This document shows, piece by piece, positions 1 to 64,000 of a DNA stretch of 64,000 nt. The stretch covers positions 1,011,364 through 1,075,363 of the forward strand of contig MCFH01000011.1 of NCBI GenBank assembly GCA_002104945.1, read 5' to 3'. Positions within the stretch are counted from its first letter, which is position 1. Each line of letters starts with the position of its first letter. The translations under genes were made by a program, and so were the position numbers. The notes beneath the pieces are model-generated. The model saw only the letters and a program-made list of their open reading frames with translations. It ran no database searches and was not told the DNA's origin. The stretch is from Piromyces finnis finn (lineage: Eukaryota > Fungi > Neocallimastigomycota).

Positions 1-4
1 TGAT

Positions 5-1111
5 TTGTTCTCAGGATACCATCAGATTCCAATGCATCCTGATGATAAAGATAAAACTTGTTTTACCACTATTTTTGGTAATTATAATTTTGTTGTTATG
101 CCCTTCGGTTTGTGTAATGCACCTGCGACTTTCCAAAGGGAAATGAACAGAATATTTTTTGATTTAATTGGAAAGTCTGTGTTCGTTTATATTGATGATT
201 TAGTTATTTTTTCTAATTCTCTAGAACAACATGTCACTGACTTAGCTTCTGTATTTCAAATTTTAAAAGATAATGGTTTGAAAATAAATATTGATAAATG
301 TAATTTCTTTAAGCAAGAAGTTGAATTATTAGGTCATCTACTTTCTGTTGATGGTTTAAAACCTTTGGACTCGAAAATAAATGTTATATTAAATTGGATT
401 CCACCTAAAAACATTAAACAACTTCGTTCCTTTTTAGGTGCAGTTGGGTATTACCGTAAGTTTATTTCTAACTTTGCACAAGTAGCTCAACCACTATACG
501 AGCTCACTAAAAAAGGTATTCCTTACGAATGGTCCGATTCTTGTTCTAATTCTTTTGAAAATTTAAAATTAAAGTTAGCTTCGGCTCCAATTCTTTCTCC
601 GCCTGATTTTAGCAAACCCTTTATTATAAGAACGGATGCTTCTAGAAGTGGTATCGGTGGTGTTTTAATACAATTGGACAAAGATAAATTTGAGAAACCA
701 TTATACTACCAGAGTCGTACCCTATCTGATACTGAAAGACATTATAGTATTACTGAACTTGAGGGAACTGCCGCCTATTATTGTGTTATGAAATTTAAAT
801 CATTTATTACAGGTAATAATTTTGATACTTTATTAATTACAGATCACAAACCTTTAGTCAGCATTTTCAAAAATAAGGAACCAACAACAAGCCGCCACAT
901 AAAATGGATTACTGAATTTAGTGCATTAAGGGTGATTGTTCAATTTGAGGAGGGGAAGAAGAATGTTCTAGCAGACGCTTTATCTAGAATGGAGAGTTCT
1001 CAAACCCCTGTAATTATTAATAATGATGAAAAAAAAATAGTAAAAATAATATTTCTGAATTTAATAATGCTAATGATTATTCTAATGAAGTTGGAAATAA
1101 AAATAAAATAG
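5..1111 (+). CDS. pol: Pol fragment: reverse transcriptase + RNase H, 5'-partial
   Basis: Motifs MPFGLCNAPATFQ, YIDD, LRSFLG, TDAS and TDHKPL. The frame shifts at the A9 run at 1029-1037; one extra A would join it to the integrase frame (mutation or homopolymer error). Confidence 0.93.
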   Translation: MFSGYHQIPMHPDDKDKTCFTTIFGNYNFVVMPFGLCNAPATFQREMNRIFFDLIGKSVFVYIDDLVIFSNSLEQHVTDLASVFQILKDNGLKINIDKCNFFKQEVELLGHLLSVDGLKPLDSKINVILNWIPPKNIKQLRSFLGAVGYYRKFISNFAQVAQPLYELTKKGIPYEWSDSCSNSFENLKLKLASAPILSPPDFSKPFIIRTDASRSGIGGVLIQLDKDKFEKPLYYQSRTLSDTERHYSITELEGTAAYYCVMKFKSFITGNNFDTLLITDHKPLVSIFKNKEPTTSRHIKWITEFSALRVIVQFEEGKKNVLADALSRMESSQTPVIINNDEKKIVKIIFLNLIMLMIILMKLEIKIK

Positions 1112-1206
1112 TTACTACAAAAAGTAAAATAAAAAAGAAAGTTAGATTTGATGACGATATTATAAATGTTAGTAAAAATGTTGATATTAGTAAAGAAATA
1201 GCAAAC

Positions 1207-2445
1207 GTGATAGTTGAAAATAAAGACGTAAATGGAGATATTCGTGTAGGTGATAGTAATGAACAAAGAGTAATGTTAAATAATTTTTTCAATGACTTTA
1301 TAAAAAAAAGAATTATTTTAATTGATGGAATAGAATATTATAAACATGGAGATAATTTTAGGAAAATAATTACTGATAATAATGAGAAAATCCGATTAAT
1401 AGCTCAAGCTCATGCAATAGGACATGAAGGTATTTATAAAACATATCATAGGTTATGTAGAGATTATTATTGGAAAGGAATGTCTAAAGATATAAAATTA
1501 TTCATCAAAGGTTGCCATAAATGTCAAACATGTAAAGTGCAACCATTAAATAAATATCCTGAAAATATTGCTACTCCACCAGAACTTCCTTTTACTCGTG
1601 TTAGTTTGGACTTAATAGGACCTTTAAATACCACTAAAAGAGGCTCAAGGTATATTATTGCTTTAGTGGACTATATGACTAAATGGGTAGAGGCTTCCCC
1701 ATTAATAAAAACTGAATCTGAAGATGTGATAAGATTTTTAACGGAAGTGTTTTGTAGGCATGGTATTCCAGAAGTCTTGGTTACAGATAATGGACCACAA
1801 TTTAGTTCAGATAGAACTAAAGCATTCCTAGATCTTAATGATGTGTTTGTACAATATATTACAACTTACCATCCTGCTTCAAATGGACAAATTGAAAACA
1901 GAAATAAAGAAATTTCAAAATATTTAAGAGTGTTAGGAAAAAATAATGAAGAATGGGACGATATATTACCTAGCGCTTTATGGGCACTTCGAACTGCTAA
2001 AAATGAAGTAACAAAATTTAGTAGTTTTGAATTATTATATGGTCGCAGAGATATGCAACCATTTGAATTATCAATAAATTTAGATAAAAAAGGACCTGAA
2101 GAAACAGATGATGAATACTACCTTAGAAAATTTATTACTCACCATAACTGGATTCAGGAAGCAATAAACAATATTGAGACTGCAAATGAGGTTTGGAGGG
2201 ATAGAAGAAAACAAATAAGGAGATTAAGAAGTGAATTTAAACCCGGAGACCTTGTTTTGATAAAACACTTCAATCGTCGAAAATTGGACCCGTACTTTAT
2301 TGGACCTTTAAAAATTATTAAACGACAATTCAACACTGTGACGGTATGTGACCCACAGACAGGGGAAATAGCCGAACGCAATATTCACCTTAAAAATATA
2401 ATTCCGTATTATACCTCTTATGTAGGATATGTAAATGAAGAATGA
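1207..2445 (+). CDS. pol: Pol fragment: integrase
   Basis: HAIGHEG...CHKC zinc finger, VSLDLIGP, VTDNGPQF, NGQIENRN, and a GPF/Y-like YFIGPLK motif. The frame is open from about 1037. Confidence 0.93.
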   Translation: MIVENKDVNGDIRVGDSNEQRVMLNNFFNDFIKKRIILIDGIEYYKHGDNFRKIITDNNEKIRLIAQAHAIGHEGIYKTYHRLCRDYYWKGMSKDIKLFIKGCHKCQTCKVQPLNKYPENIATPPELPFTRVSLDLIGPLNTTKRGSRYIIALVDYMTKWVEASPLIKTESEDVIRFLTEVFCRHGIPEVLVTDNGPQFSSDRTKAFLDLNDVFVQYITTYHPASNGQIENRNKEISKYLRVLGKNNEEWDDILPSALWALRTAKNEVTKFSSFELLYGRRDMQPFELSINLDKKGPEETDDEYYLRKFITHHNWIQEAINNIETANEVWRDRRKQIRRLRSEFKPGDLVLIKHFNRRKLDPYFIGPLKIIKRQFNTVTVCDPQTGEIAERNIHLKNIIPYYTSYVGYVNEE

Positions 2446-2464
2446 AAAGTGAAATTTTAAGGAA

Positions 2465-2525
<61 letters not shown>

Positions 2526-2541
2526 AAATAAAATAAAATAA

Positions 2542-2577
<36 letters not shown>

Positions 2578-2859
2578 AATAAATAATAAATGATAATAAA
2601 TAATACTAATAAATGATAGTAGTAATCATAATAAATAAACAATATTACAAATATATATAAAAATTTAATACTTACAAAAATAATTTAAAAGAATTTCAGT
2701 TGATGGAAAAATACATTTCAATTAATAGTAATTGTGAAATTTCAAAATTTCAAAATTTCAAAATTCAAATTGTAAATTTGATCAAATAATAATTAATAAT
2801 TTTAATATAATAATTATAAATAATAATTATAATAATAATTTTTATTTAGTATATATATA

Positions 2860-2896
<37 letters not shown>

Positions 2897-2995
2897 AATA
2901 ATAATGATAATACTAAAATTTTCCTTTGTTTTATCGTATATCAATGCTTGCCATAAGACTTCAGGAGACGAAGTTTAATTTCGGCGGAGGCATCT

Positions 2996-3560
2996 TGATA
3001 CGTGATAAAATTATATAGTTAAAAATATTAAATTTATATAGTTATTTTTAAGGGTTAGCAATTATTTAAGAAAAATAATAATTTAATCTATTATTGAATA
3101 ACCAATAAAATATTATAAAAATTTTATATAAAAATAACAAAAATTCACTTTTATTAAGAAAGGAGAGTTCTTTGATAAATATAATTAATTATTGAGAATT
3201 TTTATATCTGTTTTAACTAAAAATATTTTTTATATTAAATATATAAATGTACTTAAAATTATTTTTATTAATAAAATAAAAGAGAAAGTTACAAATAAGA
3301 TTTTTTTTTTTTTTGTTTAATCCTTTTTTTTTCTTATATTCAAATACTTTGTGTATAAATTGTTAAAAATAATAAAAGTAAAAGCAAAATAATTAATAAC
3401 ACTAAAAAATAATTATTAGTTATAATATAAATAAATATACAAATAATCATTTTTTTTATTCTTTTATTAGAATATATTATTTTGTATAAATCCCTTTTGT
3501 TCGACTCCTGGAAATAAAATAAATAATTAAATTTATGGTATTATTAAATAATACGTACCA
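2996..3560 (+). repeat. Probable 3' LTR of element 1
   Basis: Starts TGATACGTG after a purine-rich GGCGGAGGCA and ends CGTACCA. The start matches the reverse complement of the solo-LTR K end (CACGTATCA, 47487-47495), and the length is similar (565 vs 575 bp). Confidence 0.55.
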
Positions 3561-3577
3561 TTAACAATAAGGAATAA

Positions 3578-5182
3578 TGATATAACGTTTTTATTATTAA
3601 AATAGCTTAACCATTTGTCAAGAATAGAAGACGATTAAAAAATAAATTAAATATTCAAATAAACAATTTAAAAATCAAATTTATATTTCAAAAATTATAA
3701 AACACTTTTAAAAATAATTAAAAAGATCACTTGGAAAAATTTAATATTGAAAAGGGTTAAGGATCACAAAAATTTAATTTTCAATAAATTAACCCTTGAG
3801 AAGAAAATGTACTATACGAAACTAGTGATAACTTCTGAATCTCGTGTCCTATTTTCCTTTTCTAGAGAATTCAAATTAATTTTATTAGAAAGTACTAGTC
3901 GAGATCTATATTCTCACAAATTTTCAGCTAATTTAGACCACTAGTTCTTGAGATATAGCTATTTAAAAAATTAATTAGTTCCAATAAATACATATTAAAA
4001 TGATTAATATTAATTTATATAATTAAAGTCATTATTCAAGTCATCCAACTTGCTATAAATAATTCAATTTAAAAATTCTCCATTATTATTAAATAAGGTT
4101 AGATAATAAATATTCTTGATTACAAACCTAATCAATTATAAAAATTAATTAATAATTTTTCAAATAATTTTGATTAATAACCTCAATCATAATCAAACCA
4201 AAAAAGCCTTGGATCAAAAATCATTAGTTATAATTATTAATTAATTAATCATGAGAATATATAATTAGTATCAGTAATTGTTATTCTCAATTTATAATAT
4301 TAAATATTTACAATTTAAAATGGTTAAAACAATACTTTTATTTTAAAAGTAATTTAAAAGATTAATCTTAAGATCTATCATATGAATTCATATTATTAAT
4401 ATCAATATCAATTATTAATATTTTAATTTAAAATTATTTTATTTTTATCTTTATTATTAATATCAATATTAATATCAATGTAATTTTATTATATGTAAGA
4501 AAAAAGTATTTAAACAAAGAATTGAAATCAATTTTGAAATTCTTTGTAAGATTATTAATTATTAATTATTAACTATAATATAACTTAACAAATATTATCT
4601 TAATAAAAAATAATTAATAAACAAATTTCATAATTAAATTATATTAAAATTTTTATTTTAAATATAAAAACCTATTTAATTTCTAAATTAGTATTATTTA
4701 AATTCTTTAATAAGTTCTGAAGAAAAGATTTAATAATAAATAAGTTTAATATTTAATTGGTAAATTAAGTTATATTATATAAAACATTCTGACCAAGTTA
4801 CATACCAATCCTAGCCCACTTTACACCATTTATCATTATTATCATATTTAAGTTAACTAAATTTTTAATTAATAAATTAATATTATTTATCTAAGTGTAA
4901 ATATTTTAATTAAATTTTATTTTTATTAAATTGAACTAATATTATATTCTAAATTAAACTTATTTTTAAACTATTAAACTATATTATTTTATAAATTAAA
5001 CAACTTATTAATTATTTTTATTGTTTAGTTATTAAAATATCTTTTATTTATTAAGATTTTAATGTATTTTTTTTGTTTATTTCCGAAATTAATAATTAAA
5101 AGTATTGATAATTGATATTAAACTTTAAATGTATAAATTTATATAAAATAAAAAGAGAAGTTCTAATAAAAACGATATACCA
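3578..5182. repeat. Possible degraded solo LTR with inverted termini, interrupted by LTR J
   Basis: Left end TGATATAACGTTTTTATTA versus right end (reverse complement) TGGTATATCGTTTTTATTA. No TSD found. Confidence 0.3.
3616..4825 (+). mobile_element. Solo LTR J (A/B-related)
   Basis: TGT...ACA with 5-bp TSD CCATT (3611-3615 / 4826-4830). Shares AAGATCACTTG, AGGGTTA/TAACCCT and AACATTCTGACC motifs with families A and B. Confidence 0.75.
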
Positions 5183-5259
5183 GAAAAATAAAAATAAAAA
5201 TAAGTATTAAAATTCAAATATTTATTATTCCCTATTATTTAACAGAACCTTACCATTAA

Positions 5260-5991
5260 TGATACGCTACTCACATAAAAACATAATAAAAACTAGCTGA
5301 ATAAACACAACTTAACCCATAGTAACTTATAATAAAAATAAAACAATAATAACAATTCTAAAGATAAAATACAGAACTCTTTTATGTTTCTGTATAAAAT
5401 GAGTGTTTATAATAATTGATACTTTTAATATTTTAATTTTGTTATATTTTTATTTTAATTTTATTTTAATTTTATTTTAATATTATTTTAATTTTAAATC
5501 TTAATTATTTTATTCAAGGTATTATACATTTAATGATAGTCAATGATAATTTATAATAATTTTTCTAAATTTAAACATTTTGAAGTAATAAGAAAATCAA
5601 ATAAGTAATATTCTATAATATTTTATAATACTAAGACATAATTTTAATTTATTCTTTTAATTTTAATTAATAATAACAATAGTAATAATAATATTTAATA
5701 GTTAAAAATGAAAATGTATAAAAGGAAGATAAAATTCTTCTTTATAAAGGGGCGGACAATAAATAGAGAATAAAAAGGGACAATAAATAGATAATAAATA
5801 AATTATAAAATATAATAAAGATTTAATTTAAAACATAATAAGAGTTTATTTTCGAGTTTTGAGTGATTTATTTGTTAATTATAAAACATATTTTATTTTA
5901 TTTTAAATTTATTGTTTCATTATAATAATATAGAATTTATTATTTATTAAAAAACATTATATTATTCAAAAATATATCGGTCAACGCATCA
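5260..5991 (+). mobile_element. Solo LTR family C
   Basis: TGATACG...CGCATCA with 4-bp TSD TTAA. Homologous to 42074-43173 and 57037-58081. Confidence 0.85.
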
Positions 5992-6046
5992 TTAATGTGT
6001 AGTAATTTTATTATAATATTTATATTAAATAGTATAATACAATTAC

Positions 6047-7075
6047 TGTTACGAATACTAGTGGAATCTGCAATTTCAAGATCACTTGAAATTGTGAAAT
6101 TACTTATAAAATTTCAAAATCAATAATATTTTATTTTCAAAGAAATTATAAAATTATATTAAGAAATATTTAAAAAATTTATAAAAGGTTAAGATATGAC
6201 CTTAACCCTTAATAATTTTATAAAAAATAACTTTAACCCTTATCGTCAAAATTAAATAAGGGAAAACACGTGTATCTCCTTAACGAATGGCGATTTTGGA
6301 TAATTGTGTTTTGGGAGATTGTGGGTTCGTTAGAAAGCCACGCTTGAGATAAACAACATATCTTAAAATCAGGTCGATATCTCTGCTGGTTCACGAGATA
6401 TTCCAATTTAAAGATATTTTGTTAGTAATGATTAATTGTTTATTCAGAGAATGATCACCCCTGATGTATTGAACATAAATCATTCACCCAAAAGGATATA
6501 AATTATTGTTTTAATTAAATTAAAATTATTTTCCGGAATTAATTAACTTTATTTTATAATAATTATTTCAATAACATAACTTATAATCTTTGAATTAAAA
6601 GATTATAATTATTAATATTATATTCAATGAATTATATTATAATTAAGAAATAATTAATATTATGGATATATAAACAATAGTTATTTTTAATAATTAGTAA
6701 TAGGTCTTAAGTTTAGCCTTAGTATTATAAAATATATTATAAAAATAATTATATATTAAAAAGTTATTTTATTATTAAATGTAAAATTACAAATAGTATA
6801 AATAGTTTAGAATAGTTTTATGAAATTAAATCCTTGTAAAGATTATTACCTTATTAATACTTAATAAGTATTACTATTAAATAATCTCATTATTATATAT
6901 ATTCTTTAAATAAAATAAAAAGAAATTATTTTAACTATAATACATAATTTAATTATTCATTTATAAAACAATTAAGATTATTTTAATAAAATATTTTTTC
7001 TAACCTAGTTATCTTTAATCTTTTATTTAATTTAATATTTTAATATTAAATTATAAGTTTAATAAAACTTTTACA
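6047..7075 (+). mobile_element. Solo LTR family A
   Basis: TGT...ACA with TSD ATTAC. Homologous to the 5' LTR of the element at 59950. Confidence 0.92.
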
Positions 7076-8411
7076 ATTACTTGTCGATAACTCAATATTA
7101 AAATTTAATATTAAATTATATGTATATGGAAAGAAATAATAAAAAATTAAATATGAAATTAAAAAACTAGAACTTAACGAGTTTATTATAAGGATTTATA
7201 ATAAACAACAAAAAACACAAATGGGAAGAGGGATGAGAATAAAATGTATAATATAAGAATTATGTTTTATTAATAATATGATCTTTTATTAATTAATTTT
7301 TATTAAATAAAATTATTTGTTATTTATTATAATTAATTTTTCTTATAATAATAACTCTTGAATTCTAAAGAATTTCAAGAGTGTTTATTTATATTTTTAT
7401 TAAAAAATAAGGTTAAATAAATGAGTTCTAATCTTAACAAATAAAATGTTTAGGAAAAGATTAAAAGAAAAACCTAAACAAGTTTTCAACCAATATTCTA
7501 ATCATATTGGTCATCGTGTAAATTTTAAGTAAAACCAATTATTTGTAATAATAATCGGAAAAACCTTAAAATACCGATTTCCTAAAGTAAATCCGTGTTT
7601 AGATATAACAGGTAAATTAATTAGTAATATATAATTAAAGGGTAAAATTACGGATTTTTGTATATAAATATTATTTAAAAATCAAATGAACAAATTATTA
7701 TTTAATTAAATAAATTAAATAAATTATATAAATATATGAAATATATTTAACTAAATAAATTAAATAAAGTATCTGAATGTATACATTATATTTAACTAAA
7801 TAAATTAAATAAATAATTTAAGTGTATAAAATATTATTAACTAAATTATTAAACTAATAAGAAATATTAATTATTTAGATTGAAATAATTATTATTTCTT
7901 ACATAAAGATAAAGAATGAAATTTATAAATAATGAATTAATAGAATAGCTGATTTTAAGATTATATAAACTTAAATATAAATTAAAATAATAGTAAATAA
8001 TCAAAATAATATAAAATATAAATGTTTAATTAAATTTTAAAAATGTAAAATATAAACAACTTTTGTTTATAAACAAACTTAAATGTAATTATTTATTATA
8101 AATAGAAATAGAAAATATTATTTTTAAAGATTGTTACTAATTAGCCAGGAAAATTAGAATATTTTAAAATTAATATATTTTTTTTTATAATACATAGCGA
8201 GATGTATTATACATTTATTTTAAATAAATAAACTAATATTATAAAACAAGATGTATTTTTAAAACTTTAAATTATATTTAATAGTTATATAAACTTGTAG
8301 AATGAGCAAGTAAAAATAAATCATTCAATTACACACAAATATACCACTTTCTAAACTTATTTAGAATTAAGGTATATTTGAACGTGTGTCATTTTTTTGA
8401 TAAATAATAAT

Positions 8412-9226
8412 TGTAAAATATTCTATACTACAGTTCAGGTTTGTATACACTAAATTAAACTAACACAAACTATGTTTTATTTTTAATAATACTTTTATTT
8501 ATTTTAAACTATATTAACAACCGTTGATTACTTTACCGTGAAGGTTATTTTACCAGAGCCCTCACTAGATAATCAATTAATAATTCTTATTATTAAAAAA
8601 AACAATTAAACTAATTATTAACTAATGTTAATTTATCTATACTAAATTAACCTATACGATTTTCCAACTATCGTTTCAATAGTTGAAAAATTTTCTTTAT
8701 TTATACCTTTTAAATAAATTGAATAAATTCTAATATACATGTTTTAATATTATAATTTTACATTGTTTACATTTATACATTTATTAAAAGAAATTATTTG
8801 TATTAAACTATTTAAATTCAATTTATTTACTAAAGAATTTTCTAAACTTAAAATAAAGTTTTGATTTATTTACTATATGGTTGATTATATTTCAAACATA
8901 TATTCAATTTATTTATTTCTAATTTTGAGGCTTAGTTTATAAAATAAATTTTTATTATCTAAAATATTTATTGGTTTAAAATTATTTAATTTAAAATTTT
9001 ATTTTATCATCAAAAACTTTATCTTATCATAAAATTATATTTTACATAAATTTATGTTAATGTATTGTGATATAAATTTTTGTAATTAAAAAATAAAATT
9101 TACATAAATTTATGTTAACGTATTGTGATATAAATTTTATAAAAATTTACGGTACATTAATTTACTACATTATACATTATTTTAAATAAGTATTAATACA
9201 TTGTTCTATTAATACAATATTTTACA
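8412..9226 (-). mobile_element. Solo LTR family F
   Basis: Reverse-complement match to LTR 31983-32758, TSD ATAAT. Confidence 0.9.
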
Positions 9227-9336
9227 ATAATTATAAATATATTATAAATTTGATATTAGTTGAAAATTTTATTATAAAAATAATTATTAAATAATTTTAT
9301 ATAGTTTATTATAAAAAATATAATTTACATAAAATC

Positions 9337-10063
9337 TGTAAAAATTTTAAAATTTAAAACAGATTATAAAATTTTTTACAATAAAACAAAAACACTAAAT
9401 AAAATAAAAAATTAAAAACAAAACAAAATTTATTTATATCCTCTTTTATTTATTCTTATTTAGTTATTAACTAAACTATAGTCAATAACAATTACATCGT
9501 TTAACTATGAAATTTTACATGTATTTATATTTTTTACAAATTATATTTTAATATACTATTCTATTTAATTATACATATATTCAATATAAAATAAACAAAA
9601 CTAATTTAATACTAATTTAATTAAATAATAAAATAATAAAACTAAACTAAAACTAATTAAATACACTTTTGATTCAATTTGAGTAAACTACAAATTGAAT
9701 ACAGTCCATGTATTACCTATATATTAATTAAATATTAATAATACTATTTATTATATATTTGCTATTAAAAAAATACTAATTTAAAACTACGCTAAAGTTA
9801 TTAAACTATTTTTAATTAAATAAGAACTTTTTAAGATTTAATTTGAATATTTAAAATATTTAAATTTCATTATCCATTAATTTAAATATTTATCCAAATT
9901 TCATTTCCAATTTTGATATTTTAAAATTAATATTTATTTAATTATTCCTTAAAATTTATATAATAAATTTTATAAATAATTTTTCATTAAAATATCAAAA
10001 TTATTATTTAATAATTATTAATTAATTATTAAATAATTTAAAGATATATATTATATCTTTACA
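9337..10063. mobile_element. Solo LTR family H
   Basis: TGT...ACA with TSD AAATC. Second copy at 11081-11749. Confidence 0.85.
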
Positions 10064-10160
10064 AAATCAAATATTTTATAAATTTATATATTTGATTGGG
10101 TTAAATTATAAAAAATAGTTTTTAATATAAAGAATAATAATAATTTTTAATAGAAAATAA

Positions 10161-10775
10161 TGTAATGTTGACACTAAAAGAATAGATTAGGATATCTATT
10201 CTATTACAATAACACTAAATTTAAAATAAAAGTAAAAATTGTTTTATTAAAAATATCTTTTATTATAATAGAAATTTTATTAATAACAATTACATTGATA
10301 AAATGATGAAAAATATCTTCTATTTATATTTTTCCTAAATACATTTATATTATATTATAACTATTTATTTAAAATATATTATTATTTAAAACCTGCACTA
10401 AAATCTTAATTATTAATAGAATATTTAAACTATAACTATTTTAGTAAAATTAAATAGGCAATTCAAGTCAAATACTATTTAATTTGAATATGTGCCCATG
10501 TATTATTTATATATTAATCATTTATTATTTATATACTATTCATCTTTTTCTATCAAAAACAATACTAAAACTAAGAAATTAAATTGAGAAATTTAATTTA
10601 TTTGTAAAACATTAAAAATAAATTAATAATTTATTTTGTTTCAAACTTTAATTATTAATAAATAAATTATGTCTCATTTTCTTTTTCTGTAATATAAATT
10701 GTGTAACTTAAACAATAATACTTGTGGCTAAAGTTACATTAAAGATATCAAACAGAGGCGTTTGATATCTTTACA
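10161..10775. mobile_element. Solo LTR family I
   Basis: TGT...ACA with TSD AATAA. Its terminal hairpin resembles the family H end. Single copy, and the TSD is AT-only. Confidence 0.6.
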
Positions 10776-11080
10776 AATAAGAAGACTTAGATTATTAATA
10801 ATAAGTAAAATTTTTAATAATAATTAATATAGTTAATTAAATAATACATAATAATATTTAGAAGACAAAAATAAGTTTTTATATAATAAAAATTATTGTT
10901 AAAAAGAGTGTAAAAACAATAAATAAAAGAAAATATAAAAATAAAATTAAACTTGTCTAATTTGTGATTATTGTGTTAATAATAAATAATATTTTATAGA
11001 ATAAATCTGGTGTTATTATTCTATATAAATATTATTAAAATAATAAAACTATTAAAATTATAAAACAAATTAAATCTATT

Positions 11081-11749
11081 TGTAAAAGTTTTATAAATGT
11101 AAAACAGATTATAAAATTTTTTACAATAAAACAACAACACAAAATAAAGAAAAAACAAGAAAATAAATTATATTTAAAAAAAATATCTCTTTTTATTAAT
11201 TTTATTTAGTTATTAACTAAATAATAGTCAATAACAATTACATTGTTTTAATCAAGAAATTTTACATGTATTTATATTTTTTGTAAATTGTATTTTAATA
11301 TACTATTCTATTTAATTATACATATATTCAATATAAAATAAACAAAACTAATTTAATACTAATTTAATTAAATAATAAAATGAATAAACTAAACTAAAAC
11401 TAATAAAATACACTTTTGATTCAATTTGAGTAAACTGCAAATTGAATACAGTCCATGTATTACCTATATATTAATTAAATATTAATAATACTATTTATTA
11501 TATATTTATAATTAAAAATGCTAATTTCAAACTACGCTAAAGTTATTAAACTAATTTTAATTAAATAAAAACTTTTTAAGATTTAATTTGAATATTTAAA
11601 ATATTTAAATTTAATTATCCATTAATTTAAATATTTATCCAAATTCCATTTCTAACTTTGATATTTTAAAATTAATCTTTATTTAATTATTATTCAATAA
11701 TTATTAATTAATTATTAAATAATTTAAAGATATACTTTATATCTTTACA
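11081..11749. mobile_element. LTR family H, no TSD, truncates element G
   Basis: Direct repeat of 9337-10063. Flanks CTATT and ATTAC do not match. Abuts the RT of element G. Confidence 0.8.
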
Positions 11750-14521
11750 ATTACAAAGTCCAAAAGGCATAACTTGGAAATTAAAATTACCATATATGGT
11801 ATATGGTAGTGAAGCAAGTTATATCTCTATCATCAGGATGCATAGGTATTTGATGATAACCAGAGAATAAATCAATAGTAGATAAAATAGTAGCATTACC
11901 CACATAGTATAAAATATCATCAATCAAAGGAAGTGAATATGCATCTTTTATAGTGCAATTATTCACCTTTCTATAGTCAACACACATTCTTATTTGATTA
12001 TTTTTCTTAGGTACTAAAACTACTGGAGATGACCATGACGAACTAGAAGGAACAATTAATTTATTATCAATAAGCTTAATTAACTCATTTTTTAATGCAT
12101 CAGCTTGCACTTTAGATAATCTATAAGCACGTTGTTTAATAGGTTGGGTTCCAGGAACTAAATTTATTCTATGTGGCATTAATTTAGAATGACCTAAATC
12201 ATCTGTCTTTATTGCCACTACATCGCTATACTCAGAAAATAGTTGTTTTATATTATTCCTACTAGAAATAGGTATTTCATCTATTATTTCATTTATAATA
12301 AGTTGCTTCTTATTATCACCACTATTAGAAATATTAGAAGTAGTATCTTCTTTAACAATTGATATAAAAACAGGAAGAGGACTAGAACAGGAATTTTCAA
12401 ATAAAATATTATTATCAGATATAGAAATATTTTTAGTAGTAATATTATTAGGAACATAAGATATATTACTTTCACAATTATCTATAAAATCAGAAACTCT
12501 TAAATTGGAAATTTTATCAGAGGCATTATTAATAGAACACACATTATTAAACTTATTCAACTCGTACTCTATATAGTTTTTATCATCATCTTTATTAATA
12601 TTATTTGAATTATTAAAATTTACATCATAAAGTAAAGGTGCTAATTTAATACATTCATTATTATTATTAACATGTAATAAAGAATCGTCAACTAAATTTA
12701 AAATAAAATTATTTCTTTTCAATGTAGCAATTCCAACAAGTACATCAAAGATATCATCTTTTTCTACCTCTCTAAAGTGATCTGTAAATGTGTGATTTCC
12801 TATTGTAATCTTAAGTTCATAGATATTTGAATCAATAGAACTATTTGAGTAAACTTGAAATATTTTTTCAGATACTCTACCAACTGATAATTTCTTGATA
12901 TTGAATTTCTTTAATGCAGCAGTAGTAATTAGGTTACACTAGCACAAGAGTCTAAGAATATTTCCGCTGGTCGATTTTCTATAAATCCATTAACCTTAAT
13001 GACTTTATGACTTCCAATAACAGTCATAACATTTATTAAAGATTTCTTATCAATTTCTTTTAATTTCAGAGCTTTAATAAATTCGGATCTAAATTTCGGG
13101 AATAAGTCTAAAAGATAACCTAACTTTGTTACTACATCAGTAGAGGCAACTTCTTTTATCAAATCATTAATTTTGAAATCATCAATTAATTCCATCATTT
13201 TAATATGTTTTTCTAATTTTGGATTACTAGTTTTACTCAGAGATTGGGTTTCATTCATACTATCATTTAAGTTATTCTTCATTTCATTTAATTTTTCTTG
13301 TTTACTTAATTTTTTTGCATTTGAAATATTGGGTTTATTAATAACAGACAAATCTAAGTAATTTAATTTATTTGTGTTATTATTATCATTAGTAGTTTCT
13401 AAGGTTTTGTCAATTTTGTTATTTTCTTCGTTAATATTATCATCTAAACCTAATATTTCTGATTCTTTAATTGGTATCACATCCTCAGAAAATGATACCT
13501 GTTTTCCCTTCTTTGTATTATTATCTGGACTTTTATTTTCATCCATAATATTGGTTTCAATATTTTCCTCTAATGCTGTATCTTCATCCATAGCTACGCT
13601 TTTATTATTTTTATTGTTATTCATTTTTCGTTTAGCTAATTTTAAAACAGGTATGCTAAAAGGAATAGGGTTTTCTTTTAACTTTCTTTCGGAATCCTTA
13701 TATGGAGTTAGTCGATTAGGTTTATTTGATTTTTCATTCTTTTGTGCGACTGCTACTACTTCTTCCTTCATGTTGAGATTACTAAATTTATTGTAATTAC
13801 TTTCTTTTATATTTCTATTATTAAATTCGTTATCATAATGATTTTTCCTAGTCTTCTCATATGTTTTATTATTTTTATGATACTCATATTCATCATCATC
13901 ATCATTATTGGTATTTATATTATTTTTATCACCATTAATAATATTATTACTGTTATGAATATCATTATTTGTATAAATACCACCATCATTATGAATATTA
14001 TTATTATTATTATCATTTTCATTATAAAATTCCTCATTATTATAAATATTCTTATTGTTATAAATATTATTTTTATTATAAATATCATTATTATTATAAA
14101 TATTGTTATCATAAATCATATCATTGTTTTTATAACTCTCAGTATCATTATTAATACCCGCATTATGACTATTGACATAAACATCATTATTATAAGTATC
14201 GTTATTAATATAAACATTATCATTATTATAAATATTATCATTATAAATATTATTATTATATATATTATTATTATTGTCATAAATATCATAATTATTTTGA
14301 TTATAAGCATAATCATTTATACCGTTATCATTATTGCTATTATCATTATAAAATGATTTGGTTTCATCAAATTTATTAGTGTCACTGTTAACAAACATAA
14401 TATTTTCATTTATTTTATCATTATTATTATTGTTATTTAAAGAAGTTTTATTTGAATTAAAACAAATATCTGAATTGATTTGATTACTGGGAGTTATCCT
14501 TCTCCCATAATCTAGTTTAAA
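11750..14521 (-). pseudogene. pol: Element G pol: Asn-rich spacer, protease, partial RT
   Basis: FLDSCAS protease motif, then a 1-nt deletion near 12930. RT motifs SPVVLVPKK, MCVDYR and DLFSGYHQ. A 7-nt duplication near 11795, then YGNFNFQVMPFGLCN, cut at 11750. Confidence 0.88.
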
Positions 14522-15984
14522 TTATTTGATTCAGGTGGATTGTTTAAATTAATTTTGGTTGCTTTATTGTAATTATGTTCTGGTAAATTCTTATTATAAT
14601 AATTATTATAATATTGATTATTTAATTGATTTGGGTAATTATTATTAATATCGTTCCTGTTATCACTATCACTAATGTTATTCTTCATATTATTCTCATT
14701 GATATTACTGACATTATTAAATGCATTATTGTTCATTGTGTTGTTTTTATTATAATAACTATTAAAACCATTATTATAATATCCATTATATCCAATATTA
14801 TTATTATTATAATTATTGTAGCTATTAATATTATTACTTTCATTATAATTATAATTTCCACTTGGATTAAAATTACCTTTCTTATAATCATTATTGGTGT
14901 ACATATAATTATTATTCATATTATTATATTTATTTGTATGATAATAATCCATATAATTATTTTCATTAATGTTTCTATTACCCTTTTAGGTGTTGTTATT
15001 AGTATTAGTACTAGTATTAGTATTGAATCCATTTAAATAACTATTATTGTTGTAATTATTGTTGTCATAATCATTATATAAATTTCCATATCTATTATAA
15101 GAATTTCTTTGGTTATTAAATTGATTAAAATTATTTCTATTATTTCTATTATTTCTTTCTCTTTTATTTGGACATTCACTAGCTTTATGTCCCATTTGCT
15201 TGCAATAGTAGCATTTGATACTCCTGAAGTTACTATTATTAAAATACACATTTTTATAATTTCTTGGGGTACCTGAATAGGATCTTCTGATAGGCTTTTC
15301 TTGTACATAATTTGAATAAGAGTTATTAAAATTGCTGTGATTAATATTATCATTATCTTCATCTACTAATCCTCTATATAACGGATGGTCTAACAGAGCA
15401 TTTCGAGTATTTTTTGTATTTTGGTATACCATAGAAATATTGTTAGTTTCAGTACTTTCTATGGTTCTTCTTTCGGCTTTCTCAGCCTTTTCAGCAACTT
15501 TAAAAGCTTCGGATAATGTTTCACATTCGGATAATATAACTTGGGAGTGTGGATAAACTCTTTTCTTAATAGAATTTAAATAGTCATCCACAGAAATGAT
15601 TTTCATAAAATCTCTTTCCAAACGGTGATAAAGAATTAAGTATTTATAGTTGAAGCTTTTTATAGTTTCATTTTGCTTAATTTTTAATGTTTTTAATACT
15701 GAACATTTATCCCCTGGCTTTATTTCCAGATAATCTTCAATGGCAGATTGTACCTCTTTATAATTAGGATACCTTTTAACGTTATTGTGAGAGGTACATA
15801 AAGATTTCAAAACGTTCTTGATATCCGCTTCAACAGCAATTTTTAACCACACAAATATTCTAGAGGGCTCCTGTATATCATGGATCTCCATGACATATAT
15901 GAAATCTTCCATCCAAGAATCAATATCCTTTCCATAATCGCAGAGGTATGGAAGGTCTCTTTTAACTTTAGTGGCGTCTACCAT
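14512..15984 (-). pseudogene. gag: Element G gag with one internal in-frame TAA (14986-14988)
   Basis: CYYCKQMGHKASEC knuckle. ORF 14512-14952 is in frame with 14986-15984 and ends at TTTAAAC-TAG. Confidence 0.85.
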
Positions 15985-16208
15985 TTGAATTATTTATTTA
16001 TTTTAAAATAAATTTTTATAATAACTTCTTATATTTATTAATATTATAATTTATATATATATATATATATAATATTTGTGTATATTTAATAGTTTTATAA
16101 TAGAGTTTTATTTATATAAAAGGGTTTATAATAATTAAAAAAAAAAGAATATAATTAGAATAGAAATAATACTATTATTGTTTCATATTATTCAATATTG
16201 CTACGCCC

Positions 16209-16221
16209 GGATTCTCCACCA
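16209..16221 (-). promoter_or_regulatory. Primer-binding site, probably tRNA-Ala
   Basis: TGGTGGAGAATCC just inside the 5' LTR, identical to the element E PBS. Confidence 0.8.
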
Positions 16222-16228
16222 AATTTTA

Positions 16229-16998
16229 TGATGCAATATATTTCAAAAACACCATAAATAAAATATAATTGTGAACGTTAGCAATAGGGAATGATAGTTG
16301 AATAATATATTAGATAATATTGTATTTATTTCTATTTTATAATAATAAAAATAAATAATAAGAATAAATAATAAGAATAATAGATTTTATAATAATACAA
16401 TTAAATAGATTTTGGTTTAAAGTTTCTTTATTTAATTATTATTATTATTATGATTATAACATTAATAACATTCACTACTAGTAGAATCGAAAGTTATTAT
16501 TTAATAAATATAAATAGTTAAATATAAAATGTAAATATAAAAATATGTTGATAAAATTCTTATTAATAATAAAATATAACTTTTTGAAATAATAAAAATA
16601 AACAATAATTATTCTTTTCTTTTATAATTAATATTTTAAACTGAATTAAATATAATAAATACTAAATACGTAATTAGTAACCTAAAACTAAACTAAAATA
16701 AACTGTAACTAAAATAAAATAAAACAGAACTTATACTTAAAACTAAAATATCAAATATTATTTATAAACGAAAAGTTTTCTCCTCTTTTATATATTGTTC
16801 TTTATCACTATTTTTATATCTTTTCATTTCTTGTGTAATTAATTATTCTAATATATGTGTAACATTTGCGTCATAATAATTTATACTAATATAGTTTAAT
16901 TATTATTAACACTAGTAATTAATATACAATTTATAAAAGGATTAGATATTATTCATAAAATATTTAAAATATTATATTTTTCTATGCATCTTGTATCA
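16229..16998 (-). repeat. 5' LTR of element G
   Basis: TGATGC...TGTATCA termini next to the PBS. The outer boundary is inferred from the terminal motif only. Confidence 0.55.
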
Positions 16999-17636
16999 GA
17001 CTGTAAGAAATTAGAATTAAACTTAAGTAATTCTATATTTCTTATTAAAATGTATACATTTTTCATGTTTTATTTTATTAATATTTTATAAATGTAACAA
17101 TACTTATTATGTAATATGTGTAATGTAAATTAAATTGTAGTTTTATTTTAAATTATATTAAACATTTTATTTAATTATTTAGTATATTTTATTATCTAAA
17201 TTAAAATTAAAGTAAAATTGATAGGAACCGGATATTAAATATTTTTCCTATCACAAATAGGTTTTGATTTAATTATTCGGTGATTAATAAGAATAGATTA
17301 TTAATCGAAATCCTTCTAGGGTTTTCTTATCTAGTCTTTCCCTAGAAGATTTATTTGTTAAACTAGAAAATTCTTTAATTTAACCCAAAATTTTAAAATT
17401 CTTATAAATAAAACAACTCTTGAATTTAATTAAAAAATTCAAGAGTTATTATTTTTTCTTTGTAAGAAAAAATAAACTCAAAACTTATTAAGAGAAGTTT
17501 TAATAAAAATTTTTAAAAAAATTATTATTCAATAATTTAAAATAAGAATAAAACAAAACATTAAAGATACGTATTACTTATTTTGTGAATATAGTTATAT
17601 TATTATATTACTTACAGTGTATTATTACATTGTAGT

Positions 17637-18664
17637 TGTAAAAGTTTTACTAAACTTATAATTTAATATTAAAATATTAAATTAAATAAAAGATTAAAGA
17701 TAACTTGGTTAGAAAAAATATTTTATTAAAATAATCTTAATTGTTTTATAAATGAATAATTAAATTATGTATTATAGTTAAAATAACTTCTTTTTATTTT
17801 ATTTAAAGAATATATATAATAATGAGATTATTTAATAGTAATACTTATTAAGTATTAATAAGATAATAATCTTTACAAAGATTTAATTCATAAAACTATT
17901 CTAAACTATTTATACTATTTGTAATTTTACATTTAATAATAAAATAACTTTTTAATACATGATTATTTTTATAATATATTTTATAATACTAAGGCTAAAC
18001 TTAAGACTTATTACTAATTATTAAAAATAACTATTGTTTATATATTCATAATATTAATTATTTCTTAATTATAATATAATTCATTGAATATAATATTAAT
18101 AATTATAATCTTTTAATTCAAAGATTATAAGTTATGTTATTGAAATAATTATTATAAAATAAAGTTAATTAATTCCGGAAAATAATTTTAATTTAATTAA
18201 AACAATAATTTATATCCTTTTGGGTGAATGATTTATGTTCAATACATCAGGGGTGATCATTCTCTGAATAAACAATTAATCATTACTAACAAAATATCTT
18301 TAAATTGGAATATCTCGTGAACCAGCAGAGATATCGACCTGATTTTAAGATATGTTGTTTATCTCAAGCGTGGCTTTCTAATGAACCCACAATCTCCCAA
18401 AACACAATTATCCAAAATCGCCATTCGTTAAGGAGATACGCGTGTTTTTCCTTATTTAATTTTGACGATAAGGGTTAAAGTTATTTGTTATAAAAATATT
18501 AAGGGTTAAGGTCATATCTTAACCTTTTATAAATTTTTTAAATATTTCTTAATATAATTTTATAATTTATTTGAAAATAAAATATTATTGATTTTGAAAT
18601 TTTATAAGTAATTTCACAATTTCAAGTGATCTTGAAATTGCAGATTCCACTAGTATTCGTGACA
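17637..18664 (-). mobile_element. Solo LTR family A
   Basis: Reverse complement of 6047-7075, TSD GTAGT. Confidence 0.92.
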
Positions 18665-18671
18665 GTAGTTA

Positions 18672-19668
18672 TGTTAAGTTTTTGGATTTGGTTATGCGGC
18701 CAGGTCAGAATGTTATCAATTATATAGTAAATATGTTTTTTAAGAAATTAAATTTAAATATAAAATAACCCTTTAAACTTCCAAATGAAAAATTAATATT
18801 TATTCTTTAGAATAACTTTTTTATAAAATTTTATTTATTTATTAATAATAATATAAATGATAATATATTTAATAACTATATAATTAAGATTATAACTATA
18901 ATCTTTACAAAGAATTAAAATCGAATTCAATTCATTCTATTTTATATTCTTTGTTCAGATTATTAAATTGATAAAAATAAAGTATTACATGTAATATATT
19001 AATAACATAATAAGATTGTTTGTTTATTTGTTTGTTTGTTTTGTCATGACATAAAATAAAATAAACATATGATTAATCATTTAAACACTTGATCCATTAA
19101 CCTATTTTATAATAATTAAAATTATTTAATTTATAAATGTTAACTGTTACACCTAAATGGTTTAGTTCTATTTTTAGTAACAGTCACTATCATTAATTAA
19201 ATTAATATAATTAAAATTTCTATTGATATCTTTTTAATTTTCGTCAAGTCATAAGAAATGTCTATGATCCATACTTGATATCATATTAATTTTAATTTAC
19301 TTATTAAAATCTTCAAATGACCATATCTTTCTTAAATGACCAGTTAGAAGGACCGCGATTGTACCAAAATGTAGCTTTTCCCTTAAGCTTCCTAATAAAC
19401 TTAGTTTCACAGCCGTAGTACTTACAGCCGTAGCACTCGTTTTTGGCGAGTTATGCGTAGTTTCGTATTTGTTTATTTTTGGCTAAGGGTTATAGTGTAT
19501 TGATATTAAATTTTTGAAATCATAACCCTTTCACTGAATCAAAATTTAAAAGGTGACTTTTAAAGGTGTTTTAAAATAATTATTGGGATCATTTAATTCT
19601 AATTATTATGTTTAATTGATTATATATATATATCTGAATTTGTTTTAAATTCAGTTAATATCTTCACA
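18672..19668 (-). mobile_element. Solo LTR family B
   Basis: TGTTAAG...CTTCACA with TSD AGTTA. Homologous to 46055-46867 and 55147-56278. Confidence 0.9.
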
Positions 19669-20404
19669 AGTTAAGTGTAAAATATTATATTAATAGAATA
19701 ATGTATTTAATACGTATTTAAAATAATGTATAATGTATTAAATTAATGTACCGTAAATTTCCATAAAATTCATATCACAATACATTAACATAAATTTATG
19801 TAAATTTTATTTTTTAATTACAAAAATTTATATCACAATACATTAACATAAATTTATGTAAAATTTAATTTTATGATAAGATAAAGTTTTTGATGATAAA
19901 ATAAAATTTTAAATTAAATGAATTTTAACCAATAAATATTTTAGATAATAAAAAATTTTTTTTATAAACTAAGTCTCAAAATTAGAAATAAATAAATTGA
20001 ATATATGTTTGAAATGTAATCAACCATATAGTAAATAAATCAAAACTTTATTTTAAGTTTAGAAAATTCTTTAGTAAATAAGTTGAATTTAAATAGTTTA
20101 ATACAAATAATTTCTTTTAATAAATGTATAAATGTAAACAGTGTAAAATTATAATATTAAAACATGTATATTAGAATTTATTCAATTTATTTAAAAAGTA
20201 TAAATAAAGAGAATTTTTCAACTATTGAAACGATAGTTGGAAAATCGTATAGGTTAATTTTGTTTAGATAAATTAACATTAGTTTATAATTAGTTTATAG
20301 TTTAGATTAATAATTTTAGTTTTAAATAAATATAAATTGATTACCTAGTGAGGGCTCTGGTGAAATATCCTTCACGGTAAAGTAATCAACGGTTGTTTAG
20401 TTAG

Positions 20405-20843
20405 TGTAATGAATACTAGAAATAACTAAATTGTCTTAGTGGTTAGTAGCTAAGACTTTGAGTCTGAATGACACTAGTTCGAGACCTCATAGATACTATT
20501 TTAAAAAAATTATAATTTTATTTTATTTTATTTTATTTTTAAATTTTATTTTATATGAAGATTATTGATTGGTTAAGAATTTTAAGTTGAAAAAATTTTA
20601 TAAATTAATTTAAAAAATTTTTAGTATAAATACGAGTGAATTTTCCCAAATATTTTAAAGAATCGAGATTTTATTAATAAATAATTATATTATTAAACAC
20701 TAACTTATTAAGTTAAATTCTATGTGTTTTTAATGATATTTTTATAAATTAATAATTTACAGAATATTTTAAAGTGTTAATATTACTAAGTTATTTAGTA
20801 AATATTATAATTTGTTTTATTGTTAAAGACACATTTCTTTACA
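20405..20843 (+). repeat. 5' LTR of element 2
   Basis: TG...CA direct repeat of 26487-26925, TATAAATA at 20625-20632. Confidence 0.97.
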
Positions 20844-21734
20844 ATAAAATCTCCTTATAATATAAAAGCTTAATACCTTAGTGTTTAAGGAATTGTTATA
20901 GATAAAACTTTTAAGTTTTATTGTTGAAGCTTTTCTTTAAAGAAATATTTTTACTTAAAGTAGTAGAATTAGTACGCTTTAGAAGCGGTATATAATTCAA
21001 ACTATAAAAAGTAAAAGATTAACGGGATCAAGTTTAACCTGTACAATAATTGGGTTGGCAGGCTCTGAGCTATTCTACTTTGAATAAGGAAGTAGGAGAA
21101 TCCGAGGTACACCACGTACAAGACGCTGTAATAAGCAAGCTGGCGTGAGATTTATAGTTGTATACTATCTTTTGCTGTTTGATTATAGACCGGAAAATAG
21201 CCGGAAATGCCTTACTTTAATAAAATAATATTTCTTAATTAATACATTTTAAAATTAAGTTTTCTAATAAAACAATTTCTAATTTTTAATTATAATTATT
21301 AATTGTTAAGACAATTTATTAAAATTGTAATAATATAAAATAATATTCTTTATAACTCCTTTAGCGTGAGAAGTTAAACTCTTATACATAATACTTCTAC
21401 GTTCGGATAAGGTTGATATAGGGAAAGAAAACCTGTAATAATTTTTATTGCTAACAATAAGTTAGACACTAAAAAAAATTTTTACACCGTTCCTTTCTTT
21501 TATTAATTTAATTAATATTAACAATCGACTTTATACGTGTTATCGTGAAGAGCTACGAAGGACTTATTATAAAGAATAAAACAGGTTATATATTTGATGG
21601 TTTAACACTATATAATCTGGTTTGTATTATTATTTAATAAAAAGATTTACTCAATTAATAAATATAATTAAATACTTTATTCTATTATTTTTACAAATTT
21701 ATTAAAGCTTATTAAAGAAAACATCATAAGTACT

Positions 21735-24700
21735 ATGGAAGAGAACGAAAACAACCACATGGATAATAATAATATTTTCGAAAACGCAACTCTTAAGGAT
21801 GGTTTTGCAGGGGATCGCAGGTATCTGAAGGGTTTCTTAGCTAAGGTGGAGCTAGTGTTTATGCTATATCCTGAACGGTATCAAGACGACGCAACCAAAA
21901 TTCTCTATATAATATCAAGACTTTATGGGGACGCTATGAACTGGGCTGCTACTCTTATAAACAACCATGATCCGTGTCTTAATAACTACCAAGCTTTTGT
22001 TGACAGATTTAAGGCTTTTTATGGTTATAACGATGCTACCTATGTTGCAAATCAAATGCTTAGAACCTTAAAACAACGCCGATTAGGAGGAATTAGAGGC
22101 TATATCTTGGAATTTAACCGCTATGCTGATGAATCAAACTGGAATGAACAAGCCAAAATGGATGCATTTATAGCTGGCCTTAATCAACAAGTTGCCGTTC
22201 GTATTTTGGAAATGTTTCCGGGTCCTAGGGATCTTCTTTCATTACAGACTATTGCTTCAAGAATCGATTCAAGATTATCTACACATCATACCTTTTTCCC
22301 TTCTGGTTCAAACAATGACCAAAACCGAAAGAAAAGATCTTTTCATCACTCTTCAAAAATAACAAAGTCCATTACAAACAGGAATAACCATGGCCCTATC
22401 TCAAACGAAGAAAAGGAAAGAAGAAAGAAAGAAAATCTTTGTGTGTATTGTGGTGCTTCAAGTCATAAGCTTAATAATTGTCCAAAAAGAAAGAATAAAG
22501 ATCGTGAAAATCCTTCACTAATATCTATTCCCACACTTATATCCGCTCCTAAAGAAGAAAACAAAACTCATAATAAAATGACAACTAAATTTAAACTTTC
22601 TTATGAACTAAATACGGATATTCTTATTGACTCAGGATCCAAACTTAATTTAATTGATGTAGATTACTGTAACGATAATAACATTCCTTATCATGATGAT
22701 GGTAACCTCCCAAATATCGTTGGTATCGGTGGTCGACAATCTCTTTTTGGAATTACATCTCCTTTGAATCTTCGCTACAAAGATCATCTCTGTCGAACAC
22801 AATTCTATGTAACTGATCTACCTTATTATCCTTGTATTCTTGGAATAGACTGGCTTAAAGAACACAATCCTTCTATCGATTTCACAAAGAACAAAATTTC
22901 ATTTGTATCCGATTACTGTTATAATCGTTGTATAACACTCTCCAATAATGTCTCTGAATTTCCTGAAGAAAGATCTGCTTTTCCTGCAATGGAAGATCCT
23001 TCCTACGAACCTCCGCATGATTCATTCGCTTACCCTATATTTGTCGATAAACAAAACATCCAATCTCAAAACGAAACTAATCGTACTTGTACTATTCTCT
23101 GTTCGGGTTCTTCAAAAAATATTAACAATTCTGTTTCTAAGAAGTCTTCTGTTAACTTTTCTACTTCGTCTCTCTCAAATCAAGAACCAACTTCTGTTTT
23201 GACTTCTTTTTCTGATTCTAATATTCATTCCAATTCTATTCTCAAATCCGATTCAAACTCTAAATCAGAACCCAATTCTTCTATTATACTTCCGGATGTT
23301 CTCTCTGACTTTGCTGATGTCTTCAATGAATCTAATGCTGAAAAACTTCCTCCACACCGTCCATACGATTGTGAAATAAAACTCAAAGAAAATTCAAAAC
23401 TGTTTTATGGACCGATTTATCCCTTAACAGAAACCGAATCAATTGCTTTAGAAGAATATATAAAAGAAAATCTCAAGAAAGGATTTATTAGAAAATCAAA
23501 ATCGCCTGCGGGAGCTCCTATTCTGTTTGTACCTAAGAAAAACGGTCAACTTCGTATGTGTGTTGACTATCGCCAATTAAACTCCATAACTATTCGTGAT
23601 TCTTATCCCCTTCCTCTTATACAAGATATGCTTGAACATCTTGGAAAAGGGAAGATTTTCTCAAAATTGGATCTTCGTTCTGCCTATAACTTGGTCAGGA
23701 TTAAAAGTGGTGATGAATATAAAACCGCTTTTACTTGCAAGTTAGGTCATTTTGAATACTGCGTGATGCCTTTTGGGTTGAAAAATGCACCTGCTGTTTT
23801 TCAACATTTCATTAATGATGTTCTTGAAGACGTTCTTGGTAAATTCGCTTTCTCTTACATAGATGATATTATTATTTTTTCCTCGGATTATAAATCTCAT
23901 ATTTCTCATGTCAAAACTGTTTTGAAACTCCTGAGGGATACTGGGCTCTATGCTAAATTGGAAAAATGCGAGTTTTTTGTTTCTTTTATTGATTTCCTTG
24001 GTCATAGGATTTCTACTGATGGTATTCACATGGACCCAAATAAAGTTTCTTCTATTTTAAACTGGCCTACTCCATCTAATGTTAAAGAGGTTCAATCTTT
24101 TCTTGGTCTTGCGAACTACTACCGTCGATTTATTCCAAATTTTGCAAAGATCGCTCATCCTTTGCATAAACTTTTGAAGAAAAATGTTAAATTTGTATGG
24201 TCTAAAGAAGCTCAAGATGCTTTCGATTCACTCAAGTCCTTATTTGTTTCTGCTCCTGTTCTTATATTTCCTAATCGTGAACTTCCGTTCATAGTCGAAA
24301 CTGATTCAAGTAACTTTGCCATTGGTGCTATTCTCTCGCAAGTCTCTCCAATTGATAATATGACACATCCAGTTGCTTTCTTTTCTCGCTCTCTTACTGG
24401 TCCTGAACGTAATTATCCAATATATGATAAAGAGCTCTTAGCTATCGTTGCTGCTCTTGAAACATGGCGTCATCTACTTAAAGGCTCTTCTTCTACTTTT
24501 AAGATTTACTCGGATCATCGAAATTTACTCTATCAAAAGAAACCTGAAAAAATGTCTCAACGTCTTGTTCGCTGGGCTTTGTTTCTCTCTGAATTTAACT
24601 TTGTTATTATTTATCGTTCTGGTTCTTCTAACGGTAAGCCTGATGCCCTATCTCGTCGTCCTGATTATGCTATCAATTCGAATTCCTCTTCTGATGTTCC

Positions 24701-26174
24701 TTTTAATGTTCTTCGCCCTGAAAACTTTTGTGCCATTGTGACTTCTGTTTCGTCCATTAGTGATTCTTTTCTTTCCGAATATATAAATGATGACTTTTAC
24801 AATAAAACCTGTGAATATCTTGATTGTAGGAAACCTCCAATACCTCACCCTCAAATTGACAAATTTTCCTTAAGCAATAGTTTTCTCCTTTTTACTGACA
24901 GAATCTATGTTCCTCCTAATTGTCGTCTTTCAATTCTTAAACTCTGTCACGACTCTCCTTCAGCTGGTCATTTCGGAATAAAGAAAACATCTTCTCTTAT
25001 TGCTAGAGACTTCTGGTGGCCTTCTATTTCTTCTGATGTTAAAGACTACGTTCGTTCTTGTGAAGTTTGTTGTCGTTCAAAAACCTTTCGTCATAAACCT
25101 TATGGTCTTCTGAATCCTCTTGATATTGCTGAGCGTCCTTGGTCATCCATTTCAATGGATTTCATTACAGATTTGCCTTCATCTTCTGGTTTCACTTGCA
25201 TTCTTGTTGTTGATCGTCTTACAAAAATGGTTCATCTCATTCCGTTCAAAAGTATTCCTTCCGCCGCCGAAACAGCCACAGCCTTTATTGATAATATTTT
25301 CCGTCTTCATGGCCTACCTGAATCTATTGTCTCGGATAGAGGTTCTCAATTTACCTCTAAATTCTTCCAATCCATCTGTTCCTCCCTTGGCATTGAACTT
25401 AAGTTGTCTACTCCATTTCATCATCAATCAAACGGTCAGACGGAGAGGGTGAACTCCGTTATAGAACAATATTTAAGATGTTTCTCAAATTATAAAGGTT
25501 CAAATTGGAAAAGTTTTCTTAGTCTTGCAGAATTTAGTTATAACAACGTGGTTCAAGAATCATCCAAATTTTCTCCATTCTTTTTGAATTACGGCTTTCA
25601 TCCAAAATATTCACCAGTTATTCCAGACCTATCTAAAGTCCCAAGAGCAGAAGAGTTTACAAGAGATTTTAAAACTTTAATTAATACCTTAAAAGAAAAT
25701 TTAAAATCTGCCATGGAAACCCAGAAGAAGCATGCTGACAAACGTAGAAAAGAAGCTCCGAATTTTAAAGTTGGTGACAAAGTTTGGCTGGATAGTTCTT
25801 TAATTATCCACAAAGGAAATAAAAAATTTAAGCCAAGAAAACTCGGCCCATACAAAATCTTGGAAAAAATATCAAATGTTACATTTAAATTAAGTCTCCC
25901 AAAATCTATTAAGATTCATCCAGTTATTCATGTATCCAATCTCGAGAAATATGTCGAAGATAAATTTGGAAGATCTCAACCACCACCGCCACCTATTACC
26001 GTTGACAATGAAGAAGAATACGAAGTTGAAGAAATTCTGGATAAAAGAAGACATTACGGAAAAATACAATACCTGATTAAATGGAAAGGGTATTCAATCA
26101 ATGAAGCTTCGTGGGAGCCTGAAGAAAATCTAAATTGCAAGGGGCTACTTAAAAAATTTAATAGAAAGAAATAA
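21735..26174 (+). CDS. gag-pol: Gag-Pol polyprotein (Gag, CCHC, PR, RT, RNase H, IN, chromodomain), 1479 aa
   Basis: [35 protein letters not shown] integrase, C-terminal [10 protein letters not shown]...YLIKWKGY...SWEP chromodomain. Confidence 0.97.
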
Positions 26175-26486
26175 AAAATAGTTAAAAAATTCAAATTATA
26201 TTTATTATTAATATTAAAATCACAATTATTATTATTATCAAAACTTATTAATATCATTATCAATATCAATTTTATTATTAAACAATTTATTAATATCAAA
26301 TTTATCAATATTTTATTTTTAACTTTAGTAATATTAAAAAAAAAAAAAAATGTATTTTATTATATTAAATGTATTTTTATAATTAAGAAAATTCACTCCT
26401 TAGTTTAGTTTATTAAAAAAGAAAAACATATATTTAAATATTAAAATTCTAGATTCGTCTGGTATCCGAATCCTGGAGGAGGACCA

Positions 26487-26925
26487 TGTAATGAATACTA
26501 GAAATAACTAAATTGTCTTAGTGGTTAGTAGCTAAGACTTTGAGTCTGAATGACACTAGTTCGAGACCTCATAGATACTATTTTAAAAAAATTATAATTT
26601 TATTTTATTTTATTTTATTTTTAAATTTTATTTTATATGAAGATTATTGATTGGTTAAGAATTTTAAGTTGAAAAAATTTTATAAATTAATTTAAAAAAT
26701 TTTTAGTATAAATACGAGTGAATTTTCCCAAATATTTTAAAGAATCGAGATTTTATTAATAAATAATTATATTATTAAACACTAACTTATTAAGTTAAAT
26801 TCTATGTGTTTTTAATGATATTTTTATAAATTAATAATTTACAGAATATTTTAAAGTGTTAATATTACTAAGTTATTTAGTAAATATTATAATTTGTTTT
26901 ATTGTTAAAGACACATTTCTTTACA
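26487..26925 (+). repeat. 3' LTR of element 2
   Basis: Direct repeat of 20405-20843. Confidence 0.97.
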
Positions 26926-27468
26926 GTTAGTATAGTTTTAAAAATAAATAAATAAATAAATAAAAATTATTATTAAAAATAATTAGTTTAATTGTTAGTT
27001 TAGTGTTGTATACAAACCTGAACTTTAGAATATTTTACAATTTTCCAACTTGATAGTATAAAAGTTCACCTTTGTATACATAGTGATAATTGAAAAAAAA
27101 AATTAATAATTAATTATAGTGAGAATTTAATAATAGATTAAATTCGGGGATTATATAAAAAATATTAATAATAAAAAAAAAAAAAAAAAAAAAAAAATTT
27201 TTTTTGTTAGAAATTAATTTTAGTTAATTTCGGGGTATTTTAAAATTATTTGGTATAGAATAATTTGTTGTTAAAATAGTTTAATAGTTAATAATTAATA
27301 AATAGTAATAATATAAAAATACTAGTTTAGTTAATAATATATAATACATTATTTGGTTTTAGTTATTAATAAGAAAGTTTAAAATAAGTATAGAAAATAA
27401 AGTTGAGCAAATTAAATAATTGGGATATTAAATATTGGTTGACTATTTGTTGTTTATTAAGTAGTAAT

Positions 27469-30400
27469 ATGAGTACTAGATATAGAATGTTAGACAACCG
27501 TGACGATGGAATAGCTGGAGTCAGTGACGCAGGCTCTGAGGCGAGTTCCATGATGGATATTGAGGATGAGACTGGTAAAAGCGTTAACACCAGGGGAAAA
27601 CTCATCCCAAAACCTCCAAGATTTTCGGGAAAAAGAAGTGAACTTCTTTACTTCCTGGCAAGATTGGAGAAATACTTTAAATATAACTTGGAAGAAGATG
27701 CTACCGACGCCTACAAGCTGGATATCTTGGGATGCTACCTGGAAGGAACCGCCGCCGAATGGTTTGCCGACTTAGAAAGAGAAGAAAGCCCCCTGTTGAA
27801 CTCTTACGAAGACTTTATCGAGGCAATGAAGGCTCGCTACAAAACTTGCAACAGTGCCGATGTAGCCAATAGTCGACTTGCAAAATTGAAGTCAAGTCAA
27901 TTCAAGAACGTCATGGACTACTGCGAAGAATTTGAAAAGATGGCTAGAGACTCGTCTTTTAACGATGAAGCGAAAATCCATTTCTTTATGGAAGGTTTAC
28001 CAACTTCAGTCAAGGAAAAAGCTAAGCTCCTTTACCCAAGAATTAGGAAGTTAACTGAGTTAATTAATGTCGTTGCTGCCAATATAGAATTAGAATGGAA
28101 AGTCTTTGGAAAAGATCCTATGGATGTCGACGGAAAGAAGAACCGAAGATATAACAGAGACTTAGGATCAAGGTACCTCTCTTATGGTGTAAAATATAGA
28201 AATTATATAGACCAAGAAAGCCCCACTACCTCAGTTAAACCAAGAAAATGTTTCTTCTGCAAAAGGACTGGACATGTTAAAAAGGATTGTCCTCAACTTA
28301 AGGATAAGGTTATAAATAGACCAAAAGCATTCATGGCTACTACCGCTGGAAGAAGAATGTTAAATGTTTACGATATTCTGTTACAAGTTAATAATGGTGT
28401 TTATCTTAAGGCTCTTGTGGATTCTGGTTCGGACTTAGACTTTTTGGATTGGAAGGCTGTTGATAAGTACAAGATTCCATTCCAAAGAATGTTTAAGGAT
28501 AAATATGTTGAAGGTATAGGTGGTAATGGATTTTTGAAGTATGAAACAATTCCTTTGATCATGAATATCAAGAATCATAAGGAATCCATTCAATTCTACC
28601 TTACCGATCTTCTTTCTGGTATTTCTGTTATTTTGGGTAAGAATTGGTTAAGAAAACATGATCCTACAATTAGCTTCAAGGATCAAACTCTAGAATTTAA
28701 GTCCAAATTCTGTTCTTTAAATTGCTGTGCTACTCCAGAAGAAATGGAAAAAAGAAGCAAAGAAGAAGAATTGTCCAAGGAAGAAGAAAGAAGAAAAGAG
28801 AAGGAACTAGTACAGGAAATACTCAATAATTATAAAAATAGTTTAAAAATTAGAGATAGTGAAATTAAGAACAAAGAAAATATAAAAATTATAGATAAAA
28901 CTAAAAATACATGTATTAAAAAGAAATGTAGTAAAAACTTAAAATTAAATAAAAGGAATGTTCAAAAGTATATTGTATGTAGTGTTATTTCAAATGAAGG
29001 AAATAAAGGTGAAGATGTGGAAGAAAGTGTTGTAGAAATTCCTGATGTATATAAGGAATTTGAAAGTGTATTTGATGAAGTTGAGTGTAATGAACTACCT
29101 CCACATTGAATATACGATTGTAAAATAAGATTGAAAGATAAAGATAACTTATTTTATGGTCCGTTATACCCTTTGACAGAAGAAGAAAGGAATACGTTAA
29201 AGGAGTATATTTCTGAAAATCTAGAAAAAGGATTTATTAGACCGTCTACTTCACCTGCTGGAGCACCTGTATTGTTCGTTAGGAAAAAGGATGGGACTTT
29301 AAGATTGTGTGTTGACTACCGAAGACTCAATGAAAACACAATCAGGGATTAATATCCATTACCTCTCATATCTGAATTATTCGATAGATTAAGAGAAGCA
29401 AAAGTCTTTACTAAACTTGATCTCAAGTCTGCTTATAATCTAGTTCGAATAAATGAAGGTGATGAATATAAAACTGCATTTAGGACAAGATTTGGTCACT
29501 TTGAATATCTTGTCATGCCGTTTGGGTTGAAAAACGCTCCTGCAACTTTCCAACATTTTATCAATGATGTTCTCGGGGAATACTTGGATGAATTCGCTTT
29601 TTCTTATATTGATGATATTCTTATCTATTCGAAAAACTTAGAAGAACATCGAAAGCACGTAAAGAAAGTTCTTCAAAGATTAAAAGAAAATGGTTTATAT
29701 GCAAAACTTAGTAAATGCGAATTTGAAACTTCAGAAACTACTTTCTTAGGGCATGTTATCTCAGATAAAGGAATCTCTATGGATCCAAAGAAGGTTAAAG
29801 CTATTATGGAATGGCCTGTACCAACATCTGTTAAAGAAGTGCAATCATTTATCGGATTATGTAATTATTATAGAAGATTTATTCCAAACTTTGCTGGTAT
29901 TGCTAAACCGTTACATAATCTAACAAAGAAAGATGTTAAATTTCATTGGTCAGGAGAATGTAATGAAGCTTTTTGTACTTTAAAGAAATTCTTTACCGAA
30001 GAACCAATTTTAATTCATGCTGATCCTGAATTACCTTTTGTGGTTGAGACAGATGCAAGTAATTTTGCAATTGGTGCTGTATTGTCTCAAAGGTTACCGA
30101 ATAATAATGAACTTCATCCAATTTGTTATTATTCAAGAGGATTGACTAAATCGGAAAAGAATTATCCTATTTATGATAAGGAACTTTTGGCTGTTATTGA
30201 AGCTTTGAAACAATGGAGACACTACTTAGAAGGAGCCAAGCATCAATTTATGATCTATACGGATCATAAAAATCTTACCTTTCCTAGGAAGCCTGAACTA
30301 TTGTCGCAAAGACAAATTCGCTAGAATTTGTTTTTGACCCGTTATGATTTCAAAATACAATATAGACCGGGTAAAGAAGGTGGAAAACCTGATGCTTTTT

Positions 30401-31971
30401 CAAGACGTCCTGATTATGAAGAAGATAAAAGTAACAAAGAAGACAAAGAAGCCTATTCTTGCTTGACAGTTAAAGAAATCGAAGATACTTTATGTCTTGT
30501 GTCTATTCAAGGGAATCTCAAAGAAGATTTGATTAAAGAAATTAAAGAAGATGAAGAAATTAAGGAGTTAATAAATATTCTACAAGGAAAATCTACCGCA
30601 AGTAAGAAGTATAAGAAGTTAATGAAGAATTTTAAGTTAAGCGAAGAAGGAATTCTTTTGTATAAAAGTTTAATTTATGTACCAAAGAAAATGAGAGATA
30701 TAATAATCTCAATGCATCATGACAATCCAATTCATGGTCATTTTGGTATTATTAAAACAAAAGAATTAATTACAAGAAACTTTGTTTGGATAAACATGAC
30801 TCAAGATATAGTTAAGTTTATTGCTTCTTGTAAAGTTTGTGGAGCTGCTAAGGTTGATCGTCATAGACCTTATGGACTTTTACAGCCGCTACCAACTCCT
30901 GAAAGACCGTGGTCTTCTGTTTCTATGGATTTTATAACTGATTTGCCAAAGTCAAAGGAAAAAACAGTTATAATGGTTGTTGTGGATAGATTAACGAAGA
31001 TGGCTCATTTTATTCCGTTTAGAATGATTCCGACTGCTCAAATTGCCGTTGATGTTTTCTTTAGAGAAGTTTTTCGTTTACATGGCCTACCTGATGAAAT
31101 AATATCGGATCGAGGAACCCAATTTACTTCTGAATTTTGGCAAAGATTGTGCACTTTGTTGAACATTAAGCACAATATTTCGAGTGCTCACCATCCTCAA
31201 ACAGACGGGCAGACTGAACGTGTAAATAGTATATTAGAACAATTTCTTAGATGTTACATTAACAAAAGAAAAGATAACTGGATGAATCTTCTGCCTTATG
31301 CCGAATTTGCGTATAATAATACACTTCAGCAATCTATAAATCAAACTCCATTCTTTGCAAATTATGGGCAAAATCCAAGATTTAATACCGATATTCCTGC
31401 TGATAGTGACAACAGAAGAGCTAACAGGCACGCCTCTCAGATGCAAGATAATATTAAATTTTTAAAGAAGAACTTAGAAAAAGCCAAGGAAAGATATAAG
31501 AAATACGCCGATTGTATTAGACTTATTGGACCTAAGTTAAAGGTTGGTGACTTAGTTTGGTTAAAGCGTCCTGATTTACTTCCGAAAGGACCTCCAAAAT
31601 TAACAAATAAGAAACTTGGACCATTTAAGATTATTGAGAAAACAGGACCTGTTTCTTATAAATTGGAACTACCAGAAAGTCTAAGATGTCATCCCGTTTT
31701 TCACATTTCGAACTTAGAACCTTTTGTTGAAAGAGAAGTTGAAGTGAATGAATCAACTTCTAGAATTCCAAACATTGCTACTGATTCTACTGAAGGAAGA
31801 ATTCCATTGAAGATTGTTAGTGAAAAAGTTGTTAATGGAACCAAGTACTACTTTATGGTTTGGAAAAGTTTATTACCTTCAGAAAGTACATGGCTTAGAG
31901 AAGATGAAATCGAAGACCCTCAGTTGATCCAGGAATACCTTAAACATAAGTCGCTCAGGGGCTCGACTTAA
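27469..31971 (+). pseudogene. gag-pol: Element F gag-pol: one frame with three in-frame stops
   Basis: ORFs 27403-29109, 29131-29352, 29515-30324 and 30328-31971 share one frame. Stops replace conserved R, S and W codons. CCHC, VDSGS, YIDD, integrase and a divergent chromodomain-like tail are present. The likely start ATG is 27469. Confidence 0.92.
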
Positions 31972-31982
31972 GAAGAGGGGCA

Positions 31983-32758
31983 TGTAAAATATTGTATTAA
32001 TAGAACAATGTATTAATACGTATTTAAAATAATGTATAATGTATTAAATTAATGTACCGTAAATTTTATTCTTTAATTACAAAAATTTATATCACAATAC
32101 ATTAACATAAATTTATGTAAAATTTAATTTTAGGATAAGATAAAGTTTTTGATGATAAAATAAAATTTTAAATTAAATAAATTTTAACCAATAAATATTT
32201 TAGATAATAAAAAAAATTTTTTATAAACTAAGCCTCAAAATTAGAAATAAATAAATTGAATATATGTTTGAAATATAATCAACCATATAGTAAATAAATC
32301 AAAACTTTATTTTAAGTTTAGAAAATTCTTTAGTAAATAAATTGAATTTAAATAGTTTAATACAAATAATTTCTTTTAATAAATGTATAAATGTAAACAA
32401 TGTAAAATTATAATATTAAAACATGTATATTAGAATTTATTCAATTTATTTAAAAGGTATAAATAAAGAAAATTTTTCAACTATTGAAACGATAGTTGGA
32501 AAATCGTATAGGTTAATTTTGTTTAGATAAATTAACATTAGTTTATAATTAGTTTAGTTGTTTTTTTTAATAATAAATATTGATTACCTAGTGAGGGCTC
32601 TGGTAAAATATCCTTCACGGTAAAGTAATCAACGGTTGTTTTAGTTTAATTATTTTAAAATAGTTTAATAAATAAAATATAAAAATTAAAAATAATTTAA
32701 AGTGTAGTTTAGTCTATTGAGTGTATACAAACCTGAACTTAGTTTAGAATATTTTACA
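31983..32758 (+). repeat. 3' LTR of element F
   Basis: TGT...ACA after the PPT, homologous to 19676-20404 and 8412-9226. Confidence 0.92.
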
Positions 32759-32760
32759 AA

Positions 32761-33213
32761 AAACAGATTAACCTTAGATGCCAAGATCTAAAGGAAGTTT
32801 TAGAGAAAAGAGAACAATTTAGTTCAGAAATAAAGAAGGTTAAAGATGAAATACAATTATTACAAACAGGTAGCACTCAGGGCGAAACTAAAAGAAAATT
32901 TGATAAACTTAATCAAAAAATAAATGATTTAAGATATGACCTTAATCCAAAGGCTAAAAGAATCGAACTTACTAGAAAAGTAAATAACTCGGAAAAACAG
33001 ATTACAGCTCAATGGAAAGAAATAGAAACTCTCAAGAGCATCATGGAAAGAATCGATAAAAGAATATCCGCTATAATTATAGATAACGAATTGAAGGAAG
33101 TTTTTCCCGCTCCGGAAACGGCAATTAATAATAAAATCAAGAAAAGAAGATTATCGAACTTTCAAAGTGAAATAGACTTAACCAATGAGCATAAAGAGAA
33201 ATCACAAGAATAA
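32761..33213 (+). pseudogene. 5'-truncated ORF, 150 aa, coiled-coil-like, function unknown
   Basis: My translation KQINLRCQDLKEVLEK...EHKEKSQE* is stop-free for 150 codons with higher GC than the flanks. It is cut off by the F LTR. Confidence 0.6.
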
Positions 33214-33757
33214 ATATATTAAAAATAACTCTTTTAAATTAGTCAATAGCTTATATTTTAAACATAACTTTAATAACCTAATTAGTAATAGATAAAAAAT
33301 AATCGAATAGTTTAAAATAATAATCATGTATAAATAGAATGAAAATGTATTATTTTAAATCTCTAATTTTTTCTAATTTTAAAATACTTTAAATAACTTT
33401 TACACACCTTTATCTACTTACTTACTATTATTTATTGTTACTTATTTTTACTTAAATATTTAACAATTTTATTCAAATTACCTTATACTTACTACATCTT
33501 AATTGTTAAAAAACATATTATTTTAAAATTTGTAATAATCTAAATAAATCTTAGAGTTATTAAATATTAAAACTTTATAATTAAATAAAATAATTTTATA
33601 TTTTAAACTAACAAAGACTTGCAAATGAACAAGTATAAAAATCATTTATTCTATTTTTATTTTCTTATTTATTTTTATTTATTAAATTTTAGATACAAAT
33701 ATTATCACTTTCTATATTCATTTATAGAATTAAGATAATATTTTTCTTCATATCAAA

Positions 33758-34354
33758 TGATAAGCGTTTAATATTATCTTAATTTATAATTGATTAATTA
33801 TAAAAGTGATAATATTCTTATCAATTAATTAATAAGAGAAAAGTGTTTAAAATTAATTTTTATTATAGAATTATTTGAGATATTCTAATTAAACATAACA
33901 ATTATTAACAAAAATATAAAAGTTATGTTTTAAAACACAATTTTAAAATATATTTTTGAATCAACTTTTTATTTAATAAATTTATTAAAAGTATTGATTG
34001 ATTTTCTTTAAATTAGGAAATAATTACATGTATTTATAATTTTCTTTCTATTTTAACTTTTTAAAATAAAATATTAATATGTTTTAAAATAATAATGAAC
34101 AATAAATAAAAATAAACAATTTATTTTAAAGTAATTAGTTTAATTAATATAACACTATTTAGCTATTTAAAATATTATTTATATTATATTTATTTTATAA
34201 TAAAATATAATTTAAACTGAGTTTTAATATATAATTTTATACTTTTAATTAAATATTTAAATATTATTATGATTTATTATTTATTTTAAGTTGTTTTGAG
34301 GATTAGTTTATATTAATATTATAATTTCATATTTATTAATTTCAATTTATATCA
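33758..34354 (-). repeat. 3' LTR of element E
   Basis: Direct repeat of the reconstructed 5' LTR, with TGAT...ATCA termini. Confidence 0.93.
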
Positions 34355-34367
34355 ATTTCTCCCTTCT

Positions 34368-35360
34368 TTAAGAATGAACTTCGTCCCTTGAAGTTCCTAA
34401 AGATTCCTCTCTTATTGTGTAGGGGTAGATGTTTTTGATATGAACGTTTCTTGCTAATAGTTTTCCAGTTTGTGGGTCTTCTAAAACGACAGTATTGTAT
34501 TGTGGTTTCTTTACAACTTTGAATGGCCCATAAAAATAAGGTTGCAGTTTAGTTCTATTGATTAATTTTATCATAACGTAATCTCCTTCTTTATATTTCT
34601 TTTTAAGTGCTTTGGAAAATCCGATTCGATGTTCCCAATATTTATTTGCGTAATCAGAGTATTCCATTGCTTCTTTTACCCATTTGTAGTGTCTTAAAAA
34701 TCTTCTAAAATTGTACTCTTCTTCAGTTTCTTGTTGTTCTTTATATAAATCCGGAAACATGATTTCCATAGGCCAAGTATCACGTCTTCCATATAGCAAT
34801 TCGAAGCTACTAAATTTTGTTTTCGTGCTTTTTGTGGTTCTTAGTGCCCATAATACTGATGGTAGACATTCATCCCAATCCTGCTCATCTTCTATTAACA
34901 TTCTTAATATCTTACTTATCTCCCGATTGCGATTTTCTATCATTCCATTTGAAGGTGGGTGATGTGGTGATACATAGTGCACCCATGATCCGTATAAATC
35001 TATCATCATCTTAGTTACATCCGAAATAAAAGAACTTCCATTATCAGTTATTATTAATTCCGGTGGACCATGACGAGATATTACTTCTGTTAAAAATTTA
35101 ATAATTTCTTCTGATTTAGTATTTGGAATTGCTTTGGCTTCAGGCCATTTTGTGAAATAATCTACTAACGTTATTATGTAATTGTTACCTGATCTGGTAG
35201 TTGGAAGTGGACCGATTATATCTAGTCCGACTTTTGTAAATGGTTTTTCCACTGGTGTGATATGTCTTCTGTATATTTTGGTTGTGGTTTTGGTCTGAAG
35301 AGTTGACATTTCCTGCATGATTTTATCCACATTTTTACATCGTTCCATATTCCAGGCCAA
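34368..35360 (-). CDS. pol: Element E integrase core and C-terminus, separated from pol by a 1-nt frameshift near 35260
   Basis: VGLDIIGP, ITDNGSSF, NGMIENRN, YFYGPF. No chromodomain. Confidence 0.9.
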   Translation of the reverse strand: MAWNMERCKNVDKIMQEMSTLQTKTTTKIYRRHITPVEKPFTKVGLDIIGPLPTTRSGNNYIITLVDYFTKWPEAKAIPNTKSEEIIKFLTEVISRHGPPELIITDNGSSFISDVTKMMIDLYGSWVHYVSPHHPPSNGMIENRNREISKILRMLIEDEQDWDECLPSVLWALRTTKSTKTKFSSFELLYGRRDTWPMEIMFPDLYKEQQETEEEYNFRRFLRHYKWVKEAMEYSDYANKYWEHRIGFSKALKKKYKEGDYVMIKLINRTKLQPYFYGPFKVVKKPQYNTVVLEDPQTGKLLARNVHIKNIYPYTIREESLGTSRDEVHS

Positions 35361-38251
35361 TAATACGAGTCCATAATTCTTCTAGTAGTTTTATCTGAAC
35401 CTTCATGTCCTATGTTGTGTGCTCTGTTTATAATATCTTTTTTATCATTCTCATTCTGGATAACTTTTAAAAACTTATCGCCTTTTACAAAATATAATGT
35501 ATTGTCTAAAACTTTATAATTTTTATTAAAATATTTAATTATACCTTCTGGGATATCTAAATCTTTTGGATTAATGTCATTTAAGATAGCGTTGATACTA
35601 TTTATAATACCTTCATTTCCTTTTGATGGTAGTCTTGATAAGGCATCTGCAAATACATTTCTTTTTCCTTTTTCGTATTTTATTGAAATATTATATTTAT
35701 TTATTTCTTCTATCCATCTTGCAATTCTTCCTTTAGTTGGTACATTTTTGTTGAAGAATCCAATTAATGGTTTGTGGTCAGTGATGAAAATGGTTTCATT
35801 TTTATTACTAATAATATATGGACTAAACTTTTTTAAACAGTAAATTAAAGCTAAACCTTCTAATTCTGTTACTGAATAATTTTCTTCACATGGCTTTAAA
35901 GACCTGCTTACACAATAAATTGGATGTTCCAATTCGTCTTCCTCCATTTGCAAAAGAACACCCCCGATACCTTTAGTTGAAGCGTCTGTTCTGACTATAA
36001 AATGTTTATTGAAATCTGGATAAATTAAAATAGGATCCACTAATAGGCAGTGTCTTAAATCTTCAGATGCGTTGTTACATTCTTCTGTCCATATGTAATC
36101 TACATCTTTCTTGAGAAGTTTAAATAGAGGACTGGCTCTTATTGAAAAGTTTTTAATGAATTTTCTATAGTAGCTAGCAATACCTAAGAAGGATCTAAGT
36201 TCTGAGATGTTTCTTGGTTTTTCCCATAGGGCAATACTTTGAACTTTGGATGGCGATGTTTTCAAACCTTCTGAAGTTAATACATGACCTAATACCTCTA
36301 CTTTATCTTTAAAAAAATGACACTTTTGAAGGTTAATAGATAAATTATATGTAGAAAATATTTCAAATACCTGTTTTAAATGACATATGTGTTCTTTTAG
36401 ATTTTTGGAATATATTACTATATCATCAATATAAACAAATAAACATTTGCCAATTAGGGGCAAAAGTATTCTGTTCATTTCTCTTTGGAATGATGCCGGT
36501 GCATTGGTTAAACCAAAGGGCATCACTAAGAAATTATAATTCCCAAATTTTGTTGTAAAGGCTGTTTTTTCGATATCTTTCTTATTCATAGGTATCTGGT
36601 GATACCCTGAAAATAGATCTAATGCAGAGAATATTTTCGCACCTTTTACTGAAGAGACAAGTTCATCTATAAATGGGAGTGCATAGGAATCTTTTATGGT
36701 AATGTTGTTTAGTTTCCTGTAATCTATGCACATTCTCCATTTTCCATTCTTTTTCTTAACTAGTAGAACTGGAAATGACCATGGCGAGTGCGATGGCTCA
36801 ATCAATCCTTTGTCTAATAAAGATATTATTTCCTTTTTTAATATATCTGAATGATCTTTCGAAAGTTTGTATGGCTTTAATTTTATAGGTTTGTTCGAAG
36901 TGGTGGTAATAGTATGTGGTTCCAATTTTGCGGTTGTTAATTGTGATAATGAAGTAGCCATACACTTTTGATTGTTTATGATAAGTTCTTTGAATTCTTT
37001 CCGTACTGGGTTAGGTACATTTTCAATTATTTCTTCTATGGTTTGTTGAAATTCTTTTTCTTCTTCTTTCGTTACTATAACCGAGTTTAATAGTGGTGTA
37101 TTTTGTCTATTATTTATTATATTTGTTATCTTTATTAAACCTTCTTCGCTCTTTTTATAGATTGCATCATCATCAGGGTCTATTAATAATCTATATTTCT
37201 TTTGAATTGTTCTTCCAATGATTATTTCATAAAAGGTATTATAATAATCAATAATATAAAAATTCTCTTTAATATTTAAATTATTATCTATACTTATTTT
37301 TAATGGTATATATTTATTCGTAAAGATTATAGTTCCATCCGCTAGTTTTATTGTTAATTCTTCTTCTGTACTACAGATGTTTATATTTTTAATTTTACTT
37401 AATCCTTCTTTTGTAATAATGTTTACATTAGCACCAGTGTCAAATAATATTTTAAATGGTACGTTATTGATTTCCCCTATAATTATTGGAATATTAGTGT
37501 TGGTGATATTGCAAATAATTCTTTCTACTCTTGGTTTTAGTCCTATTTCTAATTCTTTTCTAATTGCTGGGCTGGCTGCTAATAATTGTGATAAACTTAT
37601 TTTTGGAAATAAGTTATCAGCTTCCTTTAATATATTGAACTTTTGATCTTTATTAAGCATTTGGATTTCCGTCATATTCCTCTTAGTTATCATTTTTTTA
37701 CTATTATTTTCCATATTATTTGATGTTTCCTTAATAGTTTCTTTTTGTTTAATAGTTTTTGAAGTTTCTTCTATTGTATTAATCTTTGTATTTCCATTAC
37801 TTTCATTATTTTCCTCGTTTCTGTTAATGTTTTCTTTATTGCCTCCATTATTTTTATTATTTTCCTCAGTTATTTTATTTTCATTAGTTTTGTTAGTCTT
37901 ATTATTTTTGTTATCATTTTCTTCTCTGCTTTCTTCATCATAGCTTATTTCATTTTGGTTATCATTATTGTATTCATTATTTTCACTTTCTTCTTCTGAG
38001 TCGATATCCATTATTCTTCTTCTTCTATCTCTAATTTCTTTCTTCTTTTGCTTTAATATATTAATTTTGGGTTGGTTCAAAATGGAAGGTTTTATTATTG
38101 ATTTATTAGTATTACTTATTTTATTTTTATCTAATAGTTTTGTAGATGTGTTTTTATTTTTGTGAAGCACATTTATTGTATTTAGATTTTGATTTGGACA
38201 TGCAATTTTGTTTATATAGGGAGATTGCATACTCCCATCAATTAGTTTAAA
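35222..38251 (-). CDS. pol: Element E Pol (PR, RT, RNase H, IN zinc finger), entered by -1 frameshift
   Basis: FDTGA, YIDD, TDAS, HNIGH...CRKC. The -1 frame is open through the slippery site at 38245-38251. Confidence 0.93.
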   Translation of the reverse strand, partial: FKLIDGSMQSPYINKIACPNQNLNTINVLHKNKNTSTKLLDKNKISNTNKSIIKPSILNQPKINILKQKKKEIRDRRRRIMDIDSEEESENNEYNNDNQNEISYDEESREENDNKNNKTNKTNENKITEENNKNNGGNKENINRNEENNESNGNTKINTIEETSKTIKQKETIKETSNNMENNSKKMITKRNMTEIQMLNKDQKFNILKEADNLFPKISLSQLLAASPAIRKELEIGLKPRVERIICNITNTNIPIIIGEINNVPFKILFDTGANVNIITKEGLSKIKNINICSTEEELTIKLADGTIIFTNKYIPLKISIDNNLNIKENFYIIDYYNTFYEIIIGRTIQKKYRLLIDPDDDAIYKKSEEGLIKITNIINNRQNTPLLNSVIVTKEEEKEFQQTIEEIIENVPNPVRKEFKELIINNQKCMATSLSQLTTAKLEPHTITTTSNKPIKLKPYKLSKDHSDILKKEIISLLDKGLIEPSHSPWSFPVLLVKKKNGKWRMCIDYRKLNNITIKDSYALPFIDELVSSVKGAKIFSALDLFSGYHQIPMNKKDIEKTAFTTKFGNYNFLVMPFGLTNAPASFQREMNRILLPLIGKCLFVYIDDIVIYSKNLKEHICHLKQVFEIFSTYNLSINLQKCHFFKDKVEVLGHVLTSEGLKTSPSKVQSIALWEKPRNISELRSFLGIASYYRKFIKNFSIRASPLFKLLKKDVDYIWTEECNNASEDLRHCLLVDPILIYPDFNKHFIVRTDASTKGIGGVLLQMEEDELEHPIYCVSRSLKPCEENYSVTELEGLALIYCLKKFSPYIISNKNETIFITDHKPLIGFFNKNVPTKGRIARWIEEINKYNISIKYEKGKRNVFADALSRLPSKGNEGIINSINAILNDINPKDLDIPEGIIKYFNKNYKVLDNTLYFVKGDKFLKVIQNENDKKDIINRAHNIGHEGSDKTTRRIMDSYYWPGIWNDVKMWIKSCRKCQLFRPKPQPKYTEDISHQWKNHLQKSD

Positions 38252-39390
38252 TAATTTTCTTCATCATAACTTTCAGGACATTCGAAGTCTTGATGACCGA
38301 TACGTAAGCAATTTGCACAGAAGTTTATCTTAAGTTCTGACAATTTTTGCGTTAACTTTTGAATTTCATCATTGTTGTCAGTATTATTTTTAAATATATT
38401 TCTTCTTTCTTCCAATCTGTTATTAAACTGGTTTCTATTATAATAGTTACTTCTTTGTTCATTATTAATTATCTTATTATTATAATTATTATTTAAATTA
38501 TCATTGTTGTTGTTATTCTGATAATAATTATTATAACCGTTTTTATTGTTAGGGTAATCATAATTTGGTGCATTATTATAAATTCTGTAATTTGGATTAT
38601 TATTTGAATTATTGAAGTTAGAGGCATATCTGTTACTATTATTATAATTTCTATATGTATTGTAATTATTATTGTGCATCTTCTTAATTTTATCATTGTT
38701 TCCACTTGTATTTGGTAATAGATAAGATGTACTAACTTTATTCTTTGTGTTGTACATAATTTCACTATGATCTGTATTTTCTTGAAATTTATTAAACTTA
38801 TTTAATTTATTGTATTTTTCTTTGTTTATTCCAGAGGGTATTGCCTTTCCTTTATTTTCTTTCATTAGGTTCATTATCTTTTCTTTCTTCGAAGTTATTT
38901 TCATGGCGTCTTCCAAGGTTATTGGTTCTTCTTCCATAAGATTTTCATATATCTTTTCCCAGTTTCTGAAAGCATTAATATAATAAGACGTTATAATTAA
39001 TTCTGATAATGTGACATTTTTATTTATTTGATTTAATAATTCTGTGAATCTTAAATCAAATTCAGAGATACTTTCATCTTTTTTTATTGTAATAGAAGAG
39101 AGTTCTAAGATTTTTGAATTCTTGGAGGATGTTTTCTTATAATGTTTACTGAGATTCTTTAAAATTGTTTCATAGTTATCTGGACTGCTTTTATTTAAAG
39201 AATTATATACAATTGTTCTGGCCACATTCGCAGTTATTGCTAATAAATAATCAATTTTTTCCGCTTCTTCAATAATCTTGAATGTAGAACACCAATGGTC
39301 AAAAGAGAATTTCCATGAGTCAAAAGATATATTTGATTCGCCTAATATAGGTAATCTATTAAAAGTAATAATTTTTGTCTGGTTGTCCAT
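38242..39390 (-). CDS. gag: Element E Gag, 382 aa
   Basis: CANCLRIGHQDFEC knuckle and an Asn-rich C-terminal half, downstream of the PBS. Confidence 0.9.
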   Translation of the reverse strand: MDNQTKIITFNRLPILGESNISFDSWKFSFDHWCSTFKIIEEAEKIDYLLAITANVARTIVYNSLNKSSPDNYETILKNLSKHYKKTSSKNSKILELSSITIKKDESISEFDLRFTELLNQINKNVTLSELIITSYYINAFRNWEKIYENLMEEEPITLEDAMKITSKKEKIMNLMKENKGKAIPSGINKEKYNKLNKFNKFQENTDHSEIMYNTKNKVSTSYLLPNTSGNNDKIKKMHNNNYNTYRNYNNSNRYASNFNNSNNNPNYRIYNNAPNYDYPNNKNGYNNYYQNNNNNDNLNNNYNNKIINNEQRSNYYNRNQFNNRLEERRNIFKNNTDNNDEIQKLTQKLSELKINFCANCLRIGHQDFECPESYDEENYLN

Positions 39391-39631
39391 TTTCTGTACT
39401 ATTAGTATATATTATGTTATTTCTTATATATTTTATATTTTATATTTTAAATAATTTCCTATTTTATTAATTATTATTATTATTTTTTTTATTAATTAAT
39501 TATTGTTGATATTTTTGATAATAATTATTGTCTATACTATTATTAAATGATAAGTTTTTATAATTTATTATTATTGTCTTAGAATATAATCGTCAAATAT
39601 TTATATTTTCAATATTATTACTAATTATTAA

Positions 39632-39690
<59 letters not shown>

Positions 39691-40296
39691 TTATTTATCC
39701 TTTTATATTTATTATTATTATTATTATTCAATATTTAGTAACTGTTTGTGATATGTTATTTATTAGTGTCTTAACTATTTTATTTATAATTATATAATTT
39801 CAGTTTATATATATATATTTTATATTTTCTATTATTTTAATATATCTTGCATAATATAATTTATTTTATTGTTAATTTTTTTTAATTTAATTATTATATC
39901 AAATCACGTAACAATTTATATATTTAAAATATTATTTATTATTATTTGTATATTTTATATTTCAATTGTTCAATTAATGTATACAAATCACTTATATAAA
40001 TGTATTTATATAATTCCATATATTTTATTATAATTGTTATTAAATATTATTATTCACTATTAATATATATTTTATTCAATAACATATTTCTTTTTATTTC
40101 TTTTACTATTAATTATTTTTTTTATCACATATATATTTTATTATTTTAACGTGTAATTATTGAATTTTTATGTTAAATTTATTTATTAATTATATAATTT
40201 AATTTATTTTTCAATTTTTAATTTTATGTTGCATTTTTATATATATATATAAATTTATAAAGTAAATATTAATACTTAGCTTCACCGGCCTTTTGA

Positions 40297-40309
40297 GGAT
40301 TCTCCACCA
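40297..40309 (-). promoter_or_regulatory. Primer-binding site, probably tRNA-Ala
   Basis: TGGTGGAGAATCC 4 nt inside the 5' LTR. Confidence 0.85.
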
Positions 40310-40862
40310 AATTTGATAAGCGTTTAATATTATCTTAATTTATAATTGATTAATTATAAAAGTGATAATATTCTTATCAATTAATTAATAAGAGAAAAGT
40401 GTTTAAAATTAATTTTTATTATAGAATTATTTGAGATATTCTAATTAAACATAACAATTATTAACAAAAATATAAAAGTTATGTTTTAAAACACAATTTT
40501 AAAATATATTTTTGAATCAACTTTTTATTTAATAAATTTATTAAAAGTATTGATTGATTTTCTTTAAATTAGGAAATAATTACATGTATTTATAATTTTC
40601 TTTCTATTTTAACTTTTTAAAATAAAATATTAATATGTTTTAAAATAATAATGAACAATAAATAAAAATAAACAATTTATTTTAAAGTAATTAGTTTAAT
40701 TAATATAACACTATTTAGCTATTTAAAATATTATTTATATTATATTTATTTTATAATAAAATATAATTTAAACTGAGTTTTAATATATAATTTTATACTT
40801 TTAATTAAATATTTAAATATTATTATGATTTATTATTTATTTTAAGTTGTTTTGAGGATTAG

Positions 40863-42017
40863 TGTAAAAGTTTTACTAAACTTATAATTTAATATTAAAA
40901 TATCAAATTAAATAAAAGGTTAAAAGATAACTAGGTTAGAAAAAAAATGTTTTATTAAAATAATCTTAATTGATTTATAAATGAATAATTAAATTATATA
41001 TTATGGTTAAAATAATTTCTTTTATTTTATTTAATAATATATTGCTAAAATATAATAATAAGATTATTTAGTAGTAATACTCATTAAGTATTAATTATTA
41101 TTAATAGTTAATAATTTCTAGTTAATAATCTATAGCTAATAATTCATAGTTAATAATTTATAGTTAATAATTTATAGTTAATAATTTAATAATTTATGGT
41201 TAATAATTTTTGGTTAATAATCTTTACAAAGATTTTAATTTCATAAACTATTCTAAACTATTTATACTATTTGTAATTTTACATTTAATAATAAAATAAC
41301 TTTTCAATACATGATTATATTCGTAATATATTTTATAATACTTAAACTAAACTTAAGACTTATTCCTAATTATTAAAAAATAACTATTGTTTATAATATT
41401 CATAATATTAATTATTTCTTAATTATAATATAATTCATTGAATATAATATTAATAATTATAATCCTCTAGTTCAAAGATTATAAATTATGTTATTGAAAT
41501 AATTATTATAAAATAAAGTTAATTAGTTCCGGAAAATAATTTTGATTTAATTAAACAATAATTTTTATACTTTGAGTGAATGATTTATGTTTGATATATC
41601 AGGGGTGATCATTCTCTGAATAAACAATTAATCATTGCTAACAAAATATCTTTAAATTGGAATATCTCGTGAACCAGCAGAGATATTGACCTGATTTTAA
41701 GATATGTTGTTTGTCTCGAGCGTGGCTTTCTAACGAACTTAATTATAACCAAAACATTTTTATTCAAAAATCGTCATTCGTTGAGGAGATACGCGTGTTT
41801 TTTCTTATTCCATTTTAACGATAAGGGTTAAAGTTATTTATTATAAAAATTATTAAGGGTTAAGGTCATATTTTAACCTTTCCTAAATTTTTAAATATTT
41901 CTTAATAAAATTTTATAATTTATTTGAAAATAAAATATTTGTTGATTTTGAATTTTCATAAGTGATTTCACAATTCCAAGTGATCTTGAAATTGTAATTT
42001 CACTAGTATTCGTGACA
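40863..42017 (-). mobile_element. Solo LTR family A inserted in the 5' LTR of E
   Basis: TSD ATTAG. Removing it restores a 597-bp E LTR. Confidence 0.95.
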
Positions 42018-42073
42018 ATTAGTTTATATTAATATTATAATTTCATATTTATTAATTTCAATTTATATCACAA

Positions 42074-43173
42074 TGATGCGTTGACCGATATATTTTTGAA
42101 TAATATAATATTTTTAATAAATAATAAATTCTAATATTTATGATGAAACAATAAATTTAAAATAAAATAAAATATGTTTTATAATTAACAAATAAATCAC
42201 TCAAAAACTCGAAAATAAACTCTTTTTATTATGTTTAAATTATCTCTTTATTATATTTATAATTTATTTATTGTCTATTTATTGTCCGCCCCTTATAAAG
42301 AAGAATTTTATCTTCCTTTTATACATTTTCATTTATTACATGTATTATTATTTTTAACTATTAAATGTTATTATTACTATTGTTATTATTTATTAAAATT
42401 AAAAGAATAAATTAAAATTATGTCTTAGTATTATAAAATATTATAGAATATTACTTATTTGATTTTCTTATTACTTCAAAATGTTTAAAATTAGAAAAAC
42501 TATTATAAATTATCATTAACTATCATTAAATGTATAATACCTTGAATAAAATAATTAAAATTTAAAATTAAAATAATATTAAATTAAAATAAAAATTAAA
42601 ATAAAAATTGAAATAAAATTAATAAAATCAAATATTAAAAGTATCAATTAATATAAACACATTTTATACAGAAACATAAAAGAGTTCTGTATTTTATCTT
42701 TAAAATTGTTATTATTGTTCTATTTCCAGGCTTTAAATTAATCACTTTTAGTAATAATTACTCAGTTATTTATTTGTTAATTTATATATATAAGTTTGAA
42801 AGAATTTCTAAAGAACACTTGGATAAAACACTAGAATTAATAATTTAATGTATATCATTTTATTTTTTTAGTTTATTTATTCATTTTTATTTACTTATTA
42901 TTATTTTATTATTTTAATACATTTTTGGATTGAGTCGTTTTATTTTATTTAATAATTTATTTTATTATTATCTCTATTAAGTCGTTTTTATTCATAATTT
43001 ATTATTTAATAAAGAGAATATTATTTATTTAAAAGAAAGGGTTATATTTCCATAAAATTATTATTTATTCATTTTTAAGGGTTATTATCTTTTATTTTTA
43101 TTATAAGTCGCTATGGGTTAATTCGTGTTTATTCGGCTAGTTTTTATTACGTTTTTATGTGAGTAGCGTATCA
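42074..43173 (-). mobile_element. Solo LTR family C (long variant)
   Basis: TGATGCG...CGTATCA with TSD ACAA. Ends 17 bp upstream of tRNA-Cys. Confidence 0.9.
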
Positions 43174-43190
43174 ACAAAAGTAACGTAAAA

Positions 43191-43262
43191 GGGGTGTTAG
43201 CTCAGCGGTAGAGCAATTGACTGCAGATCAATAGGTCTTCGGTTCAAATCCGGAACGCCCCT
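43191..43262 (+). tRNA. tRNA-Cys(GCA)
   Basis: Cloverleaf with acceptor GGGGTGT/ACGCCCC, anticodon arm ATTGA-CTGCAGA-TCAAT, T-loop TTCAAAT and U73. Confidence 0.96.
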
Positions 43263-44229
43263 TTGTTTATTTTAATTATTATTTTAAAATAAATATTAAC
43301 AAAATTTTAAAAGTAACTATGAAAACTCAATATTATATACATAAATCAAATTGTAGAAGGTTTATTATATTTTCTATAAGAGAAATAGATTTACTATGTT
43401 ATTTTACATAAAAAGTATTACAATAATAAATAAATAATAACCACTCATATAAGCTAATATTGTAAATAATGTTTTTTATTAAAATTTATAAATATATTAG
43501 TAATTAAATAATGAATAAAACTAGTTATATATAATAATAAGTGTTTGTTCGCCTTATTTCTCTTATTACTATAAACTATTTTTGACTATTTTAAATATAA
43601 TAATTCTTTATTATTAATTTTTTATTATATTTATTATATTATTTTACTTTAATACTAACACTAAAATATTAGTGTTTGTTTACCTATGCTTTCACTTATA
43701 ATATCATTAATCTGTATAAATTATTATTGATTATTATTTTATAATATTATTTACTATAATAATACATGTCCATTATTTAAATATAAAATTAAATATTATA
43801 TCATATTATAAATTAAACATAAATTCATGGAAATTTTTTTTTGAGTAAAACTTATTAATTCAATATTAAATATTAAATTATAATTAAAAGACAAGTAAAA
43901 ATTAAACTAAGTCAAGAAAATGTTTTATTAGAAATTTTATTAACAAATAAAAAAAATAATTCTTAAATTATATAATATAATATTATATAACTTAATAATA
44001 AAATTTGATAATAATCTTAAATTCATAAAATTAATTCTTTGTAAAGATTATTATTAACTAAACCATTTATATTCTTTGTAAAATTTAATAATAAACTAAG
44101 TTTCAGTGAGCGTCGAGGCTGAAGATTCAGTATGACAAACCAGAAGGGTCAAAACCACCTAGCAATAGGAAAGAGCCAACGTTTCTCTAAGAACCACCAT
44201 TTGGGGCCTACTCTGATTGATGGAGGAAA

Positions 44230-44934
44230 TGTAATTTTCAATACATGATTTATATTCATAATATACTTAATAATATTAAACTAAACATAAGAATAACAAT
44301 AATATATATATTTATTAACTAAATATCAATAATATTAATACTAATTATTATATAATTATTATATAAATAATTATATGTAGGTAAAATAACATAATCCTTT
44401 AATTCAAAGATTATGAAATATTTATTGAAGTATTAAAAATAAAGTTATTATCTTCGAATTATTATAATTTAATTTATTTTATTTTAATTTTACAGAATGA
44501 TTTATGATTGATAATTAGGGGTGGGGTGATCATTTTCTGAATTATCAATAATCATTTGTATTTAAAAATCTTTAAATGTTGATATCTTGCGAACCAGCAA
44601 AGATATTATGCTCGTATTAACATATGTTGTTGTTCTTGAGCATGGCTATCTAATGAATGTTGTTTCATCAAACATTATTATTCAAAAACCGTAATTCGTT
44701 ACCGAGATACGATTGTTTTTCGTTATTGAATTATGACCTTAAGGGTTAAAAGTGTTTATAATAATTTTTGAAAGGGTTAAAGTCATGTTACTTAGAATTT
44801 TTAATATCTATAATATAATATCTATAATATTATTTTATATCTTTTAAAATTTGATAATAATTAATTTTTTACTATTTTAAACGTAATTTCACAATTTCAA
44901 GATCACTTGAAATTGCAAATTCCACTAGTATCCT
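44230..44934 (-). repeat. Diverged, truncated A-like LTR
   Basis: Collinear similarity to family A U3. Both termini are lost. Confidence 0.75.
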
Positions 44935-45314
44935 TGATATAACGAAGAAGAAGTATTTTGAAAAGTTATGTTATAACAACCAATTCGTTATCAAAAATGA
45001 TACTTTAACTGATATATTTTTGAATAATATAATATTTTTAATAAATAATAAATTCTAATATTTATGATGAAACAATAAATTTAAAATAAAATAGAATATG
45101 TTTTATAATTAACAAATAAATCTCTTTAAAACTCAAAATAAACTCTTTAATTATGTTTTAGATTATCTTTTTATTATATTTTTATTATTTATTTAAATAA
45201 TAAAAATTATTTAATTTATAGGTGTTAACTTTTACACCTAAATGGTTTAGTTCTATTTTTAGTAACAGTCATTATCATTAATTAAATTAATATAATTAAA
45301 ATTCCTATTGATAA

Positions 45315-46049
45315 ATTATTCTAAACTATTTATACTATTTGTAATTTTACATTTAATAATAAAATAACTTTTAATACATGATTCTTAAGACTTAATCTTA
45401 ATTATTAAGTTTAAGTATTGTTAATAATATTTATAATATTACTTATTATTTAATTCTAATATAATTCATTGAATATAATATTAATAATTATAATCTTTTA
45501 ATTCAAAGATTTTAAGTTATGTTATTGAAATAATTATTATAAAATAAAGTTAATTAATTCCGGAAAATAATTTTAATTTAATTAAAACAATAATTTATAT
45601 CCTTTTGGGTGAATGATTTATGTTCAATACATCAGAGGTGATCATTCTCTGAATAAACAATTAATCATTACTAACAAAATATCTTTAAATTGGAATATCT
45701 TGTGAACCAGCAGAGATATTGACCTGATTTTAATATATGTTGCTCATCTCGAGTGTGGCTTTCTAACGAGACCATAATTTCCCAAAACACAATTATCCTA
45801 AATCGCCATTCGTTAAGGAGATACGCGTGTTTTTCCTTATTTAATTTTGACGATAAGGGTTAAAGTTATTTGTTATAAAATTATTAAGGGTTAAGGTCAT
45901 ATCTCAACCTTTTATAAATTTTTTAAATATTTCTTAATATAATTTTATAATTTATTTGAAAATAAAATATTATTGATTTTGAAATTTTATAAGTAATTTC
46001 ACAATTTCAAGTGATCTTGAAATTGTAGATTTCACTAGTATTTGTGACA
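45315..46049 (-). mobile_element. Partial LTR family A (U3 end intact)
   Basis: Ends GTGACA, followed by TCGTG. The other end is fused to a family B fragment (about 45200-45312). Confidence 0.85.
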
Positions 46050-46054
46050 TCGTG

Positions 46055-46867
46055 TGTTAAGTTTTGGGATTCGGTTATGCGACCAGGTCAGAATGTTATT
46101 AATTATATAGTAAATATGTTTTTTAAGAAATTAAATTTAAATATAAAATAACACTTTAAACTTCCAAATGAAAAATTAATATTTATTTTTTAGAATAACC
46201 TTTTATAAAATTTTATTTATTTAGTAATAATAATATAAATGATAATATATTTAATAACTATATAATTAAGATTATAACTATAATCTTTACAAAGAAAATC
46301 GAATTCAAATCATTCTATTTTATATTCTTTGTTCAGATTATTTAATTGATAAAAATAAAGTATTACATGTAATATATTAATAACATAATAAGATTGTTTG
46401 TTTGTTTGTTTGTTTTGTCATGACATAAAAATAAAATTAACATATGATTAATCATTTAAACACTTGATCCATACTTGATATCATATTAATTTTAATTTAC
46501 TTATTAAAATCTTCAAATGACCATATCTTTCTTAAATGACCAGTTAGAAGGACCGCGATTGTACCAAAATATAGCTTTTTCCTTAAGCTTTCTAATAAAC
46601 CTAGTTTCATAGCCGTAGTACTTACAGCTGTAGCGCTCGTTTTTGGCGAGCTATGCCTTGTTTCGTGCTTGTTTATTTTTGGTTAAGGGTTATAGTGTAT
46701 TGATATTAAATTTTTGAAATCATAACCCTTTCACTGAATCAAAATTTAAAAGGTGACTTTTAAAGGTGTTTTAAAATAATTATTGAAATTATTTAATTAT
46801 AATTATTATGCTTAATTAATTATAGATATCATCTAAATTTGTTTTAAATCCAGTTAATATCTTCACA
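46055..46867 (-). mobile_element. Solo LTR family B (internal deletion)
   Basis: TSD TCGTG. Inserted in the terminal part of an LTR C (remnant at 46868-46913). Confidence 0.9.
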
Positions 46868-46920
46868 TCGTGTTTATTCAGTTAGTTTTTATTATATTTT
46901 TATATGAGTATCATGTTGAA

Positions 46921-47495
46921 TGATACGTTATAAAATAAAATATCATAATATTATTATTTATTTTGAGGTTGTGGTAATAAGGAATATTGCTGAAATAATA
47001 TATTCCAGTTATTAATAATTATGTGATATAGTTATTATGTATTTATTTACTTATTTATTATTATTTATTATTATTATTATTATAAACAAAATAAGCCTTT
47101 TATTATTATTAAATATTTATCTTTATTAAAATATATTATAATTAGTATTTTTACATTTATTTATTATTAATAATACATATTTAAAATAACTATATTTCCT
47201 ATATAAATATACTACTTATTCACTATTAATATTACTAAACTATTACTAAATTTCTCATTTTATTATATCTTATTATCTTTGGAACTTAATTACAAAATCA
47301 AGAACATCATTTTAATTATTTAATCATTAATTATATTTATATTAGTACATATTAAATATTTTTTTTTTAATTAATTTCATATTAATTAATTTCATTATTT
47401 ATTAAAGTTATTATTAATTTATTATTATCTTAACCCTTATATGAATTAACCTGGAATTTTTACCAAAAGTAGTATTTTCTGTTCGTCACGTATCA
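46921..47495 (-). mobile_element. Solo LTR family K
   Basis: TGATACG...CGTATCA with 4-bp TSD TGAA. Ends 15 bp upstream of tRNA-Ser. Confidence 0.85.
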
Positions 47496-47510
47496 TGAAA
47501 AATTAATAAA

Positions 47511-47592
47511 GTCAGTTTGTCCGAGTGGTTAAGGAGTCAGACTTGAAATCTGATGGGCTCTGCCCGCGCAGGTTCAAACCCTGCAGCTGACG
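47511..47592 (+). tRNA. tRNA-Ser(UGA)
   Basis: Acceptor GTCAGTT/AGCTGAC, anticodon arm TCAGA-CTTGAAA-TCTGA, long variable arm GGGC-TCT-GCCC, G73, then a TTTT terminator. Confidence 0.95.
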
Positions 47593-48509
47593 TTTTAATT
47601 AATACTTTTTAATAATTACAATTAAAAAAATGATAAGAAAAAAGATTTTAAAAACTAGGTTTAAAAACTACAAAATATATAATAAATAATTTTTAAGCCT
47701 AAAAGCAAAATTTAAAATTGTCATAATAATAAAATAAATTTAAATAAATTTTTTACTAATAAAAAAAAAATAATAAAGCACTTAATATTTAATGGCAAAA
47801 TATAAATAAAAAATATTCCAACTAATTCCTTTTTTATTTAAGTAGTTCATATATAAATATTTTTCTTATTATAAAACAAGAGAATTTTGAAATTTTAAAA
47901 TACTTTTATAATCAAGTTAATTTTTAGTTCTATTCATAATTACTTTTAATAACACAAAGTTTTTATTATTAATTAATTATTAAAATTTATATAATTAATT
48001 ATTAGTTTTATTTTAAATTACTATATATAATTATTATTGTATTGCAAAGTATATATATCATTAATTAACAACTTTAGTAAATAATAATTATAAAAAAAAA
48101 AAAAACAATAATAAGTTATTTGTTATTTTTATAACTTATTTGTAATGTTATATTACTTAATTTTATTATGCATTTTTTTTATTTATGATTATATTGAATC
48201 ATAATTTTGATAACATAATTTTTATAATAGACTTATCTATAAAAATAGTTACATAATTATAAAGGGATAAACGATAATAATAAAAAGTTGATTTATTAAG
48301 TGACTAATTTTTTAATCATTATTTTTTGTATATTTTATGTTATTTTTATCAAAATGGAGAAAGTGCAGAATTCTATATTATTTATTGATAATAAAAAGAA
48401 AAGAAAATTTTAAATTCCATATTTGGTAAATATTAATATAATCAAAAAAATATAATATTAAGATTTTTTTTGTACCACACTAACTTTGATAAAAATTTAT
48501 TTATCAAAT

Positions 48510-48620
48510 TTATATATAAAATAAAATTGTAATTATTATTATATAATAAAAAATATACTAACTTTATATATATAAAATAAAATTGTAATTATTATTATAT
48601 AATAAAAAATATACTAACTT
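48510..48620. repeat. Tandem duplication, unit about 57 bp
   Basis: TATATATAAAATAAAATTGTAATTATTATTATATAATAAAAAATATACTAACT occurs twice. Confidence 0.75.
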
Positions 48621-49657
48621 AGATTATTATAGAGTCACAACTAAAAAAAATACAATTACATTATCAATTTACTACATTATTCTACAAATCTATCAATTGA
48701 TGTATTTGTATTAAATATTTACAAGCCTATATACAAGCCACAAATTGTATATAAGAAAGAAAATTTTTCATGTATTTTAATTTTTTTATAGCCTCCTATA
48801 TGAATAATTTTAATAAACTTTAAATATTATAAAACAATACAATATTCGTTTATATTATAATATTGATAAAAATAGTTGTTACCTTTTTTACTTAGTACCG
48901 AAAATCTTTGAGCGTATTTGTTTTAAGAAATTCAAAAAATTTATTAAATACTAATTGCTATGAAAATATCCAAAAAAAAAAAAAAAACATTATAATTTAC
49001 TTTTTATCTTATTAATCACAAAAAAAAAAGACAAATAATAAAAAGATAAAAAAAAACTATGCTTTTAAAAACTTGCTCTAAAAAATATATTTTAGAATTA
49101 AATTTTATTATATATTTTATTTTATATAATAAATATAAATAATGTATATAATATATAATAAATATATTATGTAAATATATTGCATTACATATATTCAAAA
49201 AAAATTTTTATTTTATTCTTTTATCAGGGAAAAAAAATATTTATCTTTTTTTTTTTTTAGATTAAAATATTAAAAATTTAAATAGTAATTTTACTAATTA
49301 TAATTTAAAAAAGATATAAAAACATCACAAAACCTTTTATTTTTATCATTCAAAAATAAAACATTTATTAAATAAATAAATAAATAAATAAATAAAAAAT
49401 AAAGCAATTTAATTTATATATTATTATTAATGATATAATAAAATATAAATTAATAATTAATTCAGAAAATTATTTAATAAAAATAATCGTATATAATATG
49501 CTTTAGAATAATAATAATAGTAATATATAAAGTATAATATACAAAAATAGAAATAGATATACAAAAATTATAAAAATTTACTAAAATATTAAACATATAA
49601 TAAAAAAAATAAAATAAACCAAATTAATTAAAATTCATTTATAATTAATAATAAAAG

Positions 49658-51013
49658 ATGACTGACGAAATTCAATTTAACACTGGAGATGTTGGTTTTA
49701 TAATCATTTGTGCAGGTTTAGTATGGTTTATGACTCCTGGTTTAGGCTATTTCTATTCTGGTATGGCACGTTCAAAATCTGCTCTTTCTTTAATCATGGT
49801 TTGTTTCCTTGCTATTGCTGTTGTTTCAATACAATGGTGGATGTTTGGTTTCTCATTAACTTTCAGTGAAACTTCTGGTAATCCATTAATTGGTAATTTC
49901 AAGTATGCATTTGGTCATCATATGAACGGTCCAAAGGATGTATTACCAATCGTTCCTAATTTACCTATTTCAGTTTTTTCTATTTTTCAAATGATGTTTG
50001 CTATTATTACTGCTGGTCTTATTTTTGGTGGTCCAGCTGAACGTATGAGGGTTTTACCAACTATTGTTTTTATTTTCATTTGGACAACTGTTGTTTATGA
50101 TCCAATTGCTTATTGGTCTTGGTCTGAAAATGGTTGGCTTAGAAAGTTAGGATCTCTTGATTTTGCTGGTGGTACACCTGTTCATATTGCTTCTGGTGCT
50201 GCTGGTTTAGCTTATTCCATTGTTCTCGGTAAACGTCAAGGTTTAGGAAAGGAAAAATTCAAACCACATAATCTTTCTAATGTTTTCTTAGGTACTGCTT
50301 TACTTTGGTTTGGTTGGTTCGGTTTTAATGCTGGTTCAGCTCTTGGTGCCAATGCTCGTGCTGGTATGGCTCTCTTAACTACCAATTTATCTACTGCTGT
50401 TGGCGGTATTACTTGGGTTCTTATTGATTATCATCGTGAAAAAAAACTTTCTGCACTTGGTTTTTGCTCTGGTGCTGTTGCAGGATTAGTTGGTATCACT
50501 CCAGGTGCTGGTTTTGTTTCACCATGTCCAGCTGCTGCTATTGGCTTAATTACCGCAACTGTTTGTAACTTTGGTTGTAAAATTAAAGGTAAGATCGGTA
50601 TTGATGATGCTCTTGATGTTTTTGGTGTTCACTGCTTAGGTGGTATTACTGGAAATCTTTTAACAGGTATCTTTGCTCAAAAATATATTCAAGATTTAGA
50701 TGGAGGTTACTCATATAAGGAACAAGGTGGTTGGTTAGATGGTTCTTGGAATCAACTTCTTTATCAATTTATTGGTTGTGTTGCTGGTTTCTTCTGGAGT
50801 TTCTGCATTACTTTTTGTCTTCTTAAAGTCTTAGATTATATACCAGGATTAAACATACGTGTTGAACGTGAAGCTGAAGTATACGGTATTGATCAATCAG
50901 AAATGGGTGAAGTTGCATATGATTATGTTTCTTACTCTCAAGCTGATATAATGAATATGGCTTCTGCTGTTTCCATAACAAATAATTCTAGTAACATCAA
51001 TGTTAAAGAGTAA
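49658..51013 (+). CDS. MEP: Ammonium transporter (Amt/MEP family), intronless, 451 aa
   Basis: Motifs MTPGLGYFYSG, DFAGGTPVH, WFGWFGFNAGS, GLVGITP and DVFGVH, with many hydrophobic helices. Confidence 0.96.
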   Translation: MTDEIQFNTGDVGFIIICAGLVWFMTPGLGYFYSGMARSKSALSLIMVCFLAIAVVSIQWWMFGFSLTFSETSGNPLIGNFKYAFGHHMNGPKDVLPIVPNLPISVFSIFQMMFAIITAGLIFGGPAERMRVLPTIVFIFIWTTVVYDPIAYWSWSENGWLRKLGSLDFAGGTPVHIASGAAGLAYSIVLGKRQGLGKEKFKPHNLSNVFLGTALLWFGWFGFNAGSALGANARAGMALLTTNLSTAVGGITWVLIDYHREKKLSALGFCSGAVAGLVGITPGAGFVSPCPAAAIGLITATVCNFGCKIKGKIGIDDALDVFGVHCLGGITGNLLTGIFAQKYIQDLDGGYSYKEQGGWLDGSWNQLLYQFIGCVAGFFWSFCITFCLLKVLDYIPGLNIRVEREAEVYGIDQSEMGEVAYDYVSYSQADIMNMASAVSITNNSSNINVKE

Positions 51014-51664
51014 TAAAATTGGCGATATTAACGCTTCTAAAGCATAAAATCAATTAATTTCAATATCAACCTAATATATATAATATAAAGAAAAATCATA
51101 AAAAAAAGTATAATACTAACAATAATAATAATAAACTATCAGAATTTTAAAATAATTTATTAACATTTAAATATAGAATAAATAATAAAAAGTTAAAATA
51201 AAATAATAATAATAATAATTTATTTATAAAAAATGAAAAAAATGAAAAAAAAAAAAAAAAGAAATGAAAAATTCATAATTTTAAATATCCTAAAACTATT
51301 AAAAAAAATGTAATGTATAAAAACTATCAACATAATTTTTTTATAATATTTATTAAAACAAATATAGAAAAATCAAAAAAAATCAAATATATATACATAT
51401 ACATATTTCCTTTATTGAGTGAAAAAGGAGATAGGTATATATATAATATTAATATGTAGAATAATATTTATCTTTTATATAATCTATTGAAGTTTTGTGA
51501 TAATTAAAAGTAATTAACATAAAACTTTTATTTATTTTAATATTAATAAAAATATCTAAAACCCAAAAAAGTTGAATTTGATTTATGTATATAATATTGA
51601 GTTTTCATAGTTTCTTTTAAAATTTTGTTAATATTTATTTTAAAATAATAATTAAAATAAATAA

Positions 51665-51736
51665 AGGGGCGTTCCGGATTTGAACCGAAGACCTATTGAT
51701 CTGCAGTCAATTGCTCTACCGCTGAGCTAACACCCC
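51665..51736 (-). tRNA. tRNA-Cys(GCA)
   Basis: Identical to 43191-43262 on the opposite strand. Confidence 0.96.
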
Positions 51737-51802
51737 TTTTACGTTATTTTTGATAAATAATGAAATTAATAAATATAAAATTATTATTATACCTGATTTT
51801 TA

Positions 51803-52901
51803 TGTCACGAATACTAGTGAAATTACAATTTCAAGATCACTTGGAATTGTGAAATCACTTATGAAAATTCAAAATCAACAAATATTTTATTTTCAAATAA
51901 ATTATAAAATTTTATTAAGAAATATTTAAAAATTTAGAAAAGGTTAAAATATGACCTTAACCCTTAATAATTTTTATAATAAATAACTTTAACCCTTATC
52001 GTTAAAATGGAATAAGGAAAAACACGCGTATCTCCTCAACGAATGACGATTTTTGAATAAAAATATTTTGGTTATAATTACGTTCGTTAGAAAGCCACGC
52101 TCGAGACAAACAACATATCTTAAAATCAGGTCAATATCTCTGCTGGTTCACGAGATATTCCAATTTAAAGATATTTTGTTAGCAATGATTAATTGTTTAT
52201 TCAGAGAATGATCACCCCTGATATATCAAACATAAATCATTCACTCAAAGTATAAAAAATTATTGTTTAATTAAATTAAAATTATTTTCCGGAACTAATT
52301 AACTTTATTTTATAATAATTATTTCAACAACATAATTTATAATCTTTGAACTAGAGGATTATAATTATTAATATTATATTCAATGAATTATATTATAATT
52401 AAGAAATAATTAATATTATGAATATTATAAACAATAGTTATTTTTTAATAATTAGGAATAAGTCTTAAGTTTAGTTTAAGTATTATAAAATATATTATGA
52501 ATATAATCATGTATTGAAAAGTTATTTTATTATTAAATGTAAAATTACAAATAGTATAAATAGTTTAGAATAGTTTATGAAATTAAAATCTTTGTAAAGA
52601 TTATTAACCAAAAATTATTAACTATAAATTATTAACTAAAGATTATTAACTATAGATTATTAACTATTAATAATAATTAATACTTAATGAGTATTACTAT
52701 TAAATAATCTTATTATTATATATATTCTTTAAATAAAATAAAAAGGAATTATTTTAACTATAATACATAATTTAATTATTCATTTATAAATCAATTAAGA
52801 TTATTTTAATAAAACATTTTTTTTCTAACCTAGTTATCTTTTAACCTTTTATTTAATTTGATATTTTAATATTAAATTATAAGTTTAGTAAAACTTTTAC
52901 A
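51803..52901 (+). mobile_element. LTR family A, array copy 1
   Basis: 1099 bp, flanked by TTTTA on both sides. Confidence 0.95.
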
Positions 52902-52906
52902 TTTTA

Positions 52907-54005
52907 TGTCACGAATACTAGTGAAAATACAATTTCAAGATCACTTGGAATTGTGAAATCACTTATGAAAATTCAAAATCAACAAATATTTTATTTTCAA
53001 ATAAATTATAAAATTTTATTAAGAAATATTTAAAAATTTAGAAAAGGTTAAAATATGACCTTAACCCTTAATAATTTTTATAATAAATAACTTTAACCCT
53101 TATCGTTAAAATGGAATAAGGAAAAACACGCGTATCTCCTCAACGAATGACGATTTTTGAATAAAAATATTTTGGTTATAATTACGTTCGTTAGAAAGCC
53201 ACGCTCGAGACAAACAACATATCTTAAAATCAGGTCAATATCTCTGCTGGTTCACGAGATATTCCAATTTAAAGATATTTTGTTAGCAATGATTAATTGT
53301 TTATTCAGAGAATGATCACCCCTGATATATCAAACATAAATCATTCACTCAAAGTATAAAAAATTATTGTTTAATTAAATTAAAATTATTTTCCGGAACT
53401 AATTAACTTTATTTTATAATAATTATTTCAACAACATAATTTATAATCTTTGAACTAGAGGATTATAATTATTAATATTATATTCAATGAATTATATTAT
53501 AATTAAGAAATAATTAATATTATGAATATTATAAACAATAGTTATTTTTTAATAATTAGGAATAAGTCTTAAGTTTAGTTTAAGTATTATAAAATATATT
53601 ATGAATATAATCATGTATTGAAAAGTTATTTTATTATTAAATGTAAAATTACAAATAGTATAAATAGTTTAGAATAGTTTATGAAATTAAAATCTTTGTA
53701 AAGATTATTAACCAAAAATTATTAACTATAAATTATTAACTAAAGATTATTAACTATAGATTATTAACTATTAATAATAATTAATACTTAATGAGTATTA
53801 CTATTAAATAATCTTATTATTATATATATTCTTTAAATAAAATAAAAAGGAATTATTTTAACTATAATACATAATTTAATTATTCATTTATAAATCAATT
53901 AAGATTATTTTAATAAAACATTTTTTTTCTAACCTAGTTATCTTTTAACCTTTTATTTAATTTGATATTTTAATATTAAATTATAAGTTTAGTAAAACTT
54001 TTACA
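52907..54005 (+). mobile_element. LTR family A, array copy 2
   Basis: 1099 bp, near-identical to copy 1, flanked by TTTTA. Confidence 0.95.
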
Positions 54006-54010
54006 TTTTA

Positions 54011-55141
54011 TGTCACGAATACTAGTGAAAATACAATTTCAAGATCACTTGGAATTGTGAAATCACTTATGAAAATTCAAAATCAACAAATATTTTATTT
54101 TCAAATAAATTATAAAATTTTATTAAGAAATATTTAAAAATTTAGAAAAGGTTAAAATATGACCTTAACCCTTAATAATTTTTATAATAAATAACTTTAA
54201 CCCTTATCGTTAAAATGGAATAAGGAAAAACACGCGTATCTCCTCAACGAATGACGATTTTTGAATAAAAATATTTTGGTTATAATTACGTTCGTTAGAA
54301 AGCCACGCTCGAGACAAACAACATATCTTAAAATCAGGTCAATATCTCTGCTGGTTCACGAGATATTCCAATTTAAAGATATTTTGTTAGCAATGATTAA
54401 TTGTTTATTCAGAGAATGATCACCCCTGATATATCAAACATAAATCATTCACTCAAAGTATAAAAAATTATTGTTTAATTAAATTAAAATTATTTTCCGG
54501 AACTAATTAACTTTATTTTATAATAATTATTTCAACAACATAATTTATAATCTTTGAACTAGAGGATTATAATTATTAATATTATATTCAATGAATTATA
54601 TTATAATTAAGAAATAATTAATATTATGAATATTATAAACAATAGTTATTTTTTAATAATTAGGAATAAGTCTTAAGTTTAGTTTAAGTATTATAAAATA
54701 TATTATGAATATAATCATGTATTGAAAAGTTATTTTATTATTAAATGTAAAATTGCAAATAGTATAAATAGTTTAGAATAGTTTATGAAATTAAAATCTT
54801 TGTAAAGATTATTAACCAAAAATTATTAACCATAAATTATTAAATTATTAACTATAAATTATTAACTAAAGATTATTAACTATAAATTATTAACTATTAA
54901 TAATAATTAATACTTAATGAGTATTACTACTAAATAATCTTATTATTATATATTTTAGCAATATATCATTAAATAAAATAAAAGAAATTATTTTAACCAT
55001 AATATATAATTTAATTATTCATTTATAAATCAATTAAGATTATTTTAATAAAACATTTTTTTTTCTAACCTAGTTATCTCTTAACCTTTTATTTAATTTG
55101 ATATTTTAATATTAAATTATAAGTTTAGTAAAACTTTTACA
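54011..55141 (+). mobile_element. LTR family A, array copy 3 (different R/U5)
   Basis: 1131 bp. The 3' part resembles 40863-42017. Flanked by TTTTA. Confidence 0.95.
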
Positions 55142-55146
55142 TTTTA

Positions 55147-56278
55147 TGTGAAGATATTAACTGGATTTAAAACAAATTCAGATAATATCTATAATTAATT
55201 AAACATAATAATTATAATTAAATAATTTCAATAATTATTTTAAAACACTTTTAAAAGTCACCTTTTAAATTTTGATTCAGTGAAAGGGTTACGATTTCCA
55301 AAATTTAATATCAATACACTATAACCCTTAACCAAAAATAAGCAAGTACGAAATAAGGTGTAACTCGCCAAAAACGATCGCTACGGCTGTAAGTGCTACG
55401 GTGATGAAACTAGGTTTATTGGAAAGCTTAGGAAGAAAGCTACAATTTGGTACAATCGCGGTCCTTCTAACTGATCATTTAAGGAAGTTATGATCATTTA
55501 AAGATTTTATTAGGTAAATTAAAATCAATATGATATCAAGTATGGATCATAAATATTTCTTATGACTTGATGAAATTAAAAATATATCAATAGGAATTTT
55601 AGTTATATTAATTTAATTAATGATAACGATTGTTACTAAAAATAGAACTAGACCCATTTAGGTGTAACAGTTAACACCTATAAATTAAATAATCTTAATT
55701 ATTATAAAATAGGTTAACGGCAAGTTTTATTAGAAATAATTTTGAAAATAATAATTATTTAATTATAACAAATATGTTATGGTAATATCAATTAATAATG
55801 ATGAATTATTAATTGAATAGTTTTTATAATTACTAATTAGGATCAACTGTTTAAATGATTAATCATATGTTTATTTTATTTTATGTCATGACAAACAAAC
55901 AAACAAACAAACCATCTTATTACTTATTTAATTATATTACTAATATATTACATGTAATACTTTATTCTTATTAATATCAATTTAATAATCTGAACAAAGA
56001 ATATAAAAGAGAATGAATTGAATTCGATTTTAATTCTTTGTAAAGATTATAGTTATAATCTTAATTATATAGTTACTTATAATATCATTTATATTATTAT
56101 TATTAAATAAATAAAAAATTTATAAAAAGTTATTTTAAAGTAAATATAAATTTTTCATTTTTCATTTGGGAGTTTAAGGTGTTATTTTATAATTAAATTT
56201 AATTTCTTAAAAAACATTTTTACTATATAATTAATAACATTCTGACCTGGCCGCATAACCAAACCCAAAAACTTAACA
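55147..56278 (+). mobile_element. Solo LTR family B in the array
   Basis: TGTGAAG...CTTAACA flanked by TTTTA (55142-55146, 56279-56283). Confidence 0.93.
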
Positions 56279-57036
56279 TTTTAAGTTAACCCTAAAAGTA
56301 ACTTAAAACAAGTTATAGTTTAATTAAGTACTTTACCAAAATTCTTAAATAAAATTAATCCTAAACACTGCATATATTTTGATTATTGAAAGAAAATAAT
56401 AAACTTTAATTAATCGAGATCAAAATATATAACTTTTGTTAAATTAATTGTTAAATTAAATATTTAATAACTTCGTTAGTAAATTACACTTTAAAAGTAA
56501 ACAAATATAATAATTCATGTTATAAAATAATATAATTAAACACCTTTATTAAAACATTAAAAATAATTATTACTTTAATTAATTGTAAAATAAACAACTT
56601 TTTATATTCTTTAACTTTTAATTATTTCTTTTATTGTTATTTCTAATTACTTTTATTGTAAATAGTTATTAATTTTATTGTTTTAATGTAAATAGTTTAA
56701 ATTTAAAAGAAAATATAAATACATGTAAATATTCTTATTTTAATCATTATTATTATTATTAATAAAGAAATATTATATAGTTAGATTAATATTTTATAAT
56801 TTTAATAATCACTTTTAAATTAAATAAATAAAATTTTAAATAATTAAATATTAGAAAAACGAGTGTTTCTAATAAAACAATTTAGTGTTTTAATAAAACA
56901 ATTTTATTAATTTTTATAAAAACAATTTTAAATTCTAATCCATATAATTTATATAGTTATAATCAAAGATATAATATAATAATCACTTTTTGAAGTAAAT
57001 TCAAAATTAAGATTATTATCAAATTATATCATTTAT

Positions 57037-58081
57037 TGATACGCTACTCATATAAAAACATAATAAAAACTAACTGAATAAATACGACTTAACCCATAGT
57101 GACTTATAATAAAAATAAATGATAATAACCCTTTAAAATGAATGAATAATAATTTTATGAAAATATAACCCTTTCTTAAATAAATAATATTCTCTTTATT
57201 ATAAATTCTGAGTAAAAACGACTTAATGGCGATGATAATAAAATAAATTATTAAATAAAATAAAACGACTTAATCCAGAAATATATTAAAATAATAAAAT
57301 AGTAATAAATAAATAAAAATGAATAAATAAACTAAAAATAAAAATGGTATACATCAAATTATTAATTCTAGTGTTTTATCCAAGTGTTCCTTATAAATTC
57401 TTTTAAATTTATATATATAAATTAATAAATAAATAATTGAGTAATTATTACTAAAAGTGATAAGCTTAAAACCTGGAAATAAAACAATAATAACAATTTT
57501 AAAGATAAAATACAGAACTCTTTTATGTTTCTGTATAAAATGAGTGTTTATAATAATTGATACTTTTAATATTTTAATTTTGTTATAATTTTATTTTAAT
57601 TTTATTTTAATTTTAAATTTTAATTATTTTATTCAAGGTATTATACATTTAATAATTTAATGGTATTTAATGATAGTTTATAATAATTTTTAGTTTTAAA
57701 CATTTAAGTAAAAGAAGATCAAATAAATAATATTTTATAATACTAAAGTATAATTTTAATTTATTCTTTTTAATTTTAATAAAGAATAACAATAGGAATA
57801 TTTCATAATTAAAAATAATAATACATGTAATAAATGAAAATGTATAAAAGAAAGATAAATTTCTCCTTTAATAAGGTGAATAATAAATAAATAATAAAAA
57901 GATAATAAAAAGATAATCTAAAACATAAGTAAAGAGTCTATTTTGAGTTTTAAAGAGATTTATTTGTTAATTATAAAACATATTCTATTTTATTTTAAAT
58001 TTATTGTTTCATCATAAATACTAGAATTTATTATTTATTAAAAATATTATATTATTCAAAAATATATCAGTTAAAGTATCA
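57037..58081 (+). mobile_element. LTR family C (long variant)
   Basis: TGATACG...GTATCA. Flanks TTAT and TTTT differ at one base. Confidence 0.8.
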
Positions 58082-58144
58082 TTTTTGATAACGAATTGGT
58101 TGTTATAACATAACTTTTCAAAATACTTCTTCTTCGTTATATCA

Positions 58145-58849
58145 AGGATACTAGTGGAATTTGCAATTTCAAGTGATCTTGAAATTGTGAAATTACGTTT
58201 AAAATAGTAAAAAATTAATTATTATCAAATTTTAAAAGATATAAAATTATATTATAGATATTATATTATAGATATTTAAAATTCTAAGTAACATGACTTT
58301 AACCCTTTCAAAAATTATTATAAACACTTTTAACCCTTAAGGTCATAATTCAATAACGAAAAACAATCGTATCTCGGTAACGAATTACGGTTTTTGAATA
58401 ATAATGTTTGATGAAACAACATTCATTAGATAGCCATGCTCAAGAACAACAACATATGTTAATACGAGCATAATATCTTTGCTGGTTCGCAAGATATCAA
58501 CATTTAAAGATTTTTAAATACAAATGATTATTGATAATTCAGAAAATGATCACCCCACCCCTAATTATCAATCATAAATCATTCTGTAAAATTAAAATAA
58601 AATAAATTAAATTATAATAATTCGAAGATAATAACTTTATTTTTAATACTTCAATAAATATTTCATAATCTTTGAATTAAAGGATTATGTTATTTTACCT
58701 ACATATAATTATTTATATAATAATTATATAATAATTAGTATTAATATTATTGATATTTAGTTAATAAATATATATATTATTGTTATTCTTATGTTTAGTT
58801 TAATATTATTAAGTATATTATGAATATAAATCATGTATTGAAAATTACA
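58145..58849 (+). repeat. Diverged, truncated A-like LTR (duplicate of 44230-44934)
   Basis: Reverse-complement identity with 44230-44934. Confidence 0.75.
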
Positions 58850-59811
58850 TTTCCTCCATCAATCAGAGTAGGCCCCAAATGGTGGTTCTTAGAGAAACGT
58901 TGGCTCTTTCCTATTGCTAGGTGGTTTTGACCCTTCTGGTTTGTCATACTGAATCTTCAGCCTCGACGCTCACTGAAACTTAGTTTATTATTAAATTTTA
59001 CAAAGAATATAAATGGTTTAGTTAATAATAATCTTTACAAAGAATTAATTTTATGAATTTAAGATTATTATCAAATTTTATTATTAAGTTATATAATATT
59101 ATATTATATAATTTAAGAATTATTTTTTTTATTTGTTAATAAAATTTCTAATAAAACATTTTCTTGACTTAGTTTAATTTTTACTTGTCTTTTAATTATA
59201 ATTTAATATTTAATATTTAATAAGTTTTACTCAAAAAAATTTTCCATGAATTTATGTTTAATTTATAATATGATATAATATTTAATTTTATATTTAAATA
59301 ATGGACATGTATTATTATAGTAAATAATATTATAAAATAATAATCAATAATAATTTATATAGATTAATGATATTATAAGTGAAAGCATAGGTAAACAAAC
59401 ACTAATATTTTAGTGTTAGTATTAAAGTAAAATAATATAATAAATATAATAAAAAATTAATAATAAAGAATTATTATATTTAAAATAGTCAAAAATAGTT
59501 TATAGTAATAAGAGAAATAAGGCGAACAAACACTTATTATTATATATAACTAGTTTTATTCATTATTTAATTACTAATATATTTATAAATTTTAATAAAA
59601 AACATTATTTACAATATTAGCTTATATGAGTGGTTATTATTTATTTATTATTGTAATACTTTTTATGTAAAATAACATAGTAAATCTATTTCTCTTATAG
59701 AAAATATAATAAACCTTCTACAATTTGATTTATGTATATAATATTGAGTTTTCATAGTTACTTTTAAAATTTTGTTAATATTTATTTTAAAATAATAATT
59801 AAAATAAACAA

Positions 59812-59883
59812 AGGGGCGTTCCGGATTTGAACCGAAGACCTATTGATCTGCAGTCAATTGCTCTACCGCTGAGCTAACACCCC
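59812..59883 (-). tRNA. tRNA-Cys(GCA)
   Basis: Identical to the other two copies. Confidence 0.96.
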
Positions 59884-61035
59884 TTTTACGTTACTTTTGT
59901 TGTTAAGGAATGAACATAAATAGTTGAATTAGCTAGAATTTTAGGAATTTGTCACGAATACTAGTGAAATTACAATTTCAAGATCACTTGGAATTGTGAA
60001 ATCACTTATGAAAATTCAAAATCAACAAATATTTTATTTTCAAATAAATTATAAAATTTTATTAAGAAATATTTAAAAATTTAGAAAAGGTTAAAATATG
60101 ACCTTAACCCTTAATAATTTTTATAATAAATAACTTTAACCCTTATCGTTAAAATGGAATAAGAAAAAAACACGCGTATCTCCTCAACGAATGACGATTT
60201 TTGAATAAAAATATTTTGGTTATAATTACGTTCGTTAGAAAGCCACGCTCGAGACAAACAACATATCTTAAAATCATGTCAATATCTCTGCTGGTTCACG
60301 AGATATTCCAATTTAAAGATATTTTGTTAGCAATGATTAATTGTTTATTCAGAGAATGATCACCCCTGATATATCAAACATAAATCATTCACTCAAAGTA
60401 TAAAAAATTATTGTTTAATTAAATTAAAATTATTTTCCGGAACTAATTAACTTTATTTTATAATAATTATTTCAATAACATAATTTATAATCTTTGAACT
60501 AGAGGATTATAATTATTAATATTATATTCAATGAATTATATTATAATTAAGAAATAATTAATATTATGAATATTATAAACAATAGTTATTTTTTAATAAT
60601 TAGGAATAAGTCTTAAGTTTAGTTTAAGTATTATAAAATATATTATGAATATAATCATGTATTGAAAAGTTATTTTATTATTAAATGTAAAATTACAAAT
60701 AGTATAAATAGTTTAGAATAGTTTTATGAATTAAATCTTTGTAAAGATTATTAACTTATTAATACTTAATAAGTATTACTATTAAATAATCTTATTATTA
60801 TATATATTCTTTAAATAAAATAAAAAGGAATTATTTTAACTATAATACATAATTTAATTATTCATTTATAAATCAATTAAGATTATTTTAATAAAACATT
60901 TTTTTTCTAACCTAGTTATCTTTTAACCTTTTATTTAATTTAATATTTTAATATTAAATTATAAGTTTAGTAAAACTTTTACAATAATCTTTACCGCGTT
61001 TTTTACCATAACTACCTTAGGAAAAAACTTAATTT

Positions 61036-61103
<68 letters not shown>

Positions 61104-61106
<3 letters not shown>

Positions 61107-62015
61107 ACTCAACCAACACCTAAACCAGTTCAACAATTCCTAAAGCCTCAAGATTTAGAAGAATTTAAGAAAAATCTTTGTGGTGAATTAGACAAGTATA
61201 TCACTCAACAATTGGATAAAAATACCACCTCCTTGTTAGAACGTATGGATGCTATGTTAAAGGAACTTAAGAGTCGTGCTAATTATACTGAAACCGAGGA
61301 ATCTTCTACCGATTATGATGAAGATCATGATGTTATAATGCGTAATAGAACCTATCCTATCAAACAAGTACCAGATCCAGGATTCTTTACTGGTGATACT
61401 ACTCAGACTGAGTTATTCTGCGAACTCTGCCAAGCTACCTTTAAAACTCCACCTAACAATCAACTATCTGAAGAAGTAAAAATTAACTTTGTTGTTGTTA
61501 GATTACGTGATTCTGCCAGAACTTGGTATCATATTAAATATAAAGATGGTATTACTCCTATGACTATGAACGAACTATTAAGTGAATTAAACAAAGCTTT
61601 TTCAAATGTTACCAGTACCAAATTAGCCATGATTCAATTAATAGAATTAAGACAAGCTTATGGAAAAGTGAACGATTATATTAACAAATTTAGAGATTTA
61701 AGTCGTTGTTTAGAGATAGATGACATTAGTCTTTCACTAATATTTTTAAATGGTTTACATCCAAAATATAAGAATGAAATTAAGAAAGCTGATATTTTAC
61801 CTAACACTTTAAGTGAAATGGTTACAAAGTGTATAATTTTTGAAAATTCTCTTGCTACTAATAATAAATTAAATATCAATAATAATAATAATAAAAATCA
61901 ACATTACAATAAGAGAAACAATAGGAAATTCAATAAGAATAAAACCCATTATCAAAATTCAAACAATAATAATAATTATGTCAATAAAGTTCAAAAGATG
62001 AACTCAAAAAACTAA
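61104..62015 (+). CDS. gag: Family A Gag, 303 aa, no CCHC knuckle
   Basis: Retrotransposon-gag-like core (PDPGFFTGD...LRDSARTWY...YINKFRDL), with position between the LTR and pol. Confidence 0.85.
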
Positions 62016-64000
62016 GAAATGAACTCTCAAGAGAGTCTAAGAGAGTTCATAATACAAAAATAATACATTACAACTTTCCTACATATGACTCTAAAATAAA
62101 TAAAAAATTGCCTACAACATTTTTCAACTTTAAATTTTTTATCCCAATTAAATTAAACAAACTTTATGATTTAAAAAATTCAATTAATAAAAATCAATAC
62201 AATTTAATTTTAGATAGTGGCTCATATTGCAACTTTATTTCAATCAACTTGGTCAATAAATTAAAACTAAAACCACACAAATTATTACACTCAATTGAAA
62301 TAAATGGAATTAGTGGTTCAATATTTATTGATACATACACCTTCTTATATTTTAAGACTACTATCTATATTAATCATTCAAAATTTTTAATTACTTTTAA
62401 AGAAAAATTTCTAATTATTAAAAATCTTCCAACAGATTTGTTATTAGGCAATAAATTTTTACACAAATATCAACTACATTTTAATTATAATAAAAATTTT
62501 GTATATTCAAGTTTAAATTTTAACAATTTTAAAAAATTAAATTCTAATAAAATTATATATAAAATTAATAAAAACCGATTGAATAAATCCAAAAATTTAA
62601 AAATTAAAAACATTAATCATAATAAATTAACTTCCAATACATCTTTTAATAATTTGAAAAATTACTCTAAACCAAAATATCAAAATTTCAGCTATAATTA
62701 CCTTATTCACTCATTTTTAGCTAATAGTGAAAAAGATTATAATACTGATGATGAAGATGATAATGAAGAAGACTTCAAATTAGAAGAAGTACCAGAACCA
62801 TATCGTGATTTAGCGGAAGTTTTCAGCAAGGTTAAGGCTGATAAACTACCACCACATAGGCTAACGGATTGTAAAATCGTTTTACAAAAAGATGCTTCTT
62901 TACATTATGGTCCTATATATCCTCTATCTGAAGATGAATCCCAAGTTCTTAAAGAATACATAGATGAAAATCTCAAGAAAGGATTCATTAGACCATCTGA
63001 ATCTCCAGCTGGTTATCCTGTTTTATTTCAGAAAAAGAAGGATGGATCGTTACGTCTTTGTATTGATTACAAAAAATTAAATGCAGTTACAATTCGCAAT
63101 TCTTACCCACTTCCTCTAATTACTGATATTATCGAAAGAGTGAAAGGTGCTAAATTCTTTTCAAAATTAGATCTTCGTTCTGCTTACAATTTAGTGCGTA
63201 TTCGTGAAGGAGACGAATATAAGACAGCTTTTAGAACTAAATATGGTCACTATGAATATTTAGTAATGCCTTTTGGTTTAAGAAATGCCCCTGCTACATT
63301 TCAATCATTTATTAATTCAGTATTACGCCCTTATTTAGAAAAATTTGTTATTTTATATTTAGATGATATTCTGATTTACTCGGAAACATTAGATGAACAT
63401 ATACAACATGTTCGTACTGTTCTCCAAACATTGCTCAAAAATAATTTATTTGCTAAATTAAAGAAATGTGAATTTCACAAGCCAGAAGTTGAATTTTTAG
63501 GACACGTTATATCAGGCAATGGTATATCTACTGATCCAAAGAAAATTAAATCTGTCCAAGAATGGCCTACACCTAATTGTGTAAAAGATGTTCAACGCTT
63601 TGTTGGATTATGCAACTATTATAGAAGATTTATAAAAGATTTTGCTACTATTGCTAAACCGCTTCACAATTTAACAAAGAAAAATACTAGTTTTAATTGG
63701 AATGATAAATGTAATAACTCATTTTTAGAATTAAAAAAGAGACTAATCTCTTCACCTATTTTATTACATCCAGATCTAACCAAACCATTTATTGTCGAAT
63801 GCGATGCTAGTAATTTTGCCATTGGTTGTATACTTTCTCAAAAGGATGAAGATAACAAATTACATCCTGTAGCATATTATTCAAGATGTTTAAACAATGC
63901 TGAATTAAATTATTCAATTACTGAAAAGGAACTTTTAGCTATAAAATGTGCATTTTCTACCTGGAGACATTTATTACTAGGTGCTAAATACCAAGTAAAC
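62006..64000 (+). CDS. pol: Family A Pol (PR, RT, RNase H start), 3'-partial, missed by the ORF track
   Basis: My translation of the -1 frame gives LILDSGS, LPPHR, GPIYPL, LCIDY, MPFGLRNAPA, YLDD and VECDAS. There is no Met before the RT core. Confidence 0.92.

Follow-up and report, generated by a model that had tools for sequence, protein, structure and literature searches.

In the fungus Piromyces finnis, LTR retrotransposons of two lineages lie at two fixed distances upstream of tRNA genes, one at about 11–18 bp (tier 1) and the other at about 63–69 bp (tier 2) from the tRNA 5' end. This two-tier targeting was noticed in a window of 64,000 nucleotides, the whole stretch of DNA analysed (contig MCFH01000011.1, positions 1,011,364 to 1,075,363), and is confirmed genome-wide. 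The core of the first-pass annotation, two LTR lineages at two discrete distances from Pol III genes, was upheld both by a genome-wide distance test and by an LTR-centred sample. It is likely that two Ty3/gypsy clades integrate at these fixed positions, and they would do so through a tether to the Pol III initiation complex.

The host is an anaerobic gut fungus with a very AT-rich genome. Four target genes are present in the window, tRNA-Cys(GCA) at 43191–43262 (+; Rfam RF00005, 67.9 bits), tRNA-Ser(TGA) at 47511–47592 (+) and two further tRNA-Cys(GCA) genes at 51665–51736 and 59812–59883 (both −). All were placed by ARAGORN and Rfam, in agreement with the 5' ends originally given, and the genes are denoted below by their 5' ends. 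The three tRNA-Cys loci are paralogues, positions 43154–45195 being 99% identical to the reverse complement of 57884–59920, and the insertions at them are independent events because their spacers and target site duplications (TSDs) differ.

Tier 1 comprises families E and E2, families C and K, assigned by their LTR termini only, and some LTRs ending in ACA. Its original description as TGAT..ATCA elements holds for E, C and K but fails as an exclusive rule, many tails ending in ...TTACA, ...TAACA or ...ACCA, while the distances of 14–18 bp and the 4-bp TSDs were all reproduced by reading the sequence. Upstream from tRNA-Cys 43191, a full-length E element (33758–42070, −; TSD CAAA) carries TGAT..ATCA LTRs at 33758–34355 and at 40314–40863 plus 42018–42070 (both −) that are 100% identical across 550 bp. 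Its genes for gag (38242–39390), pol (35222–38230) and integrase (34368–35360), all on the minus strand, give Pfam matches to reverse transcriptase (RT), RNase H and integrase, and a TGG-type primer-binding-site-like sequence adjoins the 5' LTR. The outer end of this LTR, at 42070, lay 16 bp from the tRNA gene prior to insertion of a family C solo LTR (42074–43173, 1100 bp, TGAT..ATCA, TSD ACAA), which lies at 17 bp and is placed on the minus strand from the homology of its termini to those of E. The tail of an older K-like LTR (33600–33755), overlooked initially, was the earlier occupant, originally 14 bp from the gene and displaced outward by E; the same tail was found 15 bp from a tRNA-Cys at another locus (L017).

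At tRNA-Ser 47511, a family K solo LTR (46931–47495, −, 565 bp, TGAT..ATCA, TSD TGAA) lies at 15 bp and, after its removal, a 46-nt C-type tail (46878–46923, −) lies at 18 bp. At tRNA-Cys 51736, the first 52 bp of an 800-bp E2 LTR (51751–51802, +; initially termed E-like) lie at 14 bp, and an array of three A and one B LTRs separates them from the distal 748 bp (56284–57031, +). Since uninterrupted E2 copies occur elsewhere (loci L008, L010, L012, L017 and L018; polarity was taken from full-length copies), the array is an insertion into the E2 LTR. Beyond it lies a family C LTR (57037–58081, +) that, on reconstruction, occupied the tier-1 site earlier, at about 15 bp. The 66-bp spacer at tRNA-Cys 59883 (59884–59949, −) consists of 17 bp of native flank and a 49-nt tier-1 tail ending ...TTAACA, also missed at first, which recurs at C186:313021.

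Tier 2 comprises families A and B, the latter assigned by LTR termini only, together with A2 and A3, two diverged relatives of A. Again, all the distances originally read, 64–69 bp with 5-bp TSDs, were recovered from the sequence. A family A solo LTR (40864–42017, −; TSD ATTAG) is nested in the 5' LTR of E, at 53 + 16 = 69 bp from tRNA-Cys 43191 at the time of insertion. An older tier-2 layer (44235–44993, −) consists of a diverged A-like LTR, A2 (44235–44939), followed by a 54-nt tier-1 tail ending ATCA, and a later C-like LTR starts beyond it at 44998. For tRNA-Ser, a family B solo LTR (46055–46877, −, 823 bp, TGT..ACA, TSD TCGTG) lies at 46 + 18 = 64 bp when K is removed, and the TGT end of a tier-2 family A LTR (45384–46049, −, 666 bp kept) abuts, at 46049, the same TCGTG. 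The TCGTG site was used in three C LTRs, by B, B and an A3 copy, and this repeated use suggests some local sequence preference inside the allowed window.

The array at tRNA-Cys 51736 contains three tandem family A solo LTRs (51803–52901, 52907–54005 and 54011–55141, +), the first at 66 bp, and a family B LTR (55147–56278, +). Copies 1 and 2 are near-identical (100% as rounded), copy 3 is about 96% identical to copy 1, and a single 5-bp sequence, TTTTA (around B at 55142–55146 and 56279–56283), separates and flanks all four LTRs. A family A element at 66 bp from tRNA-Cys 59883 (59950–64000, +; cut off at 64000) carries a 5' LTR (59950–60983), gag (61104–62015) and pol onward, with transcription pointing away from the tRNA gene. 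Near the A and C copies at 5261–7138 and the A and B copies at 17572–19668, no Pol III gene was detectable with Rfam.

The genome (56,455,805 bases in 232 contigs) was searched for the tRNA-facing LTR end followed by 0–400 free bases and a tRNA B box, with the reversed sequence as control; the counts cover tRNAs with the B box GGTTCRANTCC and LTR copies with exact terminal words. The family A end gave 33 matches, every one with a gap of 109–127, and 29 fell at 114–119, equivalent to 63–68 bp from the tRNA 5' end; the reversed control gave none. Many matches are duplicated loci, arrays on C47, C74 and C79 supplying 12 of the 33; about 19 distinct spacers occur, beside tRNAs that include Cys, Ser, Gly and Arg. 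These share a single peak. Family B yielded 22 distinct ends, 16 with gaps of 114–118, three with gaps of 127–129 (long-arm Ser where the tRNA was identified), one at 149 and one at 216. All 11 family C ends had spacers of 12–18 bp, with none elsewhere in the 0–400 range, and the family E end gave one match, at 13 bp. Reversed controls were empty. Both of the original distances hold genome-wide, and the counts for the A, B and C ends exclude chance.

Additional samples gave the same picture. In an unbiased tRNA sample, repeat boundaries cluster at 10–22 and 61–67 bp, and a tier-1 LTR is not required, since a B copy at 64 bp from a tRNA-Pro lies in unique DNA. In the LTR-centred sample, at least 23 family A copies are 99–100% identical. 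All eight full-length A copies examined occupy such a site, with the 5' LTR toward the target: four are 65–67 bp away from tRNA genes (Cys, Arg, Ala and Cys), two have a later tier-1 insertion between them and the target, and in two the facing LTR carries A-box-like and B-box-like motifs. Pol was open over each stretch fetched in nine of ten copies, each read in part. The elements have been active recently.

The claim that the elements point away from the tRNA stands as a strong bias, not as an absolute rule, there being exceptions for A and E2. The 5' LTR usually adjoins the tRNA, and a search with the opposite end of family C against the tRNA B box gave no matches, both C end-words being about equally frequent locally. 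Family A is reversed at two to three loci; its 3' end faces a tRNA at only four ends, two of which belong to near-identical copies (on C15 and C78) of one solo LTR lying between divergent tRNAs. E2 is reversed at one Arg-TCT locus, 22 bp upstream.

The two lineages were also borne out at the protein level, by pol, RT and integrase identities. A, CHV and F share 50–62% pol identity, while E, E2 and an element at positions 5–2445 of the window share 54–82%; between these groups identity falls to 36–40% for RT and 24–28% for integrase. The RTs of both groups match Ty3 RT at about 1e-85, and by these comparisons both tiers are classed as Ty3/gypsy, in different clades. The integrases of E and E2, which generate 4-bp TSDs, end directly after the SH3 domain and score higher against PFV integrase than against Ty3; a Pfam search of the E integrase gave no Chromo match. 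Family A belongs to a chromovirus-like clade; after the SH3 domain, its integrase carries a chromodomain-shaped module. The A C-terminus aligns in register with canonical chromodomains, but the cage residues Y, W and Y are replaced by A, I/V and N/K, a loss conserved in relatives 57–83% identical (ENA and JGI metagenome records). An AlphaFold2 model predicts three strands and a helix at residues 241–300 (pLDDT about 80); among known structures it matches best the Ty3 integrase of the TFIIIB complex (7q5b).

The tier-1 position, about 11–18 bp upstream, roughly coincides with the expected Pol III start. Tier-2 insertion occurs 63–69 bp upstream, most commonly at 66, with a 5-bp TSD. In L021, A keeps the 66-bp distance to a tRNA-Ser(TGA) whose B box is 10 nt further off. 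Since the 5'-end distance is equal whether the variable arm is short or long, the ruler lies on the A-box/start-site side of the gene and not at the B box. For both intasomes we infer a tether to the Pol III initiation complex. That of tier 1 may be seated at the downstream edge of TFIIIB, like Ty3, or via TFIIIC, like DGLT-A, and that of tier 2 just past the upstream TFIIIB edge through the cage-less chromodomain of A. Each new tier-1 insertion enters on the tRNA side of the previous LTR, displacing older copies outward, and tier-2 elements land in whatever then occupies 66 bp upstream, usually the terminal 50 or so nt of a tier-1 LTR, so that layered stacks build up.

It is possible, though unlikely, that tier 2 is set by chromatin and not by direct contact with TFIIIB or TFIIIC, the A/B intasome preferring the edge of the first positioned upstream nucleosome, much as nucleosomal DNA is used by Ty1. 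The aromatic cage of a chromodomain reads histone methylation and, although the A integrase descends from chromodomain-bearing elements, it has lost this cage. A distance of about 65 bp does fall outside the yeast TFIIIB footprint, −15 to −32 from the start site (PMC8632968), but the insertions are sharply placed, most of them within 2 bp over different tRNA species and spacers, and form a single peak with none of the 80-bp or so periodicity of Ty1 up to 400 bp. Near-random insertion followed by selection, or segmental duplication copying tRNA-plus-LTR modules, is highly improbable. The region is duplication-rich, as the 99% identical paralogues and the 12-fold repetition of one locus on C47, C74 and C79 illustrate, but the distinct spacers accompany different tRNA species and several TSDs (distinct TSDs at the window loci only), different families struck one nucleotide repeatedly, identical-LTR copies too young for selective sorting all lie at the site, and base-pair precision is beyond the reach of selection. 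Least credible of all is recognition by tier 2 of a sequence within tier-1 tails: most 66-bp spacers do comprise the last 46–54 nt of a tier-1 LTR plus 11–18 bp, and three insertions share one TCGTG site in family C, but the tails come from at least 10 unrelated LTR families, the sum stays constant while the parts vary (46+18, 51+12, 51+16), and the B copy at tRNA-Pro lies in unique DNA.

Among known systems, the closest group to the tethered integration favoured here comprises Ty3 of S. cerevisiae, Tj1 of S. japonicus, Tyl3, Tyl6 and Ylt1 of Yarrowia and beta/Tca8 of Candida (PMC5911963 Table 1). Through TFIIIB, Ty3 is directed to about 15 bp upstream of the mature 5' end (PMC5006619, PMC8632968), a position also used by Tj1 and DGLT-A and approximately that of tier 1. 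The A integrase shares with Ty3 the layout of catalytic core, SH3 and vestigial chromodomain (PMC8632968; PMC5911963 Table 1), but A uses a site about 50 bp further upstream, whereas E and E2 occupy the Ty3-like position with no chromodomain-like module. Relative to the Ty3 group, orientation is strongly biased in P. finnis. Dictyostelid DGLT-A, in a different host kingdom, is likewise Ty3/gypsy and inserts about 15 bp (13–33 bp) upstream of tRNA genes, a Ty3-like site reached independently through the TFIIIC subunit Tfc4 rather than TFIIIB (PMC6101501), and could plausibly serve as a model for the chromodomain-less tier-1 clade. DGLT-A insertions occur in both orientations, and D. discoideum carries no active full-length copy of it (PMC5911963), whereas the LTR pairs of E, C and A in P. 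finnis are identical.

For tier 2, the dictyostelid elements TRE5-A and NLTR-B resemble it in their discrete upstream sites (40–54 and 39–64 bp), in facing the tRNA gene with their 5' end and in sharing the flank with a family inserting at about 15 bp (PMC5006619, PMC5911963). They are, however, non-LTR elements using an endonuclease and target-primed reverse transcription, while tier 2 is integrase-mediated, with 5-bp TSDs at 63–69 bp. Ty1 of S. cerevisiae is an LTR element that also inserts upstream of, and not at, the Pol III start, via contact of its integrase with the Pol III machinery, but it is copia-type and spreads over a window of about 1 kb with nucleosomal periodicity of about 80 bp, as against one sharp peak within 400 bp here. 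Skipper-2, a dictyostelid chromovirus relative with a diverged chromodomain, also targets tRNA genes rather than heterochromatin but, unlike tier 2, inserts downstream of them (PMC5006619).

The initial statement, that no such partitioning was known in this kind of genome, is qualified by the dictyostelids, in which retroelement families already divide the tRNA flanks among themselves (PMC5006619). For the Neocallimastigomycota no description of such tRNA-gene targeting was found in the literature; nor was any found of LTR elements using one sharp upstream site at about 65 bp. As far as the literature found shows, the tier-2 site has been described so far for non-LTR elements only, and the present finding constitutes a case of genome-wide Pol III-gene targeting by two Ty3/gypsy groups in an anaerobic gut fungus.

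Four tRNA genes were found in the window by ARAGORN and Rfam in agreement, with mature 5' ends at 43191, 47511, 51736 and 59883 (Cys43191, Ser47511, Cys51736 and Cys59883). Each locus was rebuilt from the raw sequence and a self-comparison of the window, and all of the numbers in the first-pass annotation, for the four 5' ends and for the listed LTR distances of 14-18 and 64-69 bp, proved to be right, while the target site duplications (TSDs) of 4 or 5 bp could be read directly. The nearer, tier-1 ends belong to LTR families E, E2, C and K, and the more distant, tier-2 ends to families A and B. At Cys43191, a 1100-bp C LTR (42074-43173), with ACAA on both flanks, ends 17 bp from the gene. To its left lies the full-length element E (33758-42070, minus strand, TSD CAAA), whose LTR pair is 100% identical over 550 bp and whose end was 16 bp from the gene prior to the C insertion. 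The E 5' LTR is split by an A solo LTR (40864-42017, TSD ATTAG) at 53 + 16 = 69 bp, and a K-like LTR ending at 33755 occupied the site before E, 14 bp from the gene. At Ser47511, a K LTR (46931-47495, TSD TGAA) lies at 15 bp and, when it is removed, a 46-nt C-type LTR tail lies at 18 bp and a B LTR (46055-46877, TSD TCGTG) at 64 bp; an A end (46049) abuts the same TCGTG.

The third locus, Cys51736, carries an 800-bp E2 LTR which starts 14 bp from the gene and is broken after 52 bp by three A copies and one B copy, the first A lying at 66 bp; its distal remainder is at 56284-57031. It can be read as one LTR split by the array because unbroken E2 copies occur at five other loci. The termini '...ATTATATCA' and '...CATTATTTATCA' were considered as ends of different families, and this was rejected since both are ends of the one 800-bp LTR. 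The A-A-A-B array (51798-56283) shows an identical 5-bp TTTTA at all five junctions, its first two A copies are near-identical (a rounded 100%), and arrays of a similar kind with five A LTRs occur on contig C135. Either the same nucleotide was hit again and again, or an LTR dimer expanded through unequal crossing-over. At Cys59883, an A 5' LTR starts at 59950, 66 bp from the gene, and the element points away from the tRNA with its gag at 61104; the spacer is a tier-1 LTR tail ending ...TTAACA, 17 bp from the tRNA. The self-comparison shows the three Cys loci to be paralogous, with gene and flanks in common, and their insertions are independent events because spacers and TSDs differ.

Other features of the window touch on these stacks. 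One is a 2-kb inverted duplication (43154-45195 versus 57884-59920, 99% identity) that includes an old A2 LTR as well as the tRNA-Cys with its 3' flank, and that breaks off within a C-type LTR. Two stacks seem to have been joined here by ectopic LTR-LTR recombination. The window also includes an ammonium transporter gene that is intact (49658-51013; Pfam PF00909, E=2e-126), with a retrotransposon stack on either side and the 3' end of tRNA-Cys 51736 about 650 bp away. Two further regions, 5261-7138 (C and an A-like LTR) and 17572-19668 (A and B), show a tRNA-type layout with a 51-nt tail and 4-bp/5-bp TSDs. Neither has a detectable tRNA or other Rfam Pol III gene next to the LTRs, and their targets were either lost or of another kind.

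The two fixed distances that the first-pass annotation had read from four genes recurred throughout the assembly, which comprises 56,455,805 bases in 232 contigs (56.46 Mb, 232 scaffolds and 21.18% GC in a published table, PMC6414434; the GC content of the window is 14-36%). The search pattern consisted of an LTR terminal word, 0-400 free bases and the tRNA B box GGTTCRANTCC, the match coordinates giving the distance; it is confined to exact end-words on the LTR side and to a standard B box on the tRNA side, and many matches are duplicated loci. The B box alone gave 327 genome matches against 160 in a reversed control. The tRNA-facing end of A gave 33 matches, and none in the reversed control, with all gaps at 109-127 and 29 of them at 114-119. 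Measured on fetched loci, the B box starts after 49-52 nt of an ordinary tRNA and after 60 nt of a Ser tRNA, and the A gaps of 114-119 therefore correspond to 63-68 bp from the mature 5' end. The A matches represent about 19 distinct spacers, with Cys, Ser, Gly and Arg tRNAs among the targets. Under a uniform distribution of positions over 0-400, a single match would fall in such a 21-nt window with P ~0.05, and with about 19 independent loci at ~0.05 each chance is excluded as the source of the A peak. For B, 22 distinct ends were found, with gaps of 114-118 in 16 cases, of 127-129 in three, and of 149 and 216 in one each; in the 127-129 group, the single readable tRNA gene is Ser-GCT and has a long variable arm. 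At a Ser(TGA) gene in another locus (L021), where the B box is 10 nt further in, A still lies at 66 bp, and because this distance is kept despite the shifted B box, the ruler must be on the A-box/start-site side of the gene. In tier 1, all 11 tRNA-facing C ends have spacers of 12-18 bp, with none elsewhere in 0-400, E lies at 13 bp (its single match) and 16 bp, E2 at 14 bp and K at 15 bp.

A sample taken from the tRNA side, of 17 tRNA loci in contig order and chosen blind to repeats, gave a consistent picture. An LTR end could be recognised at 11-17 bp in at least 10 of the 17 (at 22 bp in one), a tier-2 end at 63-66 bp was present in three, and a BLAST count of repeat boundaries around these tRNAs showed the same two clusters. 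At one sampled locus, B lies 64 bp from a tRNA-Pro gene in unique DNA and tier-2 insertion does not, therefore, need a tier-1 LTR. For family A, at least 23 internal copies were found at 99-100% identity, and the 5' LTR was towards the target in all eight copies read. Four of these lie 65-67 bp from a tRNA (Cys, Arg, Ala and Cys), in two a later insertion, C-type or TGAT-type, separates the element from its target, and the remaining two are turned towards an LTR that contains A-box-like and B-box-like motifs. At another locus (L008), A lies 56 nt past the 3' end of a full-length E2, a layout expected if A inserted at 66 bp and E2 then inserted at its usual 14 bp. In addition, several small contigs (C74:925-17767; C79:834226-845504; C47) repeat a unit of tRNA-Cys, 65-bp spacer and A end about every 5570 bp; these are tandem copies of a tRNA-plus-element module.

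It had also been claimed that the elements point away from the tRNA wherever orientation can be assigned, and this stands as a strong bias and not as a rule, because a few A ends and one E2 event are reversed. Only four A ends have the 3' side towards a tRNA, and two of them, on contigs C15 and C78, are near-identical copies of a single solo LTR flanked by divergent tRNA genes; the usual orientation was seen at about 19 distinct loci. No match near a B box was obtained with the opposite end of C, and the two C end-words have about the same local frequency. For E and E2 the polarity was read from full-length copies and the 5' LTR adjoins the tRNA; the reversed E2 event lies 22 bp from an Arg-TCT gene and was later copied to several loci.

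The two lineages that had been postulated from LTR termini correspond to two gypsy clades at the protein level, with A representing tier 2 and E and E2 representing tier 1; B, C and K are assigned by their LTR termini. Pfam runs on A, E and the chromovirus-type element of the window, CHV, gave the gypsy domain order (protease, RT, RNase H, integrase), which together with LTRs and a short TSD identifies them as Ty3/gypsy (Metaviridae) elements. RTs of both the A and E groups match the Ty3 RT 4ol8 equally well (both ~1e-85). A, CHV and a second chromovirus-type element, F, are 50-62% identical in pol and E, E2 and an element at window 5-2445 are 54-82% identical, while identity across the two clades is 36-40% for RT and 24-28% for integrase; a distant (41%) relative of one integrase derives from Orpinomyces. 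The E integrase ends about 35 residues past its SH3 domain and carries no chromodomain. The A pol frame extends over about 1240 codons in one merged copy and is open through each fetched stretch in nine of ten copies, read in pieces and not end to end. In the tenth, one extra A in an A run breaks the frame, and an integrase frame break as a trait of the family was rejected since the longer run occurs in a single copy. A search for contigs encoding the A gag has no match on record, and no TGG-type primer binding site follows the A LTR. About 65 A's lie in a run between the 5' LTR and gag start codon of the A element in the window (61040-61105), and in another copy (L033/L034, C187:264163-271557) about 925 bp without a long ORF separate the pol stop from the 3' LTR (position ~6109-7033).

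The C-terminus of the A integrase has no Pfam Chromo (PF00385) match at E<0.01; CHV and F, in the same window, do match. The last ~60 residues of A nevertheless align in register with canonical chromodomains, in which an aromatic cage (Y, W, Y) reads methylated histone H3. In A and its relatives, the alignment has A, I/V and N/K at these positions, and the loss is kept in relatives 57-83% identical from ENA and JGI metagenome records. An AlphaFold2 model of integrase residues 241-300 shows three strands and a helix with a pLDDT of about 80, and its top fold matches are Ty3 integrase chains of the Ty3-TFIIIB complex, with the vestigial chromodomain included. Family A is thus predicted to carry a chromodomain fold after the integrase SH3 domain, and of the chromovirus features it has this modelled fold and neither the profile match nor the cage. 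Since the B 3' terminus resembles that of A, B may be mobilised by an A-type integrase.

CHV itself is a full-length chromovirus (20405-26925; LTRs 20405-20843 and 26487-26925) with a 1479-aa gag-pol, a canonical chromodomain, 439-bp LTRs that are 100% identical and the TSD GTTAG. It is nested in the 5' LTR of F (19676-32758), the flanks of which share no common TSD, and F is therefore probably recombinant; beyond 32758 the sequence looks protein-coding-like. The CHV LTR starts with an A-box-like hairpin, GTCTTAGTGGTTAG..., and related LTRs at two other loci (L028:1-378 and L031:1-391) also carry a B-box-like GGTTCGA or GTTCGAA. At both, A lies 45 nt upstream of the LTR, which is 65-66 bp from the would-be tRNA start. 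Rfam at E<=1 gave no tRNA-like match in such LTRs. Mimicry of a Pol III promoter by these motifs is speculative and only a lead, the alternative being a real tRNA from which A was separated by a later insertion.

The first-pass annotation knew of no description of such partitioning in this kind of genome; partitioning of tRNA flanks among families is already known in dictyostelids (PMC5006619). The LTR elements in a 2018 review table insert at the start site, on the downstream side (Skipper-2) or across a wide, periodic window (Ty1), and in no other position; the discrete sites 40-64 bp upstream are those of the non-LTR elements TRE5 and NLTR-B (PMC5911963). TRE5 is a non-LTR element with an AP endonuclease, whereas A has LTRs, an integrase and 5-bp TSDs. 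Ty1 has a copia-type domain order and periodic hotspots over ~1 kb, in contrast to the gypsy order of A and to the single tier-2 peak at 63-69 bp within the 0-400 bp searched. Ty3 and A are alike in integrase domain layout, but the A site is ~50 bp further upstream. No report of tRNA targeting in Neocallimastigomycota or other early-diverging fungi was found in full-text literature searches.

Two base-pair-sharp sites are thus set from the 5' side of tRNA genes, with a lineage-specific TSD length, an orientation bias and recent activity, and we infer that each of the two intasomes is held at the Pol III initiation complex by a tether. Tier 1 would occupy the insertion position of Ty3 and DGLT-A. 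DGLT-A uses TFIIIC-Tfc4 (PMC6101501) and, by analogy, such a tether is a reasonable model for the chromodomain-less tier-1 clade. With a start site ~10-15 bp upstream of the mature end, tier 2, ~50 bp further out than tier 1, would lie just beyond the TFIIIB footprint. In Ty3, the SH3 domain and vestigial chromodomain bind TBP and Brf1 and fix the insertion site (PMC8632968), and the candidate tier-2 tether is the predicted cage-less chromodomain of A. The main rival is a ruler provided by a nucleosome edge, against which stand the sharpness of the tier-2 site, its single peak and the lost cage of the A chromodomain. For the tethering model, it is possible, if somewhat doubtful in its full form, that the A-lineage chromodomain is a cage-less dock on the upstream face of TFIIIB-DNA, or on a TFIIIC subunit there, giving an integrase element the position of the dictyostelid non-LTR elements, with an unrelated chromodomain-less gypsy clade at the Ty3 position and the two intasomes on opposite edges of one Pol III initiation complex.

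Targeting of tRNA genes is the textbook 'safe-site' strategy of mobile elements and, to our knowledge, yeast Ty1 and Ty3 are the only cases understood in molecular detail, with Dictyostelium understood in part. P. finnis provides an independent third system, and no report was found for its phylum; several of its families are seemingly recently active, on two base-pair-sharp sites. The tier-2 site is the most interesting, in that a Ty3-type integrase layout is associated with integration ~50 bp further upstream, and a comparison of A with Ty3 would make clear how the distance from tether to cut is set by a small C-terminal module. The layered stacks upstream of the tRNAs constitute a record of insertion order, and because of them the assembly breaks at such places; the window ends with its contig, inside an A element. 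Moreover, tRNA flanks are possible safe landing sites in organisms that are still without genetic tools.
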